A program made the translations under genes and the position numbers. From contig KZ538327.1 in assembly GCA_000934665.2 (NCBI GenBank), forward strand, positions 1 to 64,000: a stretch of DNA of 64,000 nt. The letters run 5' to 3'. Under the pieces are notes generated by a model that worked only from the letters and a program-made list of their open reading frames with translations, had not been told where the DNA came from and made no database searches. Shown in pieces: positions 1-64,000 of the stretch. Each line of letters starts with the position of its first letter. Positions within the stretch are counted from its first letter, which is position 1. The stretch comes from Catajapyx aquilonaris. Lineage: Eukaryota.

Positions 1-336
1 CCCCGTGACCAATTGAGGGGTGTGGGGGAAAAACATGATAACTGACATTTTTGTCATTTTTGACCTAAACACCTAGCAACTATGTATAAGACATGCCAAA
101 CAGTTTGGTATACTCCAAGTTCATGTATCATGCACGAGACGGTCACACGAACTAGATTACGTAAAACCAGCATTCCCTATGATTTGTTAAGGAAATGCAA
201 ACTTCAATTCGCTCTCCTGAAGTATTACACCTTTGTCAGTTATCATGTTTTTCTCCCACACCCCTCAATTGTGGTATATCAGAAGACCCCCCAAGACTCC
301 CCCAAAACGGTCACGTGGTATTTGCACGACCCCTTA
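1..336. mobile_element. Non-autonomous DNA transposon (MITE, PIF/Harbinger-like end), left end cut off by the window edge
   Basis: 38-bp internal inverted repeat with 1 mismatch (10-47 vs 234-271). The right end GGTCACGTGGTATTTGCACGACCCC followed by TTA resembles arthropod MITE termini with TWA/TA target sites. No transposase ORF. Confidence 0.55.
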
Positions 337-3300
337 CCAGCGTGGCATACTTTATGGACGAGCCTTATTTAGCTATTTTCTTATAAGCATGAAGTATCAG
401 GTTCCTTGTAGTAGTTGAAAGTGCCTCTATGCGTTTTGTGTCCAACATTGCCTGATTCTCCTCAAACAAACAAGCAATTGACGGTCGTATAATGTGATCA
501 CTACTGAGGCCCATGGACGTTTTTAATCGTAAGAATTTTTGTATCCGATGGCCATACTTATTCGCAGAAGTACTTATTCCAGAAGTAGATTATTGAGACT
601 GCATATTTTGCCGTCTTGGGAGCAAAGAATAGCAGTTGTTTTCAATTGATAAAATGAATATGCAGATATTTCTGATATTGGAACGCCTCTGAATAAGTAG
701 GATTTCTGGAAGCAGTGTACTACTTTGTAGCCTATAGCTACTTTATGCTCACTTGAGCCCGCTATCATTTTGAATCTTCGGCGGTATTTGATGGTTGCTT
801 TTGTCTTATGTATTAAATTGATGAACTTGTTTTATTTCTGCAAAATTGTACTCTGTAACAAGATTATCGGTCACACCCTAAAAGCCATGTCCTATATATG
901 AGAGCTGTCCCAGTAATCATTGCAACTAGTTTTGCGTCACCTGGACTAATTGCGTATACATATATGCATAGATATGAATAATTATGGATTTGTAAAATTT
1001 AACCAGTTTTGTTGTTCCCCCGAATTGAAGGTTGGCTCCAGTGTACTAACCCCAGGGCCTGGAAATAATAAACTATCCCCGTCTTCCCTACAGATACACA
1101 GCATATGATTACTGTGGAATTCTGTTGCTCATTTTCTTTCAAATTTACATGTAATATTATGACACACATAGCCAATTTCAAGGCCCACAACATGTAACAA
1201 AGCACCTGCACATTTCAGATTCTCCTTAGGAGAAACTTTAACCGTTGCTATGCACTCCATCAGTTGAAGTTTCACTACATTTCTAGACTCACCCTGGACA
1301 CCTGAAATAATAATGTATTGTATGTCCTATACACCGAAGCTAGGAACACACACAATCCATCTCGACTATACTCTTCCTATCCCCTCCTGTGCTGCCTCAC
1401 CCCTCGTTGCTTGCTCTCCAGTAGCCCACCAGCCAGGCAGCCAACCAAGCAACCAACCTACCTACCTTATTTCTTTTTCATGAGATGTTGGGCGAGGTTG
1501 GACAAGGGATGATATAAAGCAGAAGGCCGTCTTTTTTCCATCCGTAAATTCCCGCAGTGCAAGTGCGAGCAGAAAAGTAGTTGCGCCAGCTTGCGGGAGA
1601 GAGAGAAAGAGAGGCGTAAAGAAATATATGGTCTCAGGTTTGCCGCTTGGCTGACTTGTATGACTACCAAGGGGTTTCCTGAACTAGGAAATTGTAGGAT
1701 TTGTGAAATGGGAATGAAGCCGCCAAAAGTTGGTGGTGATTTATTATGCCGAGCTTCTCTATTAGGCGTAACTTGTAGCGCATTATCGCGGATAATACCG
1801 TGGGTATCACAGTGCAGGTAATTTTGCTAAGAGTCAGGCTGTGCATTTTATGTTATTGCCAGAGAAGCCTGCTGCTGCCGCGGTGGTTCTGTAAGTCAAT
1901 CAAATTATTTCGGCTCAGGAGACTCCCTTTTGCTTGCTGTAGGTAAAATTCGGGCTGCGTGGTCCGTATAGGAATTGCACTGAATAATTTATGCCCCTGA
2001 CATGGAACTCACAAATGCATTCTAGGACCATTAGGCTTGTGTCCAACATCTGGGAGCGAAACGTGGACTAATGACTGTTTTTCCACACTTAACAAATGAT
2101 GTCCCTAGGTTGGGCGCTGTGAAAACACTCACTCACGTTGAAGGCCTCCTGTAGGTCGGAGGGCAAGGAACCGCAGTCCATTTTAAGGCGTGTAATGTAT
2201 GGGTTGCTTAATGGCCGGAGCAGGGGGAGCATAATTCATGTTAATCCGATTTGCCGATTAGAGGCGTGACGTATCTGCGGCTGCAGCGATGACGTGGTGG
2301 GGTCCACCACCAAGTCTTTGGCCGGGTTTTGATCAGAAGAAAGCGGGGTCTAATCTGCGACAATCCGGGTGTGCATCAGCAGGCTTCCAGCTTCATTGGC
2401 ATTAGTGGAGGAAAGAGACAGTGGCCGTGCCCACTTCATCCGTCATCTCTAAGGGGCTTGTCCATTTCCCCACAAAGCGAGGAGGATTTCCCGCCCTTCC
2501 CAGAGTTTCCCTGCCTCTGGCTCCCCCATAGGATTCCAACCGACTCGATTTTGTTAACCTCGCCCTGAAAAAGTAATGGATGCTGGTTGCGCTCGTTATC
2601 TCCTCGTTACATCGTGGTTGGTGGTATGTAAAACTTGGAAACTCGCACATGTTCTACGCTTTCGGCACCCTCGTAAAGCCGGCTTACTGACTGAAAAGCA
2701 CATAACTGTCCAAGTGCCTAAGTTGCAACGTTCCCAAATAGTTTTAAAAATATTCATTATGCATAAATAGGTTTGTCACATCCGCGGAATGAGTAGCTAC
2801 ATTTTAAATCGTGCAATAATGCCCACTTGATGAGGGCCACGTGTGCGCGGGATCTAAAAAGGAGCATTCTTCATGGTGTATGGAGATTCTGTTAGTCCCG
2901 AGGCGAAAGAGTTTCCGGATGGTCTGGTTGGGGCCGGAGCCGTGCATGTATCGCATCCTTCCACGGCTTCATCCATTGCCAAGGGCGACGGCCGATGATT
3001 AACCGCAAGGAAGGAGGGATGAGACCGGCGGATCTCTGCATGCCCAGATTGCTTTGACACGTATGAGCGACGGGAATAATTAATCCTTCCTCTGGGGCGA
3101 GATCAATAGGCAGACTTCAGGTTGCTGGGTTATATTGCACTATCACCAGCCGACCATGTGCAGCTGCTCGTCTGTCTGATGTGTAGATTCATGGGGCACT
3201 TGCCATGCTGACATGACCCAAGGCGTTGCTGTACACTTGCAGCGGAGGATGGGGCCACTTATCTGCACCAGGCAGCAGAAGGTGTAATGATGAAACTTGT

Positions 3301-5713
3301 TAGTGTTCAGCCTCGGTGTCAAAGTTGCAACCGAATCAGTCGCGTGGAAACTGTTAGGACTCGCAATCATATGCATTCGGGGGGAAAAATAATGAGTTGG
3401 CAGTAGTTGATATGTAAACTTGTCAACTTTGATGGGTGATATGCGGCCGTGTGGAATATTCTGATGGTACTTAACACATGTCACCAGACCGTGAAATCTA
3501 TTTTTCTGTTTTCTTGCTGGAAATCTTGTAGGTAAAGTTATATGAACTAAAGCAAACGTGGATACGGGGGAGGGCTTCACTTTGCTGGAGTGCTGATGGT
3601 GGAGTAGCTCCAGGATATGTTTGTCCGAAGCATATACATACCGTGGGCATTCAAGAGAAACACACGACTTCAAAAAATAGAGATTCACACTAAATCAGAA
3701 GACGGATTTTTCCTCTATAACATTTTGTGCCTTATGAGTTATGATGAATACAGGAAATCCGATTAGCAGTCTCATGATCCATTTTAGGACTAAAATAATG
3801 GCCTTGTCAAGGCGATATAATGGCAGATCATGTAGCGATATAATGCATATTATTATTACTGTTTCGATCATGCCATAAAGTAGATACAAACTATAACTCA
3901 TCATCTCAGTGAAGTCCATGTATAGCATGATGTAAGATGTTGCATCATGCCAGGATAATAGTGGTTAGATGCCTATTATGAGTAAGTTAAGCCGAAAACT
4001 TTAAGTAGGTACAAGAGAGATATCGCGTTTGATGGATTGTGGTTGATAAAGTGCACTGTGAAAGAGCAATGTCTTCAACTATGCTTCAGGTGAAGCGTGA
4101 ATGATAAATATGTGTTTAAGCTAATCGAAGATAGTTTAAAAGGAGTTCAGGACACATTTAAGGTTCTTTCCGAGTAATTTGAGATTATGTGAAGCAGATT
4201 TGAAAGGAGTGTGTAGGAGTTTAAAGAATGTGATTTAAGGTGGAATTTGAGAGGTCGATTGATTTGCATTATTTGATTTACATCTACACCTCGTAGATAT
4301 CAATAATGCCACAATATCAGCGCCTGGCGTGAATTTCCAGCCTTCAATGATTACATCAGATGTCATTTGTAACGAGTATATCTGGCATACGCATCACCGT
4401 TGCGCTATAGAACCCACAATATTGGCAATTTTTGTTATACAGTACGTATTAAACTGTTTCATTGCAGTTGGACATTGCCCGGTTGCATGAACTCAAATTA
4501 AGGAACCGTGTGAGATAATGGGTAACGTACATAATGCATATAATTGGATTTTTTCGCTTCATTAACCTTCGTACTGTACTGTACAGTGTACAACTATAGG
4601 TCTACGTTGCTCTGCGCTGATAATATTTGACCTGGAAATATTCTTGCACGGAATATTATCCTGCATGGTTGGTGCAACTTAAAACCAACTGTAAGTCTTG
4701 CTGACTTTTATTGGCCCAATATTTAGATTCCATTTTCCAGGTTAATTTAAAAGAATTACATTATTTATGTATTCCAGAGTGTACTGTGCCACTGTTGTGA
4801 ACCATTTTCCGAATTACTCTGTGCCTTGCTGTTCTCTCCAGCGCCATGTATTTGACTAATGGAAAGTGCCCTTTGTTTGCATAAATTGCACTTTAGACAT
4901 AGGTCTGAACAATAACATTCTTGGATATCAACATTATGCTGCGAGTACTGTGCCATTAGTTAAGGCGAGTACAGTACACGATTGCGTATAGGGCAGACCG
5001 TAATCAAATGGGAATTCACGCTAAACGCTTACCTGTTGGCGATGTCGTTAGGATGGCACCCTAATGGTAGAGCAGCGGGTAGGTAATCAACATCCGTTAT
5101 TCAGCAGTTCTGTTTTGTTGCAACTGCAATGGATATAGGCCGGAGAAGAGGTGGGATTGAGCAACGCATTGTGGGTCTTAATCAAATGTGATCATCCTTT
5201 TTTGTATTCTTTGAGCTCAACAGGTTTCTTTATAGTTCAACTTAGCTTAATGAGCGAGTCACGAATTTTTGAAAGCAGCCATCTACAAAAAATAAAATAA
5301 AAATAAAATCAGCATTCAAAACAGTAAACAATCTAGAAGTGAGTGGCATTTGCTTATGCTGTGCAGGAGGTGCAGCATATTCTAGGACACTCGCAGGAGC
5401 AAGTTTGTACACACTGCCACCCCTTCACCTGCAGCTCCAGTCACAACTTCTGTAAGTGCCTTGTCGCATCCCGTACCACCCCATTACAAAGTTGTTTCGT
5501 CGTGGCTGTTTGAACAGAGGGAAACAACTCTTTTTAGAGACCCCAAATATAGCTTTTGGAAGGCTTCCAGTGGGGGGAGCCTCATGCACGTATCTCAAGT
5601 TGTCATACGAAAAGGTCGTCGACGACAATGACGACGGCCTCAATTCCAGCCAATTGCTATATTTGTTTACAGCTAAGCCCCCTCTCTTCCTCTGCGAGCA
5701 GACCAGACAGCGG

Positions 5714-6001
5714 ATCAGTCAGGAGAGATACGTGCTTGATGAGATTAGGGGACATTGTGCCAGTTCCTCGACGCATATGGTGGTGGTAGTCGTCAGCTGG
5801 AGCTGGAGGGATCAGGATTCAGCGCTACGAAGACCCCCAACGGCTCTTTTACGGCCGATTATAATTATGCGGTTGCTCGACCTGTGCTGTAAAGATTTTT
5901 CCGGGCTCTTGACACGTGATAGCTTGTGACTCGTGTTCGTCATAAAGGCGCGCGTTACACGAGCTGCAGATTAATTTGGCTTGCGCAGGAGGACGGTACG
6001 T
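5714..6001 (+). promoter_or_regulatory. Candidate promoter and non-coding first exon (about 5717-5995) splicing to the acceptor at 8343
   Basis: Arthropod initiator-like ATCAGTC (5714-5720), a CpG-rich UTR-like stretch, and donor ACG|GTACGT at 5996. The acceptor at 8343 requires an upstream exon. No clear TATA box or DPE. Confidence 0.3.
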
Positions 6002-8343
6002 TGGTTGCCAATGAAGCGGACGAGTGTATGCACAGCGGAGTAGGTGGACAGGTTGGTTGACGTGCATGGATGGGATCTATTCATTAATGCAACAGTTGTG
6101 TTTTGTCATGTGCTCATGCGATGCAGGGTATTTTTTTTTGTGAAATGGTTCGACCCCGCATTTTGGACGTGCACTTTGCTGGCTGATTATGCGTGCAATT
6201 TGTATGCTATTGCGAATATCATCCTGTACCCAACCTTCGCAGGTCTTTGAGCTTGGAAAGTTTTCGGTTGGTATGGATTTTTAGAGTAACTAATCCAACC
6301 TCCACACTTTCTCCCCTAAGCTAAGAATTCAATATTCCAAGTTTGAGCTAATCCATCAAATGAAGACCGAAGACACAGAATTATGCCTCATCCCCTCTTG
6401 CCATTTACAACTACTCCCAGGCACTTCCTTCGCCTTCCTTCGAGTGAATGGCCCTTTTTGAGTCAACTCATTTTGAAGCACTTATAAAATTTCATATTTG
6501 ACATCTGCAAGGACCTGAAAAAATGTGTCCAGCACTGGCAACATACACATAGAACAGGGTGTTTGAAAATGCAGACGTGAAGGGCCGGAGAGAGGTCATC
6601 TTCCCGCAGAGCCCCATCGTTCCCCGAGGCAGTAAAAGTCGAGGCTAGTGTAAAACTTGAAATAAGGTGTACCAAGGTACAGCTTGAGCCCGTACGGAGC
6701 AAGTGTTTATGGAATGGTTAGCTGGAAGAGGCGTTTCCTGAGAGGCCAGTTGTTAGAGGAGGATGTAGGGTGGGGTGTAGGTGTGTTGTGAAGCCCCAGA
6801 GCGATGCTTGGACTCGTAGCCTGTTAGGGGAATGATGGTGGACGGGGTCTTGGGCTGGTCGGTGGGTTAATGGCGTGGCCAGGCAATCAGGGTAAATGGT
6901 ATGTTTCTTATACATTATGGGACCTCGTTGAGCGTCACACCCGGATACTTAGTGTCGCTCCGGGAAATGAATAGCAGACGAGTGAAGAGGGCTGGAGACC
7001 AGGGAAATCGCTTTTCTTTTTTCCACCATTTGCCCTCCTCGCTTGGTTGGTTGCTTTGGGCACTTGGTTCCGTTCGACCTCTTGGGTACGTCATGTGTGT
7101 ACTGCAAGCTGGCATAACCTGCACCCATAGACTACGCTGCAGGGGGAAAAGAGTGGGTTCATTTTTGAAACAAAGAATGCATTGTATGCGGTTATGGTGG
7201 AAAAGTCGAGGGGTGAAAAATAGGGGTAGTCAAGGCATGAGCAATTAATTTTGGCCAACTGTGGGTGGGAATGAATAGTACTCGATTAGCCAGCTATCGA
7301 TTATACTCTCCTCCTCCCCTGAAACCTTCTTTGGTCCATTGATCAACGCGGACCGTTATTATTGGCTGGAAGAGGAAAAGCCATCCGGATGCAGATATAG
7401 AGCGCGCGAACGAGCGGCCAAAAAGAAAGAAAATTAATCGGGCGGGGACATAGGCGAGTACCAAACAGCAGAGCCCCATTGTTAGAAATGTGGGCGAGCC
7501 ATTAGCTCCTGTCGGATTGGCCCGTAAGAATCCCCCTGTAATTTAGGTGAAATGAGCAGGGATAATTGGTGCCTGGGCACAAGTAGTTGGACGCTCATGC
7601 CCTGACTACTTTAGCCCCTTTTTGTGCTTTCTGTCGAACGTTGCCAAACGTTATATGGACCGAATGAGTGATAGTATGAATTTGTGCTTCCCCGGATGTT
7701 GGCCTGGATTGACGATCATGTTGCACAGAGGGTATGAGTACCGCCAAGTGTGTTGGCCTCCAGGGGTAAAGAGGGGCGTTTGTCAGGAGTAAAGTAGGCA
7801 GTTGTAGAGGCAAGCCTTTGGCCGGGAGCGGACAACAGCGGAGTATGTGGAGAGGGGGAACTGATTTGAGGGGATGCCCTTCACGCTGTAGTACAGGTTC
7901 TCCGGCGTTGTGTCTGGGCCCCCTCGATTTATGGTCATTGCGAAATGGAGGCCATGTTAAACCGATGTGTCTCCTGGAGAATACGAGTGTAACTGCTGGT
8001 CATCAGTAAGGGTGGAATTTCACATTGTGTTGCTGAAATGTTGCTCTGTCGGGAGGGATTTGTTAAAACATGCATGCATGACATTTGCCTACTGTGATCA
8101 AATAGCGGCAGGCGTTTTGTTGGAATTACAAACGAGGCAGCCATTACCGCCTATATTACAACACGCGTGTACCAAAGTATTGCATTATTCAACAAAGGGC
8201 GCGTTACAATTGCATTTATACCTTTTTGTCAATGAAACTACAGCCAGGACTATATGTCCTGTGGGCTGGAATTCCATTACAGGAATATGCGTGTACATAA
8301 TGAAGCTTGACATCCAGGCCCTAACGCTTCGTTTTCTTTTCAG

Positions 8344-8666
8344 ATGCAGTAACAGGTGTGGGCCGAGAGAGCAGAAAGCTGTGATGCGAAAAGGCCGGGG
8401 AAAACATGGACGTGCTTTGTGAGAATATGAAGCCGTCGGCCGTGTTGACTAGTGTGGCGTCTGGACGCGCCAAAGACGACCGGAGGCTGCACGGCAAAAA
8501 AACTTTAGCTTTGGACCTCAACAAGCTTTTGCTGTGATGTGCTTCGCGCTTTTGGTGCTAGGAAGCCTACTCTTCCACTGTTATGTTTCGGAGGCCGCGG
8601 TTAGGAATATTTTTGTAAAGTGCGCGTTGATTCGGTGCTACAAGTTCCCGCTGTGATACGAAGAAA
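8344..8666 (+). other. 5' UTR portion of the first coding exon, containing several uORFs
   Basis: Textbook 3' splice site just upstream: branch CTAAC (8321-8325), pyrimidine tract GCTTCGTTTTCTTTT, CAG ending at 8343. In-frame stops (8535-8537 and after) exclude an N-terminal extension of the main frame. Confidence 0.65.
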
Positions 8667-9245
8667 ATGGCGGAAGGCAACCAGCAGCAGCAGCAACAGC
8701 AGCAGGGAGCCTCTGGAGGCTACCGAGGCTACGAGTCTTCGTCCTCGTCCTCCCCACGGCTGTCCCTGTCCTCCGACCCTCGACTGTCCCAGCTGCTGGA
8801 CCACTGGTCGGAGCGGTCCTCCTCGTCCCACGGAAGCCCTCGGCCTTACGCGACTCTGGGCGGCAGTCCGCGGCGCCTCTCCAGAGCTTCTTTCTCCAGG
8901 CTCTCTTCCGCTTCTCACGCTTCCTCGCTGCCCTCGGTGCTTGCCGACATGCTCCAACCAGAAGCCTTCCTCTACCAGCCCCATCTCCCGCCGCACCACC
9001 TTCAACCGCATTCCCCTCACCACCACCATCACTCACCGCAATACCATCACCACCACCATCCCCCCCACCTCCACCGGCATCAGGAACCGCAGCCGACTGC
9101 TGTGGACCCTCACTGGGGACCTTCCAGAAGCGCCGATGGAGAAGCCACAGCACTGGATTGGCAACAGAGATGCCTGGAGCTGGAAGTCTCTCTCCAGCGG
9201 TACCGGGATCAGGCCGGACGGGTCAGGGAGCTCCTCAGGGATAAG
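8667..9245 (+). CDS. PLEKHH1/2: First coding exon (partial CDS, 193 codons) of a PLEKHH1/PLEKHH2-family (MAX-1/CG43867-like) PH-MyTH4-FERM protein; only the N-terminal extension and start of the coiled coil are in the window
   Basis: ATG in strong context (GAAAATGG). GC-rich, coding-like composition unlike the flanks. The last 30 aa (9156-9245, DWQQRCLELEVSLQRYRDQAGRVRELLRDK) match the recalled vertebrate PLEKHH1/2 N-terminal motif DWxxRCxxLExQLxxFRxQASKIRELLAxK. Ends at donor AAG|GTCAGT (phase 0); the ORF stop at 9252-9254 is intronic. Assignment from memory, not BLAST. Confidence 0.85.
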
Positions 9246-10730
9246 GTCAGTTGATAATGCATGACCTGAACTGCTGCATGCTGCCGCCGCCGGCTCCTTG
9301 CAGGATGGGGGGAGCATTCATAAAGCTGCGAGTGATGGCTGACCTTTTAGTCAAATTAACGTGAGCGTCGTCGTTAAAAGGAGAAGGGAGATGAGGGGAG
9401 CTGCGGCCGACGCCAATTACGTCTTGCAGGGGAGGATAATGAGGACGTTATAACGCCATAGGAAATCGCCGACCTTCCAACTGCCGTCATCTCCTGTCTC
9501 CAAGGTGACAATGGAAACGGGAATTAAATTTTGCTACCAACCTTATTAACCCGCCTGACAAGTGCCATCTATTTTAGCATCTAGGTCAACCTGCGCAGCG
9601 AGCGGGCTACGACCTTGCTCTATAGGCTTCTGTGCTAGAAGTGTTCTTTCGCTTGATTCGTCCCGAAGCCTTGCGCAGATCTTGTCCAGGCACACCCAAG
9701 CCGAAATGATTATAAACTCTCTCCTTTTAGGAGCCCTCGTAATTACGGGAGCCGCTGAGATGAAAAGTAGCCATTTTTACCTCTCAAGACCGTATTAAAT
9801 TTACTGGTATATGAGTCGGGCATAAATCATGGTTAATAAGGCGAGGATGAGTAACTTAATTACCGAATTACTGGCAGGTTGATGAAGAGCTAGTCTCGGG
9901 GCGGTTTTTCTTCCTGGACCAGGCCGAGACGTAGGTGGTGGCCTGTAGGCTAATAAATGAGTTTCCGGGAAATGGCGTGGGCCTGCCGTGATGATGGGAC
10001 CTTTCAGCGTGACCTCTCTGGACTAGTGTCAAATGAGCCACGTGACACGGGGCCTTGCAATGCTGGTAATTGCCTGTCATGCCCAGTTGGAGATGTGGCT
10101 GTGGCTGTCCAGATTGAGAGATTACAGCCGGGAGATGACGTGGGAGCCACTGCCTCTTTATTTACTCGGGTATTTCGGGTCAGGTGTGCGATTGCATCTT
10201 TCATTAGGTTTGAAAGGGAAAGGCCAAATCACACGTTTGGTGTACCCTGGCTTGCTAACGTGTGAGTTACATGTTTTTCACTCGACTAGCCTGTTATTCA
10301 GCGGCGATACGGTTCTAGATTCAAATGGCGTTTGCGACTCTATGTCAAATGCTATTTCCATGTCTATGTGCATGCTATTCATATTCGAATTTTTTGTTGT
10401 TGGGGTAAACATGCTGCATGCTTTTAGGCCGCGCTGGTGTTTCTCGAAAAGAGTAGGTTATGGACTGCACAAATGCTATATTTAAGCCGGCATTTTACAT
10501 CATATATGTACGTACATAGTAGGCCATGACTAAAATATGGTCTTTTGGTGTTCATAGTCGTGGTCGTGTAGTGAAGTGTGGCGGTCTCATGGAACACTGG
10601 AAATCTGTCATGCGCATGCCGTGTGGATCAATAGAGGTGCATGTGTAGACGGGTCGAGCTTTGAATTCACGTTGAGGGATTGCAAGCTGTGGGAAAATCT
10701 ATATGCCTCCCACACATTTGATTTTTTTCC

Positions 10731-10742
10731 CTCCCTCTCTCC

Positions 10743-10790
<48 letters not shown>
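10731..10790. repeat. (CT)n microsatellite, perfect (CT)20 at 10751-10790
   Basis: Seen directly. Confidence 0.95.
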
Positions 10791-10795
<5 letters not shown>

Positions 10796-12300
10796 CTCCC
10801 CCTCCGCTTAGTTAATGCACGTTGCAGCTATAGCAACAGGAATCATCCATCGAGTACGGCAGCTCCCGAGTAAATGTCACCACTATTTTTAACGGAGAAA
10901 GTACCAGATACAAATCTCTATTTTAAGGAGACTGTTTTACGTCTCACGTTTATGTGGCAAAGAAGGAGGAGGAAAAAACCATTTATAAACATGGAGATTT
11001 ATATCCCAATAAATGAAAGTGGTTTCTGGCAACGTACCACTCGAGGGTGCGTGGTGCAAGGGAGCCTGCTGAGAGATCCTGTGCGAATTTTCAAACTGGT
11101 AGGAAAGAGTAGTGGGCCATGAAGGGAACAGTGTATTGGACCCCAGCGTAATTGCATGAGGCCCAGCAGCTAATAGCCTCGCAATCACTCCCACCTCATT
11201 GTGACTGAACACGAGGCAAGTAGTCGTAGCTATTTAACAGAGCGTATGAGCTTTCAAGATGGGCCAATAAATCTGTCTGGGTGGCATCCATTTGCCTCCA
11301 CGCCAGACCAGATTTCCAGCGCAGTTTTGGACCCGGCTGCATCGCCTCGTAATGGTTTCATTGCCGATAGGGAAGACTGCATTTAAAACTCTTTCTCCCC
11401 CCCTCTGGTTTGCCTGTGTGGTACCGGCAATGGGAAATTCTAACTCAACTGAAAGGGACCAGGATGCGCCATTCCATTTCATTTTTTCTTCATGGGTGGC
11501 CTGTCGCGTTCGGTTTTATGTGCCCGAGATGCCCACGTTCCGGTTTCATCATAGGTTGGTGGTAGGAGCGACTTGATTGTCAAAATGTGTCCTGCTGCTA
11601 GAGACAATGAGTTATTTCCAGCCAAGTCAATAATGGAGAAACCCAGCGGGCGTGAGAGATNGATCCCCCCCCCCCCCCCATGTGCGTGGGGGGTCTGGAG
11701 TGGGGCTGATCATGTGGAAGAGTTCCTTGATAATTTCCACGAGTTTGGTCCATGTAGCATGTACCATGTATTTCAGAATTTGAAGATGAGTTTTTGCGGA
11801 AAGTTTGACGTGGAATCATACGTACTGTTGAATGCCCTATAATAGTGTATGTATGTGTAAGTTATGTCATGAAATGTGTTTTTTACGTATTGATGCTGGA
11901 ACACGTGGTTTTCCAATCATGTTGGCCATACTTGGGTAGCCTCAATAGATTTGAAAACCTAGTGTCGAGGCGGCAACACCGCGACATGTGTGTTGACAGC
12001 TTGTCAGTTGACGTGGCTTAATGGGTGTAGTAGTGGAGGTTGGATCTTTCTGGAATGCTGCCAGAACGCCGTTAGTTGCATACATTTACGGGCCGCAATA
12101 TGTACAGTACATGTTACTCGCTTTTTCAAATGCCGAGAAAGCCAGAAATTCAATTTTCTTGTCTGGTTTGGCGTATTGACTCAAATGCCCTTCTGATCTC
12201 ACACTGTTTGGTTTTGTTATCAATTGCGAAGGGATGCAGGGCAAATGAGATGTAATTTTATTTTTGTCATAATCGTGTACGCTAATGTCAACGGGGTATA

Positions 12301-12438
12301 GGTCCGATTTCCAGTGGAGCACACTAGGTGGTAAAACCCAGCGGAAAAGTTTTATAAGAATACTACAGTAACTTATATGGAATTTTGCAACAGGAAAAGA
12401 AGTTTTACCATCTATTTTGCTCCAGTGGGAATCGGGCC
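12301..12438. mobile_element. 138-bp MITE with 37-bp terminal inverted repeats
   Basis: 12301-12337 (GGTCCGATTTCCAGTGGAGCACACTAGGTGGTAAAAC) matches the reverse complement of 12402-12438 at 31/37 positions. TA on both flanks and an AT-rich core. Confidence 0.65.
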
Positions 12439-15400
12439 TAACTGGTATGTGCCACCAGTGTCAACTGCGATGGTGTTTATTCCTTTAAATGGGTTCATAA
12501 AACATATTTTGGTGGACCATCTCACTTGAGAGTACTTATTTACCTGTCGACCTCAGCATGTTGGTTGTAGATTAATGAGCGACCCTTTTTTGTGAAACCT
12601 TCCATCATTTGGGGATTGATACACGTTAGTTCGGTCATAATATTGCTTGATGTAATTGTCACACAGTCCGAATCTATCTGGTGCCATTCAGTGCAAGATT
12701 GCACTAAATGACTGAAAACTCGATCCGAAATCGAGCGGAAGTCCAATATAAACAGGAAGCATGGATTTGTATTGTTGTCACGATTAATGGGTCACCAAGC
12801 GAACAATTACTGTATTTTGTTGGGTAAAGGGTATTGTTCTGCCGATGCAGGATAGGGTAATGTGGTGGTGTAGTGTGTCATGCTGCATTATGACCTACCT
12901 GTTGGACACCCTACACAGCCTACAAGAAGGCATTTATGGCCAGGTGTCAGCAGGAAGTCAAAAGGACTTGTTAGTTTTTGTTTCTCAAATTTCATGAATT
13001 TCATTGTGATGAATTTAGGATACTATTTGCTTAAGTTCACAGAATTTGTTCTGGCAAACAAGTGGCATTTGTAAATAGTTTTATTTTGTACTTGTATTAT
13101 GTAGACGCGTATGGGATTATCAGTATAAGATGGCAATTAGGATTAGCATTTTATTCTTGCTGCAGTTACTCTGAAAATACGCCTTATAAGCTTATTTGGG
13201 AATAATGATGGAGAAAACTGTATTAATACCTTGTACGAAATGCCAAGGGATAAATTAAAAATAGATGTAAATTACATCCTCGTACGCTTGGCGTCTATGC
13301 GAATTACCGGGGACGATAGTATGAATAATTTATTACTTTTTCCTTAAGCCCATTGATATTTAAGATTAAAGATCATCATAACTTAAGAGTGCTGGTGCCA
13401 GGGAAAAGCCTACCAGTTTAGGTGGAAATATGCAACTCATTTAACTGACAGCGTGACAAAATGTTCAAGAATATTGTTTCCTTGGGCCCCATGCATACCA
13501 GAGTAGGCGCTTGGGTGACGTTCTAGGGTGGTACAACTTGTATGAAAAGAAAAGGAAACAAGTGTAATGAAGACATTTGCAAAAGTAGTAGCAAGCATCT
13601 GGCGGGCTGTCGACAGCACAATGGCCAAGTAGAGCTACTAGTAAAAGTGGTAGCCTTGCCTCCGGGAAATGCCGCTTACTCAACAGTCCTAGTTTATTGG
13701 CTTCTTCGGGAGTCTTGGAGGTGCGTGTAAGAGACAAGATGGGCCCCAAAGTCCTTTTTCCCGCACCTCTTGTGGTATATAGGGGCGCCCCGCCCTTCAC
13801 TAGGCTTGTTCCATTTCCAAACAATTGGGCCATTTGTCCCCGGCTGCAGCAGGCATCGCATCGATTGGATCATTTGATAAAGTGAAGCGCTTAAATCTCC
13901 CGCCTCCCCATCCCGAACAGCGGTGCTGCGGGCAGGGTGAGCACTAGTACCCACTATGAATGCTACTTACTGCCCACAATATCGCACTTGCTTCCGGCCT
14001 ATTTTTGATGTCTGCCAAAATGGCTGTAAAGTGCGGAACATCTTACGTATATTTTATGGCAACCCTTTCTGCAGGAACACTCCTTGGACGCGAAGGTAAA
14101 GGGTGTCGTCAGGTTTCATAGCGCGTAAAGGAGTGCCAGTGAATAATGTATAATATGAGGTGAGATTCTCCCAACTTTTTTTTTTTCAGGAGGGCAATTT
14201 TCTGTCTCTTGTACACCGAAGAGTGCGGGAGGATCTTAGTTTTTTTTTCTTATTTTGATGGATGAAAAGTGCGGGCGGAAACTTCCAAATAAAAGCGGAA
14301 AGGAAATCAGTCAGCATGCTGAGTGACGTGGTGTTCCCCAACTGGCCTGGGAAGCGGCTCATGTATAATGCAAGGGATTTAATGAATTTCCTGTTGAAGG
14401 AGAGGGCAGGAATTTAGGACTCAGGCTAGAGAGAAGCCTTAGAGGGTGGGGTAGCGGGAGAAAGAAAAGAAAAAAAGTCAGATTGCAAAACCCAGTCTAT
14501 TCCTAAACGACCATTTATCTTCATTTCCACTCCTCCAGAGACACAATGGACTACACGCCGCATAATTACGGAATTACATTCACGAGAAATCGTTAAGGAG
14601 GGATTCACTTGTCGCTCTCTAACTGAATTTTGTGTCCTCCAGTTTTACATTCAATTTTTCAATAAATGGGGGTATGTAAAGCAAGGTGATTTTCCTATGT
14701 GCAGCAAAAGGAACCGTCAAAGGAGCTTGTTGTATTTGCGCGATAAATAAGAGATTTTGCTAGGTTTGCAAGAGCACTTTCCTTCTGGGCTGTACCATTC
14801 CGGCGGGATGAACGCTGGCTATATGGTTGAGAGAAGGAAAGGAGGGCTGTGGTAGGGATCAAAGCACCAAGAGCTGGGGTCTTGTTGGTGCTTGTTATTC
14901 CGCACTTGCGCCGCTCCAGAAATGTGGAAAAGGTGCTAGGACTTTTAAGGGATTGCATAACCTTTTAGCCCCCTTTTCCTCCCCTCGCAGGGATCCAAGT
15001 GTCAGCTTTTGATCGATGAAAAAGAGAAAAAAAAGGAGAGAAGGCGGGCTACCTACCCCCTTCTCTTGTTCTCTCTCCGCTCAGTGCGGAATCAAGGGCC
15101 CTTTGGAATTGCCTAGGCCTACCGGCTTTCTAGGAATTTCTTCCCCGCAGGAGTAGAGGGGAGCTGGTAGCAAAATGGAAGCTGGATCGCTCTTGACAGC
15201 GGGATGTTGTGGAGGGGAAGAAATTGCATTCGTCGGCTGGCGGGAGGATTGAAATCGGCTTGATTGGGAACAGTCTGCCTCGCATTTATATGGAGGTCTG
15301 TTTGATGTCACCAAGAACTGCCGTCAGACGCACGTTCCTGCCGGACGACACTTGAGGACCCATGCTGTGGACATCATAATGTATGGCCCACCCTCGAATG

Positions 15401-18029
15401 TTTCACCGCATATTCCCCTGATTTGATTGACGTGCTGGTCTGGATGTAATTTGTCAGGCGGTGTGAAATGCCAGGTTGTCCGTCATGGTTACACATAGGA
15501 GCCGACACAAGCGTATATGCTACCTATTGTCTTTTTTTCCTGCAGATGCCAATCCGGAGACAAATAGATGCAGTTGTCATGGCGGGAAAAGTTGGGATGT
15601 CTTGATGAGTTGTGTAGTTAGTGGCAGGACTATATCCCTACGGGAAGAACTGGGTGGAACGTAATTAAAGAGGCTTTTCCAGGAGAAGAAGGTCTGAGGC
15701 AGCTGCACTTACACAAAAGATTTAATTATTCTCAACGATGATAGCTTTTGCACCGAGAAGGCAAAACTTGCTTAATTAGGGCGATTACATTTGGATATTT
15801 TCCGCCGAGTTGGGGGGATGACTGGGAATAAACTGCATTCGAGAGCGTCTCTGGAGAAAAGCGAGAGAGGGAAAGAAGTTGGGGATGAAGTTTCTTTCGT
15901 GTCATCTTTCTGAATGGGGTTCTTGACAAATTCATGTATTTTTTATGTAGGTAGATGGGCTTCTGATGGTTTTCCGTGCAAATTCAGTTGGGATTCTGTT
16001 GGGCAGAGTTTAGCTTTCATGCTGGCAGCAGGAATTTTTTTGGACCCCCTTCTACTTCTCTCAGATGGGTTATCTGGGATTCCCGTAAGCAGGCATAAGT
16101 GGATCCATCGGATTGACGGCGTTGAACGTGATTGGCCTGCAGTTTAGCCGGGCCACATATCTTCTCCAGCAAGAGGGTTGTTAAAATATCACCCACTTGC
16201 ATCTTGGAAGGCCCAATTTATGTGAAGCGTGGCAAGGACCTGAATTCTATACTCGAGCCACTAGTTTCTTGCAGACTGGAGAAGTAAAAGCGAGTTCTAA
16301 TCTCCTTCGCTCAGTGGGAGAGCTCCCAGAAGATTCATCTTTTAACAGGTCCCCCAACTGGAACGATTCATCATAAGCTCTCCAAACAAATGACGTTGGG
16401 GAGTGCTGTTGGCGTTGTGGCTCTCTCGATGATTTTCGGTAGACATTGTGATGCGTCCTTTTGTTGCCGATATTGGCTACAATGGCCAGCCTGGATTTTA
16501 GATCAAAGACAACGTTTTACAGCCCGCTGTGTAAACGCGGCCGACATTGTGACCACTAATCTTATTGCACCTGCCGAACCGTGCTCTATGCATGTGTATA
16601 TGGCCTGACGCTTCGAACCAAGCCGAATTTTGTATTCTATTGTGCCGCCGGACAAAAGCGACAAACGAGACCGAACCTGTGTTGATCTATTTTGCGTGTT
16701 AGTGCTGTAGATAAGAAATTAAAGGTTGTAATCACCTCCGCTTCAGTGGGCGAAACCTTATCTGCTCTCCTCTCCAATGACTTTCATAGATCTCTCGCCC
16801 CATATAAACCCAAAAAGCTCGGTTCATTTTACGGCCCGTAGTGTAATGGCACAAGTTAAGGATAGTTGCAGCGGCGCCAGTGTTCATTTTCCCATAAAGA
16901 TTTTGGTGGTTTTTTCCTCCCCCCATCTCTTCACACTCCTGCTTCTACCATGCTGCAGGACTAGGAGAGTCCCTTCGAGCGTTGTAGTTCACGGCAGCAT
17001 CGTTACTGCAAATCCAAGCGAGCATCCTGTTAAATGATGTATTCTGGTGGAGAAATGGCGTCCTGTGAATGCTCCGAGACCGCGGAATAATTCTGGGCCG
17101 TTGCGCCCAACCAGCATCCAGTTGCTTAATTCCTTTCCGCAAGAAAGACCGAGGCCATTTCTCAAGTGGCAAACGGAAACCCCTTTACTTTTTCTGAATC
17201 GCCTCCCGAGTGGAATAGGAATGAGGCTTCCTTTCTCTCTCCCCCATCCCTCCTTGGTCCCCATAGTGTTTCTCTTTGTAGGCGTGGAAAGATCCGCGTG
17301 TACGAAGAGCAGTAATATTCTAACCTCCCGCGCGCCTGGTGCCATATCCGGAAATCTCAAGTGCCGCATTTGTTATCGAAGGCGGGAAGAAAGGCGAGAT
17401 TCATCATCCGCAGTGGACGGCACTATCTTCCCCGCCTCTTCCATTTGAGCCCAGGAAAACCAAGAGCCTTTTTATTTAGCGTAAAAGCCTCCAGAGATTC
17501 CTAGGGGCTATGATAGATGATCCGACTGATTGCCACTAATACAGTGACCATTGGTGCGAGTTGGCCTGCCTGCTTGCTTTTTTGGGGGTATTGGCTCCTG
17601 TCAATATCTGGGCCGCTTTTTATGGACCGAGGGTGTATAGTTTCCGATACTGCACCCGGAGTACATTTGTACTCCCCAGAGTCACGCCCGGTTGACTGCA
17701 GATGGATTGATTTCAGATATCATTGGCCATGCATGGAGAGTAATTGAAAGCTATATAGAGTCGAGTGGGAGTTTGGTGGTGCCATGCAGCACTTTTCACC
17801 CGGTGTCGTTGACGCCTGCCTGCTGACTTGGAAACTGTTCGGAAGGGTCGGCCTTGTGTCGACAGACATGTTTTCGAATGCCTCTCCACGTAGAGATACA
17901 CACGTATGCTGTGCTATATTGTCGTCGCGTGGTAGGGTGGAAAATTCAATAGGATGCATAGTTTGACAGTGCAGTGAAAATTCCATCATGTTGAACCGGC
18001 CTTTGTGGCCTGCACGGAATGGCTTCAAA

Positions 18030-18032
<3 letters not shown>

Positions 18033-18062
<30 letters not shown>
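18033..18062. repeat. (CT)15 microsatellite
   Basis: Seen directly. Confidence 0.95.
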
Positions 18063-18066
<4 letters not shown>

Positions 18067-21000
18067 TTCGCATCATATTTAGCGAGGTGATGATGGACGT
18101 GACCGGAGCCATTTTGCCTGCGTTATGCAAGGTAGCCAGACCCTTCGACCCGGAGCAGTCCCAGCGGACCTGTTTAGCGTTGTGGTTATGCATTGATTAC
18201 CAGATAGGTTGTAAAGTCATGACAGGCGTGTGTAATTATCGTTGTACAATAGCCCCATCAGACTTTTGAGCCTGCCTGAATTGCTTGCGCTTACTATTTC
18301 TCATTCGTGAATCGGATGGCTATCAAACTGAAATCATGCTGTACCACCCGCTGTATCCCTCCGCGCATAAATGACGCGAATAGTAAAACTCAAATTGTTG
18401 TTGATTGCCAGCAATAAAGCGACAAGGAGCAGTAAATCTGAAGCAATGACGCCATGTTTACAAAAGAGACGCCTTGCGGGCGTTGTTACAAACGCGGATC
18501 AACCGCAGCAGAGAGATTACCACAAAGGCGCTCCGGATGATTGCGAGAGAAGAAAAAAAAAATGGAGAAAAGTACCGGCGACATATATATCCAGGTTTTC
18601 GCACACGCAACTCGATCAGCGGAGGCCGGCGCAAATTCTGGGAATCCCGCCGCTATAAATGCTGTATATCCCCGGCCCAGTATATGCGGTTTCAAAAAGG
18701 AACACTAAGTGCTATAAATCAACCTCGCATGGCTCCACCACGAATACTATAACAGCCTCCAGCATGAAATATAACCCGAATGTGGCCTGCCGACCGGCCT
18801 GCGATTTACCGAGGAATTAACGAAGAAAAGCTTTTAGGCCCAAGAGCATGGGGGCGATCCCAAAGCCGGTACCATGCCAATGATTCACGGCGTTTATGCA
18901 CATGAGTGTCCACAAATTATTGTTACGAATTGGGAGAGTGAATAAATCCGGGACGACATTTTTAGTCCAGGTTATTCTCAGGATGATGGCGTCTGGCCGG
19001 TTTCTTTCTTATTACAGAAAATGCCGGCAAAGAATATTGGCAGTTGTCAGGGGGGACTGGCCCATTCTGCGGACGTTGCGCCTTGGAAGCAGGGAGGCTT
19101 CTTCGTTTTCTTTTTCTTTTTTTTATCTGATGGAGGAGATGGTTGGGGTCTCCTTTTTCCGCCATGTGTGGGGATGGAGTTTCTCTTCCCCGCATCCATT
19201 CCGTGTTGGGGGACAGTTGGGCTTCACAATTGGAGAGATAATGCTCCAGGGCGCAGCTCTTGCATCCGGAAATGGAGCAGTTGGCCCGTGTGGGGAAAGC
19301 TGGCATTTTGCCTGATTAAATCAACGTTTAGTGCTTCTTTTACGGCGAAGCAGATTGGAGGGTAGCAGCTGGCAGGCGGAGACACGTAGACGCACTCGTT
19401 TCCTATACACACCGGCATCAAAACACCTCATACCCAGCAATTATTGCACATTGGTTCTGTAAAGCAGGGTAATGCCAATGGACGAATGAAAGCGTTCAAG
19501 ACACGTCACTCGGGTAACTGCGCATCCGATTGGGTTGCGCCTAATTAATATTATATTTGGACGTGATGGGAATTTTGCCAGTGACAGGTTAATTATGAGA
19601 ACCAAGATCCTCGCTGAAATGTCGGTTCACTGGTCTTGGTAATTTCCGCCTGCCAGCAGTTGGCGCCCGAATCGATACTTGGCAAAGTTTTCTAATAAGG
19701 AGACGTTTTCCCAAGACTTTTTTTTTTCCACCCGCCTTTCTGGGTAAGGATTGGTGTACGGAAGTGCAGTCGTAGTTTTCCCTCACCTAATTATTTGAAA
19801 TCCGGTTAGGTAATTGTGTGTTTATTTTTTGGTTAGCGTATAAGCCTTTGAATATTTGTACAGGACGGGGAAGAGAAAAGGAGTTGCCATTTTAGTGGGC
19901 AATTTGGGCCGCAGTGTGTTCAGTAGAAGATAGCCGGGGAAACAACTTCATTGAAAGAGAAGAGTTGGTGGGAGAGGCCGCAACATGTGTGCTACATTGT
20001 TCTTGGCGCCTGAGGCTAGTTTGGCCAGACATTACGAGCATCTGAAAAAGCGCAAGGCCATCGCAAAGTGCCCATTAGGCCACCTACGACTCATCATTTC
20101 CTCGCCTACAGATATCTAAAGTTGGCCACTAACCCCGACATGGTACACTCCTTAGCAGATGAAATTGTGCAATTCAGGCTACTGGACAGTAATCAAGACG
20201 AGCTTTCGTCCGAAACAAAATAAAGTCCTCCCCGGCTGAGCGCAAAACCGTGGCCTGCAAACCATCTCACGCGATACTGTGCAATTATCATTTTCGCATG
20301 TATAATTTGCTAAAAGGGGGAAAAGTGGGAGGTTATTAACGTGGAACAAACGCTCCCCCCATTACTGCTAATCGCTTGGAAAGAAGATAGTGTGTGGTTC
20401 AAATCAGCCGGAAAGGCATGTGACGGGACGGAACTCGCATTTGTTTAATGGCAGTGCACTATGCCGTGTGGTCCATGATCAACTACCCCAGGCGTAGAGG
20501 GTGCGGTAATTCCCAGCCTCCAATTAATTTGAAGGACCGAATGTGCAATTGAAGCGTGGAAATTGAATGGCCTGATGTCTGCATTCAAATGGCACATATG
20601 CACCTGTTGCGCTGAGCCCACCCTGTAGGCTAAAACTTTTTTTTTTTTTTTTGGCAGACGGAGCGAAAAGGGGGTCGTATGTTCAAAGGGATGCCTACGC
20701 CGCATCGGTTCGAATTGCGTCATATTGCATTGTATCGGCATTCTTGCTACATACGCACTGGCACAGTACGCATTCCGATAGTATTTGAGCAGGTTTCCGT
20801 TCAACAGGTGCATATGTGACGGTTTGGTATATCAAAATTGGTGTCAAGGTATATTGGCTCGGTATGTCTCCCTCTGTGGCTTCTCTGGCTGCAGCTGAGC
20901 CTCTTATTATCCGGATTGGGGTTTCGCTTGAAACGTATGGGAGAAGGAGAGCGCAGGTTTGAGGAAAGGAATTTGTAGCGAGCCCAACTTTCTTACCCTT

Positions 21001-24000
21001 CCAGTTCTCTTCCCAATTCTTTCTCCAACAGAAGAGGGTTTGGGGGGGGGAGAGAAAAAGAATGGCCACTCCGGGAGCGGATATTGCTTGAGGAGCACGT
21101 TTTAGCGTTCGAGATTCCCAGATTCCACTTAATCCGAATTGGACGTCGGGATGACCTCGGCGTAATTTAAGGCCCGAGTGGGATTACACCAAATCTCCGC
21201 CACTGAGAGCTCCCGGACCCCCTTGCTCTTGGAAATAAGATGGATCAACAATGGGTCCGCCATCCTGCTTGACGCACCTGGATCCATTTTCCAATTGGAA
21301 TGTCACTTCCCGGCGCATTTCACTCAGCTGCACCCGAATGGAAGAGGGGGATAGAGAGGGTGGGCTTCTGTGGAAACGTTTTTAGAGTAATTCGATACCG
21401 TCCACTTGGAACCGCAGCACTTTGGGTCGTACCTGGTTATCGTCATGGACGTACAGTGTAAAACCAGGTATCTAAATGATAGAAAAACCGATGCGGCTGC
21501 ATCATCGGAAAACGGGGTCAGTGCAGTGTGCAGCAGCGGCTGGGGTGGAAAGAGCAAAGAAAATGGTTACGGTCTTGTTTAGTATACAGAGTGAAGGTTG
21601 TGAAGAATTCCCCGAGAGGGTTGGAAGAGGTCGCGGGAGGGTTGTAGTGGCTGAGAGTTCCACGTGGGCCTGTTCCGTCTGGTTCCAAGGAGCGCTTCTC
21701 CTTTCCAGAAACGCATCTCTTGTTTCCCCTCCAAGACGCCAAAGGGCTTGGAGCAGGCTCCTAGGCTCGTTTGTTTGCCTGTCGCCAGGCTTTGCCGAGC
21801 TCCCGACGCGACTTTGGAGCCAGGGCTCTCCAAAGGCACTCTGTCATCATTTCCGCCAGAAATTAAATGTTGTTTTATGCAAATGTTCGAGTCGGACGGG
21901 ATAAAAAGCAAGCTGGATTTCTGAACATAATTACATTTTTTTTGGAGGTCCTCTCTTGCCTGCTACCAAATCTGAGCTGAATGCCGGAATTGTGGGGTAA
22001 AAATATACATATACGGTGTGGGTATGGGGTAACATGGGAATGCACCGAATGATTAGGCCAAGGCAAACACGCAGAGTCAACTTGGAAATCATCTGTGGTC
22101 GAGTAAGGGGACACCCGTGCTCTCTGGGGAGCAAAAAAAAAGTCAACAGGTGTCCTGTGTCTTCGTTCCCAAGTCATCCTTTTCCCCAGACGGTGTCGCC
22201 TCTCCCATTTCCACCACTCATTTGTTTCGACGAAAGGGAACGAAAAGCTTGTCGAAGCCCTCGTGTCACTCGATTCTCTATCGGAAATTACCCCAGACTT
22301 GACGGTAAACATCCGGGTGTTTTGTTCCACGTCTGCTCATCTAGTGTAGTTAAAGATAAATGAGGACTTGCTCCGTGCAAGCCCATTTTGGTCTCTAGTT
22401 ACACTAGTTTAGTATCGACTTTTTTGTCATGATTGATTAATGAAGCGTATAATTAATAGAGCGTATGACATGTCACGAAACGAGGGTCGTTTACTCACAG
22501 CACATATAAAAGCAAAAGTCTTGTTGCAGAGTATACTACAGGGCTATCGTCACGTTATTGGATTCACCAGCTGTGTTTTATGAGTCAAAGTACGCCGCGC
22601 GGGCGAATATTGTAAAGAGCCTGGGAACAAGAGACGCGAGTCGGATACCGTCTCCCCTCGCTCTTTTCCAGCACTTGGCCAATTATCATAATTATTCCCA
22701 CGTGGACTGGGGGGGAAGCATTATTGTAATTTTGTTTTCGACACGGATCCCAATTACTCGATTCATTGGCGGTCGTAAATTAGCGCCAGGGGCTGTTTTG
22801 AGCGTAATTCGCAGCAAATTTGGAAACCATAGTGGGGGGGGGGGGGAAGTGGAGAAGTTGCGTTTGGGAGGAGGGGCGGCAATAGTTGGAGAGCCCTGAT
22901 TGTTGTCAGGGCGGGAGGAGCAAGGAGCTGCATCTGATGGATCGGCTGCAGGAATATGGCCCGCTGCAACATCCGCTCCCTTGTCCCAAACTCCGCGCCG
23001 CATTTGTCACGCTCACTCGCGAGGGATTCTGCAGCCCTCCCAAACATTGCTGCGCACACAAATTTCCAGCACAGGCTCGGGCTTGCTGTGTCCGAAACTT
23101 TCGCCTATTGACACTAATGCAAAATCAGGAAAGGGAAGCGGGGGGAGGGGGGGGAGGAGGGAAGCCCGCTCCAAGGCACAAGGTACTTTTTTCTGACATA
23201 CTGCAGTGCAGTGGTTCAGTTGCGCTTTTGTGGAGGAATGATGCACTAATGGCATAGTGACATCTACTGCTGTGTGTGACTAAAGTGGCAGTGGCTTTTC
23301 TCATAAACTACTATGAGTTAGCATTTCACGAGAGCGTTGCATTAATCCCTGTAAATGACGCGCATTCTGGCAGTATACTGCAGCGCTAGAGGCCATGTGA
23401 GTGAACAACTTTTTGTTCATATGGGAGTATAATTATGGGCAGTAAAACAGGCAACATTTTTTTCCCTGGATGCCAGTGTAATATGGGAGGATGCCTGTGC
23501 GTTAGACGAAATTTTTGCGACCTGGCAGGTCAAAGCACACTGAGCCCTATCAATTTGTGTCATCTTCAAGCACTCATTTTATGCCGAGTCGAAAATACTT
23601 CCCATTTCCTGGGGACGGCCCGTAAAAAAATTCAATCGGAGTTTTCTAGATTTTACTGGCAAGACGTCGTTGAGGTTTTGTCTTTCCATTCAGGTTGTAG
23701 GTTCACAAATGGCAAGCTAGAAGTGAAACCACGCGGCAATAGCTGGGGCTGAGGGTACATAGGACAATTTCATCGCCAGCACATAAGTTACTCATAAAGT
23801 AGAACGGTTGCTGTTGGGCTCCCTTCCCAGAAAGCCACATGTTACAAGTGGGCGGTGTGCTGAAACTTTGACGCGATCTTACTCCTGGGAGACGTCACTC
23901 TGAAGCCCGCCGTCAAGCACTTTTTGGTGCCACTCGACGGACAGAATGCTGAAATTTTTAGCGCCTGGGCCAGCAGGCTTCATCCTTCCTTCCTTCCTGT

Positions 24001-27000
24001 TCATAATTTATTTTGTTCCCCGCGAGTACTTCCTAAGCCTGTCTCTTATCCCATTTTTTTTGCATCATGGCGCTCCGTCGTTGTGGCGTCGTTTCCGCGC
24101 CGGTCTTACTAGGAAGTTGGCAGCCAGCCTGGAGGACTGGAAACCGCGGTTAGTTGGCCAGTACAGTATACGCCAGCCTTGCTCATCCTGGGAAGTCCGA
24201 AACCCATGCGCTTCAATTGCTCACCAGGAAGCCTGATGGACAGGGGTAATCTCCAGCCCTAGAGATTGGACAAAGAAACTTTTCCTTTTGGGAATGTTTA
24301 TTTATTTATACAATAATCTCCCACCCACTACAACTTTAATTACTGTACTCGTAAATAAAAGACTAGTTTGATCAGTCCAATAAAAAAATTGTATGTAGGT
24401 TAAAATATAAAATGCGTTTACAATTTGACGCCTGTTGCTCTTACCGGCACATTCTGTCCCTGACATTAGCGCCACTTGGCCAAGTTGTTAGCTGCAAATG
24501 CCTTGAGGCTTCGGTGTCAACAATGCTCTCCGCGACACTTGTACCGCATGCTGCGGCGGTTCCAAATAATTTTCCCCCTCGGCAACATTGGTCGCACGCG
24601 GTTCCAAGCAAAGGCCGACTGGGTACAGGTCGGGCAGTAAGGCTCACGTTTTGTCAATTTCTCGCCATGTATAAGTCTCAACTGGCCGTTTGAGGGGATT
24701 GAGCCCGGTGCTTGGATGGCCGGGTAGTTATCCGGGCCACATGACGAGTTGAGGTGGACTAATGGGGGCCAAGTAGAGGCCGGGGCCATTAGTACTACCC
24801 GCGATACTACGCCACGGGCCAAAAGTTTCCAGGACGCCGTAGAGGCAGGCCCTCCATGTGCCACTTACATAATGAGGGCGTTGGAAGGATTAGCCTCCGG
24901 ATCTATTCCAATGGGATCTGTGTACAAGTTTCCCCACCTAACGAGGGTGCCATGGGATTAGGCCGTGGTGCTCCTTCGGACTCTTCGCATGCTGTCAGCG
25001 TTTTGTAATTATTAATTTCCTCCGGCTCATTGTTCCAACTTTTCTACCAATGCAGTTTCAGCCCGACGAGGTCAGCATTGCAACTTGGGCGTCATTCGAG
25101 TTCAAGTCAGATGAGGAGCCGCAAAGTTGGCATTAATAGACATACTTTGGGCTCCGTGTCGCGGAAAAGGTTTCAGACCCAAGTTTTAACTAGGTGGAGA
25201 AGTGTGACAGAACTAGATTAGTTGAGCGGGTTCAGCTGCAATGGCGGGACTTTTCTGACTTGCATTGTGCCAGGTGCGCACCTAACAACGCAAGTTTCGG
25301 TTGGCACAAGTTATGCTACTTGTAGTAAGTGGCAGGTGGAAATCGCAAACTTGAGAAAGTATAACTTAAAGGCATGTTCCCCACTCAAAATATGGCAATT
25401 TGTCTCATTGGGAATTAATATGTGTGGTTGCAGGATAATGAAGTATATGCCTACATGTTGGTACGTCGATTCATGCAGGCTTTCTTTGGATGTGGCGATG
25501 ACTGATGCCCGGTGGGAGGTGATTGGCAGCCGAAATGAATAGGTGAGAGGTGAAGGCCATAAATCTTTTCCGAGAACCATTCTTTTCCTCCCTAATATGG
25601 CTTGGTGCGTCGGCATCCAGGCGTGTGGTCCCTCCTCATTCGTGCAATTGTATGGGAATTGCATTCCAACTTAATTAATGGATGAGGGTCTGGGAAAGTG
25701 TAGCTGTGGGGCCTAGGAGGGGGGAGGGCTTGGTCTTAAGGAAATCTCATTTCTGCACGCAGTGTGCAGCAAAGTAATTCACGACTCGGAGTGATTCTCC
25801 GGCAACGTCGTTTTGTCCTTATATCAGTGAACTTGGGGAGTGTTCACTACTAGCCTCCTGGGCCGGCGGAAGACAACAGCGGGGAGCGCCAACATATAGC
25901 CATGAATATTTATCTCGTGTTAAGTGTGTTTACACAGAGGGGGATGGTTGGGAGAGCCAGGAAGAAAAACCTCCTTGTACGAAAGATAACGAGTTTCGGA
26001 CGAAAAGTGGCATGGCAACGAGGCGTGAAAAATTCACAAAGGAGAAACTTGGTGGAGTTTGGCCAGGTTTTCGCTGCGGACTAATGGATCGAGATGAGAC
26101 TCTTCCCTTTGCTTCTTTTCTTGTGGGGTTTTTTTTTTTTCCAACCATCCCTCCCCTCTCCTCGTCCTCTTCCGCCTCAACTTTCCCCTACAGGGACATC
26201 CGCGACTCACAAAGAGAAGAGACTAAAGAGAAAATTGGGAAACCTTTACTATTGATTTGTGGGGCTTGTGCTTTGTGGTTGACTCCGGCTTACACTTTTG
26301 AGTCGAATGAGCGTGTAGTCGGTACGCGTTTCAGCGCTTTTGATTTGATGAAAGTAGTGTGAATTGTGTGGCAGAGTGTTTTATCAGACATGAGTTCCGG
26401 GACTGTCGTTAGAGCCCAGGAAAGCTGCTTGAAATATACGTGAATGTGAATAAAGGAGTTTAAGACCGTCTGGAAGGTGTTTTTTTCCCCTCTCCTTCCG
26501 CTGCTATGCTCGTACAGAAGCTGTTACTTGAAAATGTAAGATGAGTTTTGCGTTTGATGAGGCATGCTAAGAATTCCTCTTTCACACTCGGAATGAAAAT
26601 AGCTCTACCATGTATGGTCTAATCGCATTGACGAGCTTCTGGCAAAGTTATGCCGAGTCGGTTTTACTGCTGAGCTTGCCGAGAAAACTGATTGCAGGTG
26701 TTGTGCATGGCCCTAGTTCGTATTGATTCAGCCTCTCCAAGGTGCACATGCTGGATAAAATAATGTGAGTGCATAGGGTATGTACCGTATGTGTGTCTTG
26801 GGCAGGCATCCTCGGGAGTGGATTTTTGCATGACTCCAAATCGGGGAACGTGGCCGGCTAATTGACAGCGGGGAAGGAGAGGGAGCTATTTGGGGAATGG
26901 ATGGTAGGTGGACACGCGATCTGCGGCACGGTTCAGGTGCTGGGGATTTGGGGAGCCTACAGCCAGCGACTGATTTTCATGGGCTGCTCTTGCTTTTCCT

Positions 27001-30000
27001 CAAAAGTTCCCTGGGTTACCGCTGTGCTGCAACATAAAACGGGCCGTTAGAACCTCATAGTTTGTTATTTCGGGGCATATACGTTTGTGTTACCATGCTG
27101 ACATGCGGTTAGCATGACGGACGTAATTCCATAATGGACCCTTTCAGCATTTTAGAGAACAGCTCCAGGATATATCATGCAAATGAGCCGGTTGTTTGCA
27201 TTATTTTATTTGGCAGGCTAACGCTTTCTGACCTGCACGTATCACCTGCAGGCAGTTGGCGCTGTTTGTTGAAAAAATGTTTTGCATAATTCACTTACCG
27301 GAGGTCTCCGGAGGGTAGTGCTTGTTAATACACTGTGCCGTACATACCTTGGGCCATAAGTACTGGGTTAAAGGGTGGTTCTCTATCAACGTACAGTGAA
27401 GCTGTCCATATTTTGTTCCCGGAGAGCTTTCTTTTGGCTACGGCAAATGCCAATCGATGTTCAGTATCTTTGACGTCAGAAAATTAATGGGACAAGTAAA
27501 GTTACGAATGCAGTTGTTATCTGGGCTGGAAACTTGGCTCGTAAATAAGCGCGCTAGACAGATTTACGTAGGACCGAAGGTTTAGAGGACAACTTTTGTA
27601 CTTTTGACTTTTTCCTTTTTCTGCCTAGTGCATGAAGAGAAGGTTGTAACTTTTGTGGAAAGATATATGCTTTTTTTCTTTCTTTTAGCCTCTAGGGATT
27701 CGTCCATAAGGGTTTTTGGGCGGCTGTTGGGCACGCATCACGAGTATATTAAAAGCTGCGGGACACGTGGTTTATTCCATCGGGTACCAGAAGCCTCCCT
27801 TGTACTTTCGAAGGCAGGCAGAGCAGTGGGGGATCTCAAGGGTGCATTAGCAGGTGATAAAGTGTGCACGGGTTGGTGGTAATAGGTCCATGGGTGTGCG
27901 TGAAATGTTTCCTACGGGATACATCTTGCGTGACCTTGTTTGCGAATAGCAATATTTCCTTCCGTGACGTCAGCGACATAATACCGGGTATACATCTAAA
28001 TACCCGAGTAAGAATTCATTCGGGTGTGCCTTTTTAAAATAATGAATGATACGAATCAATGCAGAGAGCGATTTTACAAACTGACTTTGACATAGTGTCA
28101 AGGTTTCACAGCCTGTCTTAGTTCATACTATGGTTGCAAACGAAGTGTTTGCCTGCAGCTCGACTTGGAGACAAAGTGCGCACCTTTAGTGGTGCTGCGA
28201 GGGCCCAAATGCCCACTCGTGGCGGAGGCTCATTTTTTGGGGCGATTTGCGACAAGGCCAAGTGTCCCAGGCCACTGCTTTTGGGGCAATCTCCTCTCCG
28301 ATTTACTCCGCGCTTGTCCCAATTAGGACCCTGCGCTTCTTATGGCCTTTAAGGTGAGGGGTTGCACAAAAAAGATTGCCACCACAGCCATTCTGGAAGG
28401 TATATAGGGGGAAAGAGGGGTAAAGTCACCCCTGAGACCAAGTCATTGGTGTCTGTTTTTTTGTAACTGCACCCGAAATACTGCCGTGGAGGATTATTAT
28501 TCAGCGAATGCTTACACAACGTGCCAAGTGTTGTGCCAATATCCTTCATTAAGAGTGGAGTCAGGTTTTTAGTCCAAAAAAATTTGCATTGATTCTCACG
28601 TAATAATAAGCGTCACATGCTTTTGGTACTTTTCTGCCCACGCCCAAGAACTTCTCTAGCGGGAATGCGACGCGACGTGCAGAATGCTCCTTTTCACACG
28701 TGATAATAACAATCGTGCGTGGAACATTTCGCATGGAAATCTATCCAGTACCCCATGCCCAACGGCCCAACCCCACCCTATAATGTCCGCCCCCTTTTGT
28801 TATCGCCTAATAGGCCGTACCCACTATGGCCACGATCGAGATCAATGCTCTGAATTGACGCTTGATGAGAACGACTATGTGTATCCACTGTAATTTCGAT
28901 TGGTTTACCTGATTATACGAAACCTGCGAAACAGAACAAAATTAAAAGTGTTGCCAATTTTTTGTAAGTATAATTATTGTGATATACGTGTGTGCCCGAA
29001 ACGCTGGGAGCGAAATAAAAAAGATCCTAAGTAACTTACGTGGCAAACCCTACTGCTTCAAGATACATATGACACATTTGGAAATTTGGGAAGAGGCAGC
29101 ATACCGGAGCTTGCATTGTTCATCTCCGACAAGTACTCAACTCGTATACAGGCGTGGCAGGTGTGTGTGGTCAGGGTTGGTGCTTTCATTGTGAAAATGA
29201 AGGCGAGTTTTGTATTCTGCCCTAGAGGAGAAATCCATAGGACCGGGCAGATATGCCATGTGAAGCATATCGTTGTTGCTGGTGGCAGTTATTCTGTTTT
29301 GATGAATTGATGAACTGAAAGGGGCAGTAGTGTTGCAGAGCTCACGAAATGAATATGATTCCTCATGTTTTAGCTTTGTGCATCAACAACAGCTTTCAGC
29401 ACCGCTGTTTATGAATAAATGAAGAGCGCGATACATCCTTTACTGTACGTGCCAAATGTGCTTTTTATTTTTCCAGGTATTCTCCAGCTACGGAAAACAA
29501 GCACTGGTCGTTGGCCGTAATGAATTTTTAAGCGAGTGCCATGCCGTTTTGTATATATCATGAGTACATGCCTGAGTGCCTAGCGAGTATGTTGACTGGA
29601 TGGAAGCCCCTGTTGAGAGAAAAGAGCTGGAGAAATCCGAAGCCTACACTAAGGACCGTAGGGAAATGAAAGCCGGGGCTAAAAATCGAATTGTCCCTTG
29701 TGGAAGATTGAATAAGGTGGGCGAAGAGAGTGAAGGAAGGAGGTTAGTTCTGTGCAGAGAGAGAGGCTGTGCGGATGCCTTGGCACGTGTAATCGATCAA
29801 GGGTCCAAACCATTCACAAGTTGGTTCCTCTAATTGGAATCTCTCTGCCTCCGCGTTCCCCTTGTTTACCCAAGGGTTTGGGGAAACTAAGGAAAGGAAG
29901 GCCACGCGGCCGGCTAGCCCTATGCAAATGAGCTCCAGGTAGACTAGCAGTCGCAATCCAGGGTAATCGTGTTTGTCACTCGCCACTGCTTTATGACCAA

Positions 30001-33000
30001 ACCGCAACCTGCCTAGTTAGTTTCCTCCGCTTCCTTCCTTCCTTTCGCCTTGCCCAATTGTGTAATGGCACTCATTCGACCTCCAACTTCAGCCTCGGCT
30101 GGATTACCCTGTGGGGAGATACACTTCCTAGCCGCCTCCTTTACATACGATTTGCTTCCAGTTAGAGGGCGGTGCTGAAGATTTTAGGTGCTGTGCTGGT
30201 GTCTGTTGGTTCATACACTATTGACAATGCGCAGTAGTTGGAGTCAGTCAAGGCTTAACTGTATACAGTACCTGGAAAAAGAAGGACAATCGGAGGTAAA
30301 TCCAAGGCTTTCTGGAGGGAAAGCTTTGCATAGTGTACAGTACGTAGTGTGTTCAAATGCAGTTTAATGAAACTTACTCTTAAAGCATTATTGATTTATT
30401 TATGAATCTGCCTTTCGCTATGTCGATACCTATAAGCATTTGGCAGTTGCACATCCCTGGACAATAATGTTATAGCACTTACGCAAGCTCGGAGAACTTT
30501 TGTACTGGTTTGCATTTTAAAGGTATCAGCGATGTCTTTGGTATTGCAGTGTACTGGATGCTAACTCTTACCTAAGGGTTGTCGTGTTAGCCTCTTGTCA
30601 CGATATGGGGCTGTTGTTCCGCTTCCACAAAACATTCTAATGTATAGCTAGATTTATAATGATCCAAAGATCAGGCATTAATTTGCTACTTTTGGGCCAT
30701 TACCCAGTAGGCAAAGTGTGTTTTGTCGTCTTGCCAAACATAGCTGCCAGCCGAAGTGTACGCTGCCAGATAGGCCTAGCTCTCGCTAGCGCCAGTGGGA
30801 CCTCAGTGATGAATGATACCGTCGTTATCACCCTTATTTATAACGGTAATAGTGTAGCATGTTAAAAAAACACCGATTGAGGGATTTTAGGCGGTACTTC
30901 GGTCGTACTGCTACCACATTGATACAGATTTTAAGGAAGGTTAAACGCTGATGAGTGATAAATACTTGAGTTGGTCATATCTACGCTAGATGCCTGCAGG
31001 CAACAGGTATACCAGTCATTTGAAAGACCAAACTGGACTCTGTGAGTGGCCATCATCCAAGTAGCGCAATGGCTTAACTGGCGTGAAACGCATTAATCTG
31101 CAATGCTTTGGAACTGGCTGTGTCTTGAAGCGTGCCTGGTATTGCAATCTGAATTTCCGTCTCCATGCCGCTTCACTGCTTTGTTTGCAAATTTGATTCC
31201 GGGGTAATTTATTCATCCGGAATTCGTGACAAGCAGGCTCAGTTGAAATGTGTTTTGAGGTCCGGGGTCTAACTTTCAACTTGACGATTGTGCTTGCCAT
31301 TTGTCCCAGAATGATGATGATGCAAAGTATAGGAGGAAAGCGCGCGGAACGGTTACTAAAAAATAGATCGCAAATGGTTCGTGACTTGTTTCAGGGAGGG
31401 TTGCTAAGGAGAGTTCGTGATGAACGAAGTATGCCAACTTTCCAAGTGGTGCTTCCTGACACTCTGAAGGCCTGCAACACAAAATAGGCTCAATTAAGTC
31501 GATCATAGCGGGATCTGCAGCAGAAGTGACGGCAAGAAAAAGGACAAAAAAAAAGAAGAGAGAAGAGGAATATATATCCCGGTTGGAGGGAGCTTTTCAT
31601 GTCAACCCCAGAAGCGATAAGAAGCCGTTGAAGGAGGAAAAGAAATGATGGGGATCCTTTGTGCCCATTTACAGCCAATTTCCAAAGCATCGAAGTGGAA
31701 GGAATGCGGATTTAATTTACTCCCGGCGTTCGAAGAGGGATTATTATTTTCTGAATTGCAATCGCCAGCCCGATTTATTCATTGTTGGTGGAAGTGCGGG
31801 AGGGATTTGGGGGGCACGAGCGTCTGAAAACATCACAGCTGGTGTGGAAAGACTAATCACGCTGCACACTTGGAACACTGCGGCTGATTTATGAAATTAG
31901 GCAAATGCTCTACCGAAGCGTGTAAATTGTTGCAAATGAGCCTCACCTGTTTCCAAAGAGATTCCCCATTACTTTTCAGTGGGGGCCTGGGTACAAAATA
32001 TGACTCCTGTGACTTTGAAAAGTGCATGCTATCATTAATCATCGATGACGGAGATAGATTCCTCATGATTGCGCAAGGTGGCCGGGAAATATGTAGCCTA
32101 CGCCGCTTGATGAGGGACGTTTTGAGAGAGATGCCTCCATTTTTCGTCGCTTCCTTCACACTTGCGTCGACATGGCCTCTGCTGCTGTGCGGTGTCCCCG
32201 TGATTTATGGCAGCGGTGAGAGGAAAGGAAAACCGGGGGTATTATGAGAAGGGCAGCTTTGGAACCTGGCCCAACTTGGTTGGAGGGACTGTGTCAAGCA
32301 CATGTCCCTCATGCCTGTTGTTAGGGCACAGATTCGCTGGCACGTTTTTGCGGTTATCCATACAGTTTTGAAAGATTTTATTCCAAATTTAAGCACATTT
32401 TGGTGCAAGTTTGTCCCCATCAAATTCCTCGTTTGTGACTTGACACCTGGGAAATTTTTGTTCCATTCTGAAGGGGATAGATCCGAATTGTATTCCATAA
32501 TTTTTACGTTGTTTAGCCAGAAATTAATTCTGGTTCCGAACACAAGGTGGGCGTCATTGCATGTGATTTACACAGTGCAGTCTGAACGCCCAATCCGAGG
32601 TTTGTGAATGCGAGCCTGTTAGTGCTGGTCCAATACAAGTAATGATGACATGTGCAGTTTCATGCAATGTAATATGGAAGGCATCGTCGTTTGATTCATT
32701 TCAGTGCCATTGGTAACGAAACAAACCGTGTGGAAAGCAATCAGTCGGATTCGAATCCCTCCCCATTCCGGTGAATGGACCACATTTTCCCTAGAATTTC
32801 CCACAGAAGCACAGTTTATAGGGTTCAATTGGGCATTGAGGAGTGCGGCTTTTGGCGAAGAAGATTCAATTCCGGACCGACGCTTTTTTCGCCCCTCTTT
32901 TTTTTGGAAGGGTGGCCAGGGAGGCAAATTAGATTGGGCTGCAAGGTAAACAGATCGCTCTTAGGAGTGGACAGAGTTCCGGCCTTTTCAATCTCTCTGA

Positions 33001-36000
33001 TTGCATTCCGCTGCGATACAAACACATCGAAAAATGTACTAACGAACATGCATTTGGCGTATGCAGATCAGGTTAATGGCGATTTCCAAGGGTATTGACC
33101 AGGGAATAAACGGAGCAGTTGACGCGCACAAAACGAGTGGGGATGAACCGTGTGAGTTAATGTCATTCCAATTGGCAACCGGCTGTGTTGTACAGGTGTC
33201 CCCCCCTCCCCCCTCCCCCCTCTCCCCCCCCTTTTTTTTGAAAACTCATGGTTTTCCCTCCCCCTCTTCCTGCAAGTGGGAGAGGGGCCATTTGCACTAG
33301 ATGCAAATGGCAGCGGGCAAACATTTGATCGGGCGTGGATGCGAGGCGGCGCCGTTGGGCCCTGACGCAGATAGCTGCCTAACGGCCCACTAAATCCCAT
33401 TTGGATGCAAGAGCATTTCATGCGGGGACAGGACATGCCGCCTGGGATCTTCCCACCTCCCCCCTCCCTCGCTCCCATCCCTCTAGCCTCAAAACTCCCC
33501 CTTCCCCTACCCCCATTTTCAAAATTATATGTTGCAGCAAAGTTTCGGGGCGAAAGACACGCTTAATCGCAAAGTGATTCGTTGAAGGCCGCCTTCCAAT
33601 CCGGACAAATTGCTTATGAAAATGGCACCGGAAGTAGCGATTTGAAGGGAGGCTCGTGACAAAGTCTGCCTTCCCTGAGGCTGTATAGGCAGGAGCACTG
33701 GCCTATTATTCTCTAATATCTCCATAAGCCAGTGCTATGATGAGGGATATTATCCCGGGATTTATGCGCGCAAAGTTCAAAGTTTGGGTCGCGAGAGGAT
33801 CCAACCACGTTGGATTTTAATTGCACAGTAATCGTTTTATGTAGGCCAGACTTTTTGCATGTAATTAAACCGGTCGAATATATATGGAATTAATACATGT
33901 ATTTTCAGCGGGTGGCTGATCAAGTTTTGATGGGTTCTCTGCTGCTTTGACGTGGATCTTCCGGCGGTTATTTCGCGTCACATGCAGAGGGCCACCAGAA
34001 ATTCAGCGGATAGATTAAGATCCTCCTACCACGGTTTTAAAATGTGCATTTATATTAAGAATATATGCCGTCAGGGGTGTGTGCAGAAAATGGATGAAAA
34101 ACTAGGTATTCGCCCTACAAATCTTGGTCCAGGGCAGGTTGGGAGAGAAATGGTGTCCGTAGAGATGAAAAGGGCAGTAAAAATGACGGAGCGGGGGAAA
34201 AAGAGTCCAGTTGTAGAGCCGTAGGTCCGTTGGCGGGGAGTTATGCTTGACTTGACCCACCGGTCCCTCTGCCAATGTTGGGTTGGGTGAGTGCTGCGGC
34301 CTCACTGCTCTTTTTTTTCCCCCTCCCCTACTAGCCGCCGCCATTTTCTTGCAATAAATCCCCAGCCACTTGAACATCGAATTTCAATTTTCGGGAACGT
34401 CCAACAATATCAAGGTCTGTCACAAAAGAAGACCAACGTATCCATTCTTAGGGCCCAATTTTCCGGAGCCAGCAAGAAACGGAAAAGAGAGGAGGGGGGA
34501 GGCATTAAAGTTCCGGCCAGAATCCAATAAAAGGCACGAGCCACCCTTCCAAAGAAACACGTGGTGTGGAGCAGGGTGGGGTCGGGTGGGTGCTGGAAGA
34601 CATCCACTTCAAAGCCAGCTCCTCGGGTAAAAAAAAAAGAAGAAAAAAAAATGGAGGAGGAGGGCTTCTGAAATCCTTCAATATGCGAAAGTATGCGGCA
34701 GGTTCTGCCCCTGCCATTTAGGCTACGTGATGAACAAAAGAGGCGCTTGGGTTAGCTAAGGGCCAGGATGACGTTCTTGGGCATAGGCATGTGAGCTGGG
34801 AATTCGATATTGAGGATAGTGTACCAGCAATTGAGGCATGTCGGGCATCTCGGATTTTGAGTGAGCCGTGCCCTGGAACCCCCTCCGACTTGTCCGCGAC
34901 ACTCGGAAGCCGCAGATGGGGGCTGAAAGAAGCTCGCTTAGCAATTCAATTAATGGGAAGTGCGGAACGGGGTCTGTCCGGATTTACCGCGAGGATTCCC
35001 CCATTCCTCCATCCACCTTCTGCTGGAGGCCGTTTCCTTTAACCGGTGCGACATGGCCACCATCAAAGAGAGGATTTTATGCCAGCAACCCGCACCCAAT
35101 ATATCGCGGCCCTAACGGAACGATTATGCTCCACATTGGAGCAGGAGGGGAGGCCATTGGCCAAATGTGTTCAAAGGGATTAGAGCATCCCTTGTAGTTT
35201 ACTGCCCGGCTGCCAAAGTTGCGGGGGTGATGAAGCTTTGTCCGAATTGAGTCCCACGTGACGCATGAGACTAGTGGCTCCTTTATCGCTTGATGGGGCT
35301 GGTGTCTTCTTTACTGCTGCTGTCCAACCACCACCAGCTTTTGTGGTTTTCCTAGTTATGGCTGTGGGCTTGTCAGAAGCACGTCGCACGTGACGCTGGG
35401 TTCCCACAGACGTCTCTCTTTTTTTTCTGGAGGGGTTTTTCATCTGGTCTAGGGGCAGTGCCCTCGTAAAAATCTGCGACTCCGTACTGTACGTCGGGAT
35501 AGATCCATACAAGACGACACTAGGGAGAGAAAGTTGGCGATGACGGTTTTGTTTGACTCGGGGGAGTTTGATCCCGCGCTTAATTTCCTGAACATTGGCG
35601 GCAATCCTTGAGGAGAGTTGGCACAGTTAGGAGCTTGTGCAGCGATCCAAGAGGCGGGAGTCGGCAGACGTGAAAGGCGATAAGTCACGACCTCTCCCGG
35701 AGCTTAGCTCATCTGTCGCCTGTCTTGTCTAGGCGGCCATCTGAATGGAAGTCCTGATCCTCCCGCATTAAGTTTGCTCCAGCTGCGACAAACTCTCCTA
35801 CGGGTTTTATACGGCTGGGTCCAAGTATGAGGCCCAGGCTAATGGAGAAAATTACGTGCGCTTATTACGGTTTCGCGTGTAATTCTGGAATTGGTAGGCA
35901 TTGATTTGGAAGAGGAAGAAAGACTAGTGGCAGAGTCGCTTTTCTTCTCTGGGAGGCAGCTAATCTCAGTATTCCTTGTAATGGCAGACTATACGTCTCC

Positions 36001-37579
36001 TAGGGAACGGGCGCCCATTCTTTCTTCTCCCCAAACTGGCGGGTCTTTTCTTTCTTTCTTTCTTTTTTCCTCCTTCCTTCCCGGAATTGAAGGCTGAGAA
36101 GTTGGTTAGTTGGAATCACCCATTTCCAGTCAGGAAGTCAGGCTAAAAACAATTACAGAGTATCAAAAGTGCGGTTGTACGTTATTGCTTCGAGTTACCT
36201 GCTAGTCCCCGCATTGTTCAATCCAAAGGAAGGGTCTGTAACATAGCCCACACGTGTATTTTTTTTAGGTGGGTCTCTCCTCCGAGACTTCACTGCAAGT
36301 TAATCGGGTGCCTGCCCTGCTTCATTTATTTTCCTGGCGGGGCCAGGAAAGAGTGCATGTCCGGCCCGGCTGTGATAAATTGAAGTACAACGCCTTCGGA
36401 ATTTTTCTGGTGTAAAATTCATTTAACATGGCGTCGGGCTTTATTCCTGCCCGCCGCAGACTTTCGGCCGGGATACTATTCAGCGTTTGGAAATTAATTA
36501 TAGCGTTTTAAGTGGCGGAAGTGGGTGTCGTTACCGACTACATTTCTGTGAGCTCGGCTGCAGCAGGACGAGAGAGAATTACCTGAGACGAGTTTGGGAA
36601 ATGGAAGCACTCTTAATCCGCCTCAGATCCTGCCGACTTGATGTAATCCTCAGGACGGGGAATTTGGTCTATAGATATTTCCGGGTGTCCCGAGGATTAT
36701 CTTTCAAAGCATTTCCCATCGGTAAATGCGAACCACCGGCAGGGGGGTTTTCTTCGGACCGGGCGAGGAGCCTGTGTGTGTAATTGATTGAAACTCGGCC
36801 ACCCAGGACTGGAACGGCCACAATGGGAGCCTTCCAGAATGAACTCGCTTGATGGAACTCGCTAGAGAGCCAGGCGCCTCTTTATGGAACTAAAAGCTGT
36901 GGAAATTGGCAGCCAGATTGCTCCTTGAAATGCCGCGAAAGAGCGGAAACCTTCATCTCCAGTTGCAGACAAGCTGCGACGAAAGCCGGCCGGAGCTCGT
37001 CACAAAATGAAATCCGCTAGTAATTTCGTCTCTTGAACATTTTGAACTGGGGCTGCTGGTGTGGAGAACCCGGGCGCCCGTATAGTTAGGAGTTGTGCAT
37101 TTTGTTCCCACATAGTGCGGGAGAACTGTTTTAAAAAATGGATGGGGAGGAAAAAAAGTGCATTGTTCAAGAGCGAGAGAATTTTGGGAGAATTTCCACT
37201 TTCGGGCTCGAACAATGTTTTCGTCGGCTTGCTCGTCTCCCTAGAGGTCTGCGGGGGACGAGAGGTTAGTCGTGCTTTTCTGAAATGCACTGAATTTGCC
37301 TTTCCATTCAGTCCTCATTGGCAGGAAATATACCACGCTTCCGACTCGATTACCATACCATTTTCGGATATTTTCAGTATGCAAGTTGAGAAACTTTGTT
37401 GGTGGCTTTTCACCGCCTCTCGGAGCTATACGGTCGCGACCTGTGCGATGGAAAATTATATATTAAGATTTTAATCAACTTTCGCGATGCTACAGTCAGT
37501 TGACTTTGAAGCCAGACTTCATTGGGTTTTTGCTTCGGTAGTTTGTTTTAGCCGTGCTAATTACCAGTGCCGCTCAATT

Positions 37580-37639
37580 TTAATAAGCCTTTTGTCTCTT
37601 TTCAGGTAAGCAGCGTCATCAAATCAGCTGTTGGTGAGT
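37580..37639 (+). promoter_or_regulatory. Candidate recursive splice site (ratchet point) with a cryptic 28-nt RS-exon
   Basis: CCTTTTGTCTCTTTTCAG|GTAAGC (AG 37604-37605, GT 37606-37607), followed by TTG|GTGAGT at 37634. Confidence 0.6.
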
Positions 37640-39299
37640 TCACCCCGCTGATTTTGGAATTCGACGTAAATGCATGTATTCAATTCATATATTCTTAATT
37701 AATTTTCATATTATGACCTGAAATGTAGAACGATCATAGTCAAATTGCATTTTGACATGTGCGGATTTGAAACTTGAAGATTGCCTTATGTGCGTGGGAT
37801 CCCTCCTATTTTCAATCTCGGTTCTGAGAGATTATAAGTGCCTCTCTCAACATATGAGATAAAGCCCTGCATCACCAGTACGGCGGTACATATCACTCGG
37901 TTACATTTGAGAGTCATAATTGCATAATCCGATTGGTTACCTCCTCCAAAATGGTTAACCGTTATTTAAATTGATAACACGCTCCAGTCTTGCCTCAGCC
38001 TATAAGGTAGACACCCCTGTGGAGTGGCGGCTCAAATGGGAAATAGAGTCGATAGTCCCTCTGGGAAGCGTCGACGTGAGCGGAAGCGTGACAAGTGGGA
38101 TGAAGCAATTGATAGGAACTGTCCTGAGGCGGCATCGAGCCCCCTGTTAGTCAGTGAGATATTAACCAATAGTGAAATGCACAATCCAGTAGGTTAAGCC
38201 CTTTCCCTCCATTTTTTTCCCTACATTTCATTTGCGATTTAAAGCAGCCCCAGTAGCTTTAGTTCCGAATCTTCCATCCCAAATTTTTCAACCATATTCT
38301 TGTCAACCCGTGACAGGTGTCATGAAAGCGCTGGCACACTGAAATAAAGCTGCAAAAGTGGTCGTCTGGACATAACCGCGGGTGTAAACCGGTACAGTTT
38401 ACCCACCTCGTTAAGCGCATCATTGGTGACGATGCTCTTATCGGTTATGCACCATACGTTGCGAAATGATGAAGGCTGCGGTCTGCAGATTTTCACCGAT
38501 GCACCGTTTGTATTTCGCATCACCCGACGTTTATTTAAGCTGTTAGTGCAGTAATGAGCCCCTAGCCGTAGGCCTATTTCGGTATTTAATGCTGCAGCTG
38601 CAGTTAAGTCGTTACAGTCAAGGGTTGGTTAACGTTTTACTGTTAAATTTTATCTCATCCCAAGTGTCCAGCTCGGTTTGTAATAACAGCATATATAACA
38701 CGAGCATAGCTGCTGGGATTAAAAAATTCACTCGATCGTTTTAGGTACAAACTTTTTTAATGAGTTTGGTAGGTGTCTTTTTTTCACGTCCATGGGCACA
38801 GGCAACATGATGCCAAGCCAACCTGGTTTTGTGAAATTGACTTGGCTTGCAGTTTCGGGAGCACAATTTTGCCATATCGTAGCCTACCAATTTTATGTGC
38901 AGAGGGACCCGAGTATTGTGTTTTTTTGTAGCCTTTTTTTGTCCTTTTAGAGGGGGGTTAAGATAGGTGGCCGTGAGAGAATCCACAAGCTTTTCCAATA
39001 TCCTCGCAATCTCCGCTCGCCTCATCACAGGAACAGTTTAGCTGCCGGATGTTTTCATTTTGATTCTCCCCTTCTCATTTCTTTCCAAGTCTCGTGAGAC
39101 TCACTCCCGTGTGGGTATTTAGACGCAGGCTCCAAATTTGTCGTACATTTTTCGCCACCTTGCGAGAGAGTATCGTCGGATTTGTCGTGTCTTGGCAGAT
39201 GCTCTGTGAGAGAAATGAATATGTGTCTTGGTAGGACGATAGTGACCCGGTTGCACAGTGTGTAACAATCTAAAAGATCGTACAGGAGGGAGGACTACA

Positions 39300-39660
39300 T
39301 ATGAAGCGTATAACACAGGTCTAAAATATTTGACATCAAAGTAGTTGGCAAGAACATATCAGTGCTGGCACAGTTTGGAGTTGAGGAGTTAGATGGGTGA
39401 AATGGTATATGCAGGCTATCCGCCATCTGCATTGAAAGCTGGGAGCATAAAGTGCTGACGGGAAGCTTTGAAACATTCGCAATCAGTCTTGATAAGTGTG
39501 TATGATGAAGACCGTTGGTGTTGCGCAATTTTGTGCGTCTAACTTTTTGCTTTCAATGGAGTTGTTTTGGCACCTGAGGTCTTATTTTCTGCATCTCGAG
39601 TGTTCCAAGTGAAGTTTGAGGTGGTTCAATATCTGGCAACGAAACTTGATCTACGTGTAG
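39300..39660 (-). pseudogene. Possible heavily decayed non-LTR retrotransposon (LINE ORF2, downstream of RT) remnant
   Basis: Minus-strand translations give SNFTWNT (cf. LTWxxHI) and, further downstream, KVRRTKLRNTNGLHHTHLSRLIANVSKLP, reminiscent of LINE ORF2 tails. Broken by stops and frameshifts. Judged by eye only. Confidence 0.3.
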
Positions 39661-42600
39661 GCCTTGAACAGTGAGCGACTCGTATTTCGGACCTCTACAT
39701 TTTCTACTGGTTTTGGATCAAGGAGTCATTTGAGCCCTGCAGATGACCTTTTGCTCGTGTTGCACCCTGTGTGACGTACTGTACTGTACCTGCCTTTCCG
39801 CGCGAAGAAGCAATCGATAATTTTGTATTGAAATTATTGATTAGTATGTTTTAAAAGTATACGTAAATCATGCCAGTGTTAGTGACTGTATATTTTTCAA
39901 ATGTTTTGAAATGACGCTCACTATACCTGACAACATGGTTACATGGCTGAAAAGTATCAATTTATGAAAAAACAAGTGCAGCCGATATGAAGCATTTCCC
40001 CCGACACTGTTACTTTAAGAATCTGTTAAATTGTGATAGGGCCCTAAAAGAAAGTGATACATGTGGGGTTGGTTGCGAGGAAAAGTCCCTGGCGCATTAT
40101 TGCTTTTTAGGTAATGGTGCTTGTTTGTAGTTTCACCATGTAGACTTTGGGCTGCGGGAGCTTTATTCCCCAACCTCCCCAAGTCTCTCTATACGGCCCC
40201 AATTAACCCGTTTTACTCCTTGTATCCGTGCGGAAAGGGTTTATTACCAAAGGTTATGTTAGTTTGAGTGCCTTTGACCGGGGGGCTTTACTGCTCCCAG
40301 CCTTGTGGAAAACAAAAGATGATGGGGGCAGCCGGTGCCATAAGGCCCCTGGGATCCACGTCTTTGGAAGAGACTTTGCATCGGAAGTGGAAGCTTGTTT
40401 ACTTTGGCCCAAGATTCTTCCGGGACTTTGCATAACATTCTGCTGAGAAGGGGGATGGAATATTTTTCTTACATATCGAGTTACGCTGCCAGTCAATCCG
40501 ACCCTCGTTTCCTGGAACATGCCAAGTGCGCCAACGATGCATCCACACCCAGTCATCCATTGCACGATCTCTCTTTTTTTTCCCCCCCCACCACCGAAAG
40601 TCATAATTCACTCGTCGACTCTTAAACCTCATTGCCAACTCAGTTGTGGAGAGGTGATTGAGTAGTCATGCCTGCGGTTCATTTTACATGACCAAAATGC
40701 GATTACCGAACCAAACTGACGCATTATGAGGGTCATTGGTGCTTGGGCATCACCAGGCTACAAACACCATCGAGTAATCACACATTATGTTTTATTACAG
40801 TATTGGGACCGGGAAATTGCCCATTTACGTCAGGGTGCGAGAGGTTGACATTGGAAGCTTCGGAATGATGCATGGGAGGAGAGATGCGGGATAAGACAAG
40901 TAAAAGTGAGATTAATATCGGGTGTAATTTGGGAGATGTGCGGAAAGATTGATGGCCATGGCTGAGGGGGCAAGGTGCGGAGGAGAAAAAAAATGTTTTC
41001 CCAAGTGCACCGTTTGGATAAGCATTTTTGCAGCATCGAGACATTCGGTGTCGACGACCTCCAGTTTACTCCCGAGTTTAGAGCATCTTCCAGAGACACA
41101 GCGCATGCCAAAATAATGTTGGGAGGTCGTGGGCCAAGTGTGAATCGTGAGTCCAGTCCGGGAACGGAAAAAAAGAAAAAAAAATGCCGATAAAGTGGCG
41201 AAATTCACTTATCGTCCGAGGTCGGCAGTGTCAAGTTCAGCGCCGGAAGATACCGCTTTTATCTTTTCGGTGGAGCTCTCCCCCTCCCACCCCCCCTCCT
41301 CCCCATAGCGACTTTGGGACGTCTCTGGCAAATATCGCCACATGAAATTGTGTAGAAGGCGTCGGTGATAAAAGGCAGTCACCACCCTTGTAATTTGGGG
41401 AGATTAGGCGGCGCAGTGCGAGTCTATCGGACTTTTAGTAGCCTGTGGTGAAATTTACACAGGCCGTTAGCCTCGATCCAGGCGGGCAATTAAGGTGGGA
41501 AAGCCGCACTGAGGAGGACGCCATCTCCATATTTCACTGCGGGACGTGATGCTCATAAAACAGTCGTAAGACATGATGGAGGAATTGCCCGTTTGTTCTT
41601 GTTGCCCCCTCCGGTTATAAGAACTAGCAGTGAAATCCTCCCTGCAACCAGCCTATCGATCCATCATCGAACCAGTTGACTCCTAACTAGTGGGCTGCTA
41701 ATTAAATAACAAGAGAAGGTCTGCTCCGGAGGAGGGTTTGCGGCTTTGCATCCCGGGCACAAGGATGGACTCGTGCAGAGCTTTACGACCTACTATATTG
41801 CACTGCTGCAACCACCAAGATTACGTATCTGCATAGAGGTTACGTCCCTGGTGCATTGTTATGGCAGGAGAATGGAGGGGGCAAAAATGGCCTCCGACGC
41901 TTGCAGCCAAGGGTGTAAGAAGTGGAAAGTAAACATCGTCACTTCCAGGATGTGTGTGTGTGTGCGTGTGTACCGGGGATCGAGACCTAAGCTGGAGACG
42001 GCTCATTTGAAAAGTTGCCAAGCAATATTCCCTGGAAACATTGGAGGAAACGCCCACCCAGCTGGCAGCCAAGCCTGCCGAGATGAATCTGGCTAGTACA
42101 CCCTCTCCAAACTCTAGTTTTTTCTTCTTCTTCTTCTTCCCTCTCGTTCTGGCGTCTCCCTTTTCTCCTCGGTATACCCCCATACTCTCTGTCTTCCGGG
42201 GCGCTGCTGGGAATAAGAGGAAAGAAGGAGAGAAGGCTTGTTGAGGGATGCCTGAGGGCCACACCTAGAGAGGCTGCCAACAACTTCCCTCTCGTGGGCA
42301 GATGAAGTGCTTTCTCCTTCCTACACTTCTTCCATTCGACCCGTACCTCCCCGGACAAAGAAAACAGCAGCTCGCGTCCCGGAAAATGAACCTTCCTCGG
42401 CCGAAAGTGCTCCCCGATTTCATGGAACAAAAAGTTTGGCCAGTAACCCGTCTATCTGGATAGAGCTGGCCGCCGTGTGTAGTCACGTGAAAACGTGGAA
42501 TCCAGCTCCAACTTGGGCTATTGAGTCCGTCCGTAGGTCAGGCGGTGTTACAAAAGTGGTGCTGGACCAGCGCACCTGTCGGCCAGCCGCGTTTCTTGCA

Positions 42601-45600
42601 AACAAAAGCGACTGCTATGACGTGAGTGGTGGACGCTCTTTTGTTGCCGGATGTGATACCGCAGGCGTTTGTGTTTGTTGGCGCTCCAACCCCTACAAGG
42701 CATTTGTGGGCTGTCGATACGTAAACCGTTTGTTATCAGTGTCGTATAATGCACACACGCAGAATAATGGTCATAAACCGATGTTACGGCTTTGCGGACA
42801 TAACAGGAGCAGTTCATACGTCCTGCTTTGGCACGTTTTCATGCGAAAAGCGGTGGGTTACTCGGGCTGAAATGTGTCGCGTCCGAGAGGGAGGGGACCA
42901 GGCGCCAACTACTGAGGGGGGTGAATTAAATGCCACTTTTACGGCGTATCGGGGGGATCGCCGGCACAGGTCACGTTCTGCCATCGAGTTGCAGTTGACA
43001 CCATCTGAAGGTTTGACGTGTCGGGCTCCAAGTGCGCTGCTCGGGATCCAAATAGAGATTTAAACCCCCAGGCGGTGTCTTCCCTGGGGCTTGTGTCAAG
43101 TCGTCTCCCACCATGGGAAAGGGAAACGGAGAGCGTGGATTGGGTGCAGCACAGATATTTATAGCCGTTTCCGACAGCCAGGGATGTTGTCAGGGAAGGG
43201 GTCATGAATGTCGGTGGCTCGGTGCTCGAACCGCGCCGAATTGGAGATTTTCATTAATGATGCATCAGGAGGGGAAACATTTTTACTTACTGGCTGGTTG
43301 ATGCCTTGCCGGCTTGTGCCTGTATGGCGTTAGCGATGCCCTCTAAACATGCACATGGTGCATGTGATGCCGTTCAATATTGATCCGGCCAAACAAGTGC
43401 TTTTACAAATAAAGCTGATACTAGTGCGGTGTATGTACTTGCCACTGAATAGAAATTATACCACAGGTGCATACATCACGTTTTCCCACACCAGCCTGCT
43501 GGCCGCTACTGTATATACTGATGAAAGTTTACAATGTACACTCTGGGGAACCGTCATACCTCCGAGGTAGCTACATTTAGTGCAACTATACTGCTGGACG
43601 CCAACGTTGCACATTTTTTTCGGCCGGCTGTCCTGATGGTATTACTTGAAGGATATATGAGGTGTACCCGAAGTATGTCAAATTTCCGCGCATTAATTTT
43701 GGGATCCAAAGTTTGTGGACACACGCTGAAACATAATGCACCGAGATTCGGATGATATAACGCCGCGCGTTTTCGCTTTTAGACTGCATTTTGCCCGGTA
43801 TCTCAAAGTACACAGAGCAAGTCAAACATGGAAGAATGGGTTCCACATTTAGCGGCGGCGGTCCCCAGGATTAATTTCGGAGCACGTCCGTGCATCCCAA
43901 CTCACAGATATGTCACGTAGTCAGCGAAACCTTCCCCAGCACAAGGCGTGTGTAGACAGGAGTCAACACCAGCGCTTTCTTGTCATTAATTAGGATTCAA
44001 TTAGCGTGGGGGAAATGCACACATTCCCTCAAAAAAAAGTATACCCGGGGTAGAGAAAAAAGGCCCAACATGAATGGTCCGGCACGCCTGACAGCAAGGG
44101 ACATTTCTGCCATCAGGTGGGAGAGCAGTAAGTAAAGTCAAACATTTGTGCGGTAGCTTTGTCAGCGGTGGCAAACAAATTTTGAGACCAGGCCATCCCA
44201 CATGCCCACATCCTGTCAACGATAAGCCCCAGAGAAATCCCAGTCCTGATGTAGTTGCGTAGGGCTGCGTAAATTGGCCGGAGCGCGTGTAGTGCATGCG
44301 TTGCCTGGGTCCGGAAACAAACGGTGCCAAACCCGGGATTTAATGCGGCTCCAGAGGGTGCCAAGATCCTCGACAAGGTGAGCAGCCTGTTTTTAAAAAC
44401 GTCGCTCATATTTTTTCCCCGTCTTTCCTGTCCGTTTTACTCCTTCCGCGGATTGGATGTGGAAAAATATGTCATCCCCTTCTCGTTACTTTGCATCCTG
44501 GAGATAACCCGATTTTTTTTTCTCCCCCATTCCGCTCCTGCTGTTCATGCGATGCAACAGGCTGGGGGGAAAGTTGTTTTCCCAAAAAGTGTAAGATTAT
44601 GGATGTACCAAGGGTGGTGTAATTAACTGTCTGACAAGGCAGAGGAAGAAGCTTCATAAAAGGCACGAGTTGAACTTTGTTGTACTCTTTGGAACGATTC
44701 CACAGTAAACAGCAGCCAGGATGTTGGCAACAGCTCGCTGTATACTAATTTACTTGTTCCCTGGTCTATATTTGTTTCACGTACTTACTTGTTAGTAAAA
44801 GCCTGGGAAAGAGTTTTTACATCAGATGTTCCAACCCACTGAAAACTCGAGTGGAAAAACAAAATATTTGCTACAGTAGGCGCGTGAAATGGACAATGGC
44901 GAATAATTTTATATACCGAGTGAATATTATTTTGATGCGTGTTGAATTTTCGTTGCGTGCTGATGCATCGGATTTAGCTTTTGCCTGAAAAGCATCAGAT
45001 TAGGTGGATTCACGTGGGAGGTCCATTAGAGGGCAACAGATGAAATCCATCGGTGGAAGACTCGGAGAAAATCGCTAATTGGAAAACCTATCTGGATGCA
45101 GGTTGGAATCCGCAGGCCAGGCTAATTAGCGTGCACCGGTGGGCAATATATTTTCATATAGATTGTTGCGGAATTATGTGCGCTGGTGCTGGTGGGTCGC
45201 TGTTGGCGAGCAGGCCCGAAAAACGCGTGGGAAATGGGATAGCATGCGCCAAAGTAGATTGGTGGATTGAATGTATAGTTCGTTTGCGGTCCTGTGATGT
45301 ACTGTACGCCAGCAGATCATTCGTGCAATGGCAGTATTGTAGTTGGAACATTACATAACGTATGCACATCGGTAATTACGTGTTTCGAAGAGAGCCCAGT
45401 CCCTGAGCGGCATAATATATATCTCCGGGGGTGTATAGGGATAGAGGGTGGGGGCTGCTCATCTAGGGAGACCGCCGAAACTCGCCAGAGTCCACCCATG
45501 AGGAAGCTACGTTTGAGACGTGCAAATGTAATATGCGAGTTCTCATAAAGTCGGTGCAATTCGCACGGCTGCTCACGTATGTATAATGAGTCGGGGGAGC

Positions 45601-48600
45601 CTTAATGCACGCACCTGCGAGCGACTTCCCTCTGGTGTGGTTTGAACCAGGCTCCAGAACAAAAGAACAACAATGACGGCTTCCTTTGAAGTGGCCCCTC
45701 AAAGCACAACGGGGAAGGCGGGTGCGCTGCTGAAGGAAACCTTCTTGACGTTATGAATATTTTATTCCAGGGATGTGTATACTGTAGGCAGGATTTACAT
45801 TCGAGGAGATTATCCTCAAGTCTAGTTCCGAGCATACTTTTGTTAGGGACGCTCAGGAGCCATAGATATCTAGGCGGCAAGGCCGTGGTCTCGACTGGTA
45901 GGAGCTGAAAATAATTAGAAGGATGCTCGATTGTTTTCAGAGACGGCCTGTAATTTACTGACGTCTACAAGTGCAGGTGGTTTGGGAGGTTGTTTGCAAG
46001 TGAAGGGCAAGTTGGCGAGCGCTAAAGTGAACTTCTACAGTTCCCTGGGGCGCTGTCTTGTGGAAGCCAGCTTTCGAGGTGGCGGTTCGGCCACATTCAC
46101 CAATGTATATAGGCGCTAGTTGTATGCGGCACACTGATGTGTTAATGACGTGCGAGCATCCTCTATGATTATTAATGAGTCCACCTCAAAAATTCTGATG
46201 ATCCATATTATAATAATTTTGGCACGAATGATTGGCAGTGCAATTATCGCCCCTTATTGGTATTACCCCCGCTGCCATTTTACCCGATTTTAATTATTCC
46301 TGGAGTTGTAATCCTGGAATAAAAAACGGAGCCAACCCTGTCATATGACCTATTGTACTTTTTGATCCAACGCTGAGGACCCCCTGGGATTGAATCATGT
46401 GGGTGAACCTAGGCGTAATCCCTTCTGAATGAAGTACAGTACAGAAATGGTGGATTGCAATTTCTGGTTACTGTACGCACCATGCCAGAAACAATAAAAA
46501 AACATAGGGAAGGGTGCTGGGCAACGAGGGGCAGAGAAGCTGCCGATTATGCAGTGTCGATGACGTTGATGGATTATTGGAGGGATTTGGATGGGTTGCG
46601 GCCGACATGCGAACAAGACTGGCTCGTGTTGTGTGAGTTATGCACAGTAGAGGCGGCAGTCGGGAGAGTGGCGATTCCCGGTGAAATGTTGCGTGGGATT
46701 TTCAGCTGGGGGACCGGATTAATCGGCTTGAAATCAAAATGGATGGTATTGGAAATAAAATGCTAATAGGATTAAAACGCGGTCGACCCGGATGATATTC
46801 ACTAACTTACCTACTGTTCCTTTGTTACGAGTTCATTATTCGGGTATTACTGTGCTGTACAGATTCATACGGAGCAATGCAGTTGTATGGTGGCTATGAA
46901 CCCGAATTCCATTTTTTTGAGGCTTGGGAGCGCAGGCTAGCGGAATAAATGAAAGCAATGTACATTTCTTTTGAGGGCAAAGGAGGTATAGAGGATCAAA
47001 GCCGTCCTTCAGCTCATCCTGCCTTATGGTTTTCTACTTGTGGAATAGGCACGGCACCCGTCATTTCTGTGGGCAAAAAGCGAACGCCAAACTCGTGCTC
47101 TCCTTTTGGACCCTGGCTTGTCTTGATACCCTTATTCTGCATGCATGAATGCATTTTAAAAGTCGCGAGTTGAAAACTCGATTAACTTCCCGGCACTTCC
47201 CAAAGCTTGGACTGGAAATTCCAATAAACCCCCATTTTTCCCCTCCAACAGTTCCGGTTTACTTTTCCCATTGTGGCTCCCAACCCACCTCACTTTCCAC
47301 CCTCTCTCTTCAACTTTGGACCAAAATTTCCCCGGAAAAATTAGTATGCCTGCGTTCATTAGTCGGAAGTGTCTGAAAGCTTAGAAGCAGACGTTTGTAA
47401 TGAGAAGGGAATGTGCTGCCACTCTGTTGTCGACCGCCAGACTGCATTTTCCTTGCTTTTTTCCCCCATTTTTAAATGGTGTGTTTTCCTGCATAATAAG
47501 CCTGGCTAGCTTTTCAGACGAATAAACCCGCTTTGTACAGTCATTGTTTCCGGGAGCGTTTGAAATACCACGAATAAGATAGTGATCATAGCATGTGTAT
47601 CCTTCCGTGGCTTGCCAATAGTATGTGGTGAGGCGCAATATACTCCGAAATTGACCAATTGGTGAGGTGTAAGCTATCAAGAAACGGTTGTTTTTTTTCT
47701 GATTCAAGGCCACGTATTCAGTTATTTCGTAAATCCTTTCGTGGTGGGTGTTGATAGGTCACGCCACCATTATGCGTTGTGGGAGTCATGACCTAGACTT
47801 TCAGGAATTGTGAACATTGTGCAAGGAGCAGCGTGCTATAGTTGAGGCCAACGAGTTTGATATTGGTATTGACCCATGCACCATGGGAGGGTGATTGGGA
47901 TTTTGGTGACACGCTCGAGCAGTTAGTTGCAACTGGGAAGCAGAGGGGGGGATCAGGGGAAAACGAATTTCATTGACGTGCTGCTGAAACGTCCCAGCGT
48001 TCCATGCGTGATGTATGCAAAAATTAACTCTGCCTAATTCAATCGACGGGAGTTAATTTTTGTCGCCTCTTTACTGTACATGCAAATTGCATTATTTTTC
48101 CCGCTGCAGTCGCCTAATTCTAATTCCGGCTCTGCGACTGTCAATGAAATCAAATGACTGGACAGGTTTTGGGGCAAAGGCGCCACTTGTAGGGCAGACA
48201 TGATGGTCCATTCTGAATGGATGGATTGTCGATGACTCCCAGGACCTGTATGTGAAGAAAGAAAGCTGGGACGATATTGATTTTTATCGGACAAATCCCG
48301 TTTGCAAAGTTGCCGACGACTGGGGTGCATTTGAATAGTATATTAAAACGTCACATCCAGAGACCTAACGGTTCATTAAAGTTGCAGGGGCTGTAAAAAC
48401 GAGCAGCGCCCCCCCTGTGGAAGGGGGGCGACATCCAAATGGGGGCTTTCTCCCGAGTGGGGGCGGAGATGATTATACGGAACTATTGTTATTCCAACAG
48501 ACTTTTCCCCTTTCGGCCTTTTGGATGCAACGCTCTCCTTCTTCCTACCCTACACTCTTCGTTCAGTTTCCACTTAGGAAGTGGAAAAAAATAATCATTT

Positions 48601-48743
48601 TTTCCGCTTATAATAAGAGGAAAAAGGGCCCTTTTCATATTAAAACTGCCGCAATTTCCGATTTAAATAGCCCTAATTTCCACAAAATAAGTGGAAGATT
48701 TATTTTTTTCACATTTAAGTGGAAAGGGTGGTTTTAAGAGGGA

Positions 48744-48763
48744 NNNNNNNNNNNNNNNNNNNN
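48744..48763. other. Assembly gap (20 N) next to a poly-C run
   Basis: Ns seen directly. Single Ns also occur in or beside C/G homopolymers at 11661, 54979, 60080 and 60984. Confidence 0.95.
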
Positions 48764-51700
48764 CCCCCCCCCCCCCACTTAACTTACGTATTATTAGTGG
48801 AAACTGAACGTGCATTGATAAGTCCCAAAGGGGTTTTTTTTCCCCCTTGGGTTTTTGGACATCTTGTCGGACGATATCCAAAGCCTCCAAAGCGTAGAGT
48901 GGGTCAAGTCAGCACGCTGTTTGGGTAATAGGCAGTTAAATAAGACTTATGACAACCTAGTAATATTTTAAATAGAAATGGATAGCCCATTTAATATCTT
49001 CGTTTTTGGGATAAAATCCGCCATTTCGGGAAAGTTGATAATACTTGCTGCTGTGAGCAGTATATAGCGAGTGTTTTTAAATGTATGATGATGAAAGCTA
49101 CTTGTAAATATGGATACACCGTAGAAATTGTACTGAATTTGTGCAATAACAAAAATATTGTACTCACAGGGACATGCAAAGACCTGAAATCTAAGTCACA
49201 TTGCACTGAAATGATTTAGAGATGTGACAATTTGAAGATTGCGTTTGCCCTTATTGGAACCATTTAAAAATATCTCTTAAGGGACTAATTGATACATTAG
49301 TAAACTATCTGGTTAGAAGAAAATGCGAGTCATTGACTATACATTTCACAATGCGCAGCTATATTTCTATCAGTGTGTGACTCGGATCATATCGCAAATC
49401 AGGTTTTCCAGTGAAATTAGTTGTGACATTTCTACGAATGCCCCCTACTAGATCCGTGGCATAATTTGGTTGTCAATGTTCGGGGCCCAGAAAGGAGCCT
49501 TTGATCATATTTTCATGTTATGTCGCAGGTCACGCAGTCCTCGTTGTCCGCTAAATTGATTGCTGATTTTTTTGCTGACAGCTCGAGAGTACCTCCACTT
49601 ACTAAAAACCACGGATGAAACGTGGTTTCCCTTTACGATTTCAATTTTGATCATATGCAGCGGATTCAAAGGGAAAGCAACAGTAACCTGAGGCTCACCC
49701 ATTCATTAATAATAGCCTACCAGTCATAATATCAATTTATGGCCGAAAATTGCTGAAAAACTGGGAAAGGGCTTGCTGCTGAAATATGGCAATATATAAC
49801 ACAATGTAATGAAGGGAGGGTTGTTAAAATTGCATGAGATGCAGTTGCCATTTACACATGTGGGTTATAGAGCCTCTATTTATCAGGGAGTCAACATTCA
49901 TCCATTCCAAGTTGAGTTCGAATGTACTGATAGCCGAGTTGTGCTGATGTCATTCGAATGTCACTATTGGCTCACGGGAATGAGATCTGACAACTGGTAA
50001 GTTCTACCCCAGCAAGAGATTTCAACATTTACGCACATTTTCTGAAACCTGACGCCGAGAAGAAAGAAGTGGGACAGCTCCATGGTATCATTATGTTTCT
50101 TAACTTTAATTTCTTGGGGAGAAAACGTAGGAGGAAAGCCGTCGTTTCTGCTGACGGCGGTGGAATTACTAATTACAAGTTGTCACAGGAAAGAGAGTGA
50201 AGCAGCAAGCCTCTACGCGTAGTACGCGGCTGGACGTGGAGAAAATGAGAAACTGGTAGAGCTAAGCCGTGCTCAAAAGTAGATTATGTTGTCTGTCTCC
50301 CTACGTGACTCCCAGCCAAGAAGCTCCAAAAACTTCCTGAATTAAATTACCTATTCTCTCTATGTGGGGGGCCCTAAATTTATAAGGGAAGGGAGCCTTC
50401 CTCAGCGAGATGGATGACCGTCGCATTCGTCTGGATGATTGCGATCGGAAGTGAAGGGATTTCGCTCGGGGATCTTATTCCGACTGTCCATCAAGCCTTC
50501 TGCACTCATTTCGTTACCAATTTTTCTCTTTTTCTCGTTCCCCGTTCATTTCTCTTTCAGGACTGAAAACAGGCGCAATAATAATGCAGAAGAGACGCGC
50601 ACTAAGGCCAAGTCAAGGGCGGCCAAAATGTTTCATTTGAGTTGGAGGTAGATGGGGGATCTGAAGCCACCTCTTGCCAACTTTATGCCCGGAGTGATAA
50701 TCCATCGCGGGGCGAGCTGGGAGAACAAGCCCAGAAGACCCCCTCCGATATCATTTGGAACAGGGAGACTGTGAAGAATGACGGCCGTTATCTTTTCAAA
50801 GGAGAAACTTTTTTTCTCTCTCTCTCTCTCTCTCCTCCCCCCTTTTTCCTCTTCGCAAAGAATAGTAGAGGGAGTTACGGACCCTCGTACAAATCTCCCG
50901 AAATGGGCAGATAATTTTTTGGGGAGTCTTTTTGCACGGGGAAAAGCGTGGGAGGAAGGAGAGTGTTTAGATGTATGCCGCTATTGTTTCTAACACTTGG
51001 CTGGAACGAGCCTTTTCTCATTGCTGACGGTGTCACTTTAGGAGTATTCTTCTTTCTTGGCAGATGCTATGTCAGATTTTTTGGGGGACGCCTGGGAAGA
51101 AACCCAGAGACGTATTTAACGTGGGAGTTGCAAACTGCATGTTGCCTGCCATTCTTAGTAGCACAAGTTGTGTGTGTGTTTTTTTTACTACAAAAGTTTG
51201 GATAAATTGAGCTCGAACAGCGTTTTTCATTTTCCAGCCCGCGGAGATTCAAAGCACCGATTTAGTATCACGCTCTCAGGTCTTTTCACAAACTTTTCGA
51301 AGGAGATTAGGATTTTTGGTTCCTTTTTTCCTCTCTCGCCCCAGAAGTTACGCCTCCGCTGGGAATATTTCAGTAACCGTGGCCATGTCGAAAAGACCGT
51401 TTTTGACTTTGTACCGGAGGTGCAGAACTTTGGGAAGAACATTGCAGTCGTGAAAATTCGGCAATTATTTTTTAAATAGGGCGCTTGATTTACTTTTTCC
51501 AGAGATGTCATAATATCTTGTCTGAATAGCGCAGGTTCATTGATTTGGGTAGAAAGTCCAATAATTGATGAAAATATACATTAGGTATAGTAGGTTATGT
51601 CGCCTTCTTAACTAAGAATCCATTTCATGGTCGTACAAACTCGGAAAGGAGTCCTGTTCTCATGTAAGAGTGCCATATCGTTGCACTGATAAGGTCTGTA

Positions 51701-54700
51701 GCAGGGCTCACATTTAGCCCGAATGGAAAGCTAATAGTGCGGAACCGCAGACGATAACACCGTCAACTTTGTCAGCAGTTTCTGCAGTAAGTGTAGACTC
51801 GCCCATTTTCTCTTAGCGCCACTGGGAACTTGCCATCTCCCCCCTTCGCAATGCTGGCAGCCAACGGGGGTCGAGGATTATATTAATTGCGGAGATAACG
51901 GCTCGGGATTATTAAGCTGGTGGTGGATCCCTCAAGAAGATTTGGCTGAGCTATATGTGCCCGACTAATTCAATTTATCTTCCGTCAACATGCGTTTGGG
52001 AAGGTACAACTTGGCAGCCAGAAGTGGTGCACGGTGCTGTAACATGAACTATGCAGACAGGGGTAGTTGGACGAACAACGAGAGAGCAACACGATACCAG
52101 GCTCGGCACGTACACGGCTTTTCCTTTGAATGCACCGTTGACGAGAGATAGAGAGGCGAGAACAAGCGGCACTTGTGCACATATTTTGTAATCGGCAATA
52201 GCAACTGCGAAGCATGTGCTCGGCTTCTCCCCCGTTTTTTCCGTTGTAAAAAAGACGATTTTTTTTTTTCAACGGCTTTCTAAAACGTTCCAGCCCTTTA
52301 TCTCCCGAAGGGCAATCTGTCATCAATATTGGACGTTACTCTCGGAGAAAGTCAGCGGGCCGTTGCCAGGAAAGTTTTCGGGCAGGGAGGGCCTTGGTGG
52401 GTGGTGGGGGTGACTAAAAATGCTTCACCACTTCCAGCTCTGGTTTCTGTGACATTACGAAAACCCCCGAGGGATTGGTGTTGTGCTAATTCAATATTCT
52501 CGTCTCCTCGCTAATAAGCCTTCCAGTTGCGTGTACGGACTCTGCATATACACAAGTAACGATTTGTAGGGCCTGTCGTGCAGGGCTGACATCAAGACCC
52601 CCTAGAATGACAAAGTTTCATACAGTACAAGACTCGCTACATTCAATTTTTGGAAAGGGGGTGCTGGAACGCAAGAGTTTGTATCCACCAAGCGAAAAAA
52701 AGAGCGGATGATTTTTTATACTGTTTTTCTGCAAATCGATTTCTCCCCGCAAAGGCCCGGGTCGATGGCTTTATGCCTTTAGCGGGCTCCAGTACATCCT
52801 GACGATGCATACATAATACTGTAACAACGTTTCACTTGGTATAACCGGGACGAGCCGGAACGTGGACCCACACAGAAAGAGGATGGACCGGAATTCAACA
52901 AAGAGCCGAGGCTCCAGCTTAACGTCATACATTCCGACGTAATGGCGAGACTTTTTTTCTCTCTTCTTCATGTAATTGGCACAAGGGCGGACCACAAAGG
53001 TGGTCCCGTGCAAGCTCTCTTAGTAACACGGCCTTGATGTCGTAAATATAATTCTTGGCAAATGTGAAAGGGGGGAGGGGGGAGGGGCGTTGGCCGGAGG
53101 CACCATAAATCCCGCTTTGGCTACAATAGACCCAATAAAGAGGTAACTGTAAAATAAACCGGGAGACTGAGTGAGGCGGTGATTTTCTGAAACGGAGCCC
53201 GGAGCCGCGGATATTGGGTTGGCCAGATGCCCGGATCCAATAACGCCGTTATATGCAAGGGTTGGCGGGGAAGGGGGTGGAAGAAGTGACCTTTGATTTG
53301 CTGCGGGCCTTCTCTGACCTTTCTTTTATCCGACTCAAATTAATGGACTCTTTTTGGGCAGAGTTAGATGCTTTAGGGGGTGTGTTTGTGTATTTATTGG
53401 AATGCTTGCAACTTGAAGTGAAATTGTTGGGGGGAGGGGGGGGGGGTGAACCGGGGTTATCAAAGTTGCAGGTTCGACGTTATACTGCGTAATGTTATTC
53501 AAAGTTGACATGTGCAGAAAGTTTATTGGTCAAGCTATTCGCGTTTTATATCACAGTTAAGCAGGGTGGAAATGCATAATGTCCAGATTTTGATGGCGGA
53601 AAATCCCGAAGAAATGCAATTTGTGCATGGCTTCATGACCTTAAAATATTGAAAATTTTCTCGTAAACTCAAATATGGCCTAGAGGTGATATGAATGAGA
53701 ATGATGAAACGTGACGTCAAATACTGCTCATATTTGCATGGATATTTAATTTCAAATGCAAGCTACAACGATGGTGACGTATATATGCCTATTCACAAAG
53801 TAAAAGGAAATACTACGCACCTGGTGGGAAAGCCCAGAAACATAACTACTCCTGCTAACTGTTGATATTGGTCTATTTTGTGCATTGCCATGGATCAATA
53901 CCGGCAATACATGGTATTTTACAAAAATGTGCGAAAGTGTGTGGACAAATATGTGTGTACAGTACATATGGAAAGGATGGTTTAATTAACCCGTTTGGAG
54001 TTTGGAACTCCTCTTAATTTGTAAAATATATGTGGCTATTTTCAATGCTGAATTTTCAACATTGTTGTGGATTTACATCCAGTGTCTACTTTCCATGTTT
54101 TTCTGCCATATTTCACCGAAGGCATCTGTCTATTTGTCAATCATGCTCACTTGTATATTCAGTATATTCCTTGGTACAAGGGAGATATGCACCGGTTTCA
54201 GTTCTACGACGAGTTTGCTGGGAGGGTGACCTTCCAAAGGCCTCTGCACTGCACACTTTTGCCATTCCATTTACATACATATGAAGTCGAGCTATGATTT
54301 TACCCGTCATAACAAAAATTATGAAGGCGTCCTATACTCCCTTCTTCCCACGCTAGGGTTCCTACTCTACTTATTCCGCAACAAGTGATGACGTACGCTG
54401 TTAACTGCCTCTTAAACATTTGATGACCGTGACCAGAAATCCAACAGCATGATCATATTGGGCGTCGAGCGAAAGCGACAATGAAATTATTACTAAAAGT
54501 TCAATGACCCAGGAAAAATGAGGGCCGAAGTTTAAGGTAGTAAAAATAGTAGATATTAAAGTGCATATGTTTATGTCGTGGCCCTTTCAGCCTGTACAAG
54601 GTATTTCAATATCATTTTGACGAACAAAGTGAGTTCCTGGGCATTTGCGTCATTTTGTTTCCGAATCCTCGTTACTGAGATAATTAGCGCTAAGTGAAAA

Positions 54701-56379
54701 GTGTCCTGTAACATGTCCCTTTTCACTGATCCAGCATACCCACAATCCTTCCATTTTCTCTTTACGATCTGCTTACACTTAATGAGATCGCAGTTCACAT
54801 TAAAACGGTATGGGAACTTTTAAATTTAAAATTAGAAAGGCAAACTAGCACGGAGAGACAGTGTCAGAGTATTCTACAGTACACCTGCATTTGAAGCCTA
54901 TTATCTATGTGACGAGTCTGCATGATATACCGGTCCCTAGAAGTTATTAGCTAACCCTTGGTACTCTATTCCCCCCCCNCCCCCCCCCCCCCCCACTCCC
55001 TGCGTACCGCTACAATGAGTCAAATGACACAAAATGATTACTTGGTGCCCTGAAACTCACCCTGGAGGAAAGTGCGGGGTATCTTTGCTAGACGTGGGCC
55101 CTTGTCCTATGGATCATTCAGTTGATTACTTCATGCAGGATTAAGCAAAACAAAGAGCAGTCGAACGGATTCGATCTCACAGACCGGGTCTTGCTATAAC
55201 ACCACAATTTACTCAGGAATGGTGGGAATCTGCATACCCCACCACTCATCTCCCCACTCACTCGATTTAAAAAAAAAATGATTCCTGGATACCAGCAGAT
55301 CAATTTGGACACCAGAGTGGGTTAGCACTGTTCCATCACGGATCCTTCAATTAGAATAATCTGGAGATGATTGGCAGGGTGGCTGATTCCCTCTCCGAAT
55401 TGATATAGTGTCGGAAACGTGGTGGGACGAACCAGGGTGTGCCAGAGTGTGCCGGGGTAGCCTGAAATATGCAATTCAAGGCCCACTATCGGCACGTCAC
55501 GTGCCAGCCAGCGTATAGGATACATAAGAGAGGCGCAAATGCAGGATGGACCAGGTCACCCCTAGAGAGGAGCGCATTGGCACGATTACATAAAAGATCT
55601 AATTTCCTGACGGGAAATGGCGGGAGGGTTGTGGAAGCGGGAAATGGCGCTGGGGCTCAGACGGATTTGGCCGAGCCAGCGGTCGTTTTCGGTGTGAAAT
55701 CGGCCGCGTCATCCATCCAAAAGGGAGCGAGGGCCACCAGAGGGACGGGAAAAATAGGAAAGAGCTGGAGAGAGCCACCTGTCTTTCTATTATCTGATCC
55801 AGGGAGTCCGAGGGAGGGAATAAAGGGAACTGGCCGAATATTTCCTTGTTGGGAAGTAATGCTCTCCGTCAGGACGAGGTGCCAGCCCCTCTTATTTCCC
55901 TCCTTCTAGTTGCGTATATATACTTGCTTCGGCCTCTTTTCCCAGCTACTCGATTGAAAACCATTCGGTGTCGCCCACCAGACTCTTTCGTGCTGGAAGG
56001 AGGACATGATGGAGAAGGAGAAGCTTTGTCTCTGTCCTTTTCCAGCCCTTCTCGGGGGAGGAAAGCTGCTTATCTCTACCGTCAAATCAGAGCCTGTAGG
56101 TCTCATCACTCACTAATCCCGACCGAGCCTTCCGTCTCTTGGAGCATCCTTGTGGATCAAGTATGACGAGGAATGTCTTATTGCCATTACGCGGTATGAG
56201 ACCCAGCAGGAATGTGATTTAAATTCGTCATGCCATACTTCACGTTGAGTTTTGTTAATTTCCACCGGTAACGACGCTTGACGCTGCAGTTTCAAACGAG
56301 AAATTGTACAGTAAACGACCCTTGACATTTAGGCTTGTTACGTATGATATCGAGATGGCTGTAGGACTCTGTTGGTTAT

Positions 56380-56700
56380 CTACTGTACGTATTTGAGAGG
56401 AAAAAGATGGGGACGAATCAGGGCTGGAAACCGTTCATGTTTCTGCTCCATCGTTATTGATATACCGTACCGTTGGAGCAGCGACCTGACCGGTCTACGG
56501 TGAACTCGTTGGAGCTTTTGGCACTGGTCCATTCTCATCTTTTTGCTAACGACTGTACTATCTTTCAAGCTCCTAGTGCACTGTAACATCGTTGATGTCT
56601 CTGATCTTAATGCGAATCTCCAGTAACGTCATGATCGGTCATGATGTAGACTGTGGAGTAGGCCTCCTGTACATGGTGATTCAGAACTCCAGGTCAGTCA
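56380..56700 (-). pseudogene. Possible decayed CR1/L2-like LINE remnant
   Basis: The minus ORF 56380-56589 contains KLQRVHRRPVR (cf. LERVQRRATR) and ALIRPHL (cf. LVRPHLEY), but in non-canonical order, so this is weak. Confidence 0.25.
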
Positions 56701-57308
56701 CCCTCCAGGGTACTTGTACAGTACACTATTAGGCCATATAGAGTACCATGGCGGGGGAGTGACTCACCCTGTGCAATGGAAGTCCCGGTATGGAACATTT
56801 CTGTTGGAGGCAGGAGATATGTCCAGGGAAGTCATAGCCAAACATCCTTCTGGGAAAGAGAGGGCGCCGCCTGTTGGAATCTAATTGGAGAGTGCGGAAA
56901 GGTTGGGATTGTATGGGTGTGGGGAGGCTTCAATTAGTGCCGGGAGCTTCATATTTTGTCACTTGTAACGCGTGTTTGTGCTCATAAAATTTAATTACGT
57001 GTAACATAGCGGCCGCATGGGGACCCCGCGTGCGGAAATTGGCACGTGGCTTCCCAGCCATTTCCAACTATCACCCTGTCACACGTGCGGAGTAGTGCAT
57101 GCTGGGCCAGGAATGGAACTTTTTTCGGGGGGAATTTGGATGTTGAAGTTTCCAGGTTGGTAGGTTGTCCGCACTAATTTAGGGACCTCCCAGATGCTGG
57201 GTTTTTTCCCCCGTGCCCTGACAAGTGAGTGTTGAACCGACCACATCATGTACTGTACGCCCTCCACTATTTATAAGAGTTTATTGTTTATTAGTAGAGT
57301 TTATTATG

Positions 57309-57310
<2 letters not shown>

Positions 57311-57375
<65 letters not shown>
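57311..57375. repeat. (TAA)n microsatellite, about 21 units
   Basis: Seen directly. Confidence 0.95.
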
Positions 57376-59704
57376 TGTGCGTGTGTTAGGGGTTATCAAT
57401 GAAATAAATATCTAATATATACCTGTATGTTAAAATGAAGCTTGTGTTATATCGCTCAAAAACATAGAGACGATTTTGCATTTGACTCAATAAGTGCAGC
57501 CTGCACTTGAATCAAATGCAAAATCGTCTCTATGTTTTTGAGCGATATAGTACATCAAGTACACTAACATGGTTGCGAAGTGCTGTAGGATCAAGTGTCG
57601 GTTGGGTAAGTTGCAGGTGGGTGTCCGGGTCGGATACGGGTCCCACAAAAGCGGTTTTCGGGCGCCGTGTTTGTCTCCGGGCCCTTGTTCGATAGCGCTG
57701 TCGCACGCCAAGGAAAATGAATTACGCCAGAGGAGGAAGGAAAAGGACCACCCCCACCTCCCCCTTCCAATTGGGATTTGGCAGCCCAGACTTGCCTCGG
57801 GCTTCTTCTTCTTCTTCTTCGTCATATACTTCGCAGCCAGTCTTAGCGGGGTGGGATGCTTGAGGTCGTTGCTCGGGGAGACAACATGTCACGCTCGCCC
57901 ACTCTTAGTTGAATCCTCTGCCAATCAGACTCCGCATTTTGATACGTCATGGAAAATCCCGGTTCCCAAAGTTAGACTTGGCCATGTCATGGACTGCCTG
58001 CCGCTTTTGTCATGTGCTGGGAGCCAGCTCAGTCGTATCGGGTTGCAAGCGCTCGCACAGCAGACGGAAATTAATTTAGCCTGTAAAAATGCGTATCGGG
58101 GAAATTCGGCGTGGCTCGGGGGTTTCCCAAACTGTTGTGGAAACGGTGTCGTGTGTCGTTACACCCTATTAGTCAACCAGGGCTTTTGGCCTGTTCTTTT
58201 TGGCAAGGGGCTGACTTTGTTGGCAGTCTACAAGCAACCTATTATTCCTTTTCTCACTAAGATCGTTACTCTTCGCCTCCATTTTTCACTGTTTATATCT
58301 AGTCATGGAGTAGTGCCACTAGGTTCGCTGAGTTGCTTACTCTTTTGATGGACAATGTTATGAAGCAAATTTCACTCTAGATTCCCCGTGAAATTGCACT
58401 CTTTATATGAATGATCCTTTCAATGCTCATACTCTTCGTCGAGGGCCGATTGCGTGATCGTTGGTAAATTCATAACAAGTGGTTGATACATGTTATTCGC
58501 ATAAAATCAATTAGTTGCTGTGGGTATACAACATATCACGCAATAACGCTCCCTCCATTGCAATTTGTAAATTTGGGTAATATTTACTCAGGTTCTTCCT
58601 ATTATCAAAATTAATGACGTTGACTGGATTTCACTCTCAATATCTTCGAACGATTGCAGTATAAACATTCAGCCTGTGGCCATTTTAAATCCGCTGACTT
58701 GTGATGATTAGAAACCCATAGGCATGCAAGTATACGCCAATGGGATGTTTTTTTGCTGCCATCTTCTTCTTTTTTTGTATTTCCTTCTCTACTGGAGAGC
58801 ATCATTAAGCTTGCCTGGTCTGGATTCCTCCGATGGTGTCTTTGCAATGAAGGTTTTGGGAGACACGGTGCCAGGGGGCAACTTTTACAGGATTTATTTT
58901 TCTCCGTGTTTTCTCCTTTCCCGCACCCTACAACTGGAGCTCTCCTTCCTGGGAGAGTAATGAATTTGTTGCCGGGTTGGAAACTCGACGCGGTAATTCT
59001 TTGGCTAAAGAACGCGTTTGCTGTTTATTTAACAACGGGTGGGTGTACTCTGGGAGATGAAAAAAGAGGCGGAACGGGGGAGCCCTGTTGCCCTCCTTGA
59101 AGGAGGAGGAATTCAATCTAGTCCCTTTTTTTGTGGAAGGTGACTTAATAAGTTTAGAGAGGAAGGAGGCTCCCTCATTTTTTTATTCATCTTCCTCAGC
59201 TCAAGTTTGCACGAAGTTTGAAATGCTATTCATTAGTTGCGGAGAATTTTGCTATAGGCCCACGTGGAGGGGAAGTGAAATGAGGTACATTTTGCTTTTT
59301 TTGTGTGTGTGTCGAGTCGCTCGACCCTCTTGTCAAAAATATTCAGCGCAAGTCATGTCCTATAACACGAACTTTCACTCCATACGAATCCGCGTTTTTG
59401 TGCCTGGCTTCATTATATATTTTACTTCCTCCTTCCTGTCTTCTGTATTATTATTTTTTTTGTTGAGAAAAGAAGGAGACTCGTGCCTGGATGATGAACA
59501 TACCGGGTATAGTCTCCGACTATACTGTGTCCGTTGCCTCAGGATATTGATTTGGGCTAGTGGAACAACATTCTTTGGATTTGTTCGCGTGCTTCACTTT
59601 GGATGCGATATTTGTGGAATGTGAGCGCCACTCTTTTTTTGTTGCCTTGTGAACTCATACCTGCGAGTTAATCCCATGGCGATGTTTGTACCTGTAACGC
59701 GAGG

Positions 59705-59787
59705 AAATTGTCTCATTTTTCTTACCATCCCTTGTTCTCTCGTTCCAGGTATGCGGGCAATTTTTCACCACCATCTTGTATGTGAGT
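59705..59787 (+). promoter_or_regulatory. Candidate recursive splice site (ratchet point) with a cryptic 29-33-nt RS-exon
   Basis: About 40-nt AG-free pyrimidine-rich tract ending CGTTCCAG|GTATGC (AG 59747-59748), followed by overlapping donors GTATGT (59778) and GTGAGT (59782). Confidence 0.55.
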
Positions 59788-61601
59788 ATAACAACAGAAG
59801 GGTGCAGTTCTGTAGGGCTAAATATGGAAAGAATGGAAAAATTGTCGCTAATTTAGGGCGGCGTCTCGCATTCTTTCTGTGTGTCCCCTAGTGCGGTTCC
59901 TGCACGTATTGTACTGTGTGATTTTGTGCGCGGCTGGTGGTTCTGTTGGTGCCTGTGGTTGATTAAAGAGCGGTAATTTCTTAGTGACTAATGTCTTGTT
60001 CATATTGGTACATTTATGAAAGTTGATGGCGGCACAGCATGTGTAAGCAAGTTGGAGAAGGGAAGGGGGGGGGGGGGGGNGAAATAAAAAGGGGAAACGA
60101 AGCCGGACGAAAGCGTGGCAGCATCGTGGCAAAGAAGGATTATCTTGTGTAATTACATCCCCTCCACCCCATCTCGTAGCCTCTCTCCCCAGTGCTTTAT
60201 TGCGGGTATTGTAGCTGCGAGAATCGAGTCCCGTGTAAGTGGCACTTTGGGCTGTTGCTGAATTTGTGTTTCATCTTGGTATCAGTGCGCGGCAGCTTCT
60301 CTCCAGGTCGTAATGGAGAGGCTTAGTCTCCGAGTTGGAATTAATAATTAGGCCCGTTTCCGGAGGTTTCCTGGATATCCTGTCCCATTTCCGTCCGGAT
60401 GATGAATTACCGGGCAACACACAGCCTCGGGTTTTATGAGAGTATTGTGTCTATCCGGTATTATTATTCTGTTATCTCTGTAACGCAAATGTTGAGTGTG
60501 TCATACCGGGTCCCGTTGTTTATGTTGTTGTTGTTGCTCGGGGGTAATATAATCCAAGGATCAAAGCTGGATGATTACGATGGATGACACGAAAGAGCAA
60601 CGTTAATTTGGAAACTGTTGGGACGCTGTTTGCGTTGCAACTGAACGATTAAAACCCTTTTGGGCAAATGGCTAAAAAAATCCCTCGCATTTATGGAAGT
60701 ATGGGGGGCACAGCAGGTCCATCATGTGCGTGAGAGATTCGGGCCATTCTGTCTGATGGCAGCCACAAATACTGTTATGTGACAGTGTACTTGTAGCCAT
60801 ACAATCCATAAGGCATTTTTATGTGTTCGCTTTCGGACTGATAAACTCAATTAGTATTCCGCATCTGTTTTTCGGGAGGCAGGGGCCATGTGAGCTTTGT
60901 AAACATCAAGCCCAACAACATCAACATCAAAGAGAGGATTTTCCGGTGCGACTGACTTGTGACGGATTACCTCCCCCCCCCCCNCCCCCCCCCCCCTCCC
61001 CACGCATGCCCACGCTCCGGGTCGGCTCCGCTTGTTTTCAATCAAAGGTTAATGAAACTTGCTGACCAGTGCAGTCATCACTTTTTCTACACGTGCCAGG
61101 TCGCATTGGGAAATTGGGGAAGTTTGAGAAAGTCAAACACAGATCAGGCTGAACAATCTGATATAGGGCGGATTGTCAATACGGCATATTAATAATTATG
61201 AGATGTATTGTAGTGTTGACTCTGCGGACTGGCATTGGGTTGGTGGAGTAGTGGAACCCCTATTGTGGAAGGGTGTGAAGCCAGTCCGGGAATGGGAGCG
61301 AACGAGGAAGGGGAGAGCAAGCGAGCAAGTGCGTGTGTGCTGGGAGAGGGGTGGCGCCTATGGAGTCCCATAGTCTTCGGCGCTTGCTCCCTGGGCCAAA
61401 AGCGAGGTTGGGCGCAGCAGCTGGGGTAATGACGCTGGAAGGCTCGTGCCAGAAGCTCGTGAGGCTGGGACAAGGTTGGCTGCGTGCACCGCTGACTCTC
61501 ACTCACGTGTTTGGCTTGCACTGTGCGTGAGTGACTTTGATTTGGGAAAATAGGTGCACAGCGGCCAATGGGCAAGTAGAGGACTCTTTAAAGGGACAAG
61601 C

Positions 61602-61682
61602 ATGTTGCAGTGTTCTGTGGCACCGGCTCCTGCCCAAACTATGTCGGCCGAAAACGAGAGTATTCAAGACCTCCTTCGGAGG
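61602..61682 (+). CDS. Candidate alternative first coding exon (MLQCSVAPAPAQT-MSAENESIQDLLRR) of the PLEKHH-like gene
   Basis: In-frame ATGs at 61602 and 61641. Strong donor AGG|GTAAGT at 61683 in phase 0, the same phase as the 9245 junction. IQDLLRR resembles the VRELLRDK end of the main exon. Confidence 0.45.
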
Positions 61683-64000
61683 GTAAGTAGTCGCATACAC
61701 ACTGCCAGAGTTATGTGCTTTTGGTTATTCAACTTTGGGGTCATCGCTGTGGGAAAACGCCAGAGTGAAAACGTGTCGGGTCTGATGGCAAAGTTTTGTG
61801 TGGATTTTGCTGCTAAACTAATCCACAGCGTTAATCCCGTCAAAGCTGTGCGCCATAAAACAAACTTTATGCCTGACATGTATTGACGCACTTTCACTGT
61901 AAAATGGAGAATGCCACTCCGGGCTCCCCTGCGTTAAAGGGAACCTACCATTGTTATAATACGTGAACCTGGGTCCGAAGAAAAACATCAAAATTATTGG
62001 AAATCTCGAAGCACTTGTGGCCCCCGGGGTTTTCGAGTTTGTCGCCAGAATTTCCAATATAAGCAGGCTCACGTGGCGAAAAGTCCAGGGGAGCAGCTGT
62101 TCGTAGAAACTTGTGGCACTGCCTTTCCGTTATCGAAATTGGGCGTCAACCTTATACATTACATTCATCGATTATCCTTACAGCTCGTTGATGCTGGTTA
62201 TACACCATCTCGGCGCAACATTTGGCCTTTATCGGAGCCCAAATGTTAGGTTACTCTTATTATGAGCCCGTCGGAGTCGCAAGTTACCCCCGGCTCATTA
62301 TTACCGGAAGAGATTTTGGGTAACTGGCAGCTTCCATCAGAGGGTTATGTCGGCGACTATCACACTGCGTATTATTTTAGTCTGGAAGGAGTGTGGGTGT
62401 GTGCCTGAGCAGGATAGAAGGAGGGGAAACAGCACATAGGGAGTTTGGCTCGCCTGTATTAGCGTTGCTAAGCTGGGAAACGTGTGAATAAATTAGTGCT
62501 GGTATGTTGGCAGGGGTGGGGAGGCCCTGTTATCTCGCCAGACTATCCTCGGAAGAAACAGGAAATTACACTTCCGGACTCTTTTATAGCCTCACACGTG
62601 ACTCGAATTCCTCTCGTGTCCGCTCCCAAAAAGGGCGGTGGGTGGGTAGGCATGCAGTACAAATGGATAAATCCAATCCATCATGTCGAACCCACTTACC
62701 AAACCGTTGCTAATAACTCTGTTCATGTGAGCGGGCCCGGCCCAGCCAGCCGAAGAAAGAAAAGTGTCAGCTAGAAACCGCATTGAAGTCACTCGTATAC
62801 CTTTAACAAAAAATAAAATAAGAGAAACCGAGACTTAGGTCTCCCTTTCAGTTTGGTCACGCGGGACGGCCGTAATCCCTGTGAAAGACCCTTAAAATTA
62901 ATGCCCCACATTCCGACTTCTTTCAGTGATGCCTGCGCGGACTTTGAAAAACTCCGTGGCTGCGAATGAATGCCCAGATCGATTAGCCTTGGGCGCCGTC
63001 TCAATAGTTGGCCACACTTGGATTTTATGGGCCCGGCGTTTCGTGCGCCGTAAATCATCCCGACCTATATGTATATGAGTTATTTCGGTTTGGAGGAGCC
63101 CGGTTTAGGGCCCGAAGGGCATAGCGTGATGAGACCCGGAGTATATTGAAGCAAGGGATGGAAAAACGCGGGGTAAAAATGACTAGCTCCGTTCATCCGT
63201 GCAGAGGGATTCGTGATTTACTTGTGAATGTGAGCAGGTCTCTGTACAAGAAAACGGAGTGACCACGCAGTCTCGGTCAACGACACTCTCAATTTATGCA
63301 CGCAGGGTGACTTTAGTCTCCCCCATATATCCTCTTAGCCGCCCGGGGATACAGAAAGCAGCTGCTGGGAGGGGGGGGAAAAAATATATGCCAAGTCAAA
63401 TTGACTTGGCGACCATCTCCGTCATCCATTCATGGAGTGGAAATTTATGACCTGGAGGCTGGTCCAAGGAAGTAAGGACGTAATGCATCATCTCTCTCTC
63501 TCTCTCTTTCCCTCCAAGACTGCCGGTCAGCCCCTACGGATGAAGCCGTATAGCAAGATATTATATGCTGAGAAAATCCCCCTTCTCCCAAGATAGATTT
63601 ATTAAAATAAAAAAAGAACGCCATTGGATGCATCTGGTAGCTTGTAGGTAACTTCCAGCTGTTCCGCGTGACCCAACCGGTGCACCGTACAGTGGGTTGA
63701 AATCGCTTTGTGACCTCCCTTTGCGGACATGGCAAACGCACCTCGTTATTCGGACCTCAAAAGGCTGCGGCTGCAGTTGCCATCATGGACACGGACTTTA
63801 AAGGGGACGGATCTGTAACTCCAGGCGCTCCCCAAGTTCGTCGTCTATAGCCCGCTGCCACACTGCCGGCCGTTGTTATCTGCCCAACTTTTAGTAGAGG
63901 GGAGACAGGAATTTGCATAAATGTTATGGTTGTATGTCTAGGGTTGTCGTCTTCTTCTTTTTTCTAGGGAGGGGTTGGTGCCTCGTGGCGCCCTTGGCGT

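Follow-up and report, generated by a model that had tools for sequence, protein, structure and literature searches.

A candidate recursive splice site with a putative 28-nt RS-exon in a giant intron of a PLEKHH1/CG43867 ortholog

The window analysed here, the whole stretch of 64,000 nucleotides of DNA, contains on its + strand a coding exon that is followed by an intron of at least 54.7 kb. At 28.4 kb from the start of this intron an acceptor-like sequence is fused to a donor-like sequence at an AG|GT, and another consensus donor stands 28 nt further on. Is this AG|GT a recursive splice site (ratchet point), at which the intron would be removed stepwise, or do these signals stand together for another reason? 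Recursive splicing as a mechanism is not new and is already well known in fruit flies. To our knowledge, genome-wide maps of it cover almost only Drosophila melanogaster, plus a few vertebrate genes. From the features described below, we consider a ratchet point of the host gene to be the most likely identity of the AG|GT at 37605|37606, a reading that we hold to be probable rather than firm.

We identified the host gene through its first coding exon in the window (8667..9245, + strand), an open reading frame of 193 codons (579 nt) whose translation ends in phase 0. Single-sequence word-index searches with this exon, in the 'longer' and 'near' length ranges, gave no match, and neither did a comparison with Pfam; the exon was identified by a full phmmer search and a profile made from its hits. 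The phmmer search returned 41 hits aligned to residues ∼120–193, and the profile led to the CG43867/PLEKHH1 proteins, the best matches being CG43867-like proteins of crustaceans, chelicerates and insects. The last ∼45 residues of the exon correspond to the conserved N-terminal coiled-coil motif of these proteins, W..RC.ELE..L.R....A...R.LLR[DE]K, which is followed by a conserved phase-0 exon boundary. Judged by this protein sequence, the host gene is the ortholog of PLEKHH1 and Drosophila CG43867 (MAX-1 family) and lies on the + strand. When full-length relatives were compared with the window by tblastn, all 10 matched this exon alone. The named relatives carry Pfam accessions that we take to be those of PH, MyTH4 and FERM domains. 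The window is without the corresponding exons of the host gene, which lie beyond it.

The exon ends with ...GATAAG and is followed by a native 5′ splice site, GTCAGT (9246..9251, + strand). The boundary 9245|9246 is conserved among the relatives, as a K codon followed by GT was present in 8/8 related metagenome loci and in 13 of the 14 genomic-ORF relatives fetched. The site at 37606 had been described as lying on the sense strand of the gene, and this holds, both the site and the conserved host exon boundary being on the + strand. On this strand G exceeds C and T exceeds A over nearly the entire window.

The intron that begins at 9246 had been called giant. We observed that it runs for at least 54.7 kb, with its 3′ end beyond the window, since none of the later exons of the host gene is present within it. 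Within the 54.7 kb that follow the donor, neither the tblastn comparison with the 10 full-length relatives nor a search for exon 2 (LAELEQR...) detected any further exon of the family. A stretch at 51209 encoding 'IELEQR' was considered as exon 2 and ruled out, as it has neither fitting splice sites nor a continuation. Judging from this absence of exons, the position at 37.6 kb is presumably intronic, and the interval 9246..37605 (+ strand; 28,360 nt), in which no later exon was found, is the proposed first recursive segment. Its length agrees with the 28.4 kb given in the preliminary description for the distance between the donor at 9246 and the site.

Two of the 10 full-length relatives, both decapod orthologs, have a 5-residue insert between LLREK and LAELEQR. 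This insert corresponds to an in-frame alternative micro-exon of 15 nt in the same intron, for which the window showed no counterpart. DNA contigs from three runs of one sample, which may be the source of this DNA, span 33456–47699 with at most one differing letter (27700–47699 compared), and a further small sequencing run gave no cover at the 37606 site.

All motif elements named in the preliminary description were read in the sequence where it had placed them. The junction itself lies in TTTTCAG|GTAAGC (37599–37611, + strand), within which the ratchet point core, AG|GTAAGC, occupies 37604..37611; the acceptor would end at 37605 and the regenerated donor would begin at 37606. Positions −6 to −1 of the acceptor read TTTCAG. 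The polypyrimidine tract, CCTTTTGTCTCTTTTC (37588..37603, + strand), contains 15 pyrimidines in 16 positions and has TT at −5/−6. Two branch-like motifs had been pointed out upstream of it. Both are present on the + strand, the distal CTAAT at 37557..37561 and the proximal TTAAT at 37580..37584; of these we consider the former less probable as branch point, since it is separated from the acceptor by an AAG at 37585–37587. A branch-point role of TTAAT appears plausible, and its A at 37583 precedes the final acceptor base, 37605, by 22 nt.

Downstream of the junction, the interval 37606..37633 (+ strand) forms a putative cryptic RS-exon, and the GT at 37634 begins its donor, GTGAGT (37634..37639, + strand; TTG|GTGAGT). 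The interval is thus 28 nt long, as had been proposed. Only 23 GTRAGT sequences are present in the 54.7-kb sense intron. The 579-nt exon leaves the intron in phase 0, so that inserting 28 nt would put the downstream sequence out of frame, in line with the earlier prediction that the RS-exon would disrupt the protein if kept; in the incoming frame the interval contains no stop (VSSVIKSAV plus 1 nt). The predicted regenerated donor, AAG|GTAAGC, scored 7.1 bits versus 4.1 for the RS-exon donor on a rough matrix of approximate splice-site frequencies, and the two match the consensus at 7/9 and 6/9 positions, respectively. The strict pattern YYYYNCAGGTRAGT had 0 matches in the window because the donor at 37606 ends in C. 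An exact 22-mer of the ratchet point core had 0 hits in metagenome contigs. We also considered whether an alternative first coding exon might end at 37605 and use 37606 as its donor; this was rejected, as the frame ending at 37605 has a stop seven codons upstream and no ATG after that stop.

The preliminary description had proposed that all AGGT sites on both strands be scored. We did so with a rough matrix of approximate splice-site frequencies. The site at 37605|37606 scored 10.7, the best of the 217 AGGT sites on the + strand and 156 on the − strand of the window. Nothing comparable was present on the antisense strand, where the top score was 6.0, both in the window and in the intron taken by itself. 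We then applied a strict filter (TT at −5/−6, YAG, GTRAG and at least 12 pyrimidines in 16 positions), which was set with the site already known; it passed one of the 181 sense AGGT sites of the intron versus none of the 126 antisense sites. Composition-matched Markov simulations of order 1 and order 3 (300 runs each), which are a weak null for real introns, produced a site of at least the quality of 37605|37606 in 3% of the runs. A strict site together with a GTRAGT located 15–100 nt downstream appeared in 2/300 runs of order 1 and 1/300 runs of order 3. As a further control we scored both strands of eight related loci, 45.6 kb in total, and the highest AGGT score was 6.1. The intronic part of these loci is between 177 and 5,991 nt long, and no ratchet-like site was found in it; over this reach they are uninformative on a site located 28 kb in.

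The second-best AGGT of the window, with a score of 9.0 from the same rough matrix, is at 59748|59749. It is 22.1 kb downstream of 37606, on the same strand, and has the same build: the second candidate ratchet point (59728..59787, + strand) consists of a pyrimidine tract, TTCCAG|GTATGC, a 33-nt putative RS-exon (59749–59781) and a donor GTGAGT (59782–59787). No site of this architecture was found on the antisense strand. We ran 400 simulations of order 3 for comparison: a score of 9.0 or higher was reached by more than one site in 0.5% of the runs, and a site combining such a score with a downstream donor was present in 0.25% (1/400).

Could these elements have come together by accident? A T- and G-rich intron might contain an acceptor-like tract, a GTAAGC and a GTGAGT side by side that are never spliced, and strong acceptor-like tracts are indeed frequent. 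Those scoring at least 7.0 were about as frequent on the sense strand (24) as on the antisense strand (21), and as a bare acceptor 37605|37606 ranked only 26th among the 3317 sense AG sites. Two of the 21 antisense tracts had a GTRAGT within 200 nt, which is about the chance rate, and therefore pseudo-exon-like pairs as such are not rare. Moreover, 64 kb were scanned for anything notable, and the filters were set post hoc. The motif as a whole nevertheless goes beyond chance expectation. The simulations reached the score of 10.7 rarely and placed a consensus donor near a strict site in only 0.3–0.7% of the runs; they yielded two sites with downstream donors, as found here on one strand, in 0/400; and neither the antisense strand of the intron nor the 45.6 kb of related loci contained anything comparable. 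We therefore regard a chance pseudo-site as unlikely, although it is the alternative to which we give the most weight.

Were the site real, it could still serve another purpose. The interval 37606–37633 might at times be kept in the mRNA as a regulated cassette or poison exon, leading to a frameshift and to nonsense-mediated decay or a truncated isoform, so that its role would be regulatory and not one of stepwise removal. It has a complete exon-like build (an acceptor, 28 nt and a consensus donor) and, like poison exons, does not keep the frame; the micro-exons of the decapod orthologs show that this intron can carry alternative exons, and some RS-exons in the fly are expressed. However, AAG|GTAAGC is an unavoidable product of joining exon 1 to 37606, and as this donor outscores that of the exon on the rough matrix, re-splicing should dominate, as it does at Bx and kuz of the fly. 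A start with GTAAG characterises recursive exons and not ordinary cassettes, and the decapod insert differs in being 15 nt long and in frame, with no equivalent detected in the window. These points make a regulated exon an improbable reading. Less probable still, to the extent that we hardly credit it, is that a separate + strand transcript, for example a nested non-coding RNA, owns the exon or splice site and has nothing to do with splicing of the host gene. The fly ortholog does have six nested genes in its introns. Against this, none of the 255 ORFs of at least 75 aa on both strands of the window had a Pfam match below E 0.001 (two matches, at E 0.005 and 0.008, were set aside as noise far below Pfam's own cut-offs), no Rfam family (0) matched the window, and such a transcript would have no use for an AG|GT fusion that regenerates a donor.

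With the ratchet point thus as the preferred reading, the signals predict the following course, in which acceptor use, the order of the steps and the skipping of the exon are all deduced from their arrangement. The interval 37606–37633 would be recognised as a tiny exon, defined by the acceptor (a branch near TTAAT at 37580, the tract at 37588–37603 and CAG) together with the donor TTG|GTGAGT at 37634. Exon 1 (...GATAAG) would then be joined to 37606, and the first 28.4 kb would leave as a lariat. As the putative exon starts with GTAAGC, this ligation would regenerate a strong donor, AAG|GTAAGC, which is predicted to surpass the native donor as well as that of the RS-exon. The next splice would start from the regenerated donor, so that the 28 nt would be removed along with the following intron segment and the mRNA would keep no trace of them, and the second site at 59748|59749 may serve the next step. 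If the exon were instead retained, the reading frame would be shifted.

If the 37606 site is used, it would supply a non-Drosophila example from the ortholog of a recursively spliced fly gene, and it would bear on the age and stability of recursive sites. A wider proposal, which we put forward only tentatively and think rather less likely than the use of the site itself, is that stepwise removal of the long 5′ introns of PLEKHH1/CG43867 genes is an old conserved trait, common to D. melanogaster and this distant non-drosophilid invertebrate. Were this true, ratchet points of the fly type whose cryptic RS-exons are very small (28 and 33 nt in the present case) would occur widely among invertebrates, and they could persist in the same gene for a very long time despite the turnover of intron sequence. 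There is also a consequence for annotation. Gene predictors can wrongly annotate both short intervals, of 28 and 33 nt, as exons, and the former would break the reading frame if included.

The architecture had been likened to that of recursive sites in long introns, and it agrees with that of published fly ratchet points having cryptic RS-exons. The ratchet points of the fly, such as those of kuz, Bx and Ubx, are described as likewise having an acceptor and a donor fused at AG|GT (Hatton 1998; Burnette 2005; Duff 2015; Joseph 2018/2021). In the fly, TT is present at −5/−6 in 196 of 197 ratchet points, the host introns are 11.3–132.7 kb and the segments 2.6–63.6 kb long (Duff preprint); the site at 37605|37606 has the same TT in its pyrimidine tract, its intron is tens of kb long, and the 28,360-nt segment is inside the published range. 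The donor GTAAGC occurs in 11 of the 47 validated fly sites in the tabulated rows considered. The RS-exons of the fly are short (∼50 nt, variable), cryptic, followed by a downstream donor and generally out of frame, and of the two competing donors that of the ratchet point is usually the stronger. The putative exon here is also short, out of frame and closed by a donor of its own. The rough matrix tentatively predicts its regenerated donor to be the stronger of the two.

The differences are of several kinds. At 28 nt the putative exon is smaller than the ∼50 nt of the fly, and exons of this size are hard to define. The donor carries C and not T at +6, and many fly sites have a longer pyrimidine tract. 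The fly set was defined by junction reads, sawtooth patterns, lariats and conservation, and the present candidate by its sequence features, in a host species that is not Drosophila.

The fly gene FBgn0264449, which we take to be CG43867 (its coordinates fit), belongs to the same orthologous family as the host gene. Recursive sites were reported in its 50-kb and 33.5-kb introns (Pai et al. 2018, Table S1), both of which are toward the 5′ end of the ∼120-kb gene. The one in the 50-kb intron (R5 X:737207–787254) is a high-confidence site, TTGCAG|GTGAGT, located 16.6 kb into the intron and supported by junction reads and a sawtooth, and that in the 33.5-kb intron is a sawtooth-only site (Pai et al. 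2018). The distance from donor to site is 28.4 kb in the present intron versus 16.6 kb in the 50-kb intron of FBgn0264449, and the two sites share the generic motif without further sequence similarity. We found no literature that combines 'recursive splicing' with 'CG43867'; the latter word is absent from the supplements of Pai et al., which use FBgn identifiers, and the literature text containing FBgn0264449 gives no gene name.

A resemblance to poison cassette exons is limited to the putative exon being short, not a multiple of three and frame-destroying if included. A donor consensus at the start is not required of poison exons, and this exon has one. In vertebrates the RS-exon is reported to be defined first, and a competition between the regenerated donor and the RS-exon donor then to decide on its skipping or inclusion (Sibley 2015; Blazquez 2018); the mechanism proposed here is alike in this respect. 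Most mammalian RS-exons are described as annotated and included, with the recursive donor repressed by the exon junction complex, and only about nine fully suppressed intronic sites are mentioned. The site at 37605|37606, with an exon that appears cryptic and is predicted to be skipped, looks to be of the fly type and not of the mammalian type.

The first candidate recursive splice site (ratchet point) lies on the + strand at 37557-37639, and every motif element of the preliminary description was found in the sequence at its reported position. Two branch-like motifs, CTAAT (37557-37561) and TTAAT (37580-37584), are followed by the tract CCTTTTGTCTCTTTTC (37588-37603) and by an acceptor CAG, the last base of which is 37605. 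The donor GTAAGC is fused to this acceptor (first base 37606), and 28 nt separate it from a second donor, G/GTGAGT, with its GT at 37634; a putative cryptic exon (RS-exon) would thus span 37606-37633. The upstream donor, GATAAG/GTCAGT (+), has its GT at 9246, and the distance from there to 37606 was measured as 28,360 nt, in agreement with the earlier 28.4 kb. Over 33456-47699, DNA contigs of three runs matched the sequence with no more than one differing letter. All three runs come from a single sample, which may be the one that was assembled, and within it the sequence is at least reproducible.

The ORF 8631-9254 contains a Met at 8667, and the coding exon 8667-9245 (+; 579 nt, 193 codons) ends in phase 0. 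The exon had no match in single-sequence word-index searches or in Pfam. A phmmer search against 1.84 billion representatives gave 41 matches at E <= 0.001, all 41 aligned to its final 30-75 residues. In 13 of the 14 matches fetched, a V stands directly after the motif LLR[DE]K and the residues from there to a stop are unrelated, which has the appearance of read-through of a GT intron. The exception, P0001 (the best phmmer match), is a 167-aa ORF with two copies of the coiled-coil motif, neither of them followed by a GT-type valine; exon duplication, or an assembled transcript of another species, may account for it. A profile of 14 sequences retrieved 10 long proteins (1390-1748 aa), named by their sources either 'uncharacterized protein CG43867' (decapods, mantis shrimp, scorpion, butterfly) or 'pleckstrin homology domain-containing family H member 1' (barnacle, pipefish). 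Their precomputed Pfam accessions are PF00784, PF00373 and PF00169 (MyTH4, FERM and PH).

In tblastn of the 10 proteins against the window, 9096-9251 was the sole credible match (E 4e-11 to 5e-7, in a small database), all others having E >= 0.03; a motif search of the window for the next exon (LAELEQR...) gave no credible match. AAG/GTA(A or G)G was present immediately after the K codon in all eight related loci from metagenome contigs. These observations identify 9245/9246 as a conserved exon boundary. They also indicate that the host gene is read from the + strand, its sense strand, on which the first site had been placed, and that the intron starting at 9246 fills the remainder of the window, a length of at least 54,755 nt.

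Low-complexity runs abound in the coding exon (poly-Q close to its start, stretches of serine, 30-nt repeats rich in His/Pro), with a repeat at 8994-9060, and all six frames are open over 8600-9260. It resembles relatives only over its final ~45 residues and in a short motif, SDPRLSQL. In two decapod CG43867 isoforms (P0042 and P0044), LLREK and LAELEQR are separated by a 5-residue insert (HIRGK, RLKGK), which implies an annotated 15-nt micro-exon within the orthologous intron; a search of 9246-64000 for its counterpart found none.

AGGT sites were scored with a rough log-odds matrix made from approximate splice-site frequencies, an acknowledged weakness of all the scores given here. Of the AGGT sites that the window contains (217 on + and 156 on -), the first site scored highest, at 10.7. 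Behind it on the sense strand came scores of 9.0 (59748), 6.6 (1942) and 6.1 (29476), and the antisense maximum was 6.0, so the two-strand scoring proposed as a check in the preliminary description came out in favour of the site. A strict filter taken from published hallmarks (TT at -5/-6, YAG, GTRAG, at least 12/16 pyrimidines) was passed by 1 of the 181 sense and 0 of the 126 antisense AGGT sites of the intron. When the intron was simulated by Markov models (300 runs each of order 1 and order 3), a score >= 10.7 arose in 3% of the runs and a strict site in 3.7-4%; a strict site followed by GTRAGT at a distance of 15-100 nt arose in 2/300 and 1/300 runs.

The second candidate site (59728-59787, +) has the same architecture: a pyrimidine tract with TT at -5/-6, ...CCTTGTTCTCTCGTTCCAG/GTATGC (core TTCCAG/GTATGC), with its junction at 59748/59749, 22,143 nt beyond that of the first site. 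TAT/GTGAGT follows at 59782, 33 nt past the junction, and the interval reads in frame as VCGQFFTTILY. This site ranks second among the AGGT sites of the window (9.0, rough matrix). As only 23 GTRAGT per strand are present in the 54.7-kb intron, ~3.6% of points are expected to have a donor 15-100 nt away. In 400 order-3 simulations, two or more sites scoring >= 9.0 were obtained in 0.5%, one or more with a donor nearby in 0.25%, and two with nearby donors in none (0/400).

The explanation that we consider most likely, and on the sequence features probable, is recursive splicing of the fly type: the first site would be a recursive splice site with a cryptic RS-exon of 28 nt, and the giant intron of this PLEKHH1 / CG43867 ortholog would hold another such site 22 kb further on. 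A pseudo-site arisen by chance is unlikely. Counting against the recursive reading, the first site as a bare acceptor ranks 26 of 3317 sense-strand AG sites, acceptor tracts scoring >= 7.0 number 24 sense versus 21 antisense, and 2 of these 21 antisense tracts have GTRAGT within 200 nt, about the chance expectation. The acceptor alone is therefore not the unusual feature; what is unusual is that it is fused to a good donor and that another consensus donor stands ~30 nt on, the combination that was rare in the simulations.

An ordinary or poison cassette exon, to which the same acceptor and downstream donor could belong, is less likely still. The regenerated donor AAG/GTAAGC scored 7.1 bits, versus 4.7 for the native AAG/GTCAGT and 4.1 for the RS-exon donor TTG/GTGAGT, and the second site gave 4.4 (regenerated) versus 3.1 (RS-exon donor; rough matrix throughout). 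Since the regenerated donors outscore the RS-exon donors at both sites, skipping of both the 28-nt and the 33-nt candidate cryptic exons is predicted. Used recursively, the two sites would divide the intron into pieces of 28.4 kb, 22.1 kb and >4.2 kb. That the first site is part of another transcript appears very improbable. On the + strand, G exceeds C and T exceeds A in almost every 2-kb bin, including upstream of the coding exon, which is compatible with one long + transcription unit.

AGGT was commoner on the + strand of the window (217) than on the - strand (about 156-157). None of the 255 ORFs of at least 75 aa on both strands matched Pfam below E 0.001, no transposon or protein domain was detected in 1-64000 on either strand, Rfam gave no family matches, and tandem repeats were few (11 rows). 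For an intron of ~55 kb, such clean, unique non-coding DNA is unusual. The microsatellites at 10731-10804, 18033-18062 and 57311-57375 are (CT)n arrays and a perfect (TAA)x21.7. A ~20-nt stretch beside a C-rich run (42118-42139) was matched by many other contigs of all four runs, with word depth up to 37 against a background of ~25 and contigs with loose ends; a short repeat, dispersed or of low complexity, is the probable explanation.

We take FBgn0264449 to be CG43867, and assume a coordinate shift of ~106 kb from release 5 to release 6. CG43867 is described as a 119.7-kb gene at 1C5-1D2 on the X chromosome, with probes at its 3' end (chrX:807846-808682) and 5' end (chrX:924765-926274). In Table S1 of Pai et al. 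2018, FBgn0264449 has two entries. One is a high-confidence site with junction reads and sawtooth, TTGCAG/GTGAGT at X:770636, 16.6 kb into a 50-kb intron (X:737207-787254(-)); the other is a sawtooth-only site at X:806584 in a 33.5-kb intron (X:788338-821889(-)). The probe positions agree with these coordinates after the shift, which supports this identity. Our literature search found no paper containing both 'recursive splicing' and 'CG43867'. The kind of site is already known, and the present candidate is probably an additional example; it would matter mainly as an example from beyond Drosophila, in a gene whose fly counterpart is recursively spliced. Outside Diptera, recursive splicing has been invoked for one locust intron, from motif prediction and U2AF65 immunoprecipitation.

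The Duff et al. preprint describes 197 ratchet points in the fly; the 130 introns that contain them measure 11.3-132.7 kb, 45 kb on average, and their segments range from 2.6 to 63.6 kb, with a median of 16.4 kb. TT stands at -5/-6 in 196/197, and the flanks are conserved. Pai et al. 2018 report recursion to be common in fly introns >40 kb and enriched in first introns, with typical segments of 9-15 kb and recursive sites twice as conserved as control AGGT sites. According to Joseph et al. 2021, a ratchet point is a tandem acceptor-donor with a short cryptic RS-exon (~50 nt) and a downstream donor, which the ratchet-point donor usually outmatches; weakening the latter leads to inclusion. The first site shares with fly ratchet points the sequence features that could be compared (fused acceptor and donor, TT at -5/-6, intron and segment length, a short out-of-frame candidate RS-exon), consistent with the architecture attributed to it in the preliminary description; by the rough matrix its regenerated donor would also be the stronger one. 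In part 1 of 11 of Table S1 of Pai et al., its GTAAGC donor is present in 11 of the 47 validated fly sites, and GTATG, as at the second site, in 3 of the 47.

Follow-up and report, generated by a model that had tools for sequence, protein, structure and literature searches.

A putative ratchet point with a short cryptic exon, the second of at least two candidates in the long intron of a PLEKHH/MAX-1 homologue

Is the acceptor–donor junction at position 59749 a recursive splice site at which a very long intron is removed in steps, or a chance resemblance, an ordinary small exon or the signal of another transcript? The question arises in the window, the whole stretch of 64,000 nucleotides of Catajapyx aquilonaris DNA analysed here, whose numbering is used throughout. 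We give a probability of about one half to the reading that recursive splicing does use 59749 as an intronic ratchet point, accompanied by a short cryptic RS-exon; part of that same reading is that it would be the second of at least two putative ratchet points in the intron behind the first coding exon of a PLEKHH/MAX-1 homologue. The sequence elements, the host gene, the statistics of the paired sites and the competing explanations are taken in turn.

Sequence elements at position 59749

The + strand carries the 41-nt tract TTGTCTCATTTTTCTTACCATCCCTTGTTCTCTCGTTCCAG at 59708–59748, directly 5′ of GTATGC, and acceptor and donor are thereby juxtaposed as CAG|GTATGC with the donor starting at 59749. 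The first-pass annotation had described a long AG-free pyrimidine tract followed at once by GTATGC; this arrangement is present, but the tract begins at 59708 and not at 59705. It is 85% pyrimidine rather than pure, with six purines in the 39 nt preceding the acceptor AG, while pyrimidines fill 17 of the 20 positions from −23 to −4 and no AG occurs for 43 nt 5′ of the acceptor AG. Positions −5 and −6 are both T (...GTTCCAG|). Two pentamers resemble branch points, namely CTCAT (A at 59715) and CTTAC (A at 59724), located 33 and 24 nt from the acceptor AG; the branch-point consensus is yUnAy. The entire 58–60 kb region is markedly T-rich (AT skew −0.216).

Further donors had been placed 29 and 33 nt downstream of 59749, and they are found exactly there, GTATGT at 59778 (+29) and GTGAGT at 59782 (+33). 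They would delimit a putative RS-exon of either 29 nt (59749–59777), which is out of frame, or 33 nt (59749–59781), whose translation in phase 0, VCGQFFTTILY, bears out the earlier statement that this version preserves the frame. Donor scores here and below come from a position weight matrix (PWM) of generic metazoan splice-site frequencies. The elements of this site, hereafter site 2, are as follows.

59704–59748, + strand: AG-free zone and polypyrimidine tract of site 2 (from the sequence; 43 nt AG-free, 17/20 pyrimidine)
59749–59754, + strand: putative ratchet-point donor GTATGC (score 8.7 in place; AAG|GTATGC after joining to exon 1, 8.3)
59749–59781 (33 nt) or 59749–59777 (29 nt), + strand: putative cryptic RS-exon (from the sequence and its translation)
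59778–59787, + strand: overlapping downstream donors CTT|GTATGT (4.3) and TAT|GTGAGT (6.8) (from the sequence and the generic PWM)

The host gene and the extent of its long intron

Upstream of both candidate sites, an open reading frame with an ATG at 8667 extends over 193 codons to a phase-0 end at 9245, where the exon boundary reads AAG|GTCAGT (9245/9246).

8667–9245, + strand: first coding exon of the PLEKHH/MAX-1 homologue, with the C-terminal coiled-coil motif LDWQQRCLELEVSLQRYRDQAGRVRELLRDK (open reading frame, homologues, profile, tblastn at ~1e-10)
9246–9251, + strand: 5′ splice site of the long intron, AAG|GTCAGT (8.3 on the generic PWM; AAG|GT common to 13/13 related loci)

The proposed identity of the gene as a PLEKHH/MAX-1 homologue is upheld by profile matches to annotated PLEKHH1/2 proteins and by tblastn (E ~1e-10). 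An exhaustive HMMER search yielded 41 homologues of the C-terminal motif of exon 1 (...DWQQRCLELEVSLQRYRDQAGRVRELLRDK), 19 of which were taken and 18 aligned; in 17 of the 18, ORF fragments read through the same exon boundary as K|V, with V encoded by GTN. The profile of this 18-homologue alignment led to three annotated full-length proteins, Daphnia magna PLEKHH2 isoform X2 (E 4.8e-25) and the PLEKHH1-like proteins of Amphibalanus amphitrite and of Pollicipes pollicipes. The nearest named homologues of exon 1 are crustacean. All three proteins contain PH, MyTH4 and FERM according to precomputed Pfam assignments, and the exons for these domains fall outside the window. Each of the three continues from LLR[DE]K into L[AV]E[ML]E.RVV... 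with no insertion between. MAX-1 is the C. elegans homologue of PLEKHH1 (PMC6080411). Pfam assigned no family to the exon 1 protein, and two word-indexed homology searches, with exon 1 whole and with residues 140–193, returned no match; the ESM Atlas gave for exon 1 only an unnamed arthropod cluster at 0.90, which we take as a lead only.

Two peculiarities of this exon and its relatives deserve mention in their own right. The exon 1 donor AAG|GTCAGT has an unusual C at +3, a position at which GTA is found in 13/13 related loci (GTAAGC, GTAGGA, GTAAGT, GTAAGA, GTAGCA). Moreover, one homologue, P0001, contains the coiled-coil exon motif (EVDWKQRCLELQLELHRTKAQSTRTRDMLRDK) twice in tandem, separated by a 26-residue linker and followed by TAGLRYELIQAELEY. 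A fragment of transcript origin could account for this, as could local duplication of the exon in another species.

The 13 related loci are metagenome loci (L001–L013, narrower alignment) that comprise only 0.2–6 kb of intron after exon 1. AAG|GT stands at the same exon boundary in all 13. Their 0.2–6 kb intron flanks contain no ratchet-point-like site, the best composite score being 13.0, and exon 2 is absent from their 3′ flanks (up to 6 kb, in L009), an indication that the PLEKHH family commonly has a long intron behind the LLR[DE]K exon. The 24-nt core of site 2 gave 0 matches among the metagenome contigs.

In the window itself, tblastn with the three full-length orthologues recovered exon 1 only (E ~1e-10), everything else lying at E ≥0.5, and a regular expression for the expected start of exon 2 had no match on either strand. 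No further PLEKHH exon thus appears up to position 64000, and we therefore infer that the intron spans at least 54.7 kb and that 59749 lies at least 50 kb inside it, provided that the gene is intact and the scaffold collinear across the 20-N gap at 48744. Among the 137 open reading frames of at least 90 aa in the window, none reached a curated Pfam cut-off (four sub-threshold matches are attributable to chance), and Rfam had 0 matches over the whole window. The intron consequently gives no sign in Pfam or Rfam of another gene or of a transposon ORF, with no reverse transcriptase or transposase. Judged by these Pfam-less reading frames, recent protein-coding transposons do not seem to be the apparent cause of its inflation.

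Strand asymmetry is pronounced along the intron: in 2-kb bins GC skew is positive in 27/27 and AT skew negative in 24/27. Skew cannot delimit the transcription unit, because the same GC and AT skews occur in the 8.3 kb upstream of exon 1; there they may reflect a transcription unit that starts before the window, with 5′ UTR exons, or a regional skew.

As to the assembly, single Ns occur at 11661, 54979, 60080 and 60984, and the 20-N gap (48744–48763) is flanked by poly-C. Every N is found within, or directly at, a long homopolymer of C or G. Such a placement has the look of an artefact of assembly or polishing, and the 20-N run probably represents a gap in the scaffold.

Two sites of one design and their chance expectation

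Site 2 has a counterpart about 22 kb upstream. At 37606 (+) the sequence reads TTTTCAG|GTAAGC, with TT at −5/−6 and GTGAGT at +28. Its putative ratchet-point donor scores 11.3 in place and its RS-exon donor 8.6 on the generic PWM.

37586–37639, + strand: site 1, comprising an acceptor tract, CAG|GTAAGC at 37606, a putative 28-nt RS-exon (37606–37633) and the donor GTGAGT at 37634
48744–48763, no strand: 20-N assembly gap in the second intron segment (from the sequence)

The two positions partition the intron into 28,360 nt (9246–37605) and 22,143 nt (37606–59748), in agreement with the approximately 28-kb and 22-kb segments estimated before; the true length of the latter is uncertain because the 20-N gap lies inside it. 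A third segment, at least 4.25 kb long, continues past the window end. A repeated or paralogous origin of the common architecture was rejected, as the sites share no repeats and cannot be aligned beyond 10-nt words. The 28-nt and 29-nt putative RS-exons together measure 57 nt and are stop-free in phase 0 (VSSVIKSAVGMRAIFHHHL), and their joint inclusion would preserve the frame. This open 57-nt frame is probably a coincidence, since some 40% of random 19-codon stretches are open.

How unusual the pair is was assessed by scoring every AGGT site, 217 on the sense and 155 on the antisense strand, with a PWM for juxtaposed acceptor and donor; its frequencies are generic metazoan splice-site frequencies that may not be those of the host, and thresholds were set post hoc at the observed values. 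Site 1 and site 2, with composites of 22.2 and 20.7, rank first and second of the 217 sense sites; the third sense site reaches 17.0, and the 155 antisense sites reach at most 18.1. At a composite of at least 15 there is no excess, with 4 sites on the sense strand of the intron vs 3 on the antisense strand, and only the top two stand out. The best antisense junction, CCACCAG|GTGCGT at 53820 (−), has a best downstream donor of only 1.2 and forms a natural control.

The intron was shuffled 400 times in blocks of 500 nt with its dinucleotide composition preserved. At the post hoc threshold of 20.7, sites of this strength numbered 0.07 per shuffle on average; 7% of the shuffles had one or more and 0.25% had two or more. 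When a downstream donor was also required, the mean fell to 0.0025. A cruder, independent consensus-count test found 2 sites observed vs 0.13 expected, with at least two in 0.7% of shuffles. For the downstream donor, a criterion of 7/9 matches to CAGGTAAGT excluded the RS-exon donors of both sites and the PWM was used instead: a donor of at least 6.8 at +15 to +40 accompanies 8/217 sense and 10/155 antisense AGGT sites, both candidates included. TT at −5/−6 is found at 28/217 sense AGGT sites, again with both candidates among them; this rule derives from Drosophila and may not hold here. The claim that both sites share one three-part design is supported, and by PWM scores and shuffles the design is statistically unusual on the sense strand.

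These figures bear directly on the strongest competitor of the ratchet-point reading, according to which site 2 is a pseudo-site that is never productively spliced, a T-rich stretch that happens to end in CAG|GT with donor-like hexamers behind it. The intron offers 217 sense AGGT sites as opportunities and the 58–60 kb region is rich in T, one shuffle in 14 produces at least one site of 20.7 or more, an antisense site attains 18.1, and the thresholds are post hoc and the PWM generic. Against this stand two sites on the sense strand with none on the antisense strand and none in the 8.6 kb upstream, a combination of at least two that only 0.25% of shuffles reach; further, each site independently has a good donor at +28 or +33 (4–6% of AGGT sites) and TT at −5/−6 (13%). 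On balance we consider a pseudo-site unlikely, though a serious contender.

The recursive reading, its alternatives and comparison with known systems

If 59749 is used as a ratchet point, a branch point at about 59715–59724, the pyrimidine tract and the CAG would, together with the donor at +33 or +29, delimit a very small exon. Exon 1, previously joined to and re-spliced from 37606, would then be ligated to 59749. This ligation would regenerate a donor, AAG|GTATGC, in competition with the RS-exon donor, and the regenerated donor would remove the next intron segment, so that the element would leave no trace in the mRNA. On the generic PWM the higher score at either site goes to the regenerated donor rather than to the RS-exon donor, with AAG|GTAAGC at 10.9 vs 8.6 at site 1 and AAG|GTATGC at 8.3 vs 6.8 (+33) and 4.3 (+29) at site 2, where the margin is small. 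This ranking would fit the donor-competition model set out in PMC8605326. By the intronic hexamer alone, GTGAGT at +33 is nearer the consensus than GTATGC. Both putative ratchet-point donors score at least as high as the donor of exon 1 (8.3).

Because the margin at site 2 is small, some inclusion of the in-frame 33-nt exon is conceivable, and this leads to the next alternative, an ordinary expressed cassette exon. It would be either a 33-nt micro-exon adding VCGQFFTTILY after LLRDK or a 29-nt frameshifting poison exon serving regulated NMD, and its initial GT would be incidental or rarely re-spliced, as in the expressed RS-exons mI and mII of Ubx. A good acceptor with donors at +29 and +33 does form an exon-like unit, the 33-nt form keeps the frame, the +33 GTGAGT nearly equals the regenerated donor (6.8 vs 8.3), and the 28-nt and 29-nt exons combined (57 nt) retain the frame without a stop. 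Expressed RS-exons do exist in Drosophila (PMC8605326). In contrast, the three annotated full-length crustacean orthologues all pass from LLR[DE]K into L[AV]E[ML]E without an insertion, and the hydrophobic VCGQFFTTILY would break up the coiled coil. Moreover, donors scoring 8.3–8.7 are met by chance at only about 39 of the 3,941 GT positions in the 64 kb, and two successive exons that start with such donors point to recursion rather than coincidence. Taken together, an ordinary cassette exon appears rather improbable.

A bolder version of the recursive reading would hold that stepwise removal of the intron after LLR[DE]K is ancient and conserved in PLEKHH/MAX-1 and that the RS micro-exon at site 2 is expressed in the manner of Ubx mI and mII; we regard this version as very doubtful. 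Were it true, balanced donors would choose between skipping and the insertion of 11 residues into the N-terminal coiled coil, a protein switch controlled by recursive splicing outside the Drosophila Hox genes, and two putative AGGT sites in human PLEKHH2, described below, would be its vertebrate counterpart.

The weakest alternative, that these are splice signals of a different, unannotated + strand transcript such as a non-coding RNA or an internal-promoter isoform, draws on exon 2 being unseen in the window, with continuity of the transcription unit assumed, and on a skew that extends past the first coding exon, but 0/137 open reading frames of at least 90 aa reach a curated Pfam cut-off, Rfam has 0 matches, the orientation is that of the host gene and the donor placed directly at the acceptor would go unexplained, which makes it highly improbable.

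The ratchet-point reading is the one that we carry forward. The architecture is that of a known mechanism, and the site is a candidate new instance of a design that is itself not new. If used, it would provide a clean case of serial recursive splicing outside Drosophila and vertebrates, in a group of invertebrates for which motif enrichment across genomes is so far the sole basis for inferring recursion, and it would mean that the cryptic RS-exon architecture of acceptor, regenerated donor and rival donor some 30 nt further on can be recognised from sequence alone. PLEKHH/MAX-1 biology would be affected only if the in-frame 33-nt exon were sometimes included. Specialists would expect such an outcome rather than be surprised by it, as the mechanism is anticipated in long invertebrate introns.

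Ratchet points with cryptic RS-exons have reportedly been described in Drosophila Ubx, kuzbanian, Bx and luna, in work said to extend from Hatton 1998 and Burnette 2005 to Duff 2015, Joseph 2018/2021 and Pai 2018. The candidate sites resemble them in the (Y)n-NCAG|GT acceptor/donor, in TT at −5/−6, in their position deep inside an intron of more than 40 kb, in a short downstream cryptic exon with a second donor that the regenerated donor outscores on the generic PWM, by a small margin at site 2, and in out-of-frame RS-exons (here 28 and 29 nt). PMC8605326 describes the Drosophila ratchet point as an acceptor|donor tandem that takes in a short cryptic RS-exon of about 50 nt and a downstream donor; the RS-exon is usually out of frame and is skipped since the regenerated donor out-competes its own. 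The same source gives two evenly spaced ratchet points in the ~50 kb intron of kuzbanian, to which the two roughly evenly spaced sites described here are similar. According to Duff et al. (10.1101/006163), 196/197 Drosophila ratchet points have TT at −5/−6 and pyrimidine tracts are prominent; recursive introns measure 11–133 kb and their segments 2.6–63.6 kb with a mean of 18 kb, a range that includes the present segments of 28.4 and 22.1 kb. Most fly introns of more than 40 kb contain recursive sites (PMC6110457). In contrast to the near-invariant GTAAGT of fly ratchet points, site 2 has the weaker donor GTATGC, and the RS-exons are 28–33 nt here vs about 50 nt in flies; in addition, the host is non-drosophilid and the present sites are known from their sequence motif.

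Vertebrate RS-exons have been described by Sibley 2015 and Zhang 2018 (PMC6110456), together with EJC-repressed RS-exons (PMC6224609). The proposed course of events, exon definition followed by competition between a reconstituted 5′ splice site and that of the RS-exon in the longest, early intron, resembles theirs. The earlier remark that recursive splicing is not described for the PLEKHH family stands for main texts, as the literature searched yielded no link between the two apart from an unrelated review, but not for supplementary data: in S1 Table of PMC6110456, a 34,066-nt intron of human PLEKHH2 is entered with two putative AGGT sites. Both were predicted from motif plus conservation only, and neither recurs in the S2 table of junction-supported sites or the S3 table of sawtooth sites; the comparison is one by gene family and does not imply orthology of the introns.

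The closest statistical precedent is the genome-wide survey by Shepard, McCreary and Fedorov 2009 (PMC2773006), which in its available part names no PLEKHH site and differs from the present work in its scoring, as we applied our own PWM and not the Burnette 80% score. There, the sense strand of introns of more than 50 kb has a 4- to >20-fold enrichment of RP-sites in sea urchin, mosquito, bee, beetle and fly and none in vertebrates; the antisense strand has about 0.1 per 100 kb, and the sea urchin values are 0.54 sense vs 0.066. The intron analysed here has the same polarity, with 2 sites in 54.7 kb on the sense strand and 0 on the antisense strand at the same threshold.
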